The notes beneath the pieces are model-generated. The model was given only the letters and a program-made list of their open reading frames with translations, made no database searches and was not told where the DNA came from. A program made the translations under genes and the position numbers. A stretch of 64,000 nucleotides of DNA, taken from the NCBI GenBank assembly GCA_030066085.1, contig JASJCI010000007.1:28363-92362 (forward strand). Direction: 5' to 3'. The DNA comes from Gammaproteobacteria bacterium (GTDB taxonomy: Bacteria > Pseudomonadota > Gammaproteobacteria > GCA-001735895). Of this stretch, positions 1 to 64,000 are shown one piece after another (the first letter of the stretch is position 1; the number at the start of each line of letters is the position of its first letter).

Positions 1-81
1 TGGACTATAGTCTTGCAGTGTCGAAACGTCGTTCGCGGCGTTTGCAGCAGTATCAAACGACAGTATACAAAGAGTTTACCG

Positions 82-315
82 ATGAGTGACGACATAAAAT
101 TTGGTGCCAGGGAAGAATCTGACATTACCGATGCCACCGGCGGCAAGACGATTACCGACTTTACCCAGGTAGCGAGCTGTGCGGTTGGCGATCGCGGTCA
201 CGAGCGCATCCGCATCAGCCTGCGCGAAAAACTCGAGCAGGAAAAAAACGAGCGCCGGCAGGAACTCGAAAAAACCTTTACCCAGTCCTTCCGTAACCTG
301 CTGAAAGGCTTCTAG
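82..315 (+). CDS. hypothetical protein (77 aa, charged C-terminal helix)
   Basis: ATG at 82 in ORF 13..315; no family motif recognised. Confidence 0.45.
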   Translation: MSDDIKFGAREESDITDATGGKTITDFTQVASCAVGDRGHERIRISLREKLEQEKNERRQELEKTFTQSFRNLLKGF

Positions 316-462
316 GCCCGCTCCCGCCGAACCAGGACCAGGCGCAATCCGGCCGGCTCTCATTGCCGGCCGCTTTGGCGCGTGCGCATGTTTAAGCGGT
401 TGATCCGGGGCTCGCGGGCAGCGTATTCTATGCGCCCTTGCCAGCCGATAAAAAACAACGTC

Positions 463-1830
463 ATGCCGGGAAACATAACACTCGAAGCGTTACGCGAAAT
501 GATCGCCGCGGGCCGGATCGATACGGTGATCACGGCCATCCCCGACATGCAGGGTCGCCTGATGGGCAAACGCTTCCAGGCCGAGTTTTTCGTCGACAGC
601 GCCTGGCAAGAAACCCACTGCTGTAACTACCTCGTTGCAACCGATCTCGAGATGTACACCGTCGACGGCTACCGCGCCACCAGCTGGTCGGCCGGCTACG
701 GCGACTACATAATGCGGCCCGATCTCGATACCCTGCGCCTGCTGCCGTGGCTCGAGGGCACCGCCCTGGTGCTGTGCGACCTGGTCGATCACCACAGCCA
801 CGAACTGGTGCCGCACGCACCGCGCGCGGTGCTCAAGCACCAGCTGAACCGGTTGCGGAACCTCGGCCTGACCTCGGCGGTCGCCACCGAGCTAGAGTTT
901 TTCGTTTTCCGCGAGAGTTTCGAGGAACTGCGCGACAAGGGTTATCGCGACATGACGACGATCAGCCCGTACAACGAGGATTACCACATCTTCCAGACCA
1001 GCAAGGAAGAGCACCTGATGCGTGCAATCCGCAACGGTCTGCAGGGTGCCGGCGTACAGGTCGAAAATACCAAGGGCGAGGCCGACCCCGGCCAGGCCGA
1101 GATCAACGTCCGCTACGGCGACGCGCTGGAAATGGCCGACAACCACGTGCTCACCAAGAACGCGATCAAGGAGATCGCATTCCAGCAAGACCGCGCGGTG
1201 ACCTTTCTCGCCAAGTGGCATCACGATGCCGCGGGTTCTTCCTGTCACATCCACCAGTCGCTGCGCGACGCCGCCGGGGAACCGGTATTCCGGGACGAAA
1301 CGGCCGAGTACGGCATGTCCGCCACCATGCGCCACTACCTGGCCGGTTTGCTGAAACACGCCAGTGAAAACACGTTTTTCCTGGCCCCCTACGTCAACTC
1401 ATACAAGCGTTTCATGGCCGGTACTTTCGCGCCGACGCGGGCAATCTGGTCGCTGGATAACCGCACCGCCGGCTACCGAGTAGTGGCAGACGGCACCCCC
1501 AACGTTCGCATCGAGTGTCGTGTCGGCGGCAGCGATCTCAATCCCTACCTCGCGATCGCGGCGCAGCTTGCCGCCGGCATCGCCGGGATCGAAAACGGCT
1601 ACGAGCTGGAAAAGGAGTTCAAGGGTGACGCCTACCAGGCGCGGCGCGCACGCGAAATCCCGCGCACGCTCGGTGAAGCCGTGACCGCACTGAAAAAATC
1701 GACCATGCTGCGCGATGCAATGGGTTCCGACGTCGTCGACCACTACGTGCGCTGCGGCGAATGGGAACTCGAGGACTTTTTCAGCAAGGTCACCGACTAC
1801 GAAGTCAGCCGCGGTTTCGAGCGCGCCTGA
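463..1830 (+). CDS. glutamine synthetase-family gamma-glutamyl-amine ligase (not true GlnA)
   Basis: GS motifs DMQGRLMGKR, ELEF, NSYKRF, NRT, RIECRVGGSDLNPY; flap reads GTFAP instead of GYEAP; start placed at ATG 463. Confidence 0.88.
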   Translation: MPGNITLEALREMIAAGRIDTVITAIPDMQGRLMGKRFQAEFFVDSAWQETHCCNYLVATDLEMYTVDGYRATSWSAGYGDYIMRPDLDTLRLLPWLEGTALVLCDLVDHHSHELVPHAPRAVLKHQLNRLRNLGLTSAVATELEFFVFRESFEELRDKGYRDMTTISPYNEDYHIFQTSKEEHLMRAIRNGLQGAGVQVENTKGEADPGQAEINVRYGDALEMADNHVLTKNAIKEIAFQQDRAVTFLAKWHHDAAGSSCHIHQSLRDAAGEPVFRDETAEYGMSATMRHYLAGLLKHASENTFFLAPYVNSYKRFMAGTFAPTRAIWSLDNRTAGYRVVADGTPNVRIECRVGGSDLNPYLAIAAQLAAGIAGIENGYELEKEFKGDAYQARRAREIPRTLGEAVTALKKSTMLRDAMGSDVVDHYVRCGEWELEDFFSKVTDYEVSRGFERA

Positions 1831-1856
1831 GCATTCAAACAACGCGAGAGTCAAAA

Positions 1857-3002
1857 ATGTCACCGACAGGCAACTGGTCTTACCCTACTTCGATCCGCTT
1901 CGGCGCCGGCCGTATCGCCGAGATTGCCGACGCCTGCAAGGCGGCCGGCATGCGCAAACCGCTTTTGGTCACGGACCGCGGCCTCGCCGAACTGCCAATT
2001 ACGCGCGCAACGCTGGATTTGCTCGCCGCGGCCGGTCTCGGTGACGGCCTGTTCAGCGATGTGGATCCCAATCCGAACGAACACAATCTCGCCGCCGGCA
2101 TCGAGGCTTACAACAGCGGCGGCCACGACGGCGTCATCGCCTTCGGCGGTGGCTCCGGGCTCGACCTCGGCAAGATCGTCGCCTTCATGTGTGGCCAGGA
2201 TCGACCGGTGTGGGATTTCGAGGATATCGGCGACTGGTGGACACGCGCCGACGCGGATGCGATCGCGCCGATCATCGCGGTACCCACCACTGCCGGTACC
2301 GGCTCCGAGGTCGGCCGCGCCGGCGTCGTCTCCAACTCGGAGACGCACGAAAAGAAGATCATCTTCCATCCGAAGATCCTGCCGGCGATCGTGATTTGCG
2401 ATCCGGAGCTCACCGTGGGTATGCCCGCGGCGATTACCGCCGGTACCGGCATGGATGCATTCGCGCACTGCCTCGAAGCTTACTGCTCGCCGCATTACCA
2501 CCCGATGAGCCAGGGTATCGCGGTCGAGGGCATGCGCCTGGTGAAGGAAAACCTGCCGCGCGCATTCAGCAACGGCGACGACATCGAGGCCCGCGCGCAC
2601 ATGATGTCAGCCGCGGCCATGGGCGCCACCGCGTTTCAGAAAGGACTGGGAGCAATCCACGCACTGTCGCATCCGGTCGGCGCGTTTTATAACACCCATC
2701 ACGGCACCACCAACGCGGTGGTCATGGCGCCGGTGCTGGAGTTCAACCGCGCGGCCATCGAATCACGCATCGACGCGCTCGCTGCCTACCTGGGGATCGA
2801 CGGCGGCTTCGACGGATTCCTGCGCTACGTGGTCGAGCTGAACCGCTCGCTCGGCATTCCCGCAAACCTGACCGAACTCGGCGTCAGCGCTCCCGACATG
2901 GACTGGCTGGTCACATCCGCGCTCAAGGATCCGAGTGTCGGCGGCAACCCGGTGGAGATGACCGCCGCCAACACGCGAGCGCTCTACGAGGCCTGCCTCT
3001 GA
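1857..3002 (+). CDS. iron-containing alcohol dehydrogenase
   Basis: FGGGSGLD, PTTAGTGSE, GMDAFAHCLE, HALSH and HHG metal motifs. Confidence 0.9.
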   Translation: MSPTGNWSYPTSIRFGAGRIAEIADACKAAGMRKPLLVTDRGLAELPITRATLDLLAAAGLGDGLFSDVDPNPNEHNLAAGIEAYNSGGHDGVIAFGGGSGLDLGKIVAFMCGQDRPVWDFEDIGDWWTRADADAIAPIIAVPTTAGTGSEVGRAGVVSNSETHEKKIIFHPKILPAIVICDPELTVGMPAAITAGTGMDAFAHCLEAYCSPHYHPMSQGIAVEGMRLVKENLPRAFSNGDDIEARAHMMSAAAMGATAFQKGLGAIHALSHPVGAFYNTHHGTTNAVVMAPVLEFNRAAIESRIDALAAYLGIDGGFDGFLRYVVELNRSLGIPANLTELGVSAPDMDWLVTSALKDPSVGGNPVEMTAANTRALYEACL

Positions 3003-3153
3003 TCCGCGCGTACGGGTCGCGGTAACAAATTCACGGGTGAATTGACGCCGACGACAAGGCGCCCTGCCTGCCCGGCGAAACGACCGGGTGGCCGTTTTTA
3101 TTCTGTATTCGGAACCGCTGTCGAGCCGCTGTGCCGACGACGGCGGTTTTATA

Positions 3154-3258
3154 TCAGGCCATCAACGCGATGATGAAGGCGACGATCGAGCCACCCAGCA
3201 GCCACACGGTCAGGGTTATGGGGCGATCTTCCAGGCTGTCAGGCATGGTGTTGCGCAT
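3154..3258 (-). CDS. putative 34-aa single-pass membrane small protein (MRNTMPDSLEDRPITLTVWLLGGSIVAFIIALMA)
   Basis: Below the ORF-track cutoff; GAGGAGGA Shine-Dalgarno (3273-3266) 7 nt before the ATG; hydrophobic C-terminal 20 aa. Confidence 0.55.
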   Translation of the reverse strand: MRNTMPDSLEDRPITLTVWLLGGSIVAFIIALMA

Positions 3259-3308
3259 ATTATTGTCCTCCTCGGGGGACTGTATATGCGAGATGCCCGC
3301 GCGAACTC

Positions 3309-3322
3309 TTGACCTGCGTCAA
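3309..3322. promoter_or_regulatory. CRP/FNR-family-like palindrome TTGAC-N4-GTCAA
   Basis: Perfect 5-4-5 inverted repeat about 57 nt upstream of the small-ORF start; resembles the FNR box TTGAT-N4-ATCAA. Confidence 0.35.
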
Positions 3323-3331
3323 GTAACCTGG

Positions 3332-3355
3332 ACACCACCCCGCACGGGGTGGTGT
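3332..3355 (-). terminator. stem-loop downstream of the 2-hydroxyacid dehydrogenase gene
   Basis: ACACCACCCC/GGGGTGGTGT perfect stem; no strong U-tract. Confidence 0.45.
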
Positions 3356-3383
3356 TCCCTGGGAACCGAGGTCGACCGCGACC

Positions 3384-4355
3384 CTATACGAGCTTGTCGC
3401 GCGGCGTTTCGCCGCTGAAGAATGCTTCGATATTCTCGACCACGCGCATGCCCATGGCCTTGCGCGTCTCCTGCGTCGCTGAACCCAGGTGCGGCAGCAG
3501 GACCACGTTTTCCATCTCCAGCAGCGCGGGGCTGACCGACGGCTCTTGCTCGAACACGTCGAGGCCGGCACCCGCGATGTCGCCGTTCTGCAGCGCCGTC
3601 ACCAGCGCCGCCTCGTCGACCACGTCACCGCGCGCGGTGTTGATCAGGAAGGCGCCCGGTTTCATCGCGGCGAACGCATCGGCGCCGATCAGGTGATAGG
3701 TGTCGGCACCGCCCGGGCAGTGCAGCGAGACAAAATCGGAGCGCGCGAAAACTTCCTCGGGCGAGCCGCACTGGGTCGCGTCGAGCCCTTCGATGTCCTC
3801 GGCGCGCGGCGGGAACGGGTCGTGAAACACGATCTTCATGCCGAAGCCGTGCGCGGCGCGCGCCGCGACCGCGCGTGCGATACGGCCCATGCCGACCAGC
3901 CCGAGCGTCTTGCCGGTCACGCTGGTGCCCATCATGTGGGTCGGCCGCCAGCCGGTCCATTCGCCGTTACGCAGGTGGCGCTCGCCCTCGCCCGCGCGGC
4001 GCGCGACCATCAGCAGCAGCGTCAGCGCCAGGTCCGCGGTACAGTCGGTCAGCACCTCGGGCGTGTTGGTCACGGTCAGCCCCGCTGCCCTGGCGGCATC
4101 CAGGTCAATGTGGTTGAAGCCAACCCCGTTGCTGCCGAGGATTTTCGCGCGAATGTTATCCGCGCCGAGTACCTCGGCATTCACCTTGTCGCACACCGTC
4201 GGCAGCACCGCGTCGGCGCTTTGCAGCGCATCCTGCAGCTCGGCCACCGACATGGAATGATCGTCCTCGTTGAGCGTGGTGTCGAAGCGTTCGGTCAAAA
4301 CCGCCTCGACCTCGGGGTGCCAGCGGCGCGTTACTATAATCTTGGGTCTGGACAT
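3384..4355 (-). CDS. D-2-hydroxyacid dehydrogenase (glyoxylate/D-glycerate reductase family)
   Basis: GMGRIA Rossmann motif, NTARGDVVDE, LDVFEQEP, PHLGSAT. Confidence 0.9.
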   Translation of the reverse strand: MSRPKIIVTRRWHPEVEAVLTERFDTTLNEDDHSMSVAELQDALQSADAVLPTVCDKVNAEVLGADNIRAKILGSNGVGFNHIDLDAARAAGLTVTNTPEVLTDCTADLALTLLLMVARRAGEGERHLRNGEWTGWRPTHMMGTSVTGKTLGLVGMGRIARAVAARAAHGFGMKIVFHDPFPPRAEDIEGLDATQCGSPEEVFARSDFVSLHCPGGADTYHLIGADAFAAMKPGAFLINTARGDVVDEAALVTALQNGDIAGAGLDVFEQEPSVSPALLEMENVVLLPHLGSATQETRKAMGMRVVENIEAFFSGETPRDKLV

Positions 4356-4480
4356 AATTCTCTCCTGTCGAATCGTTCAATCGTCGGGCGCGAAATCGCC
4401 GCATTCTAATCGCAGCGACGCGCGGAAACTAGCCTCGATGCGATCGCGTGACCTGTCTCCCGCGCCGCAACGTTGGCGGG

Positions 4481-5500
4481 TCAGGCCGATTGCTGCGTGA
4501 CCAGTTCGGGGTAGCCGAACAGCGACGGCGTACCGCCGGTGTGCAGGAACACGACCGCCTGTCCGGGCACGAAACGGCCCGTACGCAGCATCTGCAGCAG
4601 CACCGCGAAACTCTTGCCGGAATAGGTCGGATCCAGCAGGATACCCTCCGCGCGCGCGAGGTAGCGAATTGCCTCCACCGTCGCCTCCCCGGGGAGCCCG
4701 TAACCCGGCGCCAGCATCGAGTCGTCGCAGACAATATCGTCATCGGTAATCTCGAGATCGACTCCCAGGGTCGCGATCACCGAGTCGATCTTGGCGCGCA
4801 TGCGCCGCTGCTGGCTCTCGCTGTCGCGACGCACGCAGACACCGTGCACCGGCGTCGCCAGCCCCGAGGCTCGCACGCCGACCAGGAAACCGGCGTGGGT
4901 GGAGGCGGAACCGGTGGGGACGATAAAGCAGGCCGGATCGATTTGCAGTGCGCGCAGCTGGGCGACGGTCTCCTCGGCACCGTCGACGTAGCCCAGCGCA
5001 CCGTAGGGAGTATGCGCATTGGACAGCGGGATCACGTAAGCCTTGCGCCCTTCCCCCGCCAGCTCGGCGGCCCGGGTTTCGAGCGCTGCATCGGCACCGT
5101 CCTCGTCTTCGCCAACCGGGTAATAGTGAATCCGCGCCCCCATCAGGCGCACCAGGTAAGGATTTCCGGACTGGTGGTACTCCGGCTGTTCGCGCTCGAC
5201 ACGATGCTCCAGCTGGACTTCTACTTCCAGTCCCGCCTTGCGCGCGGCGGCCACGGTCATGCGCACGTGGTTGGACTGCACCGCGCCGGTGGTAAGCAGC
5301 GTGTCGGCGCCCTGCGCCAGCGCCTGGCCCAGGTAAAACTCGAGCTGGCGGCTCTTGTTGCCGCCGAAAGCGAGCCCGGTACAGTCGTCGCGCTTGATCC
5401 AGACATCGACGCCGAAGGCAGCGCTGACGTTATTCAGTTTTTCCAGCGGCGTCGGCCGATGGGTCAGATCGAAACGCGGAAAATTGTCTGTAAGTGACAT
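4481..5500 (-). CDS. PLP enzyme, D-cysteine desulfhydrase / cysteate sulfo-lyase family
   Basis: KRDDCTGLAFGGNK, QSNH, LDPTYSGK, LHTGG. Confidence 0.85.
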   Translation of the reverse strand: MSLTDNFPRFDLTHRPTPLEKLNNVSAAFGVDVWIKRDDCTGLAFGGNKSRQLEFYLGQALAQGADTLLTTGAVQSNHVRMTVAAARKAGLEVEVQLEHRVEREQPEYHQSGNPYLVRLMGARIHYYPVGEDEDGADAALETRAAELAGEGRKAYVIPLSNAHTPYGALGYVDGAEETVAQLRALQIDPACFIVPTGSASTHAGFLVGVRASGLATPVHGVCVRRDSESQQRRMRAKIDSVIATLGVDLEITDDDIVCDDSMLAPGYGLPGEATVEAIRYLARAEGILLDPTYSGKSFAVLLQMLRTGRFVPGQAVVFLHTGGTPSLFGYPELVTQQSA

Positions 5501-5503
5501 GTT

Positions 5504-6358
5504 TCAGGCCCCGTCGCCCAGTAATTTCATCAACATCACGCCGAGGCACACAAGGACCGCGGCGACGATGCGCTGTTTGCCGAAGGGTTCCCGGAACAAC
5601 AGGGTACCGATCAGGGCAGCGAATATTACACTGGTTTCGCGCAGTGACGAAACCAGCGCCATCGGCGCTACGCTCATGGCGTAGATCACCAGCGCGTAGG
5701 CGGTGGCGGCGGCGGTGGCGCCCAGCGAGATCTTGCCAGGCTTGGCACGGATATACCGCGCCCAGCCGGCACGATCGCGATACAGCAACCACAGGCCGAC
5801 CGGTATCGGCTCGAACACGAACAGCCACAGGATGTAACTGAACGGGTTGCCGGCGACCCGCACGCCCATGCCGTCGGCGACCGTGTAGGCGGCGATCAGC
5901 ACCGAGGTCGCGAGCCCCCAGCCGAGCGCCGGCGCCGATATTCGCCCGAGCGCACCGCCGCTGAAAGTGATGCTGATCAATCCCGCACTGACCAGGCCGA
6001 TGCCGAGGATCGCACCGCTCGACAGTTGTTCGCCGGCTACCAGCAGCGCGCCGAGAAATACCAGCATCGGCGCCAGGCCGCGAAACAACGGGTAAACCTG
6101 CGACAGGTCGCCGGCCTGGTAGGACCGCGCCAGGGTGTAGTAATAGGCCGTGTGAATCACTGTCGATGCCAATAGCATCGGCCAGCTCTCGGCCAGCGGC
6201 AGGGGTACCAGGAACAGCAGCGGCAGGCAGACCAGGCCGCAGAACAGCCGGTACGACGCCACGCTGTAGAGCGGCGAGCCGCCCGACTTGGCCATCGCGT
6301 TCCAGCTCGCATGCAGCAGCGCCGCAAGCAGCACGATCGCGGCGATGGCCGGCGTCAT
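5504..6358 (-). CDS. EamA/DMT family transporter
   Basis: About 10 TM segments; ALLHASWNA, LSQVYPLFRG and LRETSVIFA motifs. Confidence 0.85.
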   Translation of the reverse strand: MTPAIAAIVLLAALLHASWNAMAKSGGSPLYSVASYRLFCGLVCLPLLFLVPLPLAESWPMLLASTVIHTAYYYTLARSYQAGDLSQVYPLFRGLAPMLVFLGALLVAGEQLSSGAILGIGLVSAGLISITFSGGALGRISAPALGWGLATSVLIAAYTVADGMGVRVAGNPFSYILWLFVFEPIPVGLWLLYRDRAGWARYIRAKPGKISLGATAAATAYALVIYAMSVAPMALVSSLRETSVIFAALIGTLLFREPFGKQRIVAAVLVCLGVMLMKLLGDGA

Positions 6359-6424
6359 CGATCACCCCCGGGCGACGGCCGTGCGCGGCAAACATACCGC
6401 CCCACGACCGCGTTCAGCCGCGCA

Positions 6425-9058
6425 TCAGGCAGCAGCCGGTGCTCCTGACTCCCGCTCCTCGCGCGCGCGCCGCTTCTGCAGCAGGATAACCAGCGCCAGC
6501 AAAATTACCGCCGGAATGTAAAACACTTCCTTGGGCATGCGCTCCACCGGCTGGCGCAGTTCCGCGATCTGCACCGGCTCATCGCCGTAAAAATCGAACG
6601 ACTTGCCGATACCCTCGAAGAAGGGTGTGCCGGGAAAGGGTTCCTCGATCACCGCCCGCTCGCCGTCCAGCATGACGCCCAGGCCGGCCTTGTTCAGGCG
6701 GTCGGCCGCGTCGCCGGCTTCGCCCAGCTCGACCAGGATCGTGGTCGACTCGATCTCGCCGGAATCGAAGTCGGGCCCGCTGACGACCAGGCTCAACACG
6801 CTGCCCGGCTGCATACCGTCGACGACCTCGTACACCTCCGCCGATGGCAACACGTCGAACGGCGGCTGCACGCGGTCGAGCCAGTAGCCCGGCCGGAACA
6901 GGGTAAACGCGATCAGCAACAGCAGCGCCGACTCCCAGATCTTGTTACGCGTGAACATGAAACCCTGGGTGGCCGACGCAAACAGCATCATCGCTATTAC
7001 CGCCACGAAAAACACGAAAAACGCCTTCGGTACCGATACGTCGATCAGCAGCAGCTCGGTGTTGAAAATGAACAGGAACGGCAGCAGCGCGGTGCGGATG
7101 TCGTAGGCAAAACCCTGCACGCCGGTCATGATCGGGTCACCCTTGGAAATGGCCGCGGCGGCAAAGGCCGCGAGACCCACCGGCGGCGTATCGTCGGCGA
7201 GGATACCGAAGTAGAACACGAACAGGTGCACCGCGATCAGCGGCACGATCAGGCCGCTCTTGGCGCCGAGGGTGATGATGACCGGCGCCATCAGCGACGA
7301 TACGACGATGTAGTTGGCCGTGGTCGGCAGGCCCATGCCGAGGATCAGGCTCATGATCGCGACCAGGATCAGCATCACGATCAGGCTGCCGCCGGACAGG
7401 AATTCGACGAACTCGCCCACCACCTGGTGCGCGCCGGTCAGCGAAATGGTGCCGACGATGATGCCGGCGGCACCGGTTGCAACGGCGATACTGATCATGT
7501 TGCGCGAACCGGCGATCATGCCCTCGACCCAGTGCCCGAACCCGATCTTGAAAGCCTCGGCGTAGTTGCCCGTGCCGCGGAAAAAGGCCTTGAGGGCATC
7601 CTGGGTCAGGATCACGATGATCATCGCGATGGTCGCCCAGAAGGCCGACAGTGCCGGCGACAGGCGCTCGACGATGATGCACCAGATCAGGATCACGATC
7701 GGCAGGATGTAATACAGCCCGGTGATCGCGGTCGCACCGGCTCGCGGCAGCTCGGTAATCGGCGCGTCCGGATCATCGACCACCAGGTCCGGCTGTTTCG
7801 ACGCGAGCCATATGAGATAGAGATAAGCTGCCGCGCAGCCGACCGAAACGATGGCAAAGGCAAATTCCGGGATCACGTCCTTGATCCAGCCGAGACCGAA
7901 GTAGACCACGACCCCGAGCAGGCCGATGCCGATGAAACCGCTGAGGAAGCCGATCAGCTTGTTGGCGAAAGTCAGGGTCGAAGGCGGCTTCGGCAGGCCT
8001 TTCAGGTTCAGCTTCATCGCTTCGAGGTGCACGATGTAAACCAGCGCGATGTAGGAAACCAGCGCCGGTACCAGCGCGTGTTTCAGGATCTGGGTATAGC
8101 TGATGCCGGTGAACTCGGCGATCAGGAAGGCCGCGGCACCCATGACCGGCGGCGTCAGCTGACCGTTGGTCGACGACGCGACCTCGACCGCGCCGGCCTT
8201 TTCCGGGGTAAAACCCGTACGTTTCATCAGCGGGATAGTAAAGGTACCGGTGGTCACCGTGTTGGCGATCGACGACCCCGAGTAGAGCCCGCTCATCGCC
8301 GACGCGACTACCGCGGCCTTGGCCGGCCCACCGCGCAGGTGGCCGAGCAGCGCAAACGCGATCTTGATGAAATAGTTGCCCGCGCCGGCCTTTTCCAGGA
8401 TCGAGCCGAACAGCACGAACAGGAATATCAGCGACGCCGAAACGCCCAGCGCAACGCCGAATACACCCTCGTTTTGCATCCAGTAGTGCCACATGGCCTT
8501 GCCGTAGGAGGCGCCCTTCCACTGGATGGCTTCCGGCATGAAATCGAGGTGGCCGAAAAATACATAGAACACGAACACGCTGGCGACGATCAGCAGCGGC
8601 AGGCCGAGCGCGCGGTATACCGTGACGCCGAGAACCAGCATGCCGACGGTCGACGCGACCAGGTCACCCTGGGTCGGCAGGCCGGCGCGCACGGCAATTT
8701 CGTTACGCAGGACCACGATATAAAGACAGCAGGAAACACCGACGATGGCGAGCATCCAGTCGTACCAGGGGATGCGATCGCGCGGACTGTGTTTGAACAG
8801 CGGAAACGCCATCGCCGCGAGCAGCAGGCCGAAAGCGAGGTGGATCAGGCGCGCGTTGGAGTTGGTGACAACCATGCTGATGCCGGTGACGTCGGTCAAC
8901 CAGAACGGCAGGTTGGATGCGATGTAAAGCTGGAACAGCGCCCAGACGAACGCGGTGCCGGCAATGAACTTGCTCTGCCAGCCGAGCGGATTACGCGCGC
9001 CGGTATCGACCTGGGCAACCAGGTCGTCCTGTACGCTTGACTCGGACTTATCCGACAT
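6425..9058 (-). CDS. TRAP transporter fused 4TM/12TM permease with C-terminal extension
   Basis: GGPAKAAVVAS, SGSSIANTVTTG, PPVMGAAAF, GMGLPTTANY, ADDTPPVGLA. Confidence 0.92.
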   Translation of the reverse strand: MSDKSESSVQDDLVAQVDTGARNPLGWQSKFIAGTAFVWALFQLYIASNLPFWLTDVTGISMVVTNSNARLIHLAFGLLLAAMAFPLFKHSPRDRIPWYDWMLAIVGVSCCLYIVVLRNEIAVRAGLPTQGDLVASTVGMLVLGVTVYRALGLPLLIVASVFVFYVFFGHLDFMPEAIQWKGASYGKAMWHYWMQNEGVFGVALGVSASLIFLFVLFGSILEKAGAGNYFIKIAFALLGHLRGGPAKAAVVASAMSGLYSGSSIANTVTTGTFTIPLMKRTGFTPEKAGAVEVASSTNGQLTPPVMGAAAFLIAEFTGISYTQILKHALVPALVSYIALVYIVHLEAMKLNLKGLPKPPSTLTFANKLIGFLSGFIGIGLLGVVVYFGLGWIKDVIPEFAFAIVSVGCAAAYLYLIWLASKQPDLVVDDPDAPITELPRAGATAITGLYYILPIVILIWCIIVERLSPALSAFWATIAMIIVILTQDALKAFFRGTGNYAEAFKIGFGHWVEGMIAGSRNMISIAVATGAAGIIVGTISLTGAHQVVGEFVEFLSGGSLIVMLILVAIMSLILGMGLPTTANYIVVSSLMAPVIITLGAKSGLIVPLIAVHLFVFYFGILADDTPPVGLAAFAAAAISKGDPIMTGVQGFAYDIRTALLPFLFIFNTELLLIDVSVPKAFFVFFVAVIAMMLFASATQGFMFTRNKIWESALLLLIAFTLFRPGYWLDRVQPPFDVLPSAEVYEVVDGMQPGSVLSLVVSGPDFDSGEIESTTILVELGEAGDAADRLNKAGLGVMLDGERAVIEEPFPGTPFFEGIGKSFDFYGDEPVQIAELRQPVERMPKEVFYIPAVILLALVILLQKRRAREERESGAPAAA

Positions 9059-9192
9059 GCCCCTTCCCCCTGTTTTTATAGTTTTACCGGAAGCGACAGC
9101 GGGGACAGATCGATCGATCCGTCCCCGTTGGTCCGGTATACAGCAACAAACGGGCCGCCGTGGAGACCCGCTTGCCGGACTCCGTCAGCCGG

Positions 9193-10161
9193 TTACATCC
9201 AGCCGCGTTCCTTGTAGTACTTGGCCGCGCCGGGATGCAGCGGTGCGGACAGGGAATCGGAAATCATTTCCTCTTCCTTCAGGTTGGCGAAGGCCGGGTG
9301 CAGCTTCTTGAACGAATCGAAGTTCTCGAACACGGCCTTGACCACGGTGTAGACGACGTTATCCGGCACATCCGTGCTGGAAACGAAGGTGGCGCCGACA
9401 CCGAAGGTCTGGATGTCTTCCTTGTTGTTGTACATGTTGGCCGGAATGGTCGCGGTACGATAGTAGGAGTTATCCGAGACCAGCTTGTCGATCGCCTTGC
9501 CCTTGACGTGAACCAGCTTGGCATCGCAGGTCGCGAGCGATTCCTGGGTCAGCGCCGACGGGTGGCCAACCAGCCAGAAATAGGCGTCGATCTTGCCATC
9601 GCAGACGGCCTGGCCGGTTTCGGCCGATTTCATTTCGGCAGCCAGTTTCAGATCGCTGCGACTCCAGCCGAGTGCTTCCTCGATTACTTCCCAGGTGCCG
9701 CGGGTACCGGAGCCGGGGTTGCCGATGTTGAGGCGCTTGCCCTTGACGTCGGCCAGTTCGTCGATGCCGGCATCGGCGCGCGCGATGACGGTAACCGGCT
9801 CGGGATGTACCGAGAATACCGCGCGCAGCTTCTTGAAGGCACCGCTGTCCGCGAACTTCGAGGTACCGTTGTAGGCGTGGTACTGCCAGTCTGACTGGGC
9901 AACACCGAACTCGAGTTCGCCGGCCTTGATCGTGTTGATGTTGTAGATCGAACCGCCGGTAGACTCAGCCGAGCAACGAATGCCGTGCTCCTTGCGGTCC
10001 TTGTTGACCAGGCGACAGATCGCGCCACCGGTCGGGTAGTAAACGCCGGTGACGCCACCGGTGCCGATCGAGATGAATTGCTGGTCCGCCGCGATCGCGC
10101 TGCCGCTGCCCATGGAAGCGGCAACCAGCGACACGAACGCAATCTTGCCAATGAGTTTCAT
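9193..10161 (-). CDS. TAXI-family TRAP solute-binding protein
   Basis: Signal peptide; [26 protein letters not shown]. Confidence 0.92.
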
Positions 10162-10397
10162 AGTTATCTCCTTCGATTGATGTGCCGATTCTTGTTGTTT
10201 GGGGCCGTCCGGGACCTCGGCAAATCCCGCGCGGCCGGTTCCTTGCTGTCAGGGACGGACATTATTATAAGGCCCCGCGGCATTGTCAAAAAAATCCCCC
10301 GCGATCACGCGGTCTGATTTTGTTTGAAACCCGGAGGTCCCCCTACCGGCGACAGCCGCTTTCGACTAGAGTACGACCTGCGCAAAATTCCCCTGAT

Positions 10398-11759
10398 ATG
10401 AGCCATTACGAATCCAGTCTGCGCGATGACCTGAAGCAGTTCTTCGTCATCGCCATCCCGCTGTCGGCCGCCTACCTGGCCGAGTTCGCGATGTTTCTGA
10501 CCACCAAGGCGGTGGTGGGCAAGCTGGGTTATCACTCGCTGGCCGCGGTCGGTATTGCCGCCGACCTGTCGTTCGAAATCCTGGTAGTCATGATGGCTTT
10601 ACTGTCGGTGGTCGGGGTACTGGCCGCGCAGGCCTACGGCGCCGGCAAGCAGGAGGAGCTCGGCCACTCGGTCAAGCAGGGATTCTTCGTCGCCACCGGT
10701 CTCGGCATAGCGGGTACCACGCTGGTGTGGAACCTGCAACCGGTGCTGCGCGCTTTCGACCAGGACCCGATCGTGGTCGAACTCGCCGGGGATTATCTCA
10801 AGGGCCTGTCGGCCGCGGTATTGCCGGTGCTCTGGTTCTCGATTTTGCGTAATTTTGTCGCGGTCCTGGCGAAGACCCTCTCGGTACTGGTCATCACGGT
10901 GATCGCGGTAGTGCTGAATTACCTGCTGACCCTGTGGTTCGTACACGGCGGCCTCGGTCTTTCGCCGCAGGGGCTGTTCGGCGCGGGGGTTGCTACCGGG
11001 CTGGTGCACTGGTTCATGTTCCTGGCGATGTTCTGGCACGTCTATCGCAAGCCGCTGTTCCGCGGTTTCGGTATTTTTACCCGGCGCTGGCGCCTGCACT
11101 GGGTAACCTGCCGCGAAATCCTGACGCTGGGTACGCCGGTGGCCGGGCTCGCCTTCCTCGAGGCCGGTCTGTTCGTCGCGGTCGCGGTGCTGTCGGGCAT
11201 CATCGGCGCCAAGACGCTGGCGGCCTACCAGATCACCATCGCCTGGGTCGGCATTCCGTTCGTGATCGCGTTCGGCATGGCCGAGGCAACGATGATCCGG
11301 GTCGCGCACGCGATCGGCCGCGATTCGATGGCGCAGGCGCGCACCGCCGGCTTCATGGGCATGATCCTGGTCGTCGCGGTGGTATCGACGCTGGTCCTCG
11401 TGCCGCTGCTGTTTCACGAGCAGATCATTCGCATTTTCATCGCCACCGATGACCCGGGCTTCGACGAGGTGTCGCGGCTGGCGACACAATTCCTGTTCAT
11501 CGGCGCGCTGTTCATGGTGTTCGACGCGCTACAGGCCGCCGCCGCGCGCGCGCTGCGCGGCATGAAAGACAACATCGTACCGCTGTGGATCGCCGGCTTC
11601 GGCTACTGGATTCTCGGTATCGGCGGTGGTTCCCTGCTCGCATTCCGTTACGAAATGCAGGGCGCGGGCCTGTGGTGGGGGCTGGCCGCGGGCCTCGCGG
11701 TGGCGTCGATCCTGCTGACCTGGCGCTTCTACCTGTTCACGAGTCCGCGCCCGGCCTGA
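10398..11759 (+). CDS. MATE family efflux transporter
   Basis: 12-TM pattern, LGYHSLAAVG, FDALQ..AARALRG; start placed at ATG 10398. Confidence 0.88.
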   Translation: MSHYESSLRDDLKQFFVIAIPLSAAYLAEFAMFLTTKAVVGKLGYHSLAAVGIAADLSFEILVVMMALLSVVGVLAAQAYGAGKQEELGHSVKQGFFVATGLGIAGTTLVWNLQPVLRAFDQDPIVVELAGDYLKGLSAAVLPVLWFSILRNFVAVLAKTLSVLVITVIAVVLNYLLTLWFVHGGLGLSPQGLFGAGVATGLVHWFMFLAMFWHVYRKPLFRGFGIFTRRWRLHWVTCREILTLGTPVAGLAFLEAGLFVAVAVLSGIIGAKTLAAYQITIAWVGIPFVIAFGMAEATMIRVAHAIGRDSMAQARTAGFMGMILVVAVVSTLVLVPLLFHEQIIRIFIATDDPGFDEVSRLATQFLFIGALFMVFDALQAAAARALRGMKDNIVPLWIAGFGYWILGIGGGSLLAFRYEMQGAGLWWGLAAGLAVASILLTWRFYLFTSPRPA

Positions 11760-11888
11760 AACCGGGACCCCTGCCTTTGGGGATATATCGCCTACCCTTC
11801 ATAAGTATATTAGTTTTTACTTATATACCGGATACTCCCCTTCAGTTTTTCAGACCTTTATCAAAAATCAGAAGCGGAGGACTTCCTC

Positions 11889-12467
11889 ATGTCGAAAAAA
11901 CTGATCGCAGTACTCACTGGCCTCATGCTAACGCTGAGCATTACTGCGCAGGCCAACCAGCCCGCGACCCAGGCGGCCGAGCCCGCGCCAATCGGTACCT
12001 TCAACCCGTTCGATCCGAACGCGTGGATGAGTGGTTTTGTCCCCGGCACCGGCGCGACCACGGCGGCACTGAAGTTCAACGCCGCGCATCCGGCGGACTG
12101 GATGAAGTGGGTCGATCCAAAAACCCATACCCAGATGCACATGATGTTCGCCAACCCGGCAACCTACGCGCAGTTCGTGCAGCCGCAGTTCTACTTCGAA
12201 TTCATGAAGCCCGAGAACATGATGGCCTGGATGGACTTCAACCAGTATGCCGTCATGTGGGATCCGCAAACCATGACCCACTGGATGAACCCGGCCAGCT
12301 ACATGCACGCGATGGATCCGGCCATGTACACCGAGACCATGAACCCGGCCAACTACATGGTCTACATGAACCCGAACACTTACCTGGCTGGCTGGACCGG
12401 TGGTCAAACTTGCGATCCGAAGAAAAACCCGAACGCAAAGAAGAGCTGGTTCGGTTACCACTGCTGA
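11889..12467 (+). CDS. secreted Met/aromatic-rich protein with tandem 9-aa repeats
   Basis: GGAGG RBS, signal peptide (..TAQA), 20 Met in 192 aa, C-terminal Cys pair, own terminator. Confidence 0.85.
   Translation: MSKKLIAVLTGLMLTLSITAQANQPATQAAEPAPIGTFNPFDPNAWMSGFVPGTGATTAALKFNAAHPADWMKWVDPKTHTQMHMMFANPATYAQFVQPQFYFEFMKPENMMAWMDFNQYAVMWDPQTMTHWMNPASYMHAMDPAMYTETMNPANYMVYMNPNTYLAGWTGGQTCDPKKNPNAKKSWFGYHC
12153..12395 (+). repeat. nine consecutive degenerate 27-bp (9-aa) coding repeats, consensus [ND]PxxYxx[WF]M
   Basis: NPATYAQFV/QPQFYFEFM/KPENMMAWM/DFNQYAVMW/DPQTMTHWM/NPASYMHAM/DPAMYTETM/NPANYMVYM/NPNTYLAGW. Confidence 0.85.
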
Positions 12468-12505
12468 ATTCTGGCATTACCTCCACGGGGATATCATCCC
12501 ATTTG

Positions 12506-12534
12506 GCCGCGGCCCCTCGCCGCGGCTTTTTTTT
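12506..12534 (+). terminator. Rho-independent terminator
   Basis: GCCGCGGC-ccctc-GCCGCGGC followed by T8. Confidence 0.8.
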
Positions 12535-12563
12535 GCCTGCTGCAAATTGCCGCCCTAATATTT

Positions 12564-12719
12564 CGGGGACAGTTTACTTTTCTTTTTCGGGGACGGTTTA
12601 GAGTTAGCCCGAAAGCAAGCGGTTTTCGTTTTCGGGGGTGCTAGGACGCTCACGCGATATGCAGATAAACCGCGGTCTTAGAAACAGTGTCCCCAAAACT
12701 AATTGGTAAACTGTCCCCG
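12564..12719. mobile_element. 156-bp MITE-like element with 14-bp perfect terminal inverted repeats (copy A)
   Basis: CGGGGACAGTTTAC (12564-12577) / GTAAACTGTCCCCG (12706-12719); inner GGGGAC copy 24 bp inside each end; same ends at 57691-57843. Confidence 0.65.
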
Positions 12720-12793
12720 GAACTGGATGGCCGCGGCTTCTTTTTGCACGCTGCAAACGCCGGTTTCATGGCTATAAAATCCGACTCGCCGGA

Positions 12794-13414
12794 TCAGGTG
12801 GGAGCGCCCCGATAGTAGTGCCACAGGAACAGGCTGCCGGCGCTGCGCCAGGGTGCCCAGGGTTCGAGCAGCGCGCGGGCCGCACGCTCATCCAGGGGCT
12901 GGTCGCGACCCTTGAGTTTCTGCAGCGCAACGCGTAACGCGAGATCACCGGCCGGAAAAACATCACCACGCTGCAGGCTGAACATCAGGTATATCTCGGC
13001 GCTCCAGCGGCCGAAGCCGCGCAACCCGGTAATGGCGGCAATTGCCTGCTCGTCGTCGAGTCGTTCGAGTCCGGCGGGATCGAACTGCCCGTCGACGATT
13101 GCCCGCGCCAGCGCCTCGGCATACTCCACCTTGCGCCGCGACAGCCCGGCCGCACGCAGGCTGTCCGCCGGCAGCTTCAGCAGGGCCGGCGCCGACATCG
13201 ACGGCAGCAGTATCTGCAGTCGGGTCATGATCGCGGCCGCGGCCGCGGTCGATATCTGCTGCGAGACGATGGTCGCCAGCAGCGTAGCGAATCCCGGATC
13301 GCGCACGCGCGGCGGCGGATAACCATGGCTGCGCAGCGCGACGCGCAGATCGGGATCGCGCCGGGCAAGCCGGTCGAGATCACGGCGAATGCGCGCGGCG
13401 TCGAGGTTACTCAC
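12794..13414 (-). CDS. DNA-3-methyladenine glycosylase II (AlkA/HhH-GPD family)
   Basis: IVSQQIS, helix-hairpin-helix LRGFGRWSAE, FPAGDL, WAPWRS. Confidence 0.88.
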   Translation of the reverse strand: MSNLDAARIRRDLDRLARRDPDLRVALRSHGYPPPRVRDPGFATLLATIVSQQISTAAAAAIMTRLQILLPSMSAPALLKLPADSLRAAGLSRRKVEYAEALARAIVDGQFDPAGLERLDDEQAIAAITGLRGFGRWSAEIYLMFSLQRGDVFPAGDLALRVALQKLKGRDQPLDERAARALLEPWAPWRSAGSLFLWHYYRGAPT

Positions 13415-13551
13415 CGCGCGCCCGCCCCGTTACGGCGAATTGATCTGTTGGCAAAAAAGGCATGGGGGTTCCGCCAGCGTCAGTAGTTTTCTTCATACCG
13501 TATCCGGATTAACATAACAGTCAAATCACCGGCCCGACCCTGGAGCAAATC

Positions 13552-13836
13552 ATGGCAGCCTACTGGATCGCACGCGTAACCGTTACCGACCCCGATGCCT
13601 ATGCCGAGTACGCCAAACGTGCGACCGCCGCGATCGAAGCCCATGGCGGCGAGTTCCTTGCGCGTGCATCGCGCACCGTCTGCCTCGAGGGCGAGATGCG
13701 CGCGCGTAACGTGCTGGTCCGTTTTCCCAGCGTCGAAGACGCCGAACGCTGTTACAACTCGGCGCAATACCGCGAAGCCTACGAATTTGCCAGGGATGCC
13801 TCGGAGCGCGACATCATCGTGGTCGAAGGCAACTGA
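13552..13836 (+). CDS. DUF1330-family protein
   Basis: 95 aa; HGGEFLAR, LVRFPS, YNSAQY pattern. Confidence 0.8.
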   Translation: MAAYWIARVTVTDPDAYAEYAKRATAAIEAHGGEFLARASRTVCLEGEMRARNVLVRFPSVEDAERCYNSAQYREAYEFARDASERDIIVVEGN

Positions 13837-13847
13837 GGACCGTGGTG

Positions 13848-15061
<1,214 letters not shown>

Positions 15062-15126
15062 CTAAACAGGGCGCTTGTCAGGCAAATTCTGTTTTTGCCC
15101 CATCGGCGACCAGGGTCCACCCGGAC

Positions 15127-15143
15127 TGCACTTTTCCGGTGCC
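15127..15143. promoter_or_regulatory. possible NtrC box upstream of the P-II gene
   Basis: TGCACTTTTCCGGTGCC versus consensus TGCAC-N7-GTGCA. Confidence 0.35.
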
Positions 15144-15144
15144 G

Positions 15145-16440
15145 TCAGGAAAAGCGGTCGCGCCACTGGTAATAGCTCACCGCGGGCGCAAGAAACCAGG
15201 GCTTGCCGCGATACAGCGGTCGGGTCTGGAATCGGCCCCGGGTAAAGGCACTGTCGATCTCGCTGCCCGCGACAATTGCGCGGCCGACCCGATGGCCGAA
15301 ATGGCTCGCCAGCGAAACCCCGGAACCGCAATAACCCATGGCGTAATCGATGCCGTCCTCGCGGCCCAGGTGCGGCAGGTGATCGAAGGTGTAGGCAACA
15401 AATCCCATCCAGGCATGGCTTATCGGCGTGTTTTCCAGCTCGGGAAACAGGCGCAACAACTCTTCGCGCAGCGCCGGCAGGGCCATGACCGGGTCGGCTT
15501 CGAATACCGAAACACGGCCGCCGAACAGGATACGCTGCCCGTCGGGCGAGCGGCGAAAGTAAACCACCACCCTGCGCGTATCGCTGTAGACCCGCTGACC
15601 GGGCAACAGTCGTTCGGCCAGGCCCTCAGCCAGTGGCTCGGTAGCCAGCATGTAGCTGCCGATCGGGATCACGCGGCGCCGTTGCCAGGGCGCGACTCCA
15701 TCGGTGTAACCATTGGTCGCAATCAGCAGGCGTCGACAGGTAACCGCGCCGCGCTCGGTCAGCACACGGAATCCGTCTTGCTGGCGCTCGATGGCGCCGG
15801 CACGGCAACTCCCGATCACCGCCGCTCCGCGCGCACGCGCAAGATCGAGCAGGCCACGATGATATCGGGCCGGGTCAACGCTGCAATGATCTTCGATCAG
15901 CAGGCCGCCATGATAATAATCGCTGGCGATCTCGTTGCGCTGTTCGCCGGGTCCAACCGGCTGCAACGATCGCTCCAGCCCGCGCGGCTGGTTGCGCGCC
16001 TGTGCGCATAACTGGCGAAACTGGCGCGGGCTGTGCGCCGCGAGAAAGCGGCCGCAGCGACGGTATTCGCATTCGATTCCGTTGTCGGCAACGAAGTCGC
16101 CCAGCCACTCCAGCGCGGCGCGGGCTTCGAGCACCATCGCGCGTGCCTCTTCCGCGCCAAAACGTCGGCCGAGCTCGGCCAGGCCCGGCTTGATTTCACC
16201 ACTGATCTGGCCGCCGTTACGCGTGCTGCAGCCCCCGCCGATTACACCGGCATCGACTACCTGCGTCGACAGCCCCGCCGATGCGGTTTGCAGCGCACAG
16301 TGCAGGCCGGTGTAGCCGGAGCCGACGATCAGCACGTCTACGTCCGCCAAAAACGGATCATCGGCCTCTTCGTCCGGTGGAGTCTGGCCCCACCAGTATG
16401 GCCGGGCGATAAATCGGGGGCTGCAAAATTCGTACTGCAT
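15145..16440 (-). CDS. FAD-dependent oxidoreductase (DAO/PuuB-like family)
   Basis: IVGSGYTG, STRNGG, ATNGY, GYCGSGV. Confidence 0.85.
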   Translation of the reverse strand: MQYEFCSPRFIARPYWWGQTPPDEEADDPFLADVDVLIVGSGYTGLHCALQTASAGLSTQVVDAGVIGGGCSTRNGGQISGEIKPGLAELGRRFGAEEARAMVLEARAALEWLGDFVADNGIECEYRRCGRFLAAHSPRQFRQLCAQARNQPRGLERSLQPVGPGEQRNEIASDYYHGGLLIEDHCSVDPARYHRGLLDLARARGAAVIGSCRAGAIERQQDGFRVLTERGAVTCRRLLIATNGYTDGVAPWQRRRVIPIGSYMLATEPLAEGLAERLLPGQRVYSDTRRVVVYFRRSPDGQRILFGGRVSVFEADPVMALPALREELLRLFPELENTPISHAWMGFVAYTFDHLPHLGREDGIDYAMGYCGSGVSLASHFGHRVGRAIVAGSEIDSAFTRGRFQTRPLYRGKPWFLAPAVSYYQWRDRFS

Positions 16441-16648
16441 GACGGCTGGGTGATCGATTTCGTGCGCTAGTGCGTATTATTACGTTAATTGTTGGCTATA
16501 CTTGCGGTAACTCGACCGCCGGGGCCCTGAACCTGACCGGCCCGCATTCCTGGCAGTCGAAAGATACCTGAAATTACAGCCGGATTTAATCCCGGAATGT
16601 GGCGGATAGCACGACCCGAGCTGGTCGGCAATCCTGGAGCGGACTGGT

Positions 16649-17557
16649 TTGCACAACAATGACATCACTATCCTGATCGTCGACGACGAACCGATCAACC
16701 TCGAGATCATTTGCGCCCATCTCGAGGACGACGATTACGACCTCGTCACCGCTGCCAACGGCGAGGAAGCCTGGACCCTGCTCGAGGCCGATCCCCACCG
16801 CTACGCAACCATTATTCTCGATCGCATGATGCCCGGCATGGACGGTATCAAGGTGCTGGCGCGCATGAAGCAGAACGAGGCTACCGAGCAAATCCCGGTC
16901 ATCATGCAGACCGCCAAGGCCGAAACCCAGGAAGTGCTCGAGGGGTTGAAGGCCGGCGCCTACTATTACCTGACCAAGCCTTACGATGGCGACGTGCTCA
17001 AGACCATCGTGCGCAGCGCGGTCAACGACCGGCTGCACGAAAAATCTCTGCGCGAATCGCTGCGCGAAGGGCGGCGTATTTTCGACCTGATGACCTTCGG
17101 CTGCTTCCGCGTGCACAACCTGCGCGAATGCAACCTGGTGGCATCGCAGGTTGCGCACCTGTGCCCGCAGCCGCACCGGGTCGTCACCGGCATCTCGGAG
17201 CTGTTGATCAACGCGCTCGAACACGGCAATCTCAAGATCGGCTACGAGGAAAAAACCGAGTTGATGCGCCGCGGCATGTGGCAGGTGGAAATCGAACGCC
17301 GCCTGCAGGCGAGCGAAAACCTCGGCACCTTCGTCGAGCTCGAGTTTCGCGTCAACGCCAACAACGTGCAGATTCGCATCCGCGACCAGGGCAAGGGATT
17401 CGACTGGACACCCTACATGGATTTCGATCCGAACCGGGCCTTCGATCCGCACGGCCGGGGGATCGCGGTGGCCCGGCTGTCGAGCTTCGACGATCTCGAA
17501 TACCTCGGACCGGGCAACGAAGTACTCGCCACCGTGGTGCGTAATCTCGACGGCTGA
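16649..17557 (+). CDS. response regulator: receiver domain plus C-terminal HATPase-like domain
   Basis: LIVDD, LDRMMPGMDG, YLTKP; ELLINALEHGN, IRDQGKGF, HGRGI; TTG start uncertain. Confidence 0.85.
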   Translation: MHNNDITILIVDDEPINLEIICAHLEDDDYDLVTAANGEEAWTLLEADPHRYATIILDRMMPGMDGIKVLARMKQNEATEQIPVIMQTAKAETQEVLEGLKAGAYYYLTKPYDGDVLKTIVRSAVNDRLHEKSLRESLREGRRIFDLMTFGCFRVHNLRECNLVASQVAHLCPQPHRVVTGISELLINALEHGNLKIGYEEKTELMRRGMWQVEIERRLQASENLGTFVELEFRVNANNVQIRIRDQGKGFDWTPYMDFDPNRAFDPHGRGIAVARLSSFDDLEYLGPGNEVLATVVRNLDG

Positions 17558-17622
17558 TCCGCTTCACTTCGGCCGTAACCGCGACTATATAGACTGCTGT
17601 CGCAACAGTTTCGAGACCAGCC

Positions 17623-18063
17623 TTGCAAGAAGATACCACCGCGATTCGGCGCCACGTCCGCCTGGTAACCGGCATTCCGATCGAAATCACGCTCGATTAC
17701 CGTCATACCCATTACGCGGCGGAGGATGCCGTCACCAACATCAGTGCCGGCGGCCTGTGTTTTGTCGCCAGCGACCGGCTCGATCCGGGCGAAACCGCGC
17801 AGGTGCGGATCCCGATTCTCGCGCGCGACAACCAGATCGACGGCCGCGTGGTCTGGTGCAACAAGACCGCGCGTGGTTACGAGGTCGGGCTCGAATTCGA
17901 CGATCCCGAACGGGTCGAGCACATGCAGTTGATCGAGTATATCTCGCAGATCGAATCCTATCGGCGCGAAGCCGAACAGAACGATGGCCTGCAGCTGAGC
18001 ACCGAACAGGCCGCGCGCGAATGGATCAGGCGCTATGCCGGCGAATTCTCCGCCCTGAACTGA
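17623..18063 (+). CDS. PilZ-domain protein
   Basis: RRHVR (RxxxR) and NISAGG (D/NxSxxG). Confidence 0.8.
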   Translation: MQEDTTAIRRHVRLVTGIPIEITLDYRHTHYAAEDAVTNISAGGLCFVASDRLDPGETAQVRIPILARDNQIDGRVVWCNKTARGYEVGLEFDDPERVEHMQLIEYISQIESYRREAEQNDGLQLSTEQAAREWIRRYAGEFSALN

Positions 18064-18075
18064 TCGTATATCGCA

Positions 18076-18290
18076 TCCGGCCGAACAGGCCGGGCAAACG
18101 AGCGTTTATTGCGCCCCTCTAATCGGACCGGGAGGTTTCCCGCCGGGATCGCTGAGAACGCAGTGGATCGCGGTGATTTACAGTCGAACCAACACGCGGC
18201 TGTGTCGACGCCGATCGGGCGACGCCGTGAGCCGCCCGGACCGCCCCCGCGCTCCCCGCGAGCTCCGCGGGAAACAAATACCCTGCGACG
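18076..18290. repeat. structured non-coding unit, copy 1 of a tandem pair
   Basis: Near-identical to 18339-18559; several hairpins. Confidence 0.85.
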
Positions 18291-18338
18291 ACCTGCGCGC
18301 TCCCCGCGAATGCTCAGCCTCACTGAACTGGCATGATC

Positions 18339-18559
18339 TCCGGCCGAACGAGCCGGGCAAACGAGCGTTTATTGCGCCCCGCTAATCGGACCGGGAGGTT
18401 TCCCGCCGGGACCGCTGAGACCGCTGAGACCGCTGTGGATCGCGGTGATTTACAGTCGAACCAACACGCGGCTGTGTTGGCGCCGATCGGGTACCGTTAG
18501 CCGCCCGGACCGCCCCCGCGCTCCCCGCGAGCTCCGCGGGAAGCAACCACCCTGCGACG
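18339..18559. repeat. structured non-coding unit, copy 2 of a tandem pair
   Basis: Near-identical to 18076-18290; carries a CCGCTGAGA slippage triplication at 18412-18435. Confidence 0.85.
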
Positions 18560-18594
18560 GCCCGTGGTCGGGTTCAGGCGAGCTTGACTGCGCG

Positions 18595-19662
18595 TCACAT
18601 GCGGACGTCGTCGTCATCGTCGAAGCGACTGTAGGCGAGGTTACCTTCGAAATAGGTCGACTTGCCGGCCTGTTCGGCAATACCCCGTCCCTCGTAGATG
18701 CGCAGCGTATCGGCCACCGGCCGAGGATCGTGCGCCACCAGCCACAGGCGCAGCAAGTGGCGTTTCAGTTCCGGCTCCGGTGCATCTTCGAACGCGGTGC
18801 GATTGTGCAGCACCGTCAGGTTATTGAAGATCACGATTTCACCGGGCTCGGTAACAAACTGCAGCGCGAGCTTCGGATCGGTTGCAATCTCGTCGACCAG
18901 GTCGAGCGCCTCAACCTGTTGCGCGGTCAGCTGCTGGCCCAGTTCTTCCGCACCCATCTCGATGTAGGAGCGCAGGTAGTTCACGCTCAGGATATCGTCG
19001 CGGAAGCTGAATACCGGAATCGGGTCCTCGGTGACGGGCGCTTCGCCCGGGGCTTGTTCACCAAAGCGATGGTAGCGAAATCCCGCCATCAGTGCCGGCA
19101 TCAGGTCCGGCCGGCGAGACAGGATTTCATTGTAGATGCTGATCGCGCTGACGTAGCCGCTGAGACCGCCCGAGCGCGCCTTCTGCAAACACATCATTGC
19201 GACCAGATCGCAGGCGTCGGTATGCATGTCGAGTTCGGTACTGTTGCGGTAGGCCCGCTCGCGCGGGTCCTTGCCGCCGACGTCAACCACGTGGCCGAGT
19301 CGATCACCCATCACGCTTTGCGACATCGCGGTGCCAAGGTACGTGCCGAGGCCAAAATGAATCATGCCGAGCTCGTCCTTGTCCAGCCGCTCCACCGGCA
19401 GCCGGCTCAGAATTACCAGGCCGCTGCCGTGCATGACCTCGTCGCGCCACCCGGCAATGTCGTCGGCAATCGCTTCCAGCGCGAACAGATCGCGCGTAAT
19501 CGATTCGGCAGCGTCGACCTGCGTCCGGGCAGCCGCGACCGCGGCCTCGAAAGCTTCGATATGGCGGCTTTGCAGTGACACGGTAAAACTGTCACGCGAG
19601 TGAAGATCGGCGCGCCAGGCGCTGCGGTGGTCGACCGGATGCAGGGTTTCAGGCGTGCTCAT
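18595..19662 (-). CDS. TauD/TfdA-family 2OG/Fe dioxygenase
   Basis: LDMHTD (HxD), FNNLTVLHNRT, RHLLRLWL. Confidence 0.85.
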   Translation of the reverse strand: MSTPETLHPVDHRSAWRADLHSRDSFTVSLQSRHIEAFEAAVAAARTQVDAAESITRDLFALEAIADDIAGWRDEVMHGSGLVILSRLPVERLDKDELGMIHFGLGTYLGTAMSQSVMGDRLGHVVDVGGKDPRERAYRNSTELDMHTDACDLVAMMCLQKARSGGLSGYVSAISIYNEILSRRPDLMPALMAGFRYHRFGEQAPGEAPVTEDPIPVFSFRDDILSVNYLRSYIEMGAEELGQQLTAQQVEALDLVDEIATDPKLALQFVTEPGEIVIFNNLTVLHNRTAFEDAPEPELKRHLLRLWLVAHDPRPVADTLRIYEGRGIAEQAGKSTYFEGNLAYSRFDDDDDVRM

Positions 19663-19674
19663 ATGCGATCCCCC

Positions 19675-21204
19675 TCAGGAAGCCAGCCGGCGCGGCGATG
19701 CGCGGCGGGTGACCGCACCGCCCTCGCCCAGCATGGTCTCGCTCAGGCCGCGGTCGGTGTGGTTCATCTTCAGCGACAGGAGTTTCTGCGCGTACTCCAG
19801 TACGCGCCCGTGATAACGCGGATCGTCGGCCCGATTGACATATTCACCCGGATCCTCGCGCAAATCGAAGAACAGCGGCGGCAGGGCGGCAAAATGCACG
19901 TACTTGTAGTCGTGATCGCGCAACACCGAGATCCCGCACTGGTGCAGCGTTAATCCCAGGTGACGCTCGATGGCGTCATCGCGTACGTTGCGAAAATCGT
20001 ATTCCCAGAACGCGGCATCGCGCCAGCCCGACGGCATTTCACCGTTACGTAATGCCGGCAGCAGGGAAAAGCCGTCACACTGGCTGGGCTGGTCGAGGCC
20101 GAGCCAGTCAAGCATGGTCGGCATGACATCGACGCTCTCGGTAAACGCCTGTACCCGTGTCCCGCGCGTGGCATTGGCCGCGGCGGACGGATCGCGCACG
20201 ATCAACGGGATGTGGTAGGACTGATCGAAGTAACCGAGCTTGGACATCAGCCAGTGGTCACCCATCTGCTCGCCGTGATCGGTGGTCACAATAATCAGTG
20301 TTTCATCCCACTGGTCGCAGGCTTTCAACATCGCAAACAGGCGGCCCAGGTTTTCATCGACTTCGTGGATCAGGCCGAAGTAGTTAACCATGTCCTGCTG
20401 CGTCTCCCGTATATCGTCCGGCGCGCGATACCGGCTGTGATTGAGGAAATAATCCAGCAGCGGATGCTGCAGGGCTTCCTCGGCAGGAGTTTTACAGCGC
20501 TGCGGCAACGGCATATCGCCCGGCTCGTACATCGCGTGGTAGGGATCGGGCGCATGAAACGGTGGGTGCGGCCGCAGCAGCGACAGGTGGGTAATCCAGG
20601 GTCCATCCTGCGCTTCGATCCACTCGATACAGCGTTCCGTCATGAAATGCGTTTCGTGATCTTCACGATCCATCGCCAGCGGCAGCACCTGCGCACCACC
20701 CTGCCCCCAGTCAGCTGCATCCTCGCGCATCGAGTACAGGCCCCAGGGACGCTCGGGAATCGGGTAACCCCGCTCGCGCATGTAATCAACCCAGTCCGCC
20801 GACACCTCGTCGACCATCGGTGTATAGGTGCCGATGCCCGGCAGCGGCTCGCTGTAGTGGCGCAGGCGCGGATCGTTGTCGTCGAGACCGCGCGGATCGA
20901 TGGCGGAATCGGTATAACCGAACAGCGACGGATCGTAACCGGCGGCGCGCACGCACAATGCCCAGTTGTCGAAACGACTGTCCAGCGGTGCGCCGTTGGT
21001 CACGCAGCGGTGATTCTGCATGTACATGCCGGTATGCAGCGAGCTGCGGCTGGGCGCGCAGGGCGCTGCCTGCGCGTAATGGTTTTCGAACAAGACACCG
21101 TCCCGCGCGAGTGCATCGAGGTTCGGGGTTTGCACGAAGGGATGACCGAGTAGCGACAGGCATTCCGCGCGCCACTGGTCCGCGGTAATGAATAGAATGT
21201 TCAT
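19675..21204 (-). CDS. sulfatase / phosphonate-monoester-hydrolase family enzyme
   Basis: NILFITADQWR, CAPSR (CxPxR), TTDHGE. Confidence 0.88.
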   Translation of the reverse strand: MNILFITADQWRAECLSLLGHPFVQTPNLDALARDGVLFENHYAQAAPCAPSRSSLHTGMYMQNHRCVTNGAPLDSRFDNWALCVRAAGYDPSLFGYTDSAIDPRGLDDNDPRLRHYSEPLPGIGTYTPMVDEVSADWVDYMRERGYPIPERPWGLYSMREDAADWGQGGAQVLPLAMDREDHETHFMTERCIEWIEAQDGPWITHLSLLRPHPPFHAPDPYHAMYEPGDMPLPQRCKTPAEEALQHPLLDYFLNHSRYRAPDDIRETQQDMVNYFGLIHEVDENLGRLFAMLKACDQWDETLIIVTTDHGEQMGDHWLMSKLGYFDQSYHIPLIVRDPSAAANATRGTRVQAFTESVDVMPTMLDWLGLDQPSQCDGFSLLPALRNGEMPSGWRDAAFWEYDFRNVRDDAIERHLGLTLHQCGISVLRDHDYKYVHFAALPPLFFDLREDPGEYVNRADDPRYHGRVLEYAQKLLSLKMNHTDRGLSETMLGEGGAVTRRASPRRLAS

Positions 21205-21314
21205 GACTTCGACAACCGTTCCGTTACCCGCCGGCGGCGGCCTGCGCCTATCCTAGCGAAAACGTCCTGGAGCGAAAATGACAATTTTTCGATGGCGGCC
21301 ATAGCCACAATCGA

Positions 21315-22646
21315 TCAGCTCATCAACAGCGGATCGAACGGACAGTTCACCATGTTTTCGCAGCCGTCCTCGGTAACCAGCAACTGGTCCTCGAGCTTGA
21401 TCCCGTCCGGTCCGCCGACCTCGCCCACATAGGCTTCGACACACAGCATCATGCCGGGCTCGAGCACACCCGAATAACCGCGCTCTTGCCAGTCGATCGG
21501 GTACTTGATCGCGGGCCATTCGTCGCACAGGCCGACGCCATGGAACTTGGAACCGTAGCGCTGCGGGATAAATTCCTCCGGCAGGTGGTGACCGCCCTCG
21601 GTCAGTTCCTGGAAACTGATGCCGGGCCGTACCAGTTCGGCATTGGTCATGATGTGCTCGTAGGCAATCGAATGCAGGTCTTTCTGCCGCTGCGTCGGCC
21701 GGCCGTCGCCGATAAACCAGGTGCGCGAGATATCGGTACACATGCCGTAACAGCCGATCAGGTCGGTGTCGAAGGCGAGAATCTCGTTGTTGCCGAGGAT
21801 GCGCGGACCGCATTCCTGGAACCAGGGATTGGTGCGCTGGCCGGTGGACAGGATGCGCGTTTCGATCCATTCGCCGCCGCGGCGAATGTTGGACTTGTGC
21901 AGCTCGGCCCAGACGTCGTTTTCGGTCATGCCGGGCCGGGTCAGTTCGCGCATCTCGGCAATCGACGCCTCGCAGGCGTGGATCGCGCAACGCATCGCCA
22001 GGATCTCGTCCGGGCCCTTGATCGAACGCACGCGCTCCATCAGCTCTTCGCCGTCCATGACCTCGATGCCCGCTGCGTCGAGCGCGCGCAGACCGGCAAT
22101 CTGGATCTTGTCGACCGCCACCCGGCGACCCTTGCCGACGCGCGCCTGCAGGACTTCGTCGACCTGGCCGACAAATTTTTCCGCCTTCTCCTCGGTGCGC
22201 TGTCCGGTGGCGAAATAGAAGAACGACGCGCCCGCGCGCACTTCGCGCACCAGCGGGTTGTAGTCCGACAGGTAGGCATAACCGCCATACTCCCACAGCA
22301 CCATGTGGCCGTCGGCGGTGACCAGCACCGCGCGAAACGGGTTGTGCGCGTTCCACAGCTGCATGTGGGTGGTATCGGTGGCGTAGCGAATCGACAGCGG
22401 GTCGAACAGCAGCACGCCGTCGAGATCGCGCTGGTGCAGGCCGGCGACGATCCGCTCGAGCCGGTACTGGCGCATGCGCGGCAGGTCCGGGCATTCGAGC
22501 CCGGCGGCTTGCCATTCGGCATAAGCCAGCGGCGTCGGGCCGATCTCGATACGATCGTTGTCGTCGGGCGTGTTGTCCGGCCGCATTGCCGGGCGGCGCG
22601 CCGGGTTGACCTTGGGATCGGGGATCGAATGCGGGTTGGTCGCCAT
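21315..22646 (-). CDS. dddP: DddP-like DMSP lyase (M24 peptidase fold)
   Basis: DNDRIEIGPTPLA, MQLWNAHNPFRA, NIRRGGEWIETR, TNPWFQECG, HGVGLCDEWP match my recollection of roseobacter DddP. Confidence 0.8.
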   Translation of the reverse strand: MATNPHSIPDPKVNPARRPAMRPDNTPDDNDRIEIGPTPLAYAEWQAAGLECPDLPRMRQYRLERIVAGLHQRDLDGVLLFDPLSIRYATDTTHMQLWNAHNPFRAVLVTADGHMVLWEYGGYAYLSDYNPLVREVRAGASFFYFATGQRTEEKAEKFVGQVDEVLQARVGKGRRVAVDKIQIAGLRALDAAGIEVMDGEELMERVRSIKGPDEILAMRCAIHACEASIAEMRELTRPGMTENDVWAELHKSNIRRGGEWIETRILSTGQRTNPWFQECGPRILGNNEILAFDTDLIGCYGMCTDISRTWFIGDGRPTQRQKDLHSIAYEHIMTNAELVRPGISFQELTEGGHHLPEEFIPQRYGSKFHGVGLCDEWPAIKYPIDWQERGYSGVLEPGMMLCVEAYVGEVGGPDGIKLEDQLLVTEDGCENMVNCPFDPLLMS

Positions 22647-22647
22647 G

Positions 22648-25068
22648 TCAGCTCCTGAGCCTGCTGCCGCTCGCGTCGAACGGCGGTTGTTCGAGAATGA
22701 CGCCGGCGTGCGGCTGGCCGAGAATCGCGACCTCGAGCGCGGTGCCGGGCGCGGCGTGTTCGCTGGTGACGAAACATAACGCCAGTGACGCGCCCACCGA
22801 ATGTCCGTAGGCGCCGGAACTGACCCGGCCGACCGGTGTACCGTCGGTCAGGAACACCGGTTCGCCGCCGTTGGCGTCGGCCTTGTCGGCTTCGACCTGC
22901 ACGATGACGAGCTTTTCGCGCGGCGGCTTGTCCTTGATCGCGAGGTAGGCATCACGGCCGAGAAATTCCGGCTTGTCGAGCTTGATCAGCCGGTCGAGGC
23001 CAACTTCCTGCGGCCAGTACTCCGGCGAATACTCGCGGCTCCAGCTGCCGTAACCTTTCTCCACCCGCAGTGACAGCAGCGCGCGGCCGCCGACCGGGCG
23101 CACGCCGAGCGGCGCACCGGCTTCGAACAGCGCGTCGTAGAGCGCGGCCTGCTGTTCGATCGGCACGTAGATTTCCCAGCCGAGATCGCCGCTGAAGGAG
23201 ACGCGAATCGCGACCGCGTCGATTCCGGCAACGGTGATTTTTCGATTGCGCATGAAACCGAAGGCTTCGTTCGACAGGTCGGCATCCGTCAGCTGCGACA
23301 GCAGTTCGCGCGCCTTCGGTCCGGCAACGTTGAACCCGGCCCAGGCCTCGGTCAGGCTTACGAAGGAGACCGTGTCGGCTTTTTCCACCATGTCGAAATA
23401 TCGCTGGTGATAGCGCTCGGCGATGCCCGAGCCGATCATCAGGAAATCCTCGTCATCGAGCCTGGTGATGGTAAAGTCGCCGGCGATGCCGCCGCGCAGA
23501 CCGATCATCGGCGTCAGGCAGGAGCGCCCGGTCTCGACCGGCACGCGGTTGGCGACCAGGCGGTCGAGATAATCGGCCGCGCCGGCGCCGCGGACGCGGT
23601 ACTTGGCGAAGTTGGAGATATCGATGATACCGACCGCTTCGCGCAGCGCTCGGCACTCGGCCGCTGCCGGTTCGAACCAGTTCTGCCGCGCAAAACCGTA
23701 GGTCTCGACCGGCTGCATGCCGACTGGCGCGTACCACAGCGGGTGTTCGTAGCCGTAACTGAGGCCGAACACGGCACCCATGGATTTCTGTTTTTCGTAC
23801 ACCGGGCGGGTCTTGATCGGCCGCCCGGCCGCGCGCTCTTCGTAGGGAAAATGGATCTTGAAACGATGCGAATACTGGTCCAGCGCCCGCGCTTTGGTGA
23901 ACTCGGTATTGGCCCAGTCACCGAAGCGCGCGAGATCCCAGCCGAACAGGTCCATGACCGGTTCACCCTCGACGATCCACTGCGCCATGGTGGTACCGAG
24001 ACCGCCCGATTGCGAAAAGCCCGGGATGATGCCGCAGCAGCAGAAGTAGTTTTTCAGTTCGGGCACCGGGCCGATCAGTGCCGAGCTGTCGGGCGACCAG
24101 ATCATCGGCCCGTTGATCACGCGCTTGATGCCGGCCTCGCCGAGCAGCGGAATACGATCGACCGCGCGCATGACATTTTCCTCGATACGCTCCAGGTCTT
24201 CGTCGAGCAGCTCGTGGCCGAAATCCATCGGCGTACCCTGCTCCGCCCAGTAGCGCCCGTCCTTTTCGTAGGCGCCGACCAGCAGCCCCTGCCCTTCCTG
24301 GCGCAGGTAGTACTCGCCGTCGCGATCGGCGATCAGCGGCAGGCGTTCCTCGCGCGCCTCGATTTCCGGGATCGCCTCGGTGACGAAGTACTGGTGCTCC
24401 ATCGGGATCAGCGGCAGCTGGATACCGGCCATCGCCGCCACCTCGCGCGCCCACAGGCCGGCAGCATTGACAACGACATCCGCGTGAATCGTGCCCTTGT
24501 CGGTTTCGACATCCCAGCCGCCATCCGCGCGCGGATGGGTACCGAGCACCGGCGTGAAGCGATGCACCTCGGCGCCACGCTGGCGCGCGCCCTTGATGTA
24601 GGCGTAGGTTACGCCTGAAGGGTCGACGTGACCGCCATCGGGTTCGTACATGATGCAGCGGATACCGTCGAGGTTGACCAGCGGATGCATGGCCTCGGCC
24701 TCGGCGCGGCTCAACTCGTGGAAATCGACCTGGAAGTAACGCGCCTTGGCGGCCTGCATGCGCAGCTGGTATTCACGATCCTCGCTCTGCGCAAGATACA
24801 GCGTACCCGGCTGGGTGATGCCGCAGCCCTGCCCGGTTTCGCGCTCGAGCTCTTCGTAGAGCTGCATCGTGTAGTACTGCAGCCTGGAGATATTGTTGTT
24901 GTCATGCAGGCCGTGGATGCCGGCTGCCGCGTGCCAGGTCGAGCCCGAGGTCAGTTCGTCGCGTTCGAGCAGCATGACGTCGGTCCAGCCGAGCTTGGTC
25001 AGGTGATACAGGATAGACGCGCCGACCAGGCCGCCGCCGATGACTACTGCTTGTGCATGCGTTTTCAT
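22648..25068 (-). CDS. GcvT-family flavoprotein (dimethylglycine/sarcosine dehydrogenase-like)
   Basis: 806 aa; IGGGLVG, LTSGSTWHAA, C-terminal THF domain LRVEKGY. Confidence 0.9.
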   Translation of the reverse strand: MKTHAQAVVIGGGLVGASILYHLTKLGWTDVMLLERDELTSGSTWHAAAGIHGLHDNNNISRLQYYTMQLYEELERETGQGCGITQPGTLYLAQSEDREYQLRMQAAKARYFQVDFHELSRAEAEAMHPLVNLDGIRCIMYEPDGGHVDPSGVTYAYIKGARQRGAEVHRFTPVLGTHPRADGGWDVETDKGTIHADVVVNAAGLWAREVAAMAGIQLPLIPMEHQYFVTEAIPEIEAREERLPLIADRDGEYYLRQEGQGLLVGAYEKDGRYWAEQGTPMDFGHELLDEDLERIEENVMRAVDRIPLLGEAGIKRVINGPMIWSPDSSALIGPVPELKNYFCCCGIIPGFSQSGGLGTTMAQWIVEGEPVMDLFGWDLARFGDWANTEFTKARALDQYSHRFKIHFPYEERAAGRPIKTRPVYEKQKSMGAVFGLSYGYEHPLWYAPVGMQPVETYGFARQNWFEPAAAECRALREAVGIIDISNFAKYRVRGAGAADYLDRLVANRVPVETGRSCLTPMIGLRGGIAGDFTITRLDDEDFLMIGSGIAERYHQRYFDMVEKADTVSFVSLTEAWAGFNVAGPKARELLSQLTDADLSNEAFGFMRNRKITVAGIDAVAIRVSFSGDLGWEIYVPIEQQAALYDALFEAGAPLGVRPVGGRALLSLRVEKGYGSWSREYSPEYWPQEVGLDRLIKLDKPEFLGRDAYLAIKDKPPREKLVIVQVEADKADANGGEPVFLTDGTPVGRVSSGAYGHSVGASLALCFVTSEHAAPGTALEVAILGQPHAGVILEQPPFDASGSRLRS

Positions 25069-25156
25069 TTGATTGACTCACCACTAATGGCACTGGATTC
25101 ACGAGTTCCCGGGTAATCGCGCCGCGATTCCAGGGACGACGCCCGCGGTGTCGCTT

Positions 25157-26395
25157 TCAATGCACCGGCTCCGCTGCCGGCATAGCCGCCAGCATCTGTT
25201 CGATTATAGGTGGCGCCACCGCCAGCGGATAGGACTGCAAGCCGTGCAGGCCGCCGGCGAAACTGGGTTCACCCGCGGATCTGCGCGCGGGAAGAATATT
25301 GAAGCCGAGCCCCATGCCGAAACAGCCCGGCACGATCTCGCCGCTATCGAGATCGCGCAGGCGACCGGCCGCGGTCGGCGCGCCCAGCCGCAGCGCATGA
25401 CCATCGCGCTCGACCGGCGGCAGGCGGGGTGCAAATCCAGTGCCCTGCAGGATCAGGCCCGCCCCGGCAAGCAAATCCTGCTGTTCGGACAGCTCGCCCA
25501 TAGGCTGCAGGCGCGCTCGCGTCTCGCGACCATCGCGGATATCGAGATAGAGAAACTTGGCATCCTTGCGCAGGCCGGCGTTGAAAAACACCGTGTTGGT
25601 CCTGGGACAGACATCGCTTGCGGGGTCGAACTCGATTCGATGCTCGCGCGCGAACGCGGGCGTACAGCGCAGCTTGAACTGTTCGCGCCGATGCAGGATC
25701 ACGATCTCGCGCGCGGCGGCAAACTCGGCGAACAGCGGATCGTGCAGCAGTCGCCAGGCGCATGAAAAGGCGCTGTGGGAGCCGCCGACGATCACGATCG
25801 GTCGACGGTTTTGCGGCAGACCATCGAGATTCGCGCGCATCAGGAATCGCGCCGAGCCTTCCCAGCAACCAGCGAAGGGCTCGAGTTCGGGCAGGATCGC
25901 GTCGTCGCCGCCGCAGCAGAACAGCAGCTGGCGGCTGCGGCCCAGCGGCCGATCCCGCGCGTCGAACGTGTGATACCCGTCCGGGCGCAGGGCGACCCGC
26001 ACGATACGCGTACCGGTGACGAGCCTGTCACCGAGCAACCCGGTCAGCGCATCGGCCAGCGGCTCGACCAGCAGCGCACCGATGCGCGGCAGCGCGATCA
26101 GGCGTTGCTGCGTCTCCGGCAGCGCAACGTAAGCGTCGCGCACGCGCGTGAAAGGCGTACCGTCGGCAATCCCCTCGATCACGTCATGCGCGCTGGTGTT
26201 GGCGTTGATGCGGTAATCACTCATCTGGCCGCCCGGGCGATCCGCCGCCTCGAAGAAAATACTGTCGTCGAGCAGCCGTTGCTCGGGGCATGCGGCGCCG
26301 TCGGCGGCGGCTATTCGATTGCACAGGGCGAGCACCAGCCCGATTCCCGCCGGCCCGGTGCCGATCACCTGGAGCTCGCAATCCCTCACCTGCAA
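25157..26395 (-). CDS. uncharacterised FAD/NAD(P)-binding oxidoreductase
   Basis: VIGTGPAG and IVGGSHSA dinucleotide motifs; TTG start uncertain. Confidence 0.65.
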   Translation of the reverse strand: MQVRDCELQVIGTGPAGIGLVLALCNRIAAADGAACPEQRLLDDSIFFEAADRPGGQMSDYRINANTSAHDVIEGIADGTPFTRVRDAYVALPETQQRLIALPRIGALLVEPLADALTGLLGDRLVTGTRIVRVALRPDGYHTFDARDRPLGRSRQLLFCCGGDDAILPELEPFAGCWEGSARFLMRANLDGLPQNRRPIVIVGGSHSAFSCAWRLLHDPLFAEFAAAREIVILHRREQFKLRCTPAFAREHRIEFDPASDVCPRTNTVFFNAGLRKDAKFLYLDIRDGRETRARLQPMGELSEQQDLLAGAGLILQGTGFAPRLPPVERDGHALRLGAPTAAGRLRDLDSGEIVPGCFGMGLGFNILPARRSAGEPSFAGGLHGLQSYPLAVAPPIIEQMLAAMPAAEPVH

Positions 26396-26505
26396 ACAAC
26401 CTTCACCAGGTCATCTCCGCAACACTCGCGCGGGACCAGCGCAGAATTGCTGGCGAGGCCAATCGAGGTACACGCGTAACCCTTGCGGCGACATCGACAG
26501 CAGCG

Positions 26506-27777
26506 TCAGGCCGCGTTCGCCTCCGCGTGCATGCGCACGATGTCCTCGAGTTCACGCAGGAAAGTGAGTACCTCGGCGGGGGTGTTGTAATGGCACATCG
26601 ACACCCGGATGCAGGTTGGCCGACCGAGCGGCTCGAGAATGTTGCCGGAGAAGTAATCCGCCTTGCGCACGTGCGTGCGGATGCCGCGCGCGTTGAGCTC
26701 GGCGACCACCTCGGCGCAGGGTTTACCCTCGACGATGATCGAGCACAGGCCCTCGCGGGCCGGGTTGTCATGTCCACCGATCAGGTACACCTCGGGCATG
26801 TCGCGCAAACCCTTTTGCGTGCCGTCGCCATCGATCATCAGGCGCACGAGGTCGTGCTCGTGATCGTGAATGGCTTCACCCGCGGCGAGAATACGTTCGC
26901 GTCGGTCGCTCGAATCGGTGAACTGCGAGCCGAGCCAGTCGAAGTACTCGATTACCTTGCTCGTGCAGGCGAATGCCGAAGTATCGCGCGTTCCCATTTC
27001 CCAGAAGTCGTCGGGGGTGCCGTCGAGATGATCGTGCGGCAGCGTCGCGAGCCGCGGTGACAGCCACGCGAAACCGTAGTTGTGGCGTGAAAAAACCTTG
27101 TAGGCTGATACCGCGTAGCCGTCGATATCGTAATCATCGAGCGCCAGTCCGCCGTGCGCGGCGTGCTGGATGCCGTCGAGGATGATGATGCAGTCCGGCG
27201 ACACCGCGCGGATGGTCCTGACGATTGCCTCGACATCAGCGGTCATGCCGGTCACCGGGCTGGTATGGATCAGCGTCGCCACCCGCGTGTCGGCGTCGAC
27301 CACCCTGGCGTAATCCTCGGGGGTTATCGCGGCGCGATCGTTGTCATGCACCGCGGCGCGGTACTCCTTGCCGGCGATCTCGGCCCAGCGCCGGCTCGCG
27401 CTCGCGGTGGCGGGATGCTCCAGCGTACTGCCGACCATGTTGCCAGCGGGCGCGGATCCGAGCGCGGCGGCACGCACCATGCGGAAAATCAGCTCGGTAC
27501 CGCTCTCGCCGGTGAACACGGGTCCGCCGGACACGCCGAGGAAGATGCGCATGTTGTCGCGCGCTTCGCTGATGATGCGCACCAGCTCGTGCGAGGCCGG
27601 GTTGTCGCGGCCCTGGTTGTCCGGGATGCCGGCAAGCTCGGTATTGACCTCGACCACCGACTTGAGCGTCAGCGCACCGCCGGCGTTCTCGAAAAAGATA
27701 CGCGAACCCTGATAGGGACAGGTGTCCACGTACATGAAACGGTCACGGACCTGTTGCTGCAAGGATTCGTCGAACAT
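26506..27777 (-). CDS. aminotransferase class V (cysteine-desulfurase-like)
   Basis: FFENAGG, LDGIQH, SAYK (PLP Lys), IRVSMCHYNT. Confidence 0.85.
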   Translation of the reverse strand: MFDESLQQQVRDRFMYVDTCPYQGSRIFFENAGGALTLKSVVEVNTELAGIPDNQGRDNPASHELVRIISEARDNMRIFLGVSGGPVFTGESGTELIFRMVRAAALGSAPAGNMVGSTLEHPATASASRRWAEIAGKEYRAAVHDNDRAAITPEDYARVVDADTRVATLIHTSPVTGMTADVEAIVRTIRAVSPDCIIILDGIQHAAHGGLALDDYDIDGYAVSAYKVFSRHNYGFAWLSPRLATLPHDHLDGTPDDFWEMGTRDTSAFACTSKVIEYFDWLGSQFTDSSDRRERILAAGEAIHDHEHDLVRLMIDGDGTQKGLRDMPEVYLIGGHDNPAREGLCSIIVEGKPCAEVVAELNARGIRTHVRKADYFSGNILEPLGRPTCIRVSMCHYNTPAEVLTFLRELEDIVRMHAEANAA

Positions 27778-27868
27778 GGTGCTTCCCGGTGTCTGTTTGC
27801 TTGTGGATCGTGTCGGCGGCGGATGCCGCCGTCGCCTGGCAGACTAAAGCCTAGCACCCGTAATAATA

Positions 27869-27890
27869 AAAAGATAACGCATTATCTTTT
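27869..27890. promoter_or_regulatory. candidate operator between the divergent LysR and aminotransferase genes
   Basis: AAAAGATAA-cgca-TTATCTTTT perfect 9-bp inverted repeat in an AT-rich spacer. Confidence 0.45.
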
Positions 27891-27935
27891 ACATGTTATA
27901 AATTAATTCTTTATGAATGACCGGCCGGTTTCGAC

Positions 27936-28805
27936 ATGGACATACGCTACCTGGAAAGCCTGATCCAGACCGTGGAAATGGGTTCGATCGCACGCGCGGC
28001 GCGGGCGCAGAACCTGACCCCCGCCGCCGTCGGCCAGCGCATCGCGACCCTCGAAAAATACTTCAACGTGCAGCTGCTGAATCGCAACGCGCACAAGGCG
28101 TCGCCGACCGAAAACTGTCTCAACCTGCTGCCCAGCGCACGCCAGATCGTCAGCGAATTCCGGGCGATGAGCGCGCATATCGAACCGTCAGGACTCGCCG
28201 GCCGGTTCGTGCTTGGCGCGATCTCGACGGCGCTGACCGGGATGCTGCCCGGCACCATCCGCTACCTCGCCGGGGTTGCGCCGAAACTCGCGCTGCAGAT
28301 CAAGCCCGGGACATCCAATTCGCTGTTTGCCGATCTGAGCGAGCGCCGCATCGACGCGGCGATAATCGCGCTGCCGCCCTGGGCTCTGCCGCGCGGCGTC
28401 CAGGCCGAATTGCTGCGCGAGGAGCCACTGGTGCTGTTATCGAGTAATGCGACAGGCGACAACCTGCGCGCGAAGCTCGAACAAAACCCCTATATCTGCT
28501 ACGACGCCGAATCCTGGGGTGGTCTGCGTGCCAGCCAGTTCCTGCGTGACCGGCACATCCGCATAGAACCTTTCTACGAACTGGATGCGCTCGAGGCCAT
28601 CGAAAAGCTCGTGTTGCAGGGCATGGGGGTGTCGCTGGTGCCGCTGTGGTCAGGGCTGGACCTGGCGCAAGCCGGACTCGAGGCGGATATCATCGACGAG
28701 GATCGCTACGCCCGCAGGATCGTGCTCGTCAGCCCGATCGACAGCGCGCGCCCGCAAATCGTCGAAGTGCTCGCCGACGCGCTGAGATCGAGCCAGCCCA
28801 TTTAA
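27936..28805 (+). CDS. LysR-family regulator
   Basis: N-terminal HTH GSIARAARAQNLTPAAVGQRIATLE. Confidence 0.9.
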   Translation: MDIRYLESLIQTVEMGSIARAARAQNLTPAAVGQRIATLEKYFNVQLLNRNAHKASPTENCLNLLPSARQIVSEFRAMSAHIEPSGLAGRFVLGAISTALTGMLPGTIRYLAGVAPKLALQIKPGTSNSLFADLSERRIDAAIIALPPWALPRGVQAELLREEPLVLLSSNATGDNLRAKLEQNPYICYDAESWGGLRASQFLRDRHIRIEPFYELDALEAIEKLVLQGMGVSLVPLWSGLDLAQAGLEADIIDEDRYARRIVLVSPIDSARPQIVEVLADALRSSQPI

Positions 28806-28905
28806 GCTCGCATAATTAAAACTTATTCAAAATCCCTGAAATTCATTGTTTTACAGGTATTTGAATAAGCATTTACGATGCGTTAATCGTTACCGGGAGA
28901 TTTCG

Positions 28906-29268
28906 ATGACCCGCAAAAGACAACACGCATGGCAACTCTGGGGCTGGATCCTGTTTATCGTCTCGGCGCTGTTCTTCATCGCCACCAGCCTGCGTGCAGG
29001 CGATCCGCTCGGCTTGCTCGGCGGGCTGTTTTTCCTGCTAGCCTGCTTCGTGTTCCTGGTACCGCTGGCGGCCGAGGCCGGCTGGCTCAGTAACTTAGCG
29101 CGGCTGCATAGATATTTTCGATATCCACGAGGTTGGTGTCGCGCGGCGCGTTTTTTATTGCCCGCGCCTGCCGCGCCGACGACTGCGCCAGTGCCGGAAT
29201 ATCTTCGCGACCAAATCCGACGCCAGCAAGTCCGTTCGGCGCTCCGGTACTACGCATCAACCCGATAA
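28906..29268 (+). CDS. small two-TM membrane protein with a probably spurious C-terminal read-through
   Basis: GGGAG RBS; two hydrophobic helices in the first 55 aa; the last 182 nt overlap the convergent gene. Confidence 0.55.
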   Translation: MTRKRQHAWQLWGWILFIVSALFFIATSLRAGDPLGLLGGLFFLLACFVFLVPLAAEAGWLSNLARLHRYFRYPRGWCRAARFLLPAPAAPTTAPVPEYLRDQIRRQQVRSALRYYASTR

Positions 29269-30391
29269 TTCGCTCGGCCAGCAGTTCGCCGGAATCCGGC
29301 GCACCCGCATCGCGTAAATCGCAGTCGAGCAAGGCGGCCGCCTCGAAGTGCCGCTCGGGTGCTGCCTCGGCGGTGTAACGGAAAATCGACGGCGCCGACA
29401 CGATGACACTGATACCGTGCGGCACGAATGGCGATTCCACGGCATAACCATCGGTGGTGATATCCCGCATCAGGTGCGTTACGCCATAGGACAACGCGTG
29501 CCCCAGGTGAGTACCGGTATTGCCGAAGGCCATGCCGGCGAGGGAAGCACCCCACATCAATTGATCGCGTGCCTCGTGATCATCGGCACTGGCAACGCCG
29601 CGCTCGAGGTAGGCACCGGCAATCTCGAGCGCCTTTTGTGCGGCCAGGTCACTCCACGGATTGGCTCCCTGGATCAGCGGTCGCTTGCGCGGGTCCGGCT
29701 GCTTTTCCCAACGCGTGTAGGCTTTCGCGGTATAACACTCGAGCGCGTGGCACAGCAGGTCGAAACCGGTAGAGGCAACCACCATCGCCGGCAGGCTTGC
29801 GGCACAGACCGGGTCGACCAGCGCTTCCTGCGGCAGCAGCACCGGGTTGGCGAGGACGAACTTGGTCTCGAGATCGGTAATTCTGAGCACCGAGATCGAC
29901 GTGCATTCCGAACCCGTTCCGGACGTGGTGGCGCAGGCGATGTGCGGCAACAGCTGGCGTGGCATCGACTTGCCGGCCCCGAGGGGCGGCGCGAAGTAGT
30001 CGAGAAAATCGCCCGCTGGCTGCAGACCGTACAGCATCGACGCCTTGGCCGTGTCCATCACCGAACCACCACCAACCGAGACGACACCGTCGAAATTGCC
30101 GTCCGCGATGAAGGCCGCGCCGCGTTCGACGCTCTGGTCGTCGGCCTCGATCGTGATTTCGTCGAACACCGCGACGTCGATCCCGGCGGATTGCAGCGAA
30201 TCCAGCACCGTCGCGACGTAGGGACCGTTGCGCAGACCCGGGTCGGTAAACAGCGCTACACGTGACATGCCGAGCCCCGCGGCGCGAGACCCGGCTTCGG
30301 CCAGGCAGCCGCGTCCGAAGGTGTATTTCGGAATCGCGACGGTAAACGTATCGGCCCCGCCCTGGCAGGGATCAAAGTACTGGCAACCCAT
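29087..30391 (-). CDS. hydroxyacid-oxoacid transhydrogenase-like Fe-ADH
   Basis: VGGGSVMD, TTSGTGSE, CHALE, GTHLGHALSY, PHG. Confidence 0.85.
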   Translation of the reverse strand: MGCQYFDPCQGGADTFTVAIPKYTFGRGCLAEAGSRAAGLGMSRVALFTDPGLRNGPYVATVLDSLQSAGIDVAVFDEITIEADDQSVERGAAFIADGNFDGVVSVGGGSVMDTAKASMLYGLQPAGDFLDYFAPPLGAGKSMPRQLLPHIACATTSGTGSECTSISVLRITDLETKFVLANPVLLPQEALVDPVCAASLPAMVVASTGFDLLCHALECYTAKAYTRWEKQPDPRKRPLIQGANPWSDLAAQKALEIAGAYLERGVASADDHEARDQLMWGASLAGMAFGNTGTHLGHALSYGVTHLMRDITTDGYAVESPFVPHGISVIVSAPSIFRYTAEAAPERHFEAAALLDCDLRDAGAPDSGELLAERIIGLMRSTGAPNGLAGVGFGREDIPALAQSSARQARAIKNAPRDTNLVDIENIYAAALSY

Positions 30392-30452
30392 GGCCGTTCC
30401 CGGACTGTTAACGTGGCCTGCAGTTTAGCACCGCGCGGCGACGCTCGACAGT

Positions 30453-31310
30453 TCAGGCCGCGTTGGCGGCCTGGCTGCCGATAAACTCTCGAATCAGCGT
30501 CAGCAGCTTTTCCGGCTGATCCTCGGACACGAGATGGCCGCAGTTTTCCAGCAACTGCAGCCGCGAGCCGGGAATATCGGCATGCAGCCGATGTGCCCAG
30601 TCCACGACCTGCCAGGCATCGTCGACACCCCACACGATCTGCACCGGCAGGCTGCCGAGTTCTTGCAATCGGTCCGCGACGGACAGCGTATGCCGCGGGT
30701 CGTAATGCATGATCTGGTGCTGAAACAGGCTGCCCTGCCCGACCGGTCCCGCCACCATGTCGACGAATTCGTCCAGTGGCCCTGCGGCCAGCGCTTGCTG
30801 GTCGAACGCCGCCGACAGCATCCAGTCGCGGAAATGTGCACGGTGCTCGGCGTCGCCGGCCGTAATCAGGTTATCGAGACCGGTTTGCAGCTGTTGGCGC
30901 GTGCGCGGTGACGGCCAGCTGTCGTAGCTGACACAGTCGACCAGGGTCAGGCTGTCGACCCGCGCGGCATGCAGCACGCCGAGTTGCTGCGCAATCGCAC
31001 CGCCGATGTCGTGTCCGACCACGTGGGCACTATCGAGCCCCCAGTGTTCGAACAGGCCGAGCAACACCGGTAGCTGGCCGCTGACCGAGGTATCGACATC
31101 CGGGTCGCGCGGACGCTCGGAGTGACCGAAACCGAGCAGGTCGTAAAGGTAAACGCGGTATCCGGCGTCCACCAGCCCGGGGACGATTCGCCGCCAGACG
31201 CGGGAGTAGAAAGGTGTGCCGTGGATCAGTACCACCGGCGCGCCTTCGCCGTGTACTCCCCAGGCGATGCGGTGGCCATCGATCAGCGTGTTTTCGGGTA
31301 CCAGTTTCAT
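30453..31310 (-). CDS. alpha/beta hydrolase
   Basis: LIHGTP, YDLLGFGHS, GHDIGG (Asp nucleophile), CGH. Confidence 0.88.
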   Translation of the reverse strand: MKLVPENTLIDGHRIAWGVHGEGAPVVLIHGTPFYSRVWRRIVPGLVDAGYRVYLYDLLGFGHSERPRDPDVDTSVSGQLPVLLGLFEHWGLDSAHVVGHDIGGAIAQQLGVLHAARVDSLTLVDCVSYDSWPSPRTRQQLQTGLDNLITAGDAEHRAHFRDWMLSAAFDQQALAAGPLDEFVDMVAGPVGQGSLFQHQIMHYDPRHTLSVADRLQELGSLPVQIVWGVDDAWQVVDWAHRLHADIPGSRLQLLENCGHLVSEDQPEKLLTLIREFIGSQAANAA

Positions 31311-31420
31311 CGTCAAGTCTCCTCGATTTGTTGCACGAGTGCACTATGACGCAAATCTATTCATGACACTAGCGACATTAAATCATATAATATATGTCAA
31401 ATTGTCATGTTGGGCTTATC

Positions 31421-32269
31421 GTGGCTGAAAAACTCGAAATCGACGTGCTGCGCACGCTCAAGGCAATCGACGACTGCGGCGGTATCACCCGGGCGGCGGA
31501 CCGGCTTGCGCTGTCGCAATCCGCGGTCAGCCACAAAATCCGGCGCTTCGAGCGTAACACCGGCTGCCGCCTGCTGCGACGCAGGCCCGGCGGCGCCATT
31601 TTTACCGACGAAGGCCGACGGCTGGTTGACTATGCCAATCGAATCCTCGCGATCCACGACGAAGCCTGGCGCGGCATTCATCGTCCCGCGCTCGAAGGGC
31701 GCGTGCAGCTCGGCATCACCGAGGAGCTCGTCAGCAGCGGGTTGTCGCGGGTACTCGGCCGCTTTGCCCGGCTGTACCCGGCGATCCGGGTACAGACCCG
31801 CGTCGAGCAAAGCCTGGTACTCGACCGCTGGCTCGAGGCAGGCCGGATAGACATGGCGGTAATGCAGGTGTTCGCGACAGAACGACGGTCGACCGACCTG
31901 GTGCTGCAGAGCGACCGGCTGGTCTGGGTAGGATCGCTAGACCTCGACCCCGTCGATAGCGTGGAACTGCCGTTTATCGCGTTCGACGACAACTGCTTTT
32001 ATCGACGCTGGGCGAGGTCTCGCTGCGAGCGTGACGGGCGCGAACTTCGGGTCGTGCTGGAATGCGCCAGCAACGAGGGTGTGCTGAGCGCGGTATCGGC
32101 CGGCATGGGGGTAGCGCTGATTGCACGCCGACATCTGCGCGCCGACATGATCGAACTCGATCTGCCCAGGCCGCCCGCGATCGACTTCGTGATCCGGCTC
32201 GACGAAACGGATGCCGGACCTCACCTGCTCGCGCTACGGGACGAAATCGCAGTGGCGCTGGGGGACTGA
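31421..32269 (+). CDS. LysR-family regulator
   Basis: GITRAADRLALSQSAVSHKIRRFE; start GTG 31421 assumed. Confidence 0.88.
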   Translation: MAEKLEIDVLRTLKAIDDCGGITRAADRLALSQSAVSHKIRRFERNTGCRLLRRRPGGAIFTDEGRRLVDYANRILAIHDEAWRGIHRPALEGRVQLGITEELVSSGLSRVLGRFARLYPAIRVQTRVEQSLVLDRWLEAGRIDMAVMQVFATERRSTDLVLQSDRLVWVGSLDLDPVDSVELPFIAFDDNCFYRRWARSRCERDGRELRVVLECASNEGVLSAVSAGMGVALIARRHLRADMIELDLPRPPAIDFVIRLDETDAGPHLLALRDEIAVALGD

Positions 32270-32323
32270 AGCGACCACGGGGGCGGCGTCCCGCTACCTT
32301 CCGCCAGAGCAGGCGCGACTGGC

Positions 32324-32920
32324 TTACTTTTTGACCGTGGCGTCGTCGCCCCAGATGTCGACGAGGCGCCGATCGCGACCACAGCCGAAACGATAGTACT
32401 TGTAGCGCACCGGCGATTTCTTGTAGAAGTCCTGGTGGTAGGACTCGTCACCCTTGATCGGAAAGAAGGTCGTGAGCGGCAGAATCGGCATCACGACCTG
32501 CTGATCAGGGAAACGCTGTTCCACGCGGGTTTTGGAGGCCTCGGCAAGCGCGCGTTCGTCGTCGCCGGCAACGAAGATCGCGGCGAGGTATTCGTGGCCG
32601 CGGTCGCAGAACTGGCCGCCATCATCGAACGGGTCGATGTTGACCCAGAAGTGATCGAGGATACCCTGGTAATCGATTACCTCGGGATCGTAGGTGATCA
32701 GCACCGCTTCGTAATGACCGTCATGACGCCCCTTGTAGGTTGGATCGGGATAGGTCCCGCCGGTGAAACCGGAGACCACGTCGGTCACACCCTCGAGTTT
32801 TTCGAAGTCTGATTCCATGCACCAGAAACAGCCACCCGCCAGCACGGCGGTGGCGGCCTGCGCCGGCAGACCGGCCAGCAGGGTAAAGCCCAGGGTGAAG
32901 CTCAGCAACAGGGGTTTCAT
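32324..32920 (-). CDS. msrA: peptide methionine sulfoxide reductase A with signal peptide
   Basis: GGCFWC, HYEAV, YHQDFY; N-terminal signal peptide. Confidence 0.9.
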   Translation of the reverse strand: MKPLLLSFTLGFTLLAGLPAQAATAVLAGGCFWCMESDFEKLEGVTDVVSGFTGGTYPDPTYKGRHDGHYEAVLITYDPEVIDYQGILDHFWVNIDPFDDGGQFCDRGHEYLAAIFVAGDDERALAEASKTRVEQRFPDQQVVMPILPLTTFFPIKGDESYHQDFYKKSPVRYKYYRFGCGRDRRLVDIWGDDATVKK

Positions 32921-32998
32921 GAACAATCCTCGTTTCGGTGATCTGACCGTTGGCTCGCGCCGTAGTTCAACCTGTATACGGCACAAGAGGGGTTTGAG

Positions 32999-33733
32999 AT
33001 GAAGACACTGGTAACGCTGGTCCTGCTACTGATGGCGGGCTCGAGCTGGGCGGCGGGCAAAAACCTGACCTACCAGGTGAATGGCATCGACTACGAAGGT
33101 TACTTCATCAGCCCCGGCGGCGACGCGCCACTGGTGCTGCTGATTCACGACTGGGACGGACTGACGGATTACGAGGTCCGGCGTGCGAACATGCTGTCGG
33201 AGATGGGTTACGCGGTTTTCGCCGCCGACCTGTTCGGCGCCGGTGTACGCCCGACCGAGGTCGCCGACAAGCGCCAGCACACCGGTGAACTGTACAAGGA
33301 CCGGGCAAAGATGCGCGCGCTGATGAATGGCGCGCTCGACACCGCCGCCAGTCTTGGGGCCAACCGCTCCAACGCGGTCGCGATGGGCTACTGCTTCGGC
33401 GGCGCGGCGGTGCTCGAGCTGGCTCGCTCGGGCAGTGACCTGAAAGGATTCGCCAGCTTTCACGGCGGCCTCAAAACCCCGGCCGGCCAGGACTGGGGCA
33501 AAGCCAGCGCGCCGGTGCTGATCATGCACGGCACCGCCGACAGCGTGATCCCGATGTCGGACTTCGCCGCGCTGGCGGACGAACTCGAAGCGGCCGGCGT
33601 AGCCCACGAAATGGTGACCTACAGCGGCTCGCCGCATGCGTTCACGGTTTTCGGCTCGCCGAGATACCGGGAAACCGCGGATCGCAAGTCGTGGAAGCTG
33701 TTTAGCGAGTTTCTCGAAGACGTCAGCCGCTGA
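32999..33733 (+). CDS. dienelactone hydrolase family protein
   Basis: GYCFGG, HGTAD, HAF; signal peptide. Confidence 0.88.
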   Translation: MKTLVTLVLLLMAGSSWAAGKNLTYQVNGIDYEGYFISPGGDAPLVLLIHDWDGLTDYEVRRANMLSEMGYAVFAADLFGAGVRPTEVADKRQHTGELYKDRAKMRALMNGALDTAASLGANRSNAVAMGYCFGGAAVLELARSGSDLKGFASFHGGLKTPAGQDWGKASAPVLIMHGTADSVIPMSDFAALADELEAAGVAHEMVTYSGSPHAFTVFGSPRYRETADRKSWKLFSEFLEDVSR

Positions 33734-33742
33734 CTACCGGCA

Positions 33743-34708
33743 TCAATAACGGTTGGAGCGAAAGGTACTGCCGTCATTGGCGATCGCGCCGGCCTGCTGT
33801 GACCCGCCGAGCAGGTAGACGTAACCGCCAAAACTGACTACCGGCAGTCCGTGCAGCGGCAGCGGGAGGTCACGCGCGAATTGCCAGGCATCACCGACCA
33901 GGGTTTCGACACTGGCCAGGGTAGCGTCACCGCTCATCGTGACTTCACCGCCGAGAGCGTAGACCTTGCCCTGGTGATTGATCGCGCCGAGACCAGCACG
34001 CGCGGCGTTGAGCGCGGGTCCGCGAGACCAGCGGCCCGTTTCTGGATCGAACCACTCGCTGTCGGCAATCTCCCCGGCCCCGCTCCAGCGGCCGCCGATC
34101 GCAAGAATCCGCTCGCCGACCGCAACCGCGGCCAGGTGCTCGCGCCGCGCGCGGTTCGGCGCCAGCGTGATCCAGCGGTCGATCGCCGGTTCGTAACGCA
34201 GCAGGTTGCCGCCCGGACCGTCGCCGCCGACGACATAAATATAGGGCCCCAGCGCAACCGCCGTGGCGGCGTAACGCACCGCCGGCATATCGGTGGCGCG
34301 CGACCAGCGTTCGCGCTCGATATCGTAGACGAAGGTCGAGCGGCGCGCGCGCCAGTTCGAATCGGCACCGCCGAACACGAAAATTCTGCCGCCCTTCGTC
34401 GCTACCGCGGCGTGATGCCGTCCCTCGGGCAATGGCGGCAGGCTTTGCCAGCGCTCTTCGAAGGCGTCGAAAGCTTCGAATGCGCGCGTGCCGCCGAGCC
34501 CGCCCGGGACGTAGATCCTGCCCTGCCAGACCACGGCGCCTGTTGCCGAGCGCGCGGTCGGCATCGCCGCCAGCCGCTCCCATTGCGCGGCCGCGGGCCG
34601 GCACAGGGCAAGGCCGAGCAACAGGCACGCAGACAGCCGAAGCAGATGTTTCCAGGCGCGGTGATCGCCCGCAGCATCGAGTCCGTATACACGACACCCG
34701 GGGGGCAT
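33743..34708 (-). CDS. Kelch-repeat beta-propeller protein, probably secreted
   Basis: About six GG...Y/F..W repeats (IYVPGG, IFVFGG, IYVVGG, ILAIGG, VYALGG, VYLLGG); start uncertain. Confidence 0.8.
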   Translation of the reverse strand: MPPGCRVYGLDAAGDHRAWKHLLRLSACLLLGLALCRPAAAQWERLAAMPTARSATGAVVWQGRIYVPGGLGGTRAFEAFDAFEERWQSLPPLPEGRHHAAVATKGGRIFVFGGADSNWRARRSTFVYDIERERWSRATDMPAVRYAATAVALGPYIYVVGGDGPGGNLLRYEPAIDRWITLAPNRARREHLAAVAVGERILAIGGRWSGAGEIADSEWFDPETGRWSRGPALNAARAGLGAINHQGKVYALGGEVTMSGDATLASVETLVGDAWQFARDLPLPLHGLPVVSFGGYVYLLGGSQQAGAIANDGSTFRSNRY

Positions 34709-34777
34709 CGGGGCTGTTTTGATGTTTGTCCCGGGCTTTCTTATCATGCGTTTACTTATAGTCGGAGTCGAATCAGA

Positions 34778-35245
34778 ATGCTCGAAGTCAACACCGCTGC
34801 ACCGGAATTTTCCGCGGTCAACCAGGACGGCGAAACCCTGAGTCTCACCCAGTACAAGGGCAAACAAAACGTCGTGCTGTATTTTTACCCGAAAGACGAC
34901 ACGCCGGGCTGCACCACCGAGGCACTCGAGTTCACTGCGCTGATCGACCAATTCGCGGCCGCCGATACCGTGGTACTCGGCGTCAGCAAGGATACCTGCG
35001 CCAAACACCAGAAGTTTATCGCCAAGCACGCACTCCAGGTCGAATTGCTGGCGGATACCGAAGGCGAACTGTGTGAGCTGTACGGCACCTGGGCGCTGAA
35101 GAAATTCATGGGGCGCGAATCCATGGGTATCCTGCGCTCGACCTTCGTGATCGACAAATCCGGGCAGCTGGTGCACGTCGACTACAAGGTCAAGGCCAAG
35201 GGCCACGCCGAGCAAATCCTCGAAATCGCTCAGGGCCTGAACTGA
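34778..35245 (+). CDS. bcp: peroxiredoxin Bcp
   Basis: YFYPKDDTPGCTTEA. Confidence 0.9.
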   Translation: MLEVNTAAPEFSAVNQDGETLSLTQYKGKQNVVLYFYPKDDTPGCTTEALEFTALIDQFAAADTVVLGVSKDTCAKHQKFIAKHALQVELLADTEGELCELYGTWALKKFMGRESMGILRSTFVIDKSGQLVHVDYKVKAKGHAEQILEIAQGLN

Positions 35246-35339
35246 TCCGGCTCCAATCCGCTCGCTAACTTGCGCCGTGCACTTGCGCCGGCGCGTTCAG
35301 GCACTATAATCCCGCGCCTCGAACACTCTCCGGCAATCC

Positions 35340-37169
35340 ATGACCCTGTCCAGAGACAAGCTGCGCAACATCGCGATCATCGCGCATGTCGACCACGGTA
35401 AAACCACGCTGGTCGACGCGCTGCTGCGCCAGTCCGGTCGCCTCGATACCCGCGCCGGCGAAACCGAACGGGTGATGGACTCCAACGACCTCGAAAAGGA
35501 GCGCGGGATCACGATCCTGTCGAAAAATACCGCGCTCGAGTGGCAGGATTACCGCATCAACATCGTCGACACGCCGGGCCACGCGGATTTCGGCGGCGAG
35601 GTCGAGCGTATCCTGTCGATGGTCGACTCGGTACTGCTGCTGGTCGACGCGGTCGAGGGACCGATGCCGCAGACCCGCTTCGTCACGCAAAAGGCTTTCG
35701 CGATGGGTTTTACACCGATCGTCGTGGTCAACAAGATCGACCGCGACGGTGCGCGCCCCGACTGGGTCATCGACCAGGTTTTCGACCTGTTCGACCGCCT
35801 CGGCGCGAGCGACCAACAGCTCGACTTTCCGATTGTCTACGCGTCGGCGCTCGGCGGCTACGCGAGTCTCGATGACTCGGTGCGGGATGGCGACATGCAG
35901 CCGCTGTTCGAGACCATCGTCGAGCAGGTGGCAGCGCCCGACGTCCTGCTCGATGGGCCGCTGCAGCTGCAGGTGTCGAGCCTCGACTACGATACCTACA
36001 AGGGCCTGCTCGGCATCGGTCGAATCAGTCGTGGCCGGGTCGAGCGCAACACCGCGGTACGTATCGTCGCTAGCGACGGTCGCGAACGCGACGGCCGCGT
36101 GATGCAGCTGTTCGGCTTCGATGGCCTGCAGCGGGTCGAAACCGAGACCGCCGAGGCTGGTGATATCGTCGTGTTTTCCGGTATCGAGGACCTGCAGATT
36201 TCCGACACGCTGTGCGATCGCAACCACGTCGAGGCGCTGCCGCCGCTCACGGTCGACGAGCCGACCGTGAGCATGACCTTCGGCGTCAACTCGTCCCCGT
36301 TCTCCGGCCAGGACGGCAAGTTCCTGACCTCGCGCCAGATCGAGGAGCGCCTGCGGCGCGAATGCCGCCACAATGTCGCGCTGCGCGTCGAGGCGCTGGA
36401 CGAGGCCGACCGCTTCCGCGTCAGCGGGCGCGGTGAACTGCATCTCGGCATCCTGATCGAAAACATGCGCCGCGAAGGCTTCGAGCTGTCCGTGTCGCGG
36501 CCAGAGGTGATCCTGCGCGAAATCGACGGCGTCGTCTGTGAACCCTACGAGCAGCTCACGATCGATGTCGAAGAGGCGCACCAGGGCGCGGTCATGGAAG
36601 CACTGGGCCGGCGCAAGGCCGATCTGCGCGACATCCTGCCGGATAGCCGCGGCCGCGTGCGCGTCGACTATATCGTGCCGTCGCGCGGCCTGATCGGCTT
36701 CCAGGCCGAGTTCATGACCCTGAGTTCCGGCAGCGGCTTGATATACCACGTATTCGATCACTACGGGCCGAAGATCGACGGTGCCATCGGCCAGCGACAG
36801 AACGGCGTACTGATCTCGACCGCTGCCGGCAAGGCGCTGGCCTACGCGCTGTTCAACCTGCAGGAGCGCGGCAAGCTCATGATCGGTCACGGCGAACCCG
36901 TTTACGAGGGCATGGTGGTCGGCATCCATAGCCGCGCCAACGACCTCGTGGTCAACCCTTTGAAAGCCAAGCAGTTGACCAATATCCGCGCCGCCGGCAA
37001 CGACGAAAACCTGATCCTGACGCGGCCAATCCGCCTGACGCTGGAACAGGCGCTGGAATTCATCGACGACGACGAACTGGTCGAGGTCACGCCGAGCAGT
37101 ATCCGCATTCGCAAGAAATTCCTGCTGGAGCACGAGCGCAAGCGCGCGTCGCGCGGCCGCGTCGCCTGA
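35340..37169 (+). CDS. typA: translational GTPase TypA/BipA
   Basis: [45 protein letters not shown]. Confidence 0.95.
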
Positions 37170-37242
37170 TACCCGGCAAGCGGCTTTTGTTCGCCCCGGC
37201 GCCGGCTTATAATCCCGGCTTGTTCCTGGGAATGAATACAAG

Positions 37243-37788
37243 ATGACGTTTTTCCTGCGCCTGCGTCACTGGGAACTGTTCCTGATGCTGGCCCTGCCGA
37301 CCCTGATGTGCCTGCTTTTCGGGTTACCGTTCGAGGGTCTCATCCTCGCCAGCATCGCGCTGTTCCTGTTTATTGTACTGTGCGCGTGGATATTCAGTAT
37401 CGGCGCCTGGAGCAACGCGCAGCTGCCGCCCGAGCGCCGCCGCGGCCTGCTGCTGTTCAGCGCCGGCCTCGTGCTGCCGATCGTGTACGTGCTGCTGTAC
37501 ATTATCCTGATACTGCCCGTGATCGAATCGGGCACGCCACCGGACCAGCCGCCGCTGTGGATTTTTCCGATGCACATGCTGTCGATGGCCGGATATTTCT
37601 ACGGCCTCTGGTTCGCGGCCAAGCAGTTCAAGTCGCTGCTGGTTAGCGAGGACGCCGACTTCCTGATCTTCAGCAGCATGTTTTTCCTGCTGTTCATCTT
37701 CCCGCTCGGGGTGTGGATTATTCAACCGAACGTCAACCAGCTCTACGCGAAGCTGGACCCGGGCAGCCAGTTCCGCGACGAGGGTTGA
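37243..37788 (+). CDS. hypothetical membrane protein
   Basis: 181 aa, about 5 TM helices. Confidence 0.7.
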   Translation: MTFFLRLRHWELFLMLALPTLMCLLFGLPFEGLILASIALFLFIVLCAWIFSIGAWSNAQLPPERRRGLLLFSAGLVLPIVYVLLYIILILPVIESGTPPDQPPLWIFPMHMLSMAGYFYGLWFAAKQFKSLLVSEDADFLIFSSMFFLLFIFPLGVWIIQPNVNQLYAKLDPGSQFRDEG

Positions 37789-37791
37789 GGA

Positions 37792-38298
37792 TTGCGGCTG
37801 AACTACTTCGCCTTCGGTTCCAACCTGTCGAGCGCGCGGTTGCTGCAGCGCCTGCCGGCGGCGCGGGTACACTGTGTTGCAACCCTGGCGCAGCACCGCC
37901 TGCGCTGGCACAAGAAAGGCCGCGACCTGTCCGGCAAGTGCGCGATCGACCCCAGCGATCATCACGCGGACCGGGTTTACGGCGTGATCTACCACATGAC
38001 GCTCGACGAGCGCCACGCGCTCGACCGCATCGAGGGCCACGGCAGCGGCTACCAGCGCCGCCAGGTCGAGGTCCTGACGCTCGCCGGCGACAGCGTCGAG
38101 GCCTTCACCTATTACGCCACCGACATCGATCACGCGCGCCAACCCTACCACTGGTACAAGGAACACGTGCTGCGCGGCGCGCTCGAACACGGTTTCCCCG
38201 AGCACTACGTCGCGACGATCCGGGCAACGGTATCGATCGACGATCACGACGCGGAGCGCCACGTCAGCGAACTCTCGATTTACGGCGACGCGCGGTGA
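37792..38298 (+). CDS. gamma-glutamylcyclotransferase family protein
   Basis: YFAFGSNL, VYGVIY, LDRIEG. Confidence 0.85.
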   Translation: MRLNYFAFGSNLSSARLLQRLPAARVHCVATLAQHRLRWHKKGRDLSGKCAIDPSDHHADRVYGVIYHMTLDERHALDRIEGHGSGYQRRQVEVLTLAGDSVEAFTYYATDIDHARQPYHWYKEHVLRGALEHGFPEHYVATIRATVSIDDHDAERHVSELSIYGDAR

Positions 38299-39011
38299 AG
38301 CAAATCCTCGTGCTCGAACATATGCCGAGCCAGAACCCGGGCATCTTCCGCGAGCTGGCGGCGGCACGCGGGGTGGCTTTCACCGAGGTCGACCTGCACG
38401 CGGGAGAAACATCGCCGGACCCCGCCGGTTTCGACGGCCTGTGGGTCATGGGCGGCTCGATGAACGTCTGGGACGAGGCCGAGTATCCGTGGCTGCGGGC
38501 GGAAAAAGAGTTGATTCGCGAGGCCGTGGTCGAACGCGGCCTGCCGTTTTTCGGCATCTGCCTCGGCCACCAGCTGCTGGCCGATGCGCTGGGCGGGGCG
38601 GTGCGAGCGACGGAGGATTTCGAAATCGGCGTGCACGACGTCACCCCGACCGCGGCAGGAGTGGAGCACGCGCTGCTGGCCCGGCTGCCCCGCCCGACCC
38701 GCTGGGTCAACGTGCACCGCGCCGAGGTTTCGCGCGCACCGGCCGAGGCGACGATACTCGCGCAATCCGAGCTCTGCGCCAACCACGCCATGCAGGTCGG
38801 CGACGCGGCTTACTCGGTACAGTTTCACCCCGAAGTCTGCGAACATACCGTTGCCGCCTGGCTGCAAATCCCCGGCATACCCGAGGCGCTGGTCTCGCTG
38901 CTCGGCCCCGGCGGGGTCGAGGACTTCAGCCGCGAGGTAGAAGCGCAGCGCATGCAACACAACCGGGCAGCCGCGCGGCTGTTCGACAACTGGCTCGACC
39001 TGGTCTACTGA
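38295..39011 (+). CDS. class I glutamine amidotransferase / gamma-glutamyl hydrolase family (copy 1)
   Basis: MGGSMN, GICLGHQ, QFHPE; GTG start overlaps the upstream TGA. Confidence 0.85.
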   Translation: MKQILVLEHMPSQNPGIFRELAAARGVAFTEVDLHAGETSPDPAGFDGLWVMGGSMNVWDEAEYPWLRAEKELIREAVVERGLPFFGICLGHQLLADALGGAVRATEDFEIGVHDVTPTAAGVEHALLARLPRPTRWVNVHRAEVSRAPAEATILAQSELCANHAMQVGDAAYSVQFHPEVCEHTVAAWLQIPGIPEALVSLLGPGGVEDFSREVEAQRMQHNRAAARLFDNWLDLVY

Positions 39012-39027
39012 AAGGGAGCATCACGAC

Positions 39028-39747
39028 ATGAACATACTGGTACTGCAACACATCGCGATCGAGGATCCCGGCTACATCAAGGACCTCATGGATGCCGACG
39101 GCTGCCGCCTGACGCAGATCGAGCTCGACGAGGGCGAGCCCATCCCCGAGGACCTGTCCGGTTTCGACGCGATGCTGTGCATGGGCGGCCCGATGGACAC
39201 CTGGATGGAGGACGATTACCCGTGGCTGGTCGAGGAAAAGCGCCGTATCCGCGACTGGGTAGTGCACGAGGAAAAGCCGTTTCTCGGTTTTTGCCTCGGC
39301 TGCCAGCTGCTCGGCGAGGTGGTTGGTGGCCAGGTCGTGCGCTCGGAGCCGTCCGAGATCGGCGTGCTCGACATCCAGATGGCGGCCGCGGCCAGGCAGG
39401 ATCCGCTGTTTGCCGACTACCCGGACAGCCTCAAGGCCGTGCAGTGGCATTCCTACGAGGTAGACGGGCTCGACCTGAACACCGACGTCACGCTGCTGGC
39501 CTCGTCACCGGCCACGCGCTACCAGATTTTCCGCTACCGGCAAAACGCCTGGGGTGTGCAATTCCACGTCGAGGTACGCGAGGATACGGTCAGGCTGTGG
39601 GGCGAGGTGCCGGAGTACAGGTCCGCACTGGAAGCGAGCCTCGGCGGCGACGCGCTCGAGTCTTTCGACCAGCAAGCACGCCGGCACATGACGGACATGA
39701 ATGCCCTGTCGCGCCAGCTCTACGAGAACTTCAGGAAAATATTATAA
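39028..39747 (+). CDS. class I glutamine amidotransferase / gamma-glutamyl hydrolase family (copy 2)
   Basis: MGGPMD, GFCLGCQ, QFHVE. Confidence 0.85.
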   Translation: MNILVLQHIAIEDPGYIKDLMDADGCRLTQIELDEGEPIPEDLSGFDAMLCMGGPMDTWMEDDYPWLVEEKRRIRDWVVHEEKPFLGFCLGCQLLGEVVGGQVVRSEPSEIGVLDIQMAAAARQDPLFADYPDSLKAVQWHSYEVDGLDLNTDVTLLASSPATRYQIFRYRQNAWGVQFHVEVREDTVRLWGEVPEYRSALEASLGGDALESFDQQARRHMTDMNALSRQLYENFRKIL

Positions 39748-40269
39748 GCGCGGCGTAAACGCGAGTACGCGTACCTGGCCCGGCAGCGTCGGGTTGAACA
39801 GGTGGTTGTGCCAGTAGGTCGCTGCGAACAGCGGATCGTCCCGGTCGAGCGACTCGACGTCGAAGTCGAACGCGTGGCCGATGCTCTTTTCGCTGAACTT
39901 GAGATGGCAGGCGCCGGCCTTGAGCAGCGCGTAGGCCACCGAGGAATCGAGGCTGAACAACGCGGTCAGGCGCCGATCGAAGGGCTCGGCATCCTGGTAG
40001 TGACGTTCGGCGAGAATACGTAACCCGTTCTTGATCCACTGCGTCGGATCCTGGGTCTTGCGCACGATGTGGCTGAACTCCGCGGTACGCTCGGCCGGGT
40101 CGCGGTGCAGGATCAGGAAACTGAGCCGGGCCTGCTCGTCGCCGCCGTTGACCGAGTGGATACCCGCGCTCATGCCGGTTGTCGGGCGCCCGCCGAGTTC
40201 GCGCATGCTGTGCTTGCGCAGGCGACACTGCCAGGCGATGAAATCATCGTAGTCTTGTGTGCTAGTCAT
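39742..40269 (-). CDS. hypothetical protein
   Basis: 175-aa ORF with globular-protein composition, downstream of fhs on the same strand. Confidence 0.7.
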   Translation of the reverse strand: MTSTQDYDDFIAWQCRLRKHSMRELGGRPTTGMSAGIHSVNGGDEQARLSFLILHRDPAERTAEFSHIVRKTQDPTQWIKNGLRILAERHYQDAEPFDRRLTALFSLDSSVAYALLKAGACHLKFSEKSIGHAFDFDVESLDRDDPLFAATYWHNHLFNPTLPGQVRVLAFTPRL

Positions 40270-40317
40270 GAGATTGATTACGCAACGAGGCCAGCATTAG
40301 TTTAACTTTAAAAACAC

Positions 40318-40400
40318 CGTCATCCCGCATCGGCGGACCGCCGCGTTCGCGGGGACCTCCCGAGAATCCGCACAAGATCCCCGCTTGCGCGGGGATGACG
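40318..40400. repeat. REP-like palindromic element
   Basis: CGTCATCCC...GGGATGACG ends with internal GATCCCCGCTTGCGCGGGGATGAC; a second REP-type end CTCGCAATGAC at about 40455-40465. Confidence 0.6.
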
Positions 40401-40474
40401 ATCAGGCCTGGCTCGGGAATTGCCACGTGAACCCTGCCCCGGCACATGCCGGTGCTCGCAATGACGGGCAGGCG

Positions 40475-42148
40475 TCAGAACAGTCCCTCGACCTGGCCCT
40501 GTTCGTTGAGGCGGATATTGTCGGCCGAAGGCACCCGCGGCAGGCCCGGCATGGTCATGATATCGCCGCAGACCGCGACGATGAACTCGGCGCCGGCCGA
40601 AAGGCGTACCTCGCGGATCGGCACCTCGTGACCCGACGGTGCACCGATCAACGCGGGATCGGTCGAGAAACTGTACTGGGTCTTGGCCATGCATACCGGG
40701 AAGTGCCCGTAGCCGTCCGCCTCGAACCTGGCGAACTGGTCACGCACCTTCTTGTCGGCAATGATGTCGTCGGCACCGTACAGCGAGCGCGCGATGTGGC
40801 GCGCCTTGTTCCACAGCGGCATGTCGTCGTCGTACAGCGTGTGGAACTGCGCCTGCCCGGAATCGGCCACCGCGGCAACGTGCTCGGCGAGCTCGGCGGT
40901 GCCGGCGCTGCCGTCGGCCCAGTGGGTGGCATCGAACGCCTTGACGCCGAATTCGGCGCAAAACTCGCGAATCGCGGCGAGCTCGCCATCGGTATCGGCC
41001 GAAAAACGGTTGATCGCGACCGTGATCGGCACGCCGAACTGCTTGAGGTTGCGGATGTGACGACCGAGGTTTTCGCAACCCTTGCGGATCGCGTCGATAT
41101 CCTCGCTGCCCAGCTGGTCCTTGGCCACGCCGCCGTGCATCTTCAGCGCGCGCGCGGTTGCCACCAGTACCACCGCGTCGGGGCTTAAGCCCGCCTTGCG
41201 GCACTTGATATCGAAGAACTTCTCCGCGCCGAGATCGGCGCCGAAGCCGGCCTCGGTAACGACATAGTCCGCCAGTTTGAGCGCGGTCCTGGTTGCAATC
41301 ACCGAGTTACAGCCGTGCGCGATGTTGGCGAACGGACCGCCGTGGATGAAGGCGGGATTGTTTTCCAGCGTTTGCACCAGGTTCGGCATGAACGCGTCCT
41401 TGAGCAGCACGGTCATCGCGCCCGGTGCGTGCACGTCGCGCGCGTGAACCGGTTTGAGGTCGCGGGTGTAACCGACCACGATGTTGCCGATGCGACGCTC
41501 GAGATCCTCGAGATCGGTCGCAAGGCAGAAGATCGCCATGATTTCGGAAGCGACGGTGATGTCGAAGCCGCTTTGCCGCGGCGTACCGTTACCCGGACCA
41601 CCGAGACCGATGGTGATGTCGCGCAGCATGCGATCGTTCATGTCCATGACGCGCTTCCAGGTTACGCGACGCGGATCGAGGCCAGCCTGGTTTTCCCACT
41701 GGATATGGTTGTCGACCAGCGCCGACAGCAGGTTATGCGCGGTACCGATCGCGTGAAAGTCGCCGGTGAAGTGCAGGTTGATATCTTCCATCGGCACCAC
41801 CTGGGCGTAGCCGCCGCCAGCGGCACCACCCTTCATGCCGAAACAGGGACCGAGACTGGGTTCGCGCAGGCACATGACCGCCTTCTTGCCGATGCGATTG
41901 AGGCCATCGCCCAGGCCCACGGTCGTGGTGGTCTTGCCCTCGCCCGCCGGCGTCGGTGAAATCGCGGTAACCAGGATCAGCTTGCCGTCGGGACGGTCCT
42001 GGATCGAATCGATGAATTCCTGGGTCAGTTTGCCCTTGTCGTGACCGAAGGGCTTGAGACCGTCGGCCGGTATTTCGAGTTTCTGCGCGATGTCGCCGAT
42101 CGGCTTCAGGGTCGCTTCACGCGCAATTTCGATATCGCTTTTCGCCAT
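40475..42148 (-). CDS. fhs: formate--tetrahydrofolate ligase
   Basis: [37 protein letters not shown]. Confidence 0.95.
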
Positions 42149-42500
42149 TTTCAACTCCACATGATTGGATTCGGGCGCGTCACGGCGTTGGCGCGCGCCT
42201 CGTATTATGACTGCCGCTTCCCGTGACTCGGCAAACCTTGGAACGGCGTATCATATGGGCTGATACCCCCATAAAGTATCGCGAAAGCGACACTTAATGT
42301 AATGCAACGCTGACTGCGCCGGAAGCGCGGCACTGCGGGCCGGCTGCGAGGGGACGTTAGCGCGTCATCGCGAGCGCCCGCATGGCCCGCGGCATTCCTC
42401 GGCAAACCACGCGACATCGATCGGCTTGCCGAATCGCAGGAATTACGGCCCAGGGTAGCTGGCGGCACTTCGGGCCGCGCAATGACTGGCCCGGCAGGCT

Positions 42501-43817
42501 TCAGCAGTCGAGCGTGTTCTGGCGTTCCCAGCTGGACAGGTGCGTGGTGTAGCTGTCCCAGGCCTGCATCTTGAGCTTGACGTAGGCATCGACCAGCTCG
42601 TCGCCGAAGCCTTCGCGGATCACCTTGTTCTTGTCGAACTGGCGGATCGCATCGAGCAGGTACAGCGGCAGCTTGCGCGCGCTCTTGGCGCGGTGACCTT
42701 CTTCGTACATGTTCAGGTGCGTCGGTTCGCCCGGATCGCGCTTGTTGGTGATACCGTCGAGCATCGCCATCAGTACGCCCGCCTGCAGCAGGTAGGGATT
42801 GGCGGCGCCGTCCATCAGGCGCAGCTCGAAACGGCCGTCTTCCGGTACGCGGATCATGTGCGTGCGGTTGTTGCCGGCATAGGTCACCGCGTTCGGCGAC
42901 CAGGTTGCGCCCGACATGGTGCGCGGCGCGTTGATACGCTTGTAGCTGTTGACGGTCGGGTTGAAGATCGCCGCGAGGTCACTGGCGGTATGCATGATGC
43001 CGCCCAGCGCCTGGTAGGCCAGTGGCGACAGGCCAAGACCACGCGGATCCTTCTTCGCGGTCGCGAACAGGTTTTTCTTGCCGGCGCGATCCCACAGCGA
43101 AACGTGCGCGTGACAGCCGTTGCCGGTCAGGTGGGTAAACGGCTTGGGCATGAAGGTCGCGCGCAGGCCGTGGTTCTCGGCGATCGACTTGACCATGAAC
43201 TTGAAGAACACGTGCTTGTCGGCGGTGCGCAGCGCGTCGTCGTAATCCCAGTTCATTTCGAACTGGCCGTTGGCGTCCTCGTGATCGTTCTGGTACGGAT
43301 TCCAGCCGAGCTTGATCATCACGTCGCAAATTTCGCTGACCACCGGGTACTGACGCATCAGCGCCTGCTGGTCGTAACAGGGCTTGGCCTGGGTATCGTG
43401 CGTATCAGCGATCGCGGTACCGTCTTGATTGGTCAGGAAATACTCGCATTCGACACCGGTCTTCATGCGGTAGCCCTTCTTCTGTGCCTTGGCCAGCTGA
43501 CGCTTCAATGCGACCCGCGGCGAAGCCTCGACTTCCTTGCCGTCCATCCACAGGTCACCGGCAACCCAGCCGATCTCCGGGTTCCACGGCAGCTGGATCA
43601 GGCTGTCGGGATCGGGAATCGCAAACATATCGGGATGTGCCGGCGTCATGTCGAGCCAGGCGGCGAAGCCGGCGAAACCCGCGCCGTCTTTCTGCATGCC
43701 CTTGATCGCGCGCGTCGGCACCAGCTTGGCGCGCAGCACGCCGAACAGGTCGACCCAGCTGACGAGGAAATACTTGATCTTCTTGGTCTTGGCGATCGCT
43801 TCGAGATCTTTAGCCAC
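42501..43817 (-). CDS. gmaS: gamma-glutamylmethylamide synthetase-like (GlnT-type GS)
   Basis: DLFGVLRAKLVP, GAGFAGFAAWLDMTPAHPD resemble alphaproteobacterial GmaS; GGGAGG RBS before GTG 43817. Confidence 0.8.
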   Translation of the reverse strand: MAKDLEAIAKTKKIKYFLVSWVDLFGVLRAKLVPTRAIKGMQKDGAGFAGFAAWLDMTPAHPDMFAIPDPDSLIQLPWNPEIGWVAGDLWMDGKEVEASPRVALKRQLAKAQKKGYRMKTGVECEYFLTNQDGTAIADTHDTQAKPCYDQQALMRQYPVVSEICDVMIKLGWNPYQNDHEDANGQFEMNWDYDDALRTADKHVFFKFMVKSIAENHGLRATFMPKPFTHLTGNGCHAHVSLWDRAGKKNLFATAKKDPRGLGLSPLAYQALGGIMHTASDLAAIFNPTVNSYKRINAPRTMSGATWSPNAVTYAGNNRTHMIRVPEDGRFELRLMDGAANPYLLQAGVLMAMLDGITNKRDPGEPTHLNMYEEGHRAKSARKLPLYLLDAIRQFDKNKVIREGFGDELVDAYVKLKMQAWDSYTTHLSSWERQNTLDC

Positions 43818-43874
43818 GTGATACCCTCCCAAAGGTTGTTATGGTTGTGCCGCAGGCGGCCATTCTAAGCCAGT

Positions 43875-46394
43875 TCAGTGGCGATTCAAACTGCCCGACA
43901 TCGGCACGCCCGCCGCCTTCGATACCGCGAGCGTAATCGCGCGCAGGTCTTCCGGTTCGAGGTTGTGCACGTTGGTCTTGCCGGTGCAGCGCGCCATCAT
44001 CGCGGCTTCCGCGTTGAAGGCCTGCAGCAGGTTGAAACAGCGCTCCTCGCGTTCGGCCTGGTCGAGGTCGGCATGATATTCGGGGGTACCGCTGGAGACG
44101 TCCGCGCCGAGCGCCAATGCCGCCGCGGCACCGATGACGACCGCGTTGGCGCCGAGCGCGAGCATCTTGGCGCTGTCGGTGCCGGTGCGCAGGCCGCCGA
44201 AGTAAACCAGGTCGATGTCTTCCTCGCGGTTGAGCGCGCGCAGCTGACCGACCGCGTGATTCAGGATCGACAGGTCCGGCGCACCGCCGAGTTCCGCACC
44301 GATTTCAGGCAGGCCGTCGCCGGCATCGAGCACGAGGAAGTCGAGTTCCTGCTCGAGCGCAAACGGGATCGCCTGCGCCAGGTTGCGGTGATTGACGACC
44401 AGGCCAACGGGTTGATCTTCACGCGCGCGCGTCACCTTGCCGGCGAGCATCGCCACGCTGGCGCCGAATGCGACCGCGTCGGCCGCGGCATCCGCCGCAT
44501 CGTCGGCCAGCTGGATCCAGCGCGCGCCGTCACCTGGCGCTCGGCGGCCGAAACAGGCGGCGCCATGGTCGCCAATTGCCTTCGCGTAGGCCGCGCGAAT
44601 CTCGGCGGGCGCATCGTCGAGCCCGGTCACCAGGAACGGGATATCGAGCTTGAGGCTCTCGATCGCGCCGAGATCGGTGCGCGTGACGCAGTCCTCGCGG
44701 TAGGGGTCGATGACCAGCCGCGACAGGTTGGCGGGCAGGAACACGAGGTCGTCGAGCGTGGCCTCGTGATCCTCGCCGAACGGATTGTCTCGGTTGTTCA
44801 ACCGCTCCTGCAGGATACTGGCCTCGATCTCGACCTGGTTGGGCGTGATGCGCGACATCGCGAAAATCGACTCGCGGCTGCCGACCGTGTAGTCGGCCGA
44901 ACCGGTTTCGGCATCGCAGCGGAAACAGCGCGCGGCCTCGAACTTCGCCTCGGCTTCGGTATACGTGGATTCGATCTCGGGGAACTCGACCGGTACCTCG
45001 CCGAGCCCGTGAAACGGCTGTTCCACGCGCGGGTTCAGTTCCCAGGCCGGATCATTGCAGATGGCGACGCGCCGCGTGCGGTAAGGTGTACGGTAGGACA
45101 GCGGGGTTTCGTTGCCTTCGAGGAAGGCTTTCATGTAGTAAGCCGCGCGGTGGCCCTGGTACATCGCCTCGACTATGGTCGAACCGCCGAAGGCGCCGTC
45201 GCCGGCGGCGAACACCCGCGGATCATCGGTGCGCATACCCTCGAGACGGGTGCGTACCCGGTCCCAGTCCATCAGGCCGAGTTCATCGAGTTCGCCGCAT
45301 TCGGCCTTCTGCCCGACCGCGGCGATCACCAGCCCGCATTCGATATCGTGCTCCGAACCCTCGACGTTAATCGGCCGACGGCGGCCGTCTTCGTCGGGCT
45401 CGCCGAGCTCGGTGCGCACGCAGCGCAGCGCGCCGTCGACCACGGCCACCGGCTGCGTGTTGTAAACGATCTCGATGCCCTCCTCGATTGCACCGTGCAG
45501 TTCCTCGCGACGTGCCGGCATGGCTTCGTAGTCACGGCGGTAAACCACCTTGACGTTTTTTACGCCCGGCAGGCGTTTGGCCACGCGACAGGCGTCCATC
45601 GCGACGTCGCCGCCGCCGATGACGAGCACGGTTTCGGGCAGCGTCGGCCGCGCGCCGGCATTGACCTCGTAGAGAAAGCCAACACCGTCGCGCACGAAGG
45701 GTTCGGACTCGTCGGGCACGCCCATGGGTTTACCGACGAAGGCACCGATCGACAGCAGCACCGCGGCGTGTCGCTGTTTCAGTTCATCGAGCGACACGTC
45801 ACGGCCGAGCGCACTGTTCAAATGCACCTTGATCCCGGGGCAGTGCGCCATCATGCGATCGATGTCCTGCTGCACCGCGGATTCCGGCAGGCGGAAGCGC
45901 GGGATACCCCAGTACATCATGCCGCCGAGCTTGTCGGTCGCTTCGTGCAGGTGGACCTCGTAGCCGGCTTCGGCCAGGTCGTGCGCGGCGGTCATTCCCG
46001 CGGGACCTGCACCCACGATAGCAACGGTTTTTTGCTGGCTGACTTCGACTGGCGGCAGCGCGTAACCCGGTCCCAGCGCCTCCAGCACGTAACGCTTCAG
46101 GTTACGAATTGCAATCGCGCCGTCGCTGTCGGCGCGGCGGCAGGCGGGTTCGCAGGGCGCGTCGCAGACGCGACCGCAGATCGCGCTGAACGGGTTGGTC
46201 GCGGTGATCGCTTCGAGCGCTTCCTCGTTCTTGCCTTCCCAGATGTAGGCGATGTAGGACGGCGCATCGGTACCGATCGGACAAGCCACCTGGCACGGCG
46301 CCGGCACGTAATGAATGTCGGCGGTATCGTCCTCGAGGTCCGGCGTGGCCGTGATCGAGAACTGGTAATCGGCGTCGGAAATCTTCATCGTCAA
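43875..46394 (-). CDS. fusion of a GltD-like Fe-S/FAD/NAD(P)H module and a degenerate glutamate-synthase FMN-barrel domain
   Basis: CQVACP..CGRVCDAPCEPAC, GAGPAG, GGGDVAMD, EAARCFRC; C-terminal LDDLVFLPANLSRL...GKTNVHNLEPEDL. Confidence 0.85.
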   Translation of the reverse strand: MTMKISDADYQFSITATPDLEDDTADIHYVPAPCQVACPIGTDAPSYIAYIWEGKNEEALEAITATNPFSAICGRVCDAPCEPACRRADSDGAIAIRNLKRYVLEALGPGYALPPVEVSQQKTVAIVGAGPAGMTAAHDLAEAGYEVHLHEATDKLGGMMYWGIPRFRLPESAVQQDIDRMMAHCPGIKVHLNSALGRDVSLDELKQRHAAVLLSIGAFVGKPMGVPDESEPFVRDGVGFLYEVNAGARPTLPETVLVIGGGDVAMDACRVAKRLPGVKNVKVVYRRDYEAMPARREELHGAIEEGIEIVYNTQPVAVVDGALRCVRTELGEPDEDGRRRPINVEGSEHDIECGLVIAAVGQKAECGELDELGLMDWDRVRTRLEGMRTDDPRVFAAGDGAFGGSTIVEAMYQGHRAAYYMKAFLEGNETPLSYRTPYRTRRVAICNDPAWELNPRVEQPFHGLGEVPVEFPEIESTYTEAEAKFEAARCFRCDAETGSADYTVGSRESIFAMSRITPNQVEIEASILQERLNNRDNPFGEDHEATLDDLVFLPANLSRLVIDPYREDCVTRTDLGAIESLKLDIPFLVTGLDDAPAEIRAAYAKAIGDHGAACFGRRAPGDGARWIQLADDAADAAADAVAFGASVAMLAGKVTRAREDQPVGLVVNHRNLAQAIPFALEQELDFLVLDAGDGLPEIGAELGGAPDLSILNHAVGQLRALNREEDIDLVYFGGLRTGTDSAKMLALGANAVVIGAAAALALGADVSSGTPEYHADLDQAEREERCFNLLQAFNAEAAMMARCTGKTNVHNLEPEDLRAITLAVSKAAGVPMSGSLNRH

Positions 46395-48373
46395 CCCGCC
46401 TTGCGATCGAGCAGTTCGAGACCGGTCAGCGGTCGGTGATCGGTCTTGTGTTCCGGCCGATAGGGCAGGCCGGTGATATCCGCCGCTTCCGGGGTCAGCG
46501 CCACCAGGTCGCCGCGTCCCACCTTGTGCACGTCGTCATGGCCGAGCGCCCTGGTGATCGCGGCGATCTGCCAGCGCAGCGACTCGAAGTAGCGATGCAT
46601 GTTCATCGCCTGCTTGTCGAGATCGTAGCGCGCCTCGTGTTCGGGATCCTGGGTTGCGATGCCGACCGGGCAGGTACCGACGTGGCACTGCATGCAGGCA
46701 ATACAGCCGCCGGCAATAATGGCCGCGGTACCGACCGAGGTGCAGCTGGCGCCGAGCGCAAGCATCTTGACGATATCGACACCGTCCTTGAGTCCGCCCA
46801 TCATCACCAGGTCCATGTCGTCGCCGGCGTCGATCTCGCGCAGGCCGTCGATCGCTTCCTGTACCGCCGCGAGGGTCGGGATACCGACGTTCTCGAGCAC
46901 CTCGGTGCTGGCCGCGCCGGTGGAGCCCTGCAGGCCGTCGAGCTCGACGAAGTCGAAACCGTCCTTGTAGGCGATCTTGATGTCGTCATTGACCCGGCCG
47001 GCGCCCATCTTGATGCCGATCGGCACCTTGTGGAAGGTCGCTTCACGGAATTCCTGCAGCTTGATGACGAGATCGTCCGCGCCGAGCACGTCGGGGTGAC
47101 GCGACGGCGAGCGCAGGTCGATGCCGACCGGGATACCGCGGATCGCGGCCAGTTCCGGTGTAACCTTCTTCGCCATCAGCTGCCCGCCGAGACCCGGCTT
47201 GGCGCCTTGCGAGATGTAGATCTCGATCGCGTCGGCGCGCTGCATGTCCTTGACGTTCCAGCCGAGCCGCCCCGACAGGCACTGGAAGATCAGCTGGTCG
47301 GCTTCGGCGCGCTGCTCGTCGAGCATGCCGCCCTCGCCGGTATTCTCGGAGATGCCGGACAGGCGCGACGCGCGCGCGAGCGCGATCTTGACCTTGCGCG
47401 ACAGCGCGCCGAAGCTCATCGGCGCGATCATGACCGGCATCGACAGGCTGATCGGTTTGGCGCCGAAACGCCCGCCGACCGTGGTCTTCAGGTTGATGTC
47501 CTTCAGCTCCTCGGGATCCGGCGAGATGGTCGAGATGTCCCGCGCGAAGGCAATGTCGTTCAGGTGCGGCACCGGCTTGGACGCGCCGTAGCCACGGATT
47601 CGGTAACGCCCGACTTCACCCTTGATCCAGATATCTTCCTGCACCTTCGGGTTCCAGTAGTTGGACGATTTCGACGACACGAAAAACGGCTGCGGACGAT
47701 GCCGCGGCTCGGCCTTGGCGTAACGCAGTTTTTTGCCGGCATTGACGACCTTGGTGAAGTCGCCATCGAATTTCAGTTCGAAACGGTCGAGAAATTCCCT
47801 GATCTCGTCGCGCTCCTGCGCGTCCATGTCGACGATCATGGTGTCGTTGCCGAGGCTCTCGATCTTGCCGCCGACAAAAATCTCGCCGGCGCTCATGTCC
47901 TGCCCGACCTTGGCCGCGGCGTCACCGAGGATGATGATGCGCCCGCCGTACATCATGTAGCCCGCCATGAACGCGGCATTGCCGCCGCAGCACAGCGTGC
48001 CGGCCTTCATGACCTGGCCGGCGCGGCTGCCCATATTGCCGCGCACGACGATTTCGGCGCCGCGGATGGCAACGCCCGGAATCGCGCCGGCGTTGCCGCC
48101 GACCACCACGGTACCGTTGTAGATGTTGTCTCCAACCGCCCAGCCCGCGTTGTGCTCGATTTCGAAGCGCGCGCCGTCGGACAGACCACCGCAGAAATAA
48201 CCGGCGGACCCGCGCACGCGCACGGTAACGGGGTTGTCGACGACCAGCCCGACACCGATATTGTGGCGCGCATCGGGATTGACGATTTCGATGTCCTGCC
48301 CGTCGGCGGCAAGACTGTGGATTTTTTGATTGGCCGCGGTAATCGCGACCTGGCTTAAATCGATCTGGCCCAT
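46391..48373 (-). CDS. fused GXGXG + FMN-binding glutamate-synthase domains (MgsB-MgsC-like fusion)
   Basis: N-terminal GXGXG repeats; MSFGALS, QGAKPG, C-x5-C-x4-C (CIACMQCHVGTC). Confidence 0.88.
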   Translation of the reverse strand: MGQIDLSQVAITAANQKIHSLAADGQDIEIVNPDARHNIGVGLVVDNPVTVRVRGSAGYFCGGLSDGARFEIEHNAGWAVGDNIYNGTVVVGGNAGAIPGVAIRGAEIVVRGNMGSRAGQVMKAGTLCCGGNAAFMAGYMMYGGRIIILGDAAAKVGQDMSAGEIFVGGKIESLGNDTMIVDMDAQERDEIREFLDRFELKFDGDFTKVVNAGKKLRYAKAEPRHRPQPFFVSSKSSNYWNPKVQEDIWIKGEVGRYRIRGYGASKPVPHLNDIAFARDISTISPDPEELKDINLKTTVGGRFGAKPISLSMPVMIAPMSFGALSRKVKIALARASRLSGISENTGEGGMLDEQRAEADQLIFQCLSGRLGWNVKDMQRADAIEIYISQGAKPGLGGQLMAKKVTPELAAIRGIPVGIDLRSPSRHPDVLGADDLVIKLQEFREATFHKVPIGIKMGAGRVNDDIKIAYKDGFDFVELDGLQGSTGAASTEVLENVGIPTLAAVQEAIDGLREIDAGDDMDLVMMGGLKDGVDIVKMLALGASCTSVGTAAIIAGGCIACMQCHVGTCPVGIATQDPEHEARYDLDKQAMNMHRYFESLRWQIAAITRALGHDDVHKVGRGDLVALTPEAADITGLPYRPEHKTDHRPLTGLELLDRKAG

Positions 48374-49263
48374 GTCTGGTGCGTCCCGGGCGCCGGTTCG
48401 GTGGAATTGATGGATTGCCCCGGGAACAGCCGGTTGAGGCTGACTTCCTCGGAGGCGATGGCGATCATGTCATCGGTTTCGTACAGCACCATCGGCTTGG
48501 CCGCGAGGTTGTCCTTGGCATAACCGATCTCGTCTTTGGTCGAGACCAGGAAAGAAAAGGTGCCGTCGAGATCCTCGATCGCGGTTTCGAGCACGCTGTC
48601 GAGCGTTTCGCCCTGCGACAGCTTGTCGGCGAGGTAGACCGCGACCAGTTCGCTGTCGTTATCGGTATGGAAGCTGTAGCCGCGACGTTCGAGCCGGCGG
48701 CGCATTTTCCAGTAATTGGTGATCTGGCCGTTGTGCACGATCGCGATGTCTTCGAAGCCGGTTGCCCAGAAAGGGTGCGCCGCCTCGGGCCGCACCGCGG
48801 ATTCGGTCGCGAGACGGACATGACCGATGCCGTGGGTGCCGGTGAATTCACCGACGTTGTAGAGGTCATCAAGCTCGTGCGCGGTGCCGTCGTCCTTGAT
48901 GATGTCGAGCGTATGCCCGACCGAAACCAGCTTGGCGTGCTCCTCGATGTCCTTGGTAAACTCGAGCAGGTCACCGTCGAAGCGCACCGCGATCTGGTAG
49001 GAACAACCGACGGACTGTTCGCTCTCGATAGCGGCATCGTGGCGCGCCAGCAGGCTCGCGATGTTGTCGACCGCGTCCTTGCGCGCAGCCTCGTCGGTCG
49101 GCACGATAAAACGCAGCTGCAGCAAATCCCTGGTTTCGCCGTACATCGCGAAGCCGGTGCTGTCGGGGCCGCGATGCTGGCAACCGTCGAGCATTTCGAT
49201 CAGCGTCTTGCCGATTTCATGCGCGCCCTGGGTCTTGAACAGTACGCCTGCAATTCCACACAT
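48355..49263 (-). CDS. class II glutamine amidotransferase (MgsA-like)
   Basis: N-terminal MCGI, HRGPDS, GHVRLATES, HNGQI, DSE. Confidence 0.88.
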   Translation of the reverse strand: MCGIAGVLFKTQGAHEIGKTLIEMLDGCQHRGPDSTGFAMYGETRDLLQLRFIVPTDEAARKDAVDNIASLLARHDAAIESEQSVGCSYQIAVRFDGDLLEFTKDIEEHAKLVSVGHTLDIIKDDGTAHELDDLYNVGEFTGTHGIGHVRLATESAVRPEAAHPFWATGFEDIAIVHNGQITNYWKMRRRLERRGYSFHTDNDSELVAVYLADKLSQGETLDSVLETAIEDLDGTFSFLVSTKDEIGYAKDNLAAKPMVLYETDDMIAIASEEVSLNRLFPGQSINSTEPAPGTHQTWARSI

Positions 49264-49299
49264 GGGGGGATCCTCCCGGATCGGACTGGTAAGCGCGCG

Positions 49300-49328
49300 A
49301 GCTTACTGCATGCAGGCGATAGGGTCAA
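49300..49328 (-). promoter_or_regulatory. sigma70-type promoter of the mgs-like operon
   Basis: TTGACC (49328-49323) - 17 nt - TAAGCT (49305-49300). Confidence 0.5.
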
Positions 49329-49338
49329 CTGATGTGAA

Positions 49339-49365
49339 ATTTTGTTTCCTATCAGGAAACAAAAT
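49339..49365. promoter_or_regulatory. candidate operator
   Basis: ATTTTGTTTCCT-atc-AGGAAACAAAAT perfect 12-bp inverted repeat 10 nt upstream of the -35. Confidence 0.5.
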
Positions 49366-49997
49366 CAGCTCGATGTCGCCTCCGAAACGATTATCGACAG
49401 GTAGCGACAGGGCAGTTCCTGGATCTGATCGGGCCCGTGAGAAGCCTCGGCATCGAAAAACAGGGTATCACCGGGACCCAGCGTGTAGGTTTTGTTGGCA
49501 TGCCGATAGGCAACCTGCCCCTCGAGCATGTAAATCAGCTCCATGCCGGTGTGTTGAAACACAGGAAACACCTCGGACTTGTCGGTAATCGTGATCAGGT
49601 AGGGTTCGATCGTGTAGGGTTTGCCGATCGTGTGCCCGAGCAACTGGTACTGATGGCCGGCGCCCGAGCCCCGGCGCTCGATTTGCAGACCCTCGCCAGC
49701 AGGCGTGTAGGTCACGTCGCGCTGCTCTTCGTAACCTCGAAAAAACGAGGTCACCGGGACCTGCAGCGCGGCCGCGAGCGAGGTCAGCGTAGCCAGCGAC
49801 GGCGAGGTCTGGCCGTTTTCGATCTTGGACAACATGCCGGTCGACAGGCGCGCCTGCTTGGCCAGCATCGCCACGGTAAGGTTGAGGCGCTTGCGCTGGC
49901 TGCGTACCTGCTTGCCGATCGCGACCTCCAGCGCCTTGACGCTGTGCTGTCCGGCAACGGGTTCGATACTGGCGTTGTCTGTACCGGCGTCGGCCAT
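49365..49997 (-). CDS. XRE-family HTH regulator with cupin domain
   Basis: LSTGMLSKIENGQTSPSL HTH; HTGMELIY..GDTLFFDA..H cupin; start placed at ATG 49997. Confidence 0.88.
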   Translation of the reverse strand: MADAGTDNASIEPVAGQHSVKALEVAIGKQVRSQRKRLNLTVAMLAKQARLSTGMLSKIENGQTSPSLATLTSLAAALQVPVTSFFRGYEEQRDVTYTPAGEGLQIERRGSGAGHQYQLLGHTIGKPYTIEPYLITITDKSEVFPVFQHTGMELIYMLEGQVAYRHANKTYTLGPGDTLFFDAEASHGPDQIQELPCRYLSIIVSEATSS

Positions 49998-50215
49998 GTC
50001 CAGAATAGGGTCGTCGCAAAGCTTTATCAGAACCCAGCAGGCGCGCGATTGCAAATCGCTCAGCGCCACCGGTCGACGGATCGTACCAGGACTGTACCAA
50101 TAAAACGCGGCAGCCATGTTGACCGTCGCGGAGTAATTCCCTACTCTTGACAGGCTGGATTACAACCCACGACCGATAATAAAACCCTATTAGAATCAAA
50201 TATTTGGAGGACAGC

Positions 50216-51559
50216 ATGTCAAAGCGTGTAGCAGTCATCGGGGCCGGTCCAAGCGGCCTTGCACAGTTGAGGGCGTTTCAGTCAGCGAAGGAGAAGGGCG
50301 CCGAGATTCCCGAGGTCGTCTGCTTCGAAAAGCAGGAAGACTGGGGCGGCCTGTGGCGCTACACCTGGCGCACCGGCCTCGACGAGTTCGGCGAACCGGT
50401 CCACGGCAGCATGTATCGCTACCTCTGGTCCAACGGCCCGAAAGAAGGCCTCGAATTCGCCGATTACTATTTCGAGGACCACTTCGGCAAGCCGATCGCA
50501 TCCTACCCGCCGCGCGCCGTCCTGTTCGACTACATCGAGGGCCGGGTCAAGAAAGCCGGCGTGCGCCCGTGGATCCGCTTCCGCTCACCGGTACGCCACG
50601 TCACCCACGACGACGCCAGCGGCATGTTCACCGTGACGGTGCACGACCTCGAGAAAGATCATGAGTACAGCGAGGATTTCGATCACGTGGTGGTCGCCAG
50701 CGGGCATTTCTCGACCCCGAACGTACCCCACTTCGACGGTTTCGAAAGCTTCAACGGCCGCGTGCTGCACGCGCACGATTTCCGCGACGCGATGGAGTTC
50801 AAGGACAAGGATATCCTGATCATCGGCACCTCTTACTCGGCCGAGGACATCGGCTCGCAGTGCTGGAAATACGGCTGCAAGTCGGTCACGGTATCGCACC
50901 GCACGGCACCGATGGGCTACAAGTGGCCGGACAACTGGAAAGAAGTGCCGCTGCTGCAAAAGGTCGAGAAGAACACCGCTTATTTCAAGGACGGTACCAC
51001 CGCCGAGGTCGACGCGATCATCCTCTGCACCGGCTACCTGCACCACTTCCCGTTCATGGAGGAAAGCCTGAAACTGCGTACCGCCAATCGCCTGGCCGCG
51101 GCCAACCTGTACAAGGGCGTGGTGTTCTGCGACAACCCGAAGCTGTTCTACCTCGGCATGCAGGACCAGTGGTACACCTTCAACATGTTCGATGCCCAGG
51201 CCTGGTACGTGCGCGACATCATCCTGGGCCGCATCGACATACCCGCGGACAAGGCCGCGCTGCTGGCCGACGTCAAGGCGCGCGAGGATGCCGAAGACGC
51301 GCTCGAGGACGACTACGGCTGCATCCGCTACCAGGGCGCCTACACCCAGGAGCTGATCGACGAGACCGACTACCCGAGCTTCGACATCGAGGCCGCGAAC
51401 CAGGCTTTCTTCGAGTGGAAGAAGCACAAGAAGGAAAACATAATGACCTTCCGTAACCACGGTTACACGTCGCCGATGACGGGTAACAAGGCGCCACCGC
51501 ACCACACGCCGTGGAAGGATGCGCTCGACGATTCGCTGGAGAGTTACCTGCAGACCTGA
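50216..51559 (+). CDS. tmm: bacterial flavin-containing monooxygenase, trimethylamine monooxygenase-like
   Basis: [30 protein letters not shown], FxGxxxHxHDF, GTSYSAED. Confidence 0.88.
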
Positions 51560-51593
51560 GACCCAGCGCGGCGATCGTCGCGCACAACAACAG

Positions 51594-51624
51594 GGCGCGT
51601 GGAGAGATCCGCGCGCCTTTTTTT
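51594..51624 (+). terminator. Rho-independent terminator of tmm
   Basis: GGCGCGTGGA-gaga-TCCGCGCGCC followed by T7. Confidence 0.75.
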
Positions 51625-51648
51625 GTTAGCAAGAGAGCGGTTGGCCCG

Positions 51649-52020
51649 TTAGCGGTAAAACCGCAGCGGCGGTGCGTCCTGCCGCTCGATCAGCAACAGC
51701 GCACCCTGCACTCGTGCGCGAAACGTAAAGGCATCGTCGGGAAAACCGATCTGGCCCAGCATGTGCTCACCGTAGCGCCGCCCGACGACAGGTAGACGCA
51801 CACCCTCGGCCAGCAGTTCGCCGTCGTAGTTGCCGGGACTGTCGCTGAAGATCAGCAGGCGATGCGCCGTACCGTCGATGTCGCCGCTAAACTCACCGAC
51901 AAACGGATCGGTTTGCGCGGCTGCGCCGGTCGCGAGCAGGCCGCCGACCACGAGCAGCACGGCGGCGACCAGCCAACCCCGCTGCGTGGGAATAACGACA
52001 GCCGGCAGGTCGGCGGGCAT
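51649..52020 (-). CDS. hypothetical exported protein
   Basis: 123 aa; hydrophobic leader followed by a beta-rich domain. Confidence 0.6.
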   Translation of the reverse strand: MPADLPAVVIPTQRGWLVAAVLLVVGGLLATGAAAQTDPFVGEFSGDIDGTAHRLLIFSDSPGNYDGELLAEGVRLPVVGRRYGEHMLGQIGFPDDAFTFRARVQGALLLIERQDAPPLRFYR

Positions 52021-52028
52021 GCCGAATC

Positions 52029-52907
52029 CTATTCCGGTACCTCGACGTCGTTGATGCGGCAGGCCTGCTGCAGCGTGTTGTACAGCAGGCAGGCAATCGT
52101 CATCGGGCCGACACCGCCGGGTACCGGCGTTATCGCGCCGGCGACTGCGGCCGCGCTGTCGAATTCGACATCGCCGACCAGGCGCGTACCGCCCTCGCCG
52201 TTATCGATGCGATTGATACCGACATCGATCACGGTGGCGCCGGGCTTGACCCAGTCGCCCTTGATCATCTCCGGCCGTCCGACCGCCGCCACCAGGATAT
52301 CCGCCTCGCGGCACTCGCCCGGCAGATCCTGCGTACGCGAGTGCGCAATGGTGACCGTGCAGCTCTCCTTCAGCAGCAGGGCCGCCATCGGTTTGCCGAC
52401 GATGTTGGAGCGGCCGACGATGATCGCCTTTTTACCGGACAGGTCACCGAGATGGTCCTTGAGCATCATCAGCGAACCCAGCGGCGTGCAGGGTACGATA
52501 CCGTCCGCGCCGATCGACAGCTTGCCGACGTTGGACAGGTGGAAGCCGTCCACGTCCTTGTCGACCGAAATCGAGTTGATCACGGCCTCTTCGTCGATAT
52601 GGCCGGGCAGCGGCAGCTGCACCAGGATACCGTGCACCTCGGGATCGGCGTTGAGCCGATCGATCAGCCCCAGCAGTTCGGCCTGGCTGGTTCCCGCGTC
52701 GAGCCGGTGCTCGTAGGAGTTCATGCCCGCCTCGACGGTCTGCTTGCCCTTGCTGCGCACGTAGACCTGGCTCGCGGGATCTTCCCCGACCAGGACCACC
52801 GCAAGCCCCGGGACCAGGTCATGCTGTTGTTTCAGGATCGCTACCTTGCGCGCGATTTCGCTGCGCAGGTTGGCCGCGAAGGCCTTGCCGTCGATGATCG
52901 TCGCCAC
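52029..52907 (-). CDS. folD: methylene-THF dehydrogenase/cyclohydrolase
   Basis: [37 protein letters not shown]. Confidence 0.95.
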
Positions 52908-53050
52908 GTTCTGGTCTCCACAAGATAGTTGTTGTCGCGGATAGCCCGCGGACGCAGTTTAGCCCGACTGCACGGCCGGTTTATATGCCGATAAGTCACC
53001 TATCTGCGTATAAACGACCGATTCGGTGTAAATCCGTTCGAATCACGGGC

Positions 53051-53086
53051 AAAAAAAACCCCGCCCGTCGCCGGGCAGGGTTTTTT
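53051..53086. terminator. bidirectional-type terminator
   Basis: A8-CCCCGCCCG-tcgc-CGGGCAGGG-T6. Confidence 0.75.
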
Positions 53087-53113
53087 CCGAGCGGTATCGC
53101 CCTGTACGGGACG

Positions 53114-53329
53114 CTACTTCTTTTCTACCCCGTGGGTGCTGTCGCTGTCACCCTCGTGAAAAGTATGCTGTTTTTCATGATGCTGCTCGGTCTTGAGCGT
53201 CACGAACAGCGGTACTATGCACAGCAGAACCGCGAGCCAGAACAGCAAGTGGGTCATGCCCGTGTTGGCACCGAAGGACATGAAGACGCTGGCGCCTTCC
53301 CAGGTTTCGATAGGACTTGAGTTAAACAT
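53114..53329 (-). CDS. small single-TM protein following Amt-1
   Basis: GGAGG RBS; one hydrophobic helix; His-rich tail. Confidence 0.7.
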   Translation of the reverse strand: MFNSSPIETWEGASVFMSFGANTGMTHLLFWLAVLLCIVPLFVTLKTEQHHEKQHTFHEGDSDSTHGVEKK

Positions 53330-53348
53330 ATCGTTATTCCTCCACTAA

Positions 53349-54653
53349 CTAGCTCTTGATGTCTTCGGGGTAAGCCATGGCCTCGATCTCGACGTCCATG
53401 CCGACTTCCTGGACGCCATCGCTGGCGCGCAGAATGCCCAGGGCCTTGAACAGCCAGCCGAAGACAAATCCGGGAATGAACCCGAGCAACAGCATGACAA
53501 TCATGCCCTTGAACTGGCCCATGAAGGTAATCGGCGGAATCTCGTTGGCCGCGAATTGCGGGTAACCGCCGAGGAAGATACCGGCGAACAACAGACCGAG
53601 GATACCGCAGGTACCGTGTACCGAGACCGCGCCGACCGCGTCGTCGATCCCCATCTTCTCGACGAACTGGGCCGAGATCGGGCCGATGACACCGCCGATG
53701 AAAGCGAGGATGAACGCGAGACCCGGGTAGTACATGTCCATACCGGCAGCAGCCGAAATAACGCCGCACAGCGCGCCGGACATCATCCAGAACGGATCAC
53801 GGGTCTTGGTGTAGGCGCCGATCATACCGCCCGCAACCGCCATCAGCGTGTTGAACGCAATGGTCGACAGCGTGGTCGGCATGCCGTAGATATTGGCCCA
53901 CTCAGTGGCGTACCAGCTGAGCCCGGTGCCCGGGAAGATCACGCAGCCGCCGAGGAAGCCGAAGAAGCCGACCACGATCAGCATCAGGCCGACCATCGTC
54001 ATCGGCATGCTGTGGCCGCGGATCACGTTGGCCGAGCCGTCGGCGTTGAACTTGCCGATGCGCGGTCCGAGGTGGATCAGTACGCCGAGCGCGAAGAAGC
54101 CCGAGATCATGTGCACGACGCCGGATGCGCCGAAGTCGTGGTAACCCCATTCGACGACCATCCAGCCGGCGTAATGCCAGCCCCAGGACGCGGACAGGAT
54201 CCAGACCACCGAACCGAGGATCACGGCGAGAATAATGAACGCCGTCATGCGGATGCGCTCGATGACCGCGCCCGACATGATCGATGCCGTGGTACAGGCA
54301 AACAGCGTGAACGCGCCCCAGAAAACACCGGTGGCATTATCTTCGAGGTTCGGACCCATGTTTTCGCCCCAGGGCACACCGCCCGCGCCGGCTTCGAAGT
54401 CCGGCGTGAAACCCTGGTACATCGCCAGGTAGATCCACCAGCCGAACATCCAGAAGGTCGGAATCATGTAGGCGAAGGCGAGGACGTTCTTGGTACCGGC
54501 GGCCAGCGTATGCTTGACCCGCGATGCTCCCATCTCGTACATCATGAAGCCCGCGTGGATCAGGATCATGATTGCCGTACACCAGTAATAATAAACCTCG
54601 AGGTTTATCTCGTTGGCCGCAGCGATCGCGGCCTGTAGTTCTTCAGGTGTCAT
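53349..54653 (-). CDS. Amt/Mep/Rh-family channel 1
   Basis: SGAVIER, HDFGASGVVH, DDAVGAVSVHG; start ATG 54653. Confidence 0.92.
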   Translation of the reverse strand: MTPEELQAAIAAANEINLEVYYYWCTAIMILIHAGFMMYEMGASRVKHTLAAGTKNVLAFAYMIPTFWMFGWWIYLAMYQGFTPDFEAGAGGVPWGENMGPNLEDNATGVFWGAFTLFACTTASIMSGAVIERIRMTAFIILAVILGSVVWILSASWGWHYAGWMVVEWGYHDFGASGVVHMISGFFALGVLIHLGPRIGKFNADGSANVIRGHSMPMTMVGLMLIVVGFFGFLGGCVIFPGTGLSWYATEWANIYGMPTTLSTIAFNTLMAVAGGMIGAYTKTRDPFWMMSGALCGVISAAAGMDMYYPGLAFILAFIGGVIGPISAQFVEKMGIDDAVGAVSVHGTCGILGLLFAGIFLGGYPQFAANEIPPITFMGQFKGMIVMLLLGFIPGFVFGWLFKALGILRASDGVQEVGMDVEIEAMAYPEDIKS

Positions 54654-54931
54654 TATTGCTCCCCCAAATACGTAGGTTAAAACTCCATTCGACTTATCGC
54701 GCCGTCCTGGGCTGTGCCGTCCTGTCCTTCGGACGCGCACCTCCCGGTTGTTTTCCGGAGGTTATTTTTATCCGACTGCACCTTATTGCTACAGTCGCAC
54801 CCGCTGGATGTTAAACCAGTCGACCCGCATTAGCTATCATATTGTTTTTATTAAGATTATTGGTTCAAAAATGGTCCACTCGCCAAACCGGAAAACTGCC
54901 TAAACGCCTGTATTTACTGGCTTTTATCGGC

Positions 54932-54969
54932 GGCATCAAAATGGTGCGGACTCGCACCAAGACAGGGCA
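54932..54969. promoter_or_regulatory. tandem NtrC-like boxes upstream of amt-1
   Basis: GGCATCAAAATGGTGCG (54932-54948) and CGCACCAAGACAGGGCA (54953-54969). Confidence 0.4.
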
Positions 54970-55074
54970 AACACTTCCTGCCCGATCTGTCGGCAAATTT
55001 TTTGCTTTTTCTGGGCGATTTATCGGGCTTGCCTGGACCTGCGCGGCGCTGTGTTGACTTCGCCCGAGATCGGG

Positions 55075-55581
55075 TCATCCGCCCCCGGGAATTGCCGACA
55101 GCGAGATCGCATCGCCGGCGCTCGCGCGACCGACCCGAAACCGCGCCGAATCCGGGGTCAGCTGGGTTTCGATTTCATCGAAGGCGATCAGGTCGCGACG
55201 AAGTTCGTAGTAGCCCACGACCCTGCCCCGGTGACCGAAAACCAGCGCGGACAGCTGACCCGCTTCGATCAACGACTCGCGTTCCCCGGCGGGCCAGTTC
55301 CAGTCGAGCAGGCATTCGTCGCTGATCGTCCCCGCTTCTACCCTGGCGACGATACGTACCTGGTTCCAGTCGAACTCGAAAAAATCCGCCAGGCGGAAGC
55401 TGTCACCGGTCTCGAGCGAGCGCAGCCGGTCGTGCAGTAGCTGGCGGGTATTGCGGATATCGACACACTTGTCGCGCAGGTCCCAGTAATAGAGTCCCAG
55501 CACGACAACGACGATGACCGGTGCCGCCAGCACCGCCGGCTTCGCCGGTAAAACCGAAAGCGCATCCCTGATCAATGCCAC
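55075..55581 (-). CDS. hypothetical membrane-anchored protein
   Basis: 168 aa; N-terminal TM helix. Confidence 0.6.
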   Translation of the reverse strand: MALIRDALSVLPAKPAVLAAPVIVVVVLGLYYWDLRDKCVDIRNTRQLLHDRLRSLETGDSFRLADFFEFDWNQVRIVARVEAGTISDECLLDWNWPAGERESLIEAGQLSALVFGHRGRVVGYYELRRDLIAFDEIETQLTPDSARFRVGRASAGDAISLSAIPGGG

Positions 55582-55597
55582 TGTTACTACAGCCTGG

Positions 55598-55637
55598 AAA
55601 AAAAGCGGGAACCCCTTCGCCGCCTTGGCGAAGGGGT
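55598..55637 (-). terminator. Rho-independent terminator after the amt-2/small-protein pair
   Basis: ACCCCTTCGCC/GGCGAAGGGGT stem; A-run at 55598-55604. Confidence 0.65.
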
Positions 55638-55679
55638 CTCGATTTTAAGGCGTGGAGCGAGCAAGCACCAGCGGGGCGT

Positions 55680-55928
55680 TTACTGCCCCACCTGGTCCTC
55701 GATTTCGCGCCTGGCCTCGTCGTCCAGCACCTTGCCGGGGCCGCCCTGCTGGCGGATGTTGTCGATGTCCTTCTGGAACTCGGCGTTCTCTTTCCTGATC
55801 TGGATGAAGTGCCAGATCAGCCAGAAGGCGTACCCCAGGATTGCCAGCAGCACTTCCGTGCCGGCGAAGGGGTAAATGGCGCCGAAGGCATCAACGTTGA
55901 GCCAGTTATCGACATTACCTGTAGCCAT
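55680..55928 (-). CDS. small single-TM protein following Amt-2
   Basis: AGGAG RBS; one hydrophobic helix. Confidence 0.72.
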   Translation of the reverse strand: MATGNVDNWLNVDAFGAIYPFAGTEVLLAILGYAFWLIWHFIQIRKENAEFQKDIDNIRQQGGPGKVLDDEARREIEDQVGQ

Positions 55929-55964
55929 GATTCGTCTCCTTGTAAATGTGAGTTAATGGTTAAA

Positions 55965-57383
55965 TCAGGCCGCAGATCCGCGCTCTGCTTCCTCGCGGAT
56001 GGCTTGCGCCACTTCGTCGGCATCCGCCGCACGCGCCGACTCGTAATTGATGTCCAGGCCGACCATTTCGATTTCACGCGGTATACGCAACATGCCCATA
56101 CCGTTCAGGATCTTGGATACGATCCAGGCCGGCACGAAACCGAGCACGAAGAACATGATGATCGCACCGGCGAACTGGCCCCATGGCGATATCGAGGCAT
56201 AACCCTCGAACGGTGACGACGGATAGCCCCATAACATGAAACCGGCGATGACCATGCCGTAAAAACCGGCGTAACCGTGTACGGCGACCGCGCCGACCGC
56301 ATCGTCGATCTTGAAGCGGTTTTCGACCCAGTAGTGCATCTTGTAGGCGATGAACGCACCGCCGCCGCCGATCAGCATGGCCTGGATGGGGTGGTACAGG
56401 TCGTTACCCGAGGATGCGCCGATCACGCCCGCGAGCCCGCCCGAGTAGGTCCAGAACGCATCGCCGTCGGACACCAGGTAAGCCACCATCAGGCCGCCGG
56501 ACAGCGACATCAGGAAGTTGAACGTGATCGCGGACAGCGTGGTGGGCTGCAGGTAGATATTGGTGGCGCTGAAGAAACTCTTGCCCTCGACATCGAGCAT
56601 CGCCGAACCGTAGACGTCGATGACCGGGATGTTACAGGCCACGTAGAATCCCCAGAAGCCGGTGTAGATCAGGAACAGGCCAATGGTGACCAGCCACGGG
56701 TTATGGGGATTGATGTTGCGCGGGGTACCGTCGGCGCGAAACTTGCCGATACGCGGACCCAGCACCAGCAGCACGCCGAGCGCGAAACCGCCCGCAATCG
56801 CGTGGATGACACCGGACGCGTAGGCATCGTGGTAACCGAGCTTCTGCACCATCCAGCCATTCCACGACCAGCCCCAGGACGCGTCGATGATCCAGGTGAA
56901 GGAACCGATTACAACCGCCAGGATCCAGAAAGCGCTCGGCCGGATCCGCTCGATTACCGCGCCCGAGACGATCGACGCCGCGGTCCATGAAAACAGCAGG
57001 AAGGCCGCCCAGAACACGCCGTTGATGCGCGCCCAGTAAGCGGTATCGTCGACCGTCAGCGTATCCTGGTGCACGCCGTTGCCCATGTGCGCACCCATCA
57101 ACTCGCTCCAGGGCGTGGCCCAGGGCGCGTCGACCAGCGGCCCGATGATCCAGGGGCCGTTGACGAAAGCGAAGTAGATCCACCAGCCGAAGAAAAAGAA
57201 GGTAATCGTTACCAGCGGGATCAGCATGGTGTTCTTCATCAGCGTGTGGGTGTGGTTTTTGTAGCGCGAGGCGCCCACCTCGTACATGCAGAAGCCGACG
57301 TGAATCAGGAACATGAACACGACGGTGACCCAGTAATAGAACTCGGTAAAGATGATTCCGAGCGACGTTAACTCATTATCCAT
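55965..57383 (-). CDS. Amt/Mep/Rh-family channel 2
   Basis: SGAVIER, HDAYASGVIH, DDAVGAVAVHG; start ATG 57383. Confidence 0.92.
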   Translation of the reverse strand: MDNELTSLGIIFTEFYYWVTVVFMFLIHVGFCMYEVGASRYKNHTHTLMKNTMLIPLVTITFFFFGWWIYFAFVNGPWIIGPLVDAPWATPWSELMGAHMGNGVHQDTLTVDDTAYWARINGVFWAAFLLFSWTAASIVSGAVIERIRPSAFWILAVVIGSFTWIIDASWGWSWNGWMVQKLGYHDAYASGVIHAIAGGFALGVLLVLGPRIGKFRADGTPRNINPHNPWLVTIGLFLIYTGFWGFYVACNIPVIDVYGSAMLDVEGKSFFSATNIYLQPTTLSAITFNFLMSLSGGLMVAYLVSDGDAFWTYSGGLAGVIGASSGNDLYHPIQAMLIGGGGAFIAYKMHYWVENRFKIDDAVGAVAVHGYAGFYGMVIAGFMLWGYPSSPFEGYASISPWGQFAGAIIMFFVLGFVPAWIVSKILNGMGMLRIPREIEMVGLDINYESARAADADEVAQAIREEAERGSAA

Positions 57384-57551
57384 TCTGACCTCCTCGAATG
57401 GTTTTAACTTGTCGTTGACCGGCGTTGCACCGACCAAGCCCCCATTTGATGCATTTTTTGTTGCTGATCTTCACTCACAAGAAACATATCAATTATGAGT
57501 GAAAATCATGCACCACTTATAACCCAATACCCACAATAATTTCAACGTAAT

Positions 57552-57568
57552 TGCGCTATTTTGGTGCC
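57552..57568. promoter_or_regulatory. NtrC-like box upstream of amt-2 (overlaps a possible sigma54 GG-N10-GC motif on the minus strand)
   Basis: TGCGCTATTTTGGTGCC; minus strand TGGCACCAAAATAGC. Confidence 0.4.
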
Positions 57569-57577
57569 AATTTGGGC

Positions 57578-57611
57578 AAAAAAACAGGCTTGCCGGTATC
57601 CCGGTAAGCCT
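57578..57611 (-). terminator. duplicate terminator
   Basis: AGGCTTGCCGG-tatc-CCGGTAAGCCT with A-run; near copy of 57874-57906. Confidence 0.7.
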
Positions 57612-57639
57612 GTTTCACCGGCTTCCGCCACCACCGGTT

Positions 57640-57687
57640 TCAGGTGAACTTTTCGTATATCGCGAGCCAATCGACTCGAGCATCAAA
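57640..57687 (-). pseudogene. remnant 3' end of the 129-aa gene
   Basis: Translates ..RVDWLAIYEKFT* versus ..MVDLRKAYEKFA* of 57935-58324. Confidence 0.55.
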
Positions 57688-57690
57688 TTA

Positions 57691-57843
57691 CGGGGACAGT
57701 TTACTAATTAGAATCGGGGACACTGTAGATAAACCCGCTAAAAACGCGGCGCACTGATGCTGGCGAACATCGCTGATGTGAAAAGCCGTTGGTATACGGT
57801 CGAAATTCAGGCTGTCCCTGAAATAGAAAAGTAAACTGTCCCC
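57691..57843. mobile_element. 153-bp MITE-like element (copy B, inverted relative to copy A)
   Basis: CGGGGACAGTTTAC (57691-57704) / GTAAACTGTCCCCG (57830-57843); inner repeats 24 bp inside each end. Confidence 0.65.
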
Positions 57844-57873
57844 GAAATGGGCCCCGAAATGGGGGAGGACAGG

Positions 57874-57906
57874 CAAAAAAAAGGCTTGCCGGTAACCCGG
57901 CAAGCC
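57874..57906 (-). terminator. terminator of the second GS/mgs-like operon
   Basis: AGGCTTGCCGG-taac-CCGGCAAGCCT with A8. Confidence 0.75.
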
Positions 57907-57934
57907 TCGCTGGTTTTGCCTTGCGGCCGTCGGT

Positions 57935-58324
57935 TCAGGCGAACTTTTCGTAGGCCTTGCGCAGGTCGACCATCGGGTGCGATGACGACATCTGGAACTT
58001 GACCAGCAGTTCGCGCGCAATCATGTCGCGGTCCTGCTGGTTGTCCGGCAGCTCGATATCCGGCGGAATCGTCACCCAGCCGTTGATGTTGCGGTCGAAC
58101 ACGGCCGGGCGGCCTTCCTCGTAGCCCATGTGCACGTCTTCGAGCCAGTTCAGGTCCTGCCAGCCCATGACCTCCATGTACTGGCGCAGAAACGGCGTGC
58201 AGCGCTCCATGTCGGGAACCAGGTTTACATCATAGCGATAACCGATGTGCTGACCGATGATTTTTTCGCGCTCGGTATCGACCCCGTCGCCTTCGAGGAA
58301 GTGATTGATGTCTTGTTCAGCCAT
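57935..58324 (-). CDS. hypothetical 129-aa acidic protein, last gene of the operon
   Basis: AAGGAGG RBS; 13 nt from the upstream stop. Confidence 0.8.
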   Translation of the reverse strand: MAEQDINHFLEGDGVDTEREKIIGQHIGYRYDVNLVPDMERCTPFLRQYMEVMGWQDLNWLEDVHMGYEEGRPAVFDRNINGWVTIPPDIELPDNQQDRDMIARELLVKFQMSSSHPMVDLRKAYEKFA

Positions 58325-58337
58325 TGGTCGATCCTCC

Positions 58338-59675
58338 TTAGAAACGGTTCATGTCGGGGCGACCGACGGTGTACTGCGTGCCCGCCATCGGCACCTGCGC
58401 ACAGGCCGAAGCCTCGAGCGTCAGCGCCGCCAGGTCTTCCGGCTCCAGCGAGTGAATGTTGGTCTTGCCGCAGGCGCGAGCGAAGAGCTGTGCCTCGATG
58501 GTCAGCGTGTGCAGGAAGTTGTAGACGCGTTCCGCCGCCTCGTCGGGGTCGAGGCGCTTGCGCAGCTCCGGATCCTGGGTGGCGACACCGACCGGGCAAC
58601 GGCCGGTATGGCAGTGGTAACAGTAGCCGGCTTCGACACCCATTTCCTTCGGAAAATCGGCTTCCGGAATATCCTTGTTGCAGTTCAGCGCCATCATCAC
58701 CGAGTGACCGATGGCCACCGCGTCGGCACCGAGCGCAATCGCCTTGGCCACGTCGGCGCCGTTGCGAATGCCGCCGGCATAAACCAGCGAGATGCGGCCC
58801 GACATGCCGACGTCGTCCAGCGCCTGGCGCGCCTGGCGAATCGCAGCAATACCGGGAACACCGGTATCCTCGGTCGCGAGGTGCGGGCCGGCACCGGTGC
58901 CGCCTTCCATGCCGTCCATGTAAATCGAGTCTGGCCCCGTTTTTGCAGCCATGCGCACGTCATCGTAGACGCGCGCCGCGCCGAGCTTGAGCTGGATTGG
59001 AATCTGGCCGTCGGTGGCTTCGCGGATCTCCTGGATCTTGAGCGCGAGGTCATCCGGCCCCATCCAGTCCGGATGGCGTGCGGGAGAGCGCTGGTCGATA
59101 CCGGCCGGCAGCGAGCGCATCTCGGCGACCTGGTCGGTCACCTTCTGTCCCATCAGGTGTCCGCCGAGACCGACCTTGCAGCCCTGGCCGATGAAAAATT
59201 CGCAGGCATCGGCGAGGCGCAGGTGATTCGGGTTGAAACCGTAGCGCGACTGGATGCACTGGTAGAGCCATTTCGACGAATAGCGGCGCTCGTCAGGGAT
59301 CATGCCGCCCTCGCCCGAGCAGGTCGCGGTACCGGCCATGGTGGCACCGCGCGCGAGCGCGGTCTTGGCTTCGTAGGACAAAGCGCCAAACGACATGCCG
59401 GTGACGTAGACCGGGATATCGAGCTCCAGCGGCCGCTTGGCCTCGGGACCGATGACGGTCTTGGTCAGGCACTTCTCGCGGTAGCCCTCGATGACGAAAC
59501 GCGTCAGCGTGCCAGGCATAAAAGTCAGGTCGTCCCAGGTCGGGATTTTCTTGAACAGCGAAAAACCGCGCATGCGGTAGCGGCCGAGTTCCGACTTGAC
59601 GTGGATATCGTTAATCACCTCCGGCGGGAAGATAAAGCTTTTGCCGAGGTTGTAGCGATCGGATTCGTTAGACAT
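58338..59675 (-). CDS. FMN-binding glutamate-synthase-family protein (MgsC-like)
   Basis: MSFGALS, GQGCKVG, DQRSPARHPDW, CYHCHTGRCP. Confidence 0.9.
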   Translation of the reverse strand: MSNESDRYNLGKSFIFPPEVINDIHVKSELGRYRMRGFSLFKKIPTWDDLTFMPGTLTRFVIEGYREKCLTKTVIGPEAKRPLELDIPVYVTGMSFGALSYEAKTALARGATMAGTATCSGEGGMIPDERRYSSKWLYQCIQSRYGFNPNHLRLADACEFFIGQGCKVGLGGHLMGQKVTDQVAEMRSLPAGIDQRSPARHPDWMGPDDLALKIQEIREATDGQIPIQLKLGAARVYDDVRMAAKTGPDSIYMDGMEGGTGAGPHLATEDTGVPGIAAIRQARQALDDVGMSGRISLVYAGGIRNGADVAKAIALGADAVAIGHSVMMALNCNKDIPEADFPKEMGVEAGYCYHCHTGRCPVGVATQDPELRKRLDPDEAAERVYNFLHTLTIEAQLFARACGKTNIHSLEPEDLAALTLEASACAQVPMAGTQYTVGRPDMNRF

Positions 59676-59703
59676 CTTGTTTCTCCAGTTTTCTCGGCGG
59701 CGC

Positions 59704-60531
59704 TTACAGCACGAGTTTCTTCTCGGTGGGCTCGAGGTTGTCGTAGTTCCACAACTGCTTGCCCGAGGTCAGTTTGACGATCTTGTCGATACCGTTGGGC
59801 GCTTCCATGCCGTACTGATCAAGCTTGGCCTTCAGATAACGCTGGTCGAGATCGGTCAGCTCGGTTTCGACGCAATCGACGCCGAGGCTCGAAATCTTGC
59901 CGGCCACGTAGATGGTACCGTCGTACATCGAGTCGCCGAGGTTATCGCCGGCATCGCCGAGGATGATCATGCGACCGCGCTGCATCATGAAGCCGGTAAA
60001 GGCGCCGACGCTTTCGCCGACGATAATGGTGCCGCCCTTCTGGTCGATGCCGACACGTGCGCCCGCCTGGCCCTTGCACACCAGGTCACCGCCGCGAATC
60101 GCGGCGCCGAACAGCGAGCCCGCGTTCTTTTCGATCACGACCGTGCCGGCCATCATGTTCTCGGCGCAGGACCAGCCGACGCGGCCGGTGATGCGTACGT
60201 TGGGGCCGTCGATCAGACCGCAGCCAAAATAGCCGAGGCTGCCCTCGAAGGTCAGGTTGAGGCGATTGAGAATACCAACGCCCAGCGAATGCTTGGCGCG
60301 CGGGTTTTTCACCGTAATCGAACCGTGACCGGATTGCATCAGCTCGCGAATCTTGACGTTGATTTGCTCGATACTCAGGTCGGCCGCATCAAAGTCGGCG
60401 GCCTTGTCGTAATCAACCTCGTAGGACCACGGGTAAACGAAGTTTTCGTCCTCGGCAGCCGAAAAGAAAACCTGCTGCGTACGGCCCCGGAGCTGCTCTT
60501 CGTGCAGCCCCATGTCATGGGATGTGCTCAC
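59704..60531 (-). CDS. GXGXG-domain protein (MgsB-like)
   Basis: GXGXG beta-helix repeats; GTG start overlaps the upstream TGA. Confidence 0.88.
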   Translation of the reverse strand: MSTSHDMGLHEEQLRGRTQQVFFSAAEDENFVYPWSYEVDYDKAADFDAADLSIEQINVKIRELMQSGHGSITVKNPRAKHSLGVGILNRLNLTFEGSLGYFGCGLIDGPNVRITGRVGWSCAENMMAGTVVIEKNAGSLFGAAIRGGDLVCKGQAGARVGIDQKGGTIIVGESVGAFTGFMMQRGRMIILGDAGDNLGDSMYDGTIYVAGKISSLGVDCVETELTDLDQRYLKAKLDQYGMEAPNGIDKIVKLTSGKQLWNYDNLEPTEKKLVL

Positions 60532-61469
60532 GCTGCCGCCCATACTTTTACCTCCCCTTGGTAAGGATCCCAGGTGTCTATTTCACGCGGGAAAATACTG
60601 CGAATGGCCACTTCTTCCGAAGCCAGGCCGACGAATTCGTCACTCTCGTATAAAACCATCGGTTTCGCCGCCATGACGTCCTTTGCCATGCCGAGCTGGT
60701 CGCTGGTTGCGACCAGGTAAGTAAACACACCGTCCAGCTCGTCGATCGAACGCGTCATCGCGGCCTCGAGGTTGTCGCCGCGATCGATGCGGTCGGCCAC
60801 GTAAACCGCGATCAACTCCGAATCGCAGTTCGACATAAAGCGGTGGCCGCGGCGCTCGAGATCGCGGCGGTTGGTCCAGTAGTTGGTCAGCTGGCCGTTG
60901 TGTACCACCGACACGTCGTTGAACGGGTAAGCCCAGTAGGGATGGGCGCTGCGGATGTCGACATCCGACTCGGTCGCCATGCGGGTGTGGCCGATGGCGT
61001 GGGTGCCGACGAAACCTTCCAGCCCGTACTGCCCGGAGACCACGCTGGCATCGCCCAGGTCCTTGATCAGTTCGAGCCCCTTGCCGACCGACAGGATTTC
61101 GACGCCGTCGATGTCCTCGATGTAGTCGATCAGTCGCTTCAGATCACCGCCGAACTTGAAGTGATAGCGGTAGGCATATTCGGTCGCGTCTTCGCGCGCG
61201 GTGACGTCCGCACCCATTTCCTCCAGGCGCGTATCGACCGCGGCCTTGCGCTCGATAACCTGGCGGTGAATGTCGAAACCGCTCGCCATGTCTTCCTGTT
61301 CGGCGACCTTGAAACGGAGCACGTAGACACCCTCCTCGCCTTTGCCGTACAGGGCGAAACCGGTCGAGTCCGGACCGCGGTGCTTCAGCGCCTGAAGCAT
61401 CTGCGTCATCTCGCTACCGATATCGCTGGTGACGCCGCCTTTCCAGATCAATCCAGCTATACCACACAT
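60528..61469 (-). CDS. class II glutamine amidotransferase (MgsA-like)
   Basis: MCGI, HRGPDS, GHTRMATES, HNGQL, DSE. Confidence 0.88.
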   Translation of the reverse strand: MCGIAGLIWKGGVTSDIGSEMTQMLQALKHRGPDSTGFALYGKGEEGVYVLRFKVAEQEDMASGFDIHRQVIERKAAVDTRLEEMGADVTAREDATEYAYRYHFKFGGDLKRLIDYIEDIDGVEILSVGKGLELIKDLGDASVVSGQYGLEGFVGTHAIGHTRMATESDVDIRSAHPYWAYPFNDVSVVHNGQLTNYWTNRRDLERRGHRFMSNCDSELIAVYVADRIDRGDNLEAAMTRSIDELDGVFTYLVATSDQLGMAKDVMAAKPMVLYESDEFVGLASEEVAIRSIFPREIDTWDPYQGEVKVWAAA

Positions 61470-61574
61470 AAGTATTCCTCGCTGAGGTGTTGCGCGACGC
61501 TCCGGCGGCGCGCGTAATATGAAAAAAGTCCCCGGGCCATCATCACCGACCCGGGAAACAACCCTTGGAGATTC

Positions 61575-63041
61575 CTACGGCAGGCAATCGAGATACATCT
61601 CCAGATCCCACTCGGTAGTGGTGTGCATGAACTTTTCCCACTCGTCGTTCTTGTACCAGTGGAAAATCTTGTACATCTCGTCCGGCATGGCCGACTTGAT
61701 GATCTCGTCGTTGGCCAGGCGATCGAGCGCTTCTCCGAGCGACATCGGCAGCTTCTTGACCTGCTTGCCTTCTTCCATCGCCTGGTAAATGTTGCGATTC
61801 TCCGGCTGGCCCGGGTCGATATCGTTGTCGATACCGTCTTCGAAGGCCTTGAGCAGCGCCGATCCCATCAGGTACGGGTTTACCATCGAGTCGACCGCGC
61901 GGTATTCGAAGCGGCCCGGTGCCGAGATCCGCAGGCCGGTGGTGCGGTTCTGGTAACCCCAGTCGGCAAATACCGGCGCCCAGAAACCCGTATCCCACAG
62001 GCGGCGATAGGAGTTCACCGTGGAACAGCCGATCGCGGTCAGCGCGCCGAGGTGATTGACGATGCCACCGACACACTGCAGGCCGATCTTGCCCGGCATC
62101 TGCGGATCGTCGGTATCGGGCATGAATGTGTTCTCGCCGCCGCTGCGGTAGGTGAACACGTCGTCCATGCCCGGCAGGACTTCGTTGTGCAGCGCGTTGA
62201 CGCTTTCGTCGCCGCCTTTCCACAGCGAGATGTTGGTATGACAGCCCGATGCCGATACACCCATGAACGGCTTGGTCATGAAGCAGGCAATCAGGTTGTT
62301 CTCGCGCGCGACCTGGGCGCAGATCTGGCGGTAGGTCGACAGGCGGTCCGAGTTGCGCACGACATCGTCGAAGGTCCAGTTCAGCTCGAGCTGACCCGGC
62401 GCATCCTCGTGGTCGCCCTGGATCATGTCGAGTCCCATCGCGTGGCAGTACTCGATAACCTGCATGAATACCGGCCGCAGGGATTCGAACTGGTCGATGT
62501 GGTAACAGTAGGGATTCGAGAAGCCGCCGTCCGGCTTGCCGTCCTCGCCGCGCTTGAGCCACATCATCTCGGGCTCGGTGCCGACGCGGAAATCCATGTT
62601 GTACTTGTCCTGGAATTCCTTGTGGAAACGCTTCAGGTTGCCGCGGCAGTCGGAGGTCAGTGCCGCGCCCGGGTTTTCGCGCTCTTCGCGGTTGCGATAG
62701 CAGGTACAGAAAACGCGTGCGACGCGCTTGTCCCAGGGCAGCTGGCAAAAAGTCTCCGGATCGGGGATGCCGACCAGCTCCATGGCTTCCGGACCGTAAC
62801 CGATGTAGTCACCATGACGGTCGATAAACAGGTTTGCGGTCGAGCCGTAAACCAGCTGGAAACCCTTTTCAGCGGTGCGCTCCCAGTGGTCGGCCGGGAT
62901 ACCCTTGCCGACGATGCGGCCCGTCACCGAGATAAACTGGTAATAGATGTACGAAATGCCGAGTTCGTTTATTTTTTCGCGGACCTGCTTGACGAGTTCC
63001 GCGCGCCCTGGTGCTTCTACACATGCTTCTAAGTCGGTCAT
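61575..63041 (-). CDS. glutamine synthetase-family gamma-glutamyl-amine ligase
   Basis: EPE, HEDAPGQLE, NSYRRL, GFWAP, NRT, EYRAVD...NPY. Confidence 0.88.
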   Translation of the reverse strand: MTDLEACVEAPGRAELVKQVREKINELGISYIYYQFISVTGRIVGKGIPADHWERTAEKGFQLVYGSTANLFIDRHGDYIGYGPEAMELVGIPDPETFCQLPWDKRVARVFCTCYRNREERENPGAALTSDCRGNLKRFHKEFQDKYNMDFRVGTEPEMMWLKRGEDGKPDGGFSNPYCYHIDQFESLRPVFMQVIEYCHAMGLDMIQGDHEDAPGQLELNWTFDDVVRNSDRLSTYRQICAQVARENNLIACFMTKPFMGVSASGCHTNISLWKGGDESVNALHNEVLPGMDDVFTYRSGGENTFMPDTDDPQMPGKIGLQCVGGIVNHLGALTAIGCSTVNSYRRLWDTGFWAPVFADWGYQNRTTGLRISAPGRFEYRAVDSMVNPYLMGSALLKAFEDGIDNDIDPGQPENRNIYQAMEEGKQVKKLPMSLGEALDRLANDEIIKSAMPDEMYKIFHWYKNDEWEKFMHTTTEWDLEMYLDCLP

Positions 63042-63561
63042 TGTTTGTCCTCCAGCGGGTTGAGACGCATAGACGGGTCACGCTCCGGATCGTGCCCTGC
63101 TTTTGTTTGTAATGCCTCGACGCCTGATGCCCCTGCGGTCGAGTCGGACAGGCATCAGTCGCCTGTGCGCAGGTCATGGTATACCTATCAACGCCAGTAA
63201 AACAAGACCTCGGCCTGTTTTTTTTAGACAATTCGACTGCTGATAATCATTATTAAGTACCAATTTTCTAAATATTGGTATATTTTTGGCTCAATAATGA
63301 ATACAAGGCTGTTCTCGAAATCATAAATTGAATCGATATGTTTTTATTTATTTATATATTTCAGTACTTTAAGAAATAGCACTATTTTGGTGCGGGTATT
63401 CTCCAGAAGAATTGGGGGCTGGAATATTTTATACCAATAATTCCGAACCCCACCCTTCGAGAGCTGCAAAAGGGAGCATACAGGCTTGATTTCCTCCCTC
63501 GAAAAGCGCATTATTGGACCAATTACAAGTACCATAAAACCACTCCCGGGAGGCGTTCGAT

Positions 63562-64000
63562 TTGGCTAAACCCAGCCCCGGCAATCTTTACGCAATCCCC
63601 GGCCTGGATACGCCGGCGCGGCGCCGCTTGAGCGGAAACCGGGTCGGCGTCACCACCGGCAGCGTCGCCGCGCAGCTGCGCAGGCGCATTCTCGAGGGCG
63701 AGTTCGCCTACGAAGAACGACTGCCCGCCGAGCGCAGCCTGGCCGAAGAATACAGCGTCTCGCGCGGGACCATCCGCTCGGTGCTGCAGATCCTCGAGCA
63801 GCAGCATCTCGTAACCCGGCAAGTGGGCAGCGGAACCTATGTCACCCACCGCACGATTGCCAACCAGCAGGAAATTTCGAGCGTCACCAGCCCGCTCGAG
63901 ATGGTCGAGGTGCGCATCGCGATCGAGCCGCAAATGGTTCGCCTCGCAATTGCCAACGCCAGCGCGCGCGAACTCGACGAACTGCGCGACGCGCTGCAGA
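63562..64000 (+). CDS. GntR/FCD-family regulator (truncated by the window edge)
   Basis: Frame absent from the ORF track: RLPAERSLAEEYSVSRGTIRSVL..QVGSGTYV..EVRIAIEP; GGGAGG before TTG 63562. Confidence 0.85.
   Translation, partial: MAKPSPGNLYAIPGLDTPARRRLSGNRVGVTTGSVAAQLRRRILEGEFAYEERLPAERSLAEEYSVSRGTIRSVLQILEQQHLVTRQVGSGTYVTHRTIANQQEISSVTSPLEMVEVRIAIEPQMVRLAIANASARELDELRDALQ

What the first reader, a model, noticed from the sequence alone, without database searches (positions are those of the whole stretch)
43875..46394. GltD-like reductase fused to a degenerate (pseudo-enzyme) FMN-barrel domain
Seen: the N-terminal ~540 aa form an Fe-S/FAD/NAD(P)H GltD-like module. The C-terminal ~300 aa (about 44800-43875) parallel the neighbouring FMN domains (LDDLVFLPANLSRLVIDPYREDC versus WDDLTFMPGTLTRFVIEGYREKC; GKTNVHNLEPEDL versus GKTNIHSLEPEDL) but lack MSFGALS, QGAKPG and the Cys cluster. 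Inference: an inactive barrel that heterodimerises with the active MgsBC and docks the electron donor. That would allow reductive transfer (GMA + 2-oxoglutarate + NAD(P)H to NMG + Glu). I know of no description of this architecture.
Basis: partly seen in the sequence, partly recalled or inferred. Interest (0 to 1): 0.75.

Follow-up and report, generated by a model that had tools for sequence, protein, structure and literature searches.

The report
Reductase fused to stripped glutamate-synthase barrel
This gene encodes an NAD(P)H-reductase subunit with an inactive copy of the glutamate-synthase barrel at its tail; it belongs to a widespread, unstudied three-gene enzyme that most likely passes methylamine nitrogen reductively onto 2-oxoglutarate, which may answer where N-methylglutamate synthase gets its electrons.

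Summary
The gene (43875-46388, minus strand; real start probably ATG 46388, 837 aa) encodes a complete GltD-type module: 8 invariant Cys for two [4Fe-4S] clusters, plus FAD and NAD(P)H folds. A ~300-aa TIM barrel follows. It is a clear homologue of MgsC-type glutamate-synthase FMN barrels (BLASTP 4e-27 to the window's own 445-aa MgsC-like protein). It has lost MSFGALS, SGEGG, QGAKPG, GGTGA and the Fe-S Cys loop, and keeps only the phosphate-loop motif GGLRTGTD.

The fusion is not an artefact. More than 1300 homologues of 833-841 aa exist, 523 species genomes encode a relative of the barrel, and two independent metagenomes cover the junction.

In related loci the gene always follows a class-II amidotransferase (55/55) and a fused GXGXG-FMN protein (58/58). 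Natural fusions join the stripped barrel to the catalytic protein, with and without the reductase. Two framing motifs of canonical MgsC are present only in the stripped barrel and never in the catalytic one.

The downstream ligase is a GmaS orthologue. Other lineages carry mgdABCD beside the cassette.

Best reading: an NAD(P)H-driven N-methylglutamate synthase ("methyl-GOGAT"), whose stripped barrel plays the part of the GltB central domain. No biochemistry exists. It is a new variant of a known kind.

The parts
43875..46388 (-). Gene for the 837-aa reductase plus stripped-barrel protein. The ORF caller's TTG at 46394 overlaps the upstream stop codon; the probable start is ATG 46388.
44904..46307 (-). 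GltD-like module (residues ~30-497): Fer4_20, FAD and NAD(P)H Rossmann folds, and a trailing RCxRC. The 8 invariant Cys are C34, C38, C73, C77, C81, C85, C490 and C493.
43878..44777 (-). Stripped glutamate-synthase-type TIM barrel (residues ~540-839). It keeps the entry motif FLPANLSRLVIDPYREDC, the phosphate loop GGLRTGTDSAK and the exit motif ARCTGKTNVHNLEPEDL. It has no MSFGALS, QGAKPG, GGTGA or Cys loop.
46391..48373 (-). 660-aa fused GXGXG beta-helix plus catalytic FMN barrel (MgsB-MgsC-like), with CxxCxxCxxxxC. Its stop codon lies 2 nt before the next gene's ATG.
48355..49263 (-). 302-aa class-II (Ntn, MCGI...) amidotransferase, MgsA-like.
42501..43817 (-). Gamma-glutamylmethylamide synthetase (GmaS) orthologue. 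The probable start is GTG 43817 (438 aa).
   Evidence: PMC7948447
49365..50117 (-). XRE-HTH plus cupin regulator at the head of the operon. It is conserved with the cassette in many related loci.
50204..51559 (+). Trimethylamine monooxygenase (Tmm), transcribed divergently from the operon.

Best explanation
The gene encodes the electron-input subunit of a three-protein relative of glutamate synthase. The complex consists of an Ntn amidotransferase (302 aa), a fused GXGXG/catalytic FMN barrel (660 aa), and this 837-aa protein.

Shown by sequence:
- Its N-terminal two thirds are a complete GltD-type NAD(P)H:FAD:2x[4Fe-4S] module.
- Its C-terminal third is a paralogue of the MgsC-type FMN barrel. 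It has lost all catalytic, flavin-ring and Fe-S loops, but keeps two framing motifs that the catalytic barrel of this system has lost.

Inferred:
- The stripped barrel packs against the catalytic barrel, in the way the truncated central domain packs against the synthase domain in GltB.
- This places the reductase's clusters next to the four-Cys cluster of the catalytic barrel.
- Electrons would then run NAD(P)H, FAD, 2x[4Fe-4S], Fe-S cluster, FMN.
- With the adjacent GmaS, the enzyme hydrolyses gamma-glutamylmethylamide, channels methylamine to bound 2-oxoglutarate and reduces the N-methylimine.
- The net reaction is GMA + 2-OG + NAD(P)H to N-methylglutamate + Glu, that is, a 'methyl-GOGAT' form of N-methylglutamate synthase.
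For: Domains and motifs.

The fusion is conserved. More than 1300 homologues exist, nearly all 833-841 aa. 523 species genomes encode a relative of the barrel. GltD is fused in 66 of 68 loci that have room for it.

Synteny: the GXGXG-FMN gene is present in 58/58 loci and the amidotransferase in 55/55.

Natural fusions: P0132 is GXGXG-FMN-GltD-barrel, and P0138 and L071 are GXGXG-FMN-barrel.

Motif partition: 0/62 catalytic barrels carry the entry or exit motifs. 73/79 stripped barrels carry both, and 0/79 carry a catalytic motif. Canonical MgsC-type proteins (P0126, P0184) carry all of them.

Tree: the stripped barrels form one clade (100/100) on a long stem from an MgsC-like node. Several subclades match those of the catalytic-barrel tree, though many inner branches of both are unresolved.

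Electron wire: all 8 Cys are present in 67/67 reductase modules, and CxxCxxCxxxxC in 62/62 catalytic barrels.

AlphaFold2: the barrel core has pLDDT 80-95 and eight strands, with helices 2 and 3 missing. The two invariant motifs have pLDDT below 50 in the monomer, as expected for interface segments.

Methylamine link: the downstream ligase matches the crystallised Rhodovulum GmaS (7cql) at 4e-182, and carries its Trp-for-Glu flap and FAGFAAW loop (PMC7948447). tmm, folD, fhs and amt are neighbours. mgdABCD-like genes lie beside the cassette in L005, L037, L038, L046, L055, L069, L070, L080, L084 and L089.

Literature: the NMG synthase electron donor is unknown (PMC6237917). The GltB central domain is a truncated barrel that lines the ammonia tunnel (PMC8097209).
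Against: - No biochemical, genetic or expression data exist for any member, and no RNA runs hold the stretch.
- No mgdABCD lies in this 64-kb window, and the rest of the genome could not be searched. The fate of NMG in this organism is therefore unverified.
- 11 of 31 fully flanked loci have no GmaS, Mgd or Tmm gene within 8 kb. Some members may use glutamine or another gamma-glutamyl amide.
- The stripped barrel keeps an invariant GG(L/V)R(T/S)GTD..K phosphate loop, which could still bind FMN or another phosphorylated ligand.
- No sequence similarity to the GltB central domain was found, and no complex model could be computed.
Confidence: 0.55

Rival explanations
1. It is an alternative, three-polypeptide NADPH-glutamate synthase (true GOGAT). 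It would use glutamine for ammonia assimilation, and the link to methylamine would only be one of neighbourhood.
For: All GOGAT catalytic motifs are present in the amidotransferase and the catalytic barrel. The reductase is 35% identical to E. coli GltD. 11 of 31 fully flanked loci lack any methylamine gene nearby. Ammonium-transporter genes are frequent neighbours.
Against: In this window and throughout its gammaproteobacterial clade the next gene is a GmaS orthologue, with the GmaS-specific replacements of the ammonia-binding residues (PMC7948447). mgdABCD flanks the cassette in at least ten loci. The catalytic barrel is closer to MgsC-type proteins (39% over 429 aa) than to GltB (32%).
Confidence: 0.15
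2. The C-terminal barrel is not inert. It would bind FMN or another phosphorylated cofactor and serve as an extra redox or catalytic site, for example a second flavin station or a second half-reaction.
For: The phosphate-loop motif GG(L/V)R(T/S)GTD..AK and the following LGA..V.G are invariant or nearly so across 26 full-length and 21 domain sequences. All 21 domain sequences still hit PF01645 and PF01070 over strands 6-8. Fold matches are to FMN- and IMP-binding barrels.
Against: Every motif that contacts the isoalloxazine ring or the substrate in glutamate synthase barrels is missing in 79/79. These are MSxGAxS, SGEGG, the Lys of QGAKPG, and GGTGA. There is no Cys loop to wire it to the chain. 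It is the fastest-evolving part of the cassette: 48% identity where the catalytic barrel keeps 71%, and end branches 3-5 times longer. It also occurs in enzymes without any reductase.
Confidence: 0.15
3. The barrel is a regulatory or sensor domain. It would bind 2-oxoglutarate, GMA or another effector and gate electron input, without being a structural part of the catalytic core.
For: The domain is degenerate but conserved, with a retained ligand-type loop. It occurs in several fusion contexts.
Against: Its co-occurrence with the catalytic barrel is strict (58/58) and the MgsC framing motifs are split between the two barrels in a complementary way. This points to a constitutive structural role. 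No known sensor fold or motif was detected.
Confidence: 0.1

Closest known systems
Bacterial NADPH-dependent glutamate synthase GltBD (EC 1.4.1.13; Azospirillum brasilense 1EA0, 2VDC, 6S6S; E. coli GltB/GltD)
   Same: It has the same parts list: an Ntn amidotransferase, an FMN synthase barrel with an Fe-S cluster, a GXGXG beta-helix, a GltD reductase with FAD and two [4Fe-4S] clusters, and one truncated, non-catalytic alpha/beta barrel (the central domain). The reductase matches 6s6s_E and 2vdc_G by fold (TM 0.70-0.73 on the target) and E. coli GltD at 35% identity.
   Different: The parts are spread over three polypeptides in a different order. The truncated barrel is attached to the reductase instead of lying between the amidotransferase and the synthase domain. 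It shows plain sequence homology to MgsC-type barrels and none to PF04898. The RCxRC Cys pair lies after the Rossmann domains instead of at the N-terminus. The partner ligase is GmaS, not GlnA.
N-methylglutamate synthase MgsABC / GlxBCD (EC 2.1.1.21) of the N-methylglutamate pathway
   Same: It has an amidotransferase, a GXGXG domain and an FMN barrel of the same subfamily (39-43% identity to the window's own canonical-type set). It sits in an operon with gmaS, and beside mgdABCD in other lineages.
   Different: MgsB and MgsC are fused. The catalytic barrel lacks the MgsC entry and exit motifs. A fourth module is present (GltD reductase plus stripped barrel). Canonical MgsABC has no known reductase, and its electron donor is unknown (PMC6237917).
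Dihydropyrimidine dehydrogenase (DPD, 1H7W)
   Same: It has a GltD-like Fe-S/FAD/NADPH module followed in the same chain by a TIM barrel. Foldseek aligns 900-1000 columns.
   Different: The DPD barrel is a catalytic, DHODH-type FMN barrel followed by two more [4Fe-4S] clusters. Here the barrel is glutamate-synthase-type, stripped, and has no clusters. The high rmsd (about 22 A) shows a different domain arrangement in the model.
NfnB / NfnABC and StnABC GltD-like subunits
   Same: These are the best fold matches for the reductase module (9bov_A, 9n5u_A, 8oh5_C, 4ylf_B).
   Different: They belong to electron-bifurcating transhydrogenases. They have no amidotransferase, GXGXG domain or glutamate-synthase barrel partner.

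Membership tests
GltD-type reductase (glutamate synthase small-subunit family) | N-terminal Fer4_20 region with ligands for two [4Fe-4S] clusters | tested here: met
   PF14691 at 1.4e-21. 8 Cys are invariant in 26 homologues and present in 67/67 loci. One pair (RCxRC) is displaced to after the Rossmann domains.
GltD-type reductase (glutamate synthase small-subunit family) | FAD and NAD(P)H Rossmann folds of the adrenodoxin-reductase type | tested here: met
   PF07992 at 4.6e-27, two GxGxxG/A regions. Fold match to 6s6s_E, 2vdc_G and NfnB.
GltD-type reductase (glutamate synthase small-subunit family) | Score above the curated equivalog cut-off for gltD or gltA | tested here: not met
   TIGR01318 scores 255.8 against a cut-off of 482.95, and TIGR01316 scores 262 against 471.75. 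The best match, PRK12771, scores 401 against 516. It is a related but distinct subfamily.
Glutamate synthase FMN/synthase barrel (PF01645) | Catalytic and flavin-ring motifs (MSxGAxS, SGEGG, QGAKPG, GGTGA) | tested here: not met
   Absent in the C-domain of the window and in 79/79 relatives. The Pfam match covers only profile positions 227-313.
Glutamate synthase FMN/synthase barrel (PF01645) | Cys loop for the [3Fe-4S]/[4Fe-4S] cluster | tested here: not met
   A 30-residue deletion lies at that site; 0/79 carry it.
Glutamate synthase FMN/synthase barrel (PF01645) | Phosphate-binding loops after strands 7 and 8 | tested here: met
   GGLRTGTDSAK and LGANAVVIG are present. G734, R736, G738, T739, D740 and K743 are invariant.
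GltB central domain (PF04898) | Sequence match to the family profile or to the GltB central region | tested here: not met
   0/21 C-domains hit PF04898 at E <= 1. hhalign against E. coli GltB aligns only FMN-domain residues 1041-1103.
GltB central domain (PF04898) | A truncated alpha/beta barrel without cofactor that packs on the synthase barrel and lines the tunnel | tested here: inconclusive
   The model shows 8 strands with helices 2-3 missing. Packing could not be modelled, and support is indirect only, from fusions, synteny and motif partition.
N-methylglutamate synthase system (MgsABC with GmaS) | Amidotransferase, GXGXG and FMN-barrel proteins of the Mgs/Glx subfamily in one operon | tested here: met
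   (39-43% identity to the canonical-type set at 58338-61469).
N-methylglutamate synthase system (MgsABC with GmaS) | Adjacent GmaS with the GmaS-specific active-site substitutions | tested here: met
   7cql RhGmaS at 4e-182. GATWSP (Trp in place of the flap Glu) and the FAGFAAW loop are identical (PMC7948447).
N-methylglutamate synthase system (MgsABC with GmaS) | N-methylglutamate dehydrogenase (mgdABCD) in the same genome | not testable with these tools
   None lies in the 64-kb window, and the genome search is shut. It is present beside the cassette in other lineages.
N-methylglutamate synthase system (MgsABC with GmaS) | Formation of N-methylglutamate from GMA or methylamine | not testable with these tools
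   Needs an enzyme assay.

The most novel reading that the evidence does not exclude
This family is the missing NAD(P)H-linked 'methyl-GOGAT'. With GmaS it would form a GS-GOGAT-like cycle that moves methylamine nitrogen onto 2-oxoglutarate without free ammonia, in hundreds of mostly uncultured marine, freshwater and soil lineages. Its stripped barrel would be an independent, still sequence-traceable repeat of the duplication-and-degeneration route thought to have produced the central domain of classical glutamate synthase. The ancestral MgsC features would be split between an active and an inactive paralogue.
Probability: 0.4. Interest if true: 0.75.

Novelty: new variant of a known kind. Interest (0 to 1): 0.62.

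Why it matters
Three points make this worth following up.

- The electron donor and redox cofactors of N-methylglutamate synthase are stated to be unknown (PMC6237917). A widespread operon variant with a dedicated GltD-type NAD(P)H reductase makes that question directly testable. It also suggests that methylamine nitrogen can be assimilated reductively, in the manner of GOGAT.
- The stripped barrel is a clear case of a pseudo-enzyme paralogue retained as an obligatory partner of its active relative. It is also a sequence-traceable analogue of the GltB central domain, whose origin is debated (PMC8097209).
- The family is in 523 species-level genomes, almost all uncultured, including a gutless-worm symbiont. 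It may therefore matter for budgets of marine and sediment methylated amines.

Tried and rejected
- I first suspected a dimethylamine monooxygenase DmmABC component. I rejected this after reading PMC5520151, because the Dmm subunits have other sizes and domains and nothing here matches them.
- Homology to the GltB central domain was tested in two ways and found neither time. The Pfam scan of 21 C-domains at E <= 1 gave no PF04898 hit. hhalign of the C-domain alignment against E. coli GltB matched only the FMN domain, weakly.
- A Foldseek search with the C-domain model returned generic FMN/IMPDH barrels (TM about 0.45-0.5). GltB was not in the top 50, so it could not decide between 'central-like' and 'FMN-like'.
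- A PDB sequence search with the C-domain gave only marginal hits to alpha-hydroxy-acid oxidases over the phosphate loop.
- Whole-genome searches for mgdABCD, gltBD, tdm and dmm were impossible because the genome tools were shut.
- No RNA-seq run holds the stretch.
- Literature searches found no paper on a reductase subunit of NMG synthase, an mgs-gltD link, or an NMGS structure.
Full report
**Anatomy of the locus**

The window is about 62% G+C. On the minus strand it carries five tightly spaced genes:
- an XRE-HTH/cupin regulator (49365-50117);
- a 302-aa class-II amidotransferase beginning MCGI (48355-49263);
- a 660-aa fusion of a GXGXG beta-helix to a full glutamate-synthase FMN barrel (46391-48373);
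- the gene in question (43875-46394 as called);
- a 443-aa type III glutamine-synthetase-like ligase (42501-43832).

Trimethylamine monooxygenase is transcribed divergently (NF058570, 826 bits). FolD, formate-tetrahydrofolate ligase and two Amt genes flank the group.

The TTG 'start' at 46394 overlaps the TGA of the upstream gene. An ATG two bases after that stop codon gives MKISD..., which is the N-terminus of the 837-aa homologues. The ligase probably starts at GTG 43817, behind a GGGAGGG ribosome-binding site.

**Check of the observation**

Residues 30-497 are a GltD-type module:
- Fer4_20 scores 1.4e-21 and Pyr_redox_2 scores 4.6e-27.
- GltD-family NCBIfam models match end to end but below their equivalog cut-offs.
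- Identity to E. coli GltD is 35% over 422 aa.
- Fold matches are to NfnB, NfnABC/Stn subunits, DPD and the Azospirillum beta subunit.

Eight Cys are invariant in 26 homologues: C34, C38, C73, C77, C81, C85, C490 and C493. They are present in 67/67 related loci. The RCxRC pair, N-terminal in E. coli GltD, lies here after the Rossmann domains.

Residues ~540-839 match PF01645 only over profile positions 227-313. They align to the window's canonical-type 445-aa FMN protein (58338-59675) with E = 4e-27 and 2e-13, and to the neighbouring 660-aa protein with 9e-18.

The comparison strings come from the 445-aa protein of the second operon.

The alignment with canonical barrels and E. coli GltB shows the losses:
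- MSFGALS is replaced by G(L/F)D.AP.E.
- SGEGG, the KQ..SGRFG segment, QGAKPG with the long loop 4, and GGTGA are absent.
- A 30-residue deletion removes the Cys loop.

GGLRTGTDSAK and LGANAVVIG remain. AlphaFold2 models give a confident core (pLDDT 80-95) with eight strands but without helices 2 and 3, so the barrel is truncated.

**The fusion is real and widespread**

- A word-indexed search with the C-domain found more than 1300 proteins, nearly all 833-841 aa, named only 'FAD-dependent oxidoreductase' or 'glutamate synthase beta subunit-like'.
- A full HMMER scan of 1.84 billion cluster representatives found 690 hits.
- A scan of one genome per species found 523 genomes encoding a relative. 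Almost all are MAGs: Gammaproteobacteria (including the Olavius algarvensis Gamma 3 symbiont), Alphaproteobacteria, Burkholderiales, Actinomycetes, Desulfobacterales, Pirellulales and Acidobacteria.
- Contigs of two independent marine-sediment metagenomes cover the junction without indels.

**Context in relatives**

In 80 fetched loci:
- the reductase is fused to the barrel in 66 of 68 with room for it;
- the fused GXGXG-FMN gene precedes it in 58/58;
- the amidotransferase precedes that in 55/55.

Of 31 loci with 8 kb on both sides:
- 20 carry a GmaS-like ligase;
- 7 carry N-methylglutamate-dehydrogenase-type soxB/soxA genes;
- 6 carry tmm;
- 11 carry none of these.

The window's gammaproteobacterial clade always has regulator, cassette and GmaS, usually with tmm, folD, fhs and amt.

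**The barrel belongs to the synthase**

Other architectures exist:
- P0132 (1486 aa, L008) is GXGXG-FMN-GltD-barrel in one chain.
- P0138 (1031 aa, five contigs; L005) and L071 are GXGXG-FMN-barrel with no reductase. L005 lies between mgdABCD-like genes and a GS-like gene.
- P0131 (313 aa, L009) looks like a free-standing barrel.

Two motifs frame canonical MgsC-type barrels: an entry motif [ST]R[LF]VI[DE].YRE.C and an exit motif GKT.[VI].[NS]LEPED. They are absent from all 62 catalytic barrels of this system. They are present in 73 of 79 stripped barrels. Canonical proteins (P0126, P0184) carry them together with the catalytic motifs.

In a maximum-likelihood tree the stripped barrels form one clade (100/100) on a long stem from the MgsC-like node. 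The catalytic barrels form another clade (99/99). Several subclades match between the two, although many inner branches of both clades are unresolved, and the stripped barrels' end branches are 3-5 times longer.

The two invariant motifs are the least confident parts of both monomer models (pLDDT below 50), as expected for segments that fold on a partner.

Together these results support an obligate active/inactive barrel pair that has largely been inherited together, to which the reductase is tethered.

**Likely mechanism**

Shown by sequence:
- a complete NAD(P)H/FAD/2x[4Fe-4S] module;
- a CxxCxxCxxxxC loop in 62/62 catalytic barrels;
- intact amidotransferase and synthase motifs.

Inferred from glutamate synthase (PMC8097209):
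- Electrons pass from the reductase clusters to the catalytic-barrel cluster and then to FMN.
- The stripped barrel plays the part of the GltB central domain. [quoted passage not shown] The downstream ligase matches the crystallised Rhodovulum GmaS at 4e-182. It has Trp in place of the flap Glu and the same FAGFAAW loop in place of the Asp50' loop (PMC7948447).

The net reaction would be GMA + 2-oxoglutarate + NAD(P)H to N-methylglutamate + glutamate. This is the reaction proposed for NMG synthase, whose redox cofactor and donor are unknown (PMC6237917).

**Comparison with known systems**

The parts list equals that of bacterial NADPH-GltS. However, it is split and permuted, and the truncated barrel sits on the beta-type subunit.

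At the sequence level the stripped barrel derives from an MgsC-type FMN barrel. It shows no similarity to PF04898 or to the GltB central region. It therefore works like a central domain at most, and is not a member of that family.

DPD shares the 'GltD module plus TIM barrel' chain layout, but with a catalytic DHODH-type barrel. Neither Pfam nor NCBIfam has a model for the family. Five full-text searches found no description of it.

**Limits**

- There is no biochemistry, no expression data and no complex model.
- No mgdABCD lies in the window, and the genome could not be searched.
- The conserved phosphate loop leaves cofactor binding by the stripped barrel open.
- About a third of the cassettes have no methylamine genes nearby, so substrate range may vary.

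Earlier notes of this scan on other genomes reach similar readings. They are AI notes, not independent evidence. My reading of the central-domain analogy was written down before I saw them.

**Verdict**

This is a new variant of a known kind of enzyme. It is of real interest because it makes the NMG synthase electron-donor question testable and because it illustrates the evolution of a pseudo-enzyme partner.

Noticed in passing
window 58338-63041 (-): A second, unfused operon encodes a GS-like protein (488 aa, 28% identical to the GmaS), an amidotransferase (313 aa), a GXGXG protein (279 aa) and an FMN protein (445 aa). Its FMN protein carries the catalytic motifs, a CxxCxxxxC loop and both framing motifs, so it is the canonical MgsC/GlxD type. 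It is the closest relative of the stripped barrel in the window.
   Followed up: partly
window 44686-44688 and 43986-43988 (residues C569 and C803 of the 839-aa numbering): Two cysteines are invariant in all stripped barrels, one in the entry motif (YRE.C) and one in the exit motif (ARCTGKT). They are also present in canonical MgsC-type proteins but absent from the catalytic barrels of this system. They could form a metal site, a disulfide or an interface contact.
   Followed up: partly
window 46388-46394 and 43815-43832: Two start codons are likely miscalled by simple ORF listing. The reductase gene most likely starts at ATG 46388, 2 nt after the upstream TGA. gmaS most likely starts at GTG 43817, behind GGGAGGG.
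   Followed up: yes
window 22648-25068 (-): An 806-aa protein combines DAO, FAO_M, GCV_T and GCV_T_C domains, which is the dimethylglycine/sarcosine-dehydrogenase type. It is the only tetrahydrofolate-linked N-methyl amino-acid dehydrogenase candidate in the window, which has no mgdABCD. Whether it oxidises N-methylglutamate is unknown.
   Followed up: no
window 53349-54740 and 55965-57437 (-): Two Amt-family transporter paralogues (43% identical) lie between the two mgs-like operons. Amt genes also accompany the cassette in many related loci, so they may be methylammonium carriers.
   Followed up: no
L004 9242-11977: A 659-aa gene call (P0122) sits in a 912-codon open frame beside transposase genes. 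It holds pieces of the FMN barrel, the reductase and the stripped barrel, so it is probably a rearranged remnant of the cassette.
   Followed up: no
window 382-3002 (+): A third GS-like ligase (482 aa) is followed by an iron-containing alcohol dehydrogenase. This suggests a further gamma-glutamyl-amine pathway in the same region.
   Followed up: no
L002/L003 12564-16558: In the alphaproteobacterial-type loci (50% identity clade) the cassette and its GmaS-like gene are followed by a class-III aminotransferase, an M20 peptidase and an oligopeptide ABC transporter instead of C1 genes. This hints at a different physiological amine source.
   Followed up: no

What the first reader, a model, noticed from the sequence alone, without database searches (positions are those of the whole stretch)
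57935..63041. Second, divergent GS + MgsABC-like operon ending in an unknown 129-aa protein
Seen: a complete four-gene set (GS-like, class II amidotransferase, GXGXG, FMN protein) only about 9 kb from the first set, clearly diverged (GQGCKVG versus SQGAKPG; separate versus fused subunits; no reductase). It is followed by a tightly linked acidic 129-aa gene and then amt-2. Inference: a parallel N-alkylglutamate pathway for a different amine (dimethylamine or ethylamine are guesses) or a different nitrogen regime, with a dedicated small subunit.
Basis: partly seen in the sequence, partly recalled or inferred. Interest (0 to 1): 0.68.

Follow-up and report, generated by a model that had tools for sequence, protein, structure and literature searches.

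The report
Likely dimethylamine module with new subunit
This is a real, strongly conserved five-gene operon (a glutamine-synthetase-like ligase, three glutamate-synthase-like subunits and a new 129-aa protein) that sits beside the TMAO demethylase gene almost only in bacteria that lack dimethylamine monooxygenase. It is therefore the best candidate for their missing dimethylamine step.

Summary
The minus strand carries GS-like (488 aa), class-II amidotransferase (313), GXGXG (279), FMN/Fe-S (445) and an acidic 129-aa gene, followed by a terminator and then amt.

- **Conserved unit:** the five genes keep this order in all 80 related loci I fetched, out of at least 590 in the species-genome collection.
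- **The 129-aa protein:** it has no Pfam, NCBIfam, PDB-sequence or fold match. It has 66 invariant positions and dN/dS of about 0.05.
- **Not a gmaS/mgsABC duplicate:** the ligase is 28% identical to GmaS and fails the GmaS model. The FMN subunit has its own invariant QGCKVG(L/M)GGHL loop. 44 of 50 carrier genomes also have canonical GmaS.
- **Link to tdm:** a GntR regulator and canonical tdm lie just beyond the window end. True tdm lies within 10 kb in 25 of the 80 loci.
- **Complementarity with Dmm:** among randomly sampled tdm-positive genomes, 22 of 23 have DMA monooxygenase (PF11927) and lack the 129-aa gene. The one exception carries the module. 45 of 50 module carriers lack PF11927.

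Best reading (about 0.6): an ATP-dependent, gamma-glutamyl-mediated dimethylamine route that replaces DmmDABC. The exact chemistry and the small subunit's role are not shown. I found no publication describing the module.

The parts
61575..63041 (-). GS2: glutamine-synthetase-fold ligase, 488 aa; putative gamma-glutamyl-(di)methylamide synthetase and first gene of the operon
   Evidence: Gln-synt_C 3e-79. TIGR03105 scores 295 bits against a cut-off of 470, so it is not a GmaS equivalog. 28% identical to GS1/GmaS. All RhGmaS amine-pocket and catalytic residues are kept in 56/56 family members; only Tyr174 becomes Ile.
61529..61557 (-). Terminator-like hairpin (11 pairs plus a T-run) in the 105-nt gap between GS2 and the amidotransferase gene; possible attenuator
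   Evidence: Consensus scan only. Conservation was not tested.
60528..61469 (-). GAT2: class-II (Ntn) amidotransferase-like subunit, 313 aa, with N-terminal Cys (MCGIAG)
   Evidence: GATase_6/7 about 1.6e-14. 43% identical to GAT1. 64-96% identical across loci. Overlaps the next gene by 16 nt.
59704..60543 (-). GXG2: GXGXG beta-helix subunit, 279 aa
   Evidence: PF01493 1.5e-16. 63-90% identical across loci.
58338..59675 (-). FMN2: glutamate-synthase-type FMN barrel subunit, 445 aa, with four-Cys motif C332...C352-x2-C355-x4-C360-P and the family-specific loop QGCKVGLGGHL
   Evidence: PF01645 5e-92. 86-97% identical across loci. The signature loop is present in 73/73 set-2 proteins and in no other lineage. 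Aligns to the GltS FMN domain.
57935..58324 (-). S129: orphan acidic 129-aa protein (15.2 kDa, pI 4.6); proposed fifth subunit of the synthase-like complex
   Evidence: No Pfam, NCBIfam or PDB-sequence match and no Foldseek match. More than 8000 database hits, all 'hypothetical'. No remote relatives among 1.84 billion representatives. 66 invariant columns. dN/dS 0.015-0.06. GGAGG RBS 13 nt after the FMN2 stop. Always follows FMN2.
57881..57908 (-). Intrinsic terminator ending the operon (12-bp stem, T7 tail)
63042..63561 (.). Divergent intergenic control region between GS2 and the GntR-tdm unit
   Evidence: Position only. Two weak sigma-70-like matches on the + strand.
63562..64000 (+). GntR-FCD regulator, 248 aa, running past the window end and followed at once by canonical tdm (788 aa; G000:C38:92681-95044)
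   Evidence: GntR and FCD domains; tdm has DUF1989+GCV_T+GCV_T_C. A GntR gene lies divergently next to the module in 44 of 80 loci.
55965..57437 (-). Amt2: Amt-family channel downstream of the operon; probable alkylamine/ammonium uptake
   Evidence: PF00909 2.8e-55. An Amt gene lies within 10 kb of the module in 29 of 80 loci.

Best explanation
The operon encodes a self-contained, ATP-driven, gamma-glutamyl-mediated route for dimethylamine (DMA). It takes the place of the oxygen- and NADPH-dependent DMA monooxygenase DmmDABC in bacteria that make DMA from TMAO with Tdm or import it through Amt.

Shown here:
- The five genes form one conserved unit.
- They are physically linked to tdm, C1-folate genes, amt and sox/mgd-type genes.
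- They are distinct from, and usually coexist with, canonical gmaS/mgs.
- They are almost mutually exclusive with Dmm.

Inferred:
1. GS2 ligates DMA (possibly also methylamine) to glutamate, giving gamma-glutamyl-dimethylamide.
2. The GAT2 Cys1 amidase releases the amine inside a GAT2-GXG2-FMN2-S129 complex.
3. The FMN/Fe-S barrel, with its remodelled QGCKVG..GGH substrate loop, then does one of two things. Either it transfers the amine onto the glutamate/2-oxoglutarate skeleton, as N-methylglutamate synthase does, giving N,N-dimethylglutamate. Or it dehydrogenates the amine to methylamine plus formaldehyde.
4. SoxB-like flavoenzymes then remove the methyl groups into the folate pool. These are the 447-aa 'DAO447' found beside or elsewhere in about 70% of carrier genomes, or the soxBDAG/mgd genes that directly follow the module in 15 loci.
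5. S129 is a structural fifth subunit. Its invariant but intrinsically unstructured N-terminal arm docks on a partner.
For: **Unit and conservation**
- The order GS2-GAT2-GXG2-FMN2-S129 holds in every one of 80 loci with enough flank.
- At least 590 loci exist in the one-genome-per-species collection. They span Gamma- and Alphaproteobacteria and a contig binned as Acidimicrobiia.
- Metatranscriptome contigs of relatives cover all five genes.

**Context**
- In the own genome, GntR-tdm is divergently adjacent.
- True Tdm lies within 10 kb in 25 of 80 loci.
- soxB-soxA-soxG directly follows S129 in 15 loci.
- Amt is nearby in 29 loci, FolD in 21, Fhs in 9 and Tmm in 13.

**Complementarity with Dmm**
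- The own genome (96.5% complete) has tmm, tdm, gmaS and sox, but no PF11927 (HODM alpha, which I equate with a Dmm subunit).
- 45 of 50 carrier genomes lack PF11927, and 40 of 50 have Tdm.
- In a random draw of 400 genomes of the phylum, 23 have Tdm. Of these, 22 have PF11927 and none of those has S129. The single PF11927-negative genome has S129 6 kb from its tdm.
- Fisher exact test p = 5e-15.

**Non-redundancy**
- A canonical GmaS orthologue is present in 44 of 50 carriers.
- The DAO447 orthologue is present in 35 of 50 carriers and in 0 of 22 Dmm-type genomes.

**Enzyme competence**
- GS2 keeps every residue of the RhGmaS amine pocket and catalysis (residues from PMC7948447).
- That paper also shows a GS-fold enzyme turning over DMA, with Km 16 mM and kcat 2.6 s-1.
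- GAT2 keeps Cys1.
- FMN2 keeps the catalytic Lys, the FMN barrel and a Cys cluster.
Against: - No biochemical or genetic datum exists for any member. The substrate is inferred only from gene distribution and neighbourhood.
- The distribution test is not phylogenetically corrected. The Dmm-positive set is dominated by three families, and many carriers are MAGs of unknown completeness.
- 10 of 50 carriers lack tdm, and 2 carry tdm, Dmm and the module together.
- The GS2 amine pocket is almost identical to that of GmaS, so methylamine could be its substrate.
- Some complete genomes have set 2 as their only mgs-like system (G032), or set 2 plus GmaS with no canonical Mgs (G029, G033, G044). That fits a general methylamine role equally well.
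- Iminium chemistry with a secondary amine on this scaffold has no precedent.
- For a dehydrogenase variant, no electron acceptor is encoded in the operon.
Confidence: 0.6

Rival explanations
1. The module is a second N-methylglutamate-type pathway for monomethylamine itself, for example a high-affinity or differently regulated isoenzyme set. It would not be a DMA pathway, and DMA would simply be excreted by these Dmm-less bacteria, as proposed for SAR11.
For: - GS2 retains all GmaS methylamine-pocket residues.
- Complete genome G032 has tdm and set 2 but no canonical GmaS or Mgs. G029, G033 and G044 have GmaS but only the set-2 synthase.
- soxBDAG/mgd-type genes directly follow the module in 15 loci.
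Against: - 44 of 50 carriers keep a canonical GmaS as well, often within the same 20 kb.
- Near-perfect complementarity with Dmm among tdm-positive genomes is not expected for a methylamine isoenzyme.
- The module pairs with tdm and GntR, not with gmaS.
- The invariant remodelling of the FMN-site loop and the extra subunit argue for a different reaction.
Confidence: 0.22
2. The module is a GS/GOGAT-like ammonium-assimilation unit. It would capture ammonia released during methylated-amine breakdown or imported through the adjacent Amt.
For: GS-fold ligase plus all three glutamate-synthase domains plus amt lie in a row.
Against: - There is no NAD(P)H or ferredoxin reductase partner in the operon.
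- The GltS loop QGAKPGEGGQ is replaced by QGCKVGLGGH.
- The own genome already has a full GltB (1536 aa on contig C9) and several other GS-fold paralogues.
- The conserved neighbours are tdm, sox, folD and fhs, not nitrogen-regulation genes.
Confidence: 0.05
3. The module is a gamma-glutamylation pathway for another small amine, such as ethylamine, ethanolamine, hydroxylamine or an amide-derived amine. Its link to tdm would be incidental.
For: - GS-fold ligases are promiscuous; RhGmaS accepts ethylamine, hydroxylamine and propylamine (PMC7948447).
- 10 of 50 carriers lack tdm.
- An earlier scan note reports the module beside DMFase-like amidase genes in another genome.
Against: - No C2 or C3 handling genes (aldehyde dehydrogenases, acetyl-CoA-forming enzymes) recur near the module. 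The recurrent neighbours are exclusively C1/folate and methylamine genes.
- A DMFase link would itself yield DMA.
Confidence: 0.08

Closest known systems
GmaS + MgsABC (gamma-glutamylmethylamide synthetase and N-methylglutamate synthase) of the N-methylglutamate pathway (Methyloversatilis universalis, Methylocella silvestris, Ruegeria pomeroyi; RhGmaS structure 7CQL)
   Same: - Same four domain types in the same order: GS-fold ligase, Ntn amidotransferase, GXGXG, FMN barrel.
- Same methylated-amine gene islands.
- GS2 keeps the GmaS amine pocket.
- No reductase subunit, as expected for a redox-neutral amine-exchange enzyme.
   Different: - GS2 is only 28% identical to GmaS, fails TIGR03105 and is no closer to GmaS than to true GS.
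- The synthase subunits are 37-53% identical to the canonical or fused ones and form their own group.
- The FMN-site loop is QGCKVG(L/M)GGHL instead of QGAKPGGGGML.
- There is a fifth, obligatory 129-aa gene.
- The module coexists with canonical gmaS in 44 of 50 genomes and tracks absence of Dmm.
Dimethylamine monooxygenase DmmDABC / heme-dependent oxidative N-demethylase HODM (Lidbury et al. 2017, PMC5520151; PDB 5LTH)
   Same: It holds the same place in the pathway by inference. Among tdm-positive genomes one or the other is present. Both sit in TMA/TMAO islands.
   Different: There is no sequence or fold relationship. Dmm is a heme/FMN/Fe-S oxygenase that needs O2 and NADPH. The module is built from ATP-grasp-like ligase and glutamate-synthase parts and would not need O2.
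Glutamate synthase GltS (GltB/GltD; 1EA0, 2VDC, 7MFM, 1OFD)
   Same: The amidotransferase, FMN barrel and GXGXG domains are homologous. The C-x4-C-P part of the Fe-S motif and the catalytic Lys are kept.
   Different: - The domains are split into three proteins.
- The central domain is absent, and S129 is not a relic of it (hhalign probability 0.3%).
- There is no GltD or ferredoxin partner.
- The 2-oxoglutarate/FMN loop is changed at four positions.
Gamma-glutamyl-amine catabolic pathways that pair a GS-like ligase with a DAO-family flavoenzyme (E. coli PuuA/PuuB for putrescine; IpuC for isopropylamine)
   Same: The logic is the same: ATP-dependent gamma-glutamylation of an amine, followed by flavin oxidation. 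A DAO-family gene (DAO447) precedes GS2 in 23 loci.
   Different: Those pathways use a class-I amidohydrolase (PuuD) and no glutamate-synthase-like complex. DAO447 resembles SoxB and dimethylglycine oxidase N-terminal halves, not PuuB specifically.

Membership tests
GmaS (type III glutamate-ammonia ligase / glutamate-methylamine ligase, TIGR03105) | Scores above the curated equivalog cut-off (469.6 bits) | tested here: not met
   GS2 scores 294.6 bits; GS1 in the same window scores 651.4 bits.
GmaS (type III glutamate-ammonia ligase / glutamate-methylamine ligase, TIGR03105) | Amine-pocket and catalytic residues of RhGmaS (Lys30', Tyr147, Gln175, Asp177, Glu179, Glu186, Asn188) | tested here: met
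   All are identical in 56/56 GS2-family sequences. The neighbouring Tyr174 is Ile in all of them (residue list from PMC7948447).
GmaS (type III glutamate-ammonia ligase / glutamate-methylamine ligase, TIGR03105) | Preference for monomethylamine as substrate | not testable with these tools
   Needs enzyme kinetics.
N-methylglutamate synthase MgsABC | Three subunits: Ntn amidotransferase with Cys1, GXGXG protein, FMN glutamate-synthase-type barrel, with no reductase | tested here: met
N-methylglutamate synthase MgsABC | Orthology with characterised-type MgsC (conserved loop QGAKPGGGGML; >=70% identity among canonical proteins of these taxa) | tested here: not met
   FMN2 is 50-54% identical to canonical MgsC and carries QGCKVG(L/M)GGHL in 73/73 members. 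It forms a separate group from the canonical and fused types, although tree rooting is unresolved.
N-methylglutamate synthase MgsABC | Three-subunit composition only | tested here: not met
   A fourth synthase-linked gene (S129) directly follows the FMN subunit wherever the flank exists in the 80 loci. The canonical sets in the same loci lack it.
Glutamate synthase (GltS) | Electron-donating partner (GltD or ferredoxin) and intact QGAKPGEGGQ 2-oxoglutarate loop | tested here: not met
   No reductase gene is in the operon, and the loop is altered at four positions. The role of these loop residues in GltS is from my memory of the Synechocystis structure papers.
Dimethylamine monooxygenase DmmDABC / HODM | PAS-heme alpha subunit (PF11927) with GcvT-like and reductase subunits | tested here: not met
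   No PF11927 in the own genome. The model does detect the family in other genomes. The resemblance proposed here is functional only.
DMFase small subunit (raised in earlier scan notes for this ORF family) | Sequence or fold similarity to DmfA1 (PDB 6LVB) | tested here: not met
   The profile search of PDB sequences and the Foldseek search of PDB returned nothing significant. The model is only medium confidence (pLDDT 68).

The most novel reading that the evidence does not exclude
The module is a previously unrecognised, oxygen-independent pathway for dimethylamine. DMA is trapped as gamma-glutamyl-dimethylamide and processed by a five-subunit glutamate-synthase-derived complex that contains a new-fold subunit. 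It would replace DMA monooxygenase in hundreds of marine-sediment, sponge-symbiont and soil species, and so close the 'DMA bottleneck' of the marine methylated-amine cycle in those lineages.
Probability: 0.5. Interest if true: 0.85.

Novelty: new variant of a known kind. Interest (0 to 1): 0.72.

Why it matters
Methylated amines are a major marine nitrogen and C1 pool and are precursors of climate-active aerosols. The only known aerobic DMA enzyme, DmmDABC, is missing from many TMA/TMAO-degrading bacteria, which has been described as a metabolic bottleneck (PMC5520151).

A conserved module that replaces Dmm would change three things:
- how DMA turnover is inferred from metagenomes; today these genes are annotated as 'glutamine synthetase', 'glutamate synthase' and 'hypothetical';
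- the set of marker genes available, since S129 and the QGCKVG signature are highly specific;
- the expected range of DMA catabolism, which could extend to low-oxygen sediments and symbionts because no oxygenase is needed.

It also adds a new obligatory subunit and a remodelled active site to the glutamate-synthase enzyme family.

Tried and rejected
- **Remote homology for S129.** Searches of Pfam and NCBIfam (E<=10), an exhaustive phmmer search of 1.84 billion representatives, a PDB profile search, an AF2 model with Foldseek against PDB, and hhalign against the genome's own GltB and against the neighbouring unknown 'c9' protein all came back negative. Apparent fusions in the representative search, such as P0227, are frameshifted read-throughs of FMN2 plus S129 and not real fusions.
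- **Tree of FMN subunits.** Set 2, canonical MgsC and the fused type separate with support, but long outgroup branches (GltB, C16, C40) landed inside the short set-2 clade. I draw no rooting conclusion.
- **GntR orthology.** I tested whether the GntR is the orthologue of the DMA-sensing TmoR of R. pomeroyi. Only 1 of 12 Dmm-type genomes had a hit at E<=1e-25 (35% identity, 7 kb from its PF11927 hit). This is inconclusive.
- **RNA evidence for this organism.** No RNA run from this organism was found. Only metatranscriptome contigs from relatives at 85-95% identity were found, which show expression of the family but no operon structure.
- **DMFase linkage.** The link reported in earlier notes did not recur in four or more of my 80 loci.
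- **Literature.** Searches for gamma-glutamyl-dimethylamide, N,N-dimethylglutamate or an alternative DMA pathway found nothing relevant.

Full report
**1. What is there**

On the minus strand of the window lie, in order of transcription:
- GS2, 61575-63041, 488 aa, Gln-synt_C.
- A 105-nt gap holding a hairpin with a T-run.
- GAT2, 60528-61469, 313 aa, class-II/Ntn amidotransferase beginning MCGIAG.
- GXG2, 59704-60543, 279 aa, overlapping GAT2 by 16 nt.
- FMN2, 58338-59675, 445 aa, Glu_synthase 5e-92.
- A 129-aa ORF, here called S129, 57935-58324.

S129 starts 13 nt after the FMN2 stop, behind a GGAGG ribosome-binding site. A strong intrinsic terminator follows it at 57908-57881. amt-2 (55965-57437) follows, after a small mobile-element scar that other notes on this window already cover.

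The motif contrast GQGCKVG against SQGAKPG is exact.

The window is G000:C38:28363-92362. Immediately beyond its end, the GntR gene that begins at 63562 is completed (248 aa, GntR+FCD). A canonical TMAO demethylase follows it (Tdm, 788 aa, DUF1989+GCV_T+GCV_T_C). The island therefore reads:

fhs - gmaS - mgs(set 1) - HTH-cupin | tmm | folD | amt1 | amt2 | S129-FMN2-GXG2-GAT2-GS2 | gntR-tdm.

**2. The 129-aa gene is real, conserved and an orphan**

- It has more than 8000 database relatives, all unnamed, and the best 120 are 81-98% identical.
- An exhaustive search of 1.84 billion cluster representatives found only this one tight family, with matched stretches at least 52% identical and mostly fragments. 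It found no remote relatives and no genuine fusions.
- In an alignment of 34 sequences from Gamma- and Alphaproteobacteria and an Acidimicrobiia-binned contig, 66 of 129 positions are invariant. These include His26, His65 and His116.
- dN/dS against relatives is 0.015-0.06 with synonymous sites near saturation.
- Pfam, NCBIfam, a PDB-sequence profile search and a Foldseek search of PDB with an AF2 model give nothing. The model has pLDDT 68 and pTM 0.62, with a helix-helix, three-strand sheet, helix-helix core.
- The most invariant stretch, R19-D38 (REKxIGQHIGYRYDVNLVPD), is the part AF2 cannot place in the monomer. That pattern is typical of an arm that folds onto a partner.
- S129 is not a detectable relic of any GltB domain.

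**3. The five genes are one conserved unit**

In all 80 loci fetched, the order GS2-GAT2-GXG2-FMN2-S129 is kept wherever the contig reaches far enough. Identities to this window:

| Protein | Identity to window |
|---|---|
| FMN2 | 86-97% |
| S129 | 76-95% |
| GS2 | 70-94% |
| GAT2 | 64-96% |
| GXG2 | 63-90% |

Metatranscriptome contigs from relatives (85-95% identity) cover all five genes, including S129, and drop to zero in the flanking intergenic DNA.

**4. It is not a copy of gmaS/mgsABC**

- GS2 is 28% identical to GS1.
- GS1 passes the GmaS/GlnT equivalog TIGR03105 (651 bits); GS2 fails it (295 bits against a cut-off of 470).
- GS2's best solved relatives are ordinary GS enzymes (1e-58), not GmaS (about 1e-47 to 1e-49).
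- GAT2, GXG2 and FMN2 are 43%, 37% and 39% identical to set 1, and FMN2 is 50-54% identical to canonical separate MgsC.
- All 73 set-2 FMN subunits carry QGCKVG(L/M)GGHL. Canonical MgsC has QGAKPGGGGML, the fused type has QGAKPGLGGQL, and GltB has QGAKPGEGGQL.
- From my memory of the Synechocystis GltS structures, this loop supplies Gln969, Lys972 and Gln978 of the 2-oxoglutarate/FMN site. On that reading set 2 keeps the Gln and the Lys but changes Ala to Cys, Pro to Val, Glu to Leu/Met and Gln978 to His.
- FMN2 also has four cysteines (C332...C352-x2-C355-x4-C360-P) where GltS has three.
- At genome level, 44 of 50 carriers also have a canonical GmaS orthologue (61-90% identical to GS1). 34 have canonical MgsC and 11 have the fused type. 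The two systems normally coexist, often within 10 kb, as in L036, L062, L063 and L076.

**5. GS2 looks catalytically complete**

I mapped the RhGmaS residues (PMC7948447) through GS1 onto 56 GS2-family sequences. Lys30', Glu122, Tyr147, Gln175, Asp177, Glu179, Glu186 and Asn188 are identical in all 56. The single invariant change is Tyr174 to Ile, next to the amine pocket. The same paper shows that a GS-fold enzyme can turn over DMA, with kcat 2.6 s-1 but Km 16 mM, against 27 uM for methylamine. The chemistry is therefore feasible, and a dedicated enzyme would be needed for physiological DMA concentrations.

**6. What the neighbours say**

I clustered all ORFs of the 80 loci and named the clusters by Pfam and NCBIfam.

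| Neighbour of the module | Loci (of 80) |
|---|---|
| GntR-FCD regulator, divergent from the module | 44 |
| Unknown ~190-aa protein 'c9', usually just after S129 | 43 |
| Amt | 29 |
| True Tdm (52-81% identical to the own Tdm) within 10 kb | 25 |
| 447-aa SoxB-like FAD oxidoreductase ('DAO447'), co-directional just before GS2 | 23 |
| FolD | 21 |
| soxB-(soxD)-soxA-soxG (mgdABCD-like) directly after S129 | 15 |
| Tmm | 13 |
| Fhs | 9 |

TMAO-type OpuAC ABC transporter genes also recur (OpuAC in 9 loci, permease in 12). No C2 or C3 catabolic genes recur.

The DAO447 orthologue (64-89% identical) is present in 35 of 50 carrier genomes. It is also present in the own genome, at C41:36513-37853. 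It is absent from all 22 Dmm-type tdm-positive genomes tested.

**7. The decisive pattern: complementarity with DMA monooxygenase**

- The own genome (96.5% complete) has tmm, tdm, gmaS and one soxBDAG set. It has no PF11927, the PAS-heme alpha subunit of HODM, which I equate with a Dmm subunit from memory.
- The PF11927 model does detect the family elsewhere, so the negative result is meaningful.
- Of 50 carrier genomes, 45 lack PF11927 and 40 have Tdm. Only two (G008, G040) have Tdm, PF11927 and the module together.
- In an even draw of 400 genomes of the same phylum, 23 others have Tdm. Of these, 22 have PF11927 and none of those has S129.
- The single PF11927-negative genome (G062, the same genome as G039/L067) carries S129 6 kb from its tdm.
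- The 2x2 table for tdm-positive genomes is [[2,39],[22,0]], Fisher p = 5e-15.
- The test is not phylogenetically corrected. Still, both classes include Alpha- and Gammaproteobacteria, and the carriers span a dozen named families or orders.
- Tdm produces DMA, and Dmm is the only known aerobic enzyme that consumes it (PMC5520151). The module is therefore the obvious candidate for that step.

**8. Mechanism: what is shown and what is inferred**

Shown:
- composition and conservation of the unit;
- linkage to tdm, C1-folate, amt and sox-type genes;
- coexistence with gmaS;
- exclusion with Dmm;
- intact catalytic residues in GS2 and GAT2;
- a remodelled FMN-site loop.

Inferred:
- GS2 traps DMA as gamma-glutamyl-dimethylamide.
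- The GAT2 Cys1 releases it within a GAT2-GXG2-FMN2-S129 complex.
- FMN2 then follows one of two routes.
  - Route (a): it exchanges the amine onto the glutamate/2-oxoglutarate skeleton, as N-methylglutamate synthase does. This is redox-neutral, so no reductase is needed. The product, N,N-dimethylglutamate, is demethylated by DAO447 and/or SoxBDAG into the folate pool.
  - Route (b): it dehydrogenates DMA to methylamine plus formaldehyde, using a cofactor pair (FMN plus Fe-S) like that of DMA/TMA dehydrogenases. The product would feed canonical GmaS.
- Evidence bearing on the two routes:
  - G032 is a complete genome with tdm, the module and sox genes but no GmaS or other Mgs. This favours (a), or a module that handles both DMA and methylamine.
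  - The 44/50 coexistence with GmaS is compatible with both routes.
- S129 is most simply a structural subunit. I cannot assign it a catalytic role.

**9. Rivals**

- **Methylamine isoenzyme set (0.22).** It is supported by the unchanged amine pocket and by genomes where set 2 is the only synthase. It does not explain the Dmm complementarity or the tdm pairing.
- **GS/GOGAT-like assimilation (0.05).** It lacks a reductase and the GltS loop.
- **Another amine (0.08).** It lacks any supporting neighbours.

**10. Comparison and novelty**

The module works like the GmaS/MgsABC pathway but fails membership on three counts: the curated GmaS model, orthology with MgsC, and subunit composition. It is unrelated in sequence to DmmDABC, which it appears to replace.

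I found no paper that describes it or its predicted intermediates. Sources name S129 'hypothetical protein' wherever they name it at all. That is a lead, not independent evidence.

I class it as a new variant of a known kind, containing a protein family with no known relatives.

Noticed in passing
window 39742-40269 (-): A 175-aa ORF just downstream of fhs belongs to an unknown family ('c9', no Pfam or NCBIfam hit). Relatives lie next to the S129 module or after canonical gmaS in 43 of 80 loci. It is 42% identical to the L014 member. This is another uncharacterised, recurrent member of methylamine islands.
   Followed up: partly
own genome G000:C41:36513-37853 (locus L090:8514-9857): A 447-aa SoxB-like FAD oxidoreductase ('DAO447') matches only through the N-terminal half of the DAO domain. 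It is 64-89% conserved, sits directly before GS2 in 23 loci, and is present in 35/50 carrier genomes and 0/22 Dmm-type genomes. In this genome it lies apart from the island, between GMC oxidoreductase genes.
   Followed up: partly
window 61529-61557 (-): A terminator-like hairpin with a T-run lies in the 105-nt gap between GS2 and the amidotransferase gene. It may be an internal attenuator that sets the ligase:synthase ratio.
   Followed up: no
L001:8945-9331 and L001:15037-15423: One relative carries two S129 copies (95% and 88% identical to the window's), separated by about 5.7 kb holding ABC-ATPase genes. In this window a remnant of the S129 3' end plus terminator (57575-57657) flanks a small TIR element. 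The S129 terminator region may be an insertion hot-spot.
   Followed up: no
genomes G014, G024, G030, G036, G045: A third type of stand-alone FMN subunit, 55-58% identical to canonical MgsC, is distinct from canonical (>=70%), set-2 (50-54%) and fused (42-45%) types. It was not examined.
   Followed up: no
L062:14229-15551: The canonical MgsC of this relative lacks all the cysteines of the Fe-S motif (…GYYDDWQDGRDPAGICTQD), whereas L036's canonical MgsC and all set-2 proteins keep them. The cluster may therefore be dispensable in some N-methylglutamate synthases.
   Followed up: no
window 55075-55581 (-): A 168-aa ORF after amt-2 has relatives (about 41% identical) after amt genes in 10 loci ('c29'). 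It has no Pfam hit.
   Followed up: no
window 466-1806 (+); also G000 contigs C44, C33, C17 (two) and C7: The genome holds at least six further GS-fold paralogues besides GS1 and GS2 (tblastn), one of them at the start of this window.
   Followed up: no
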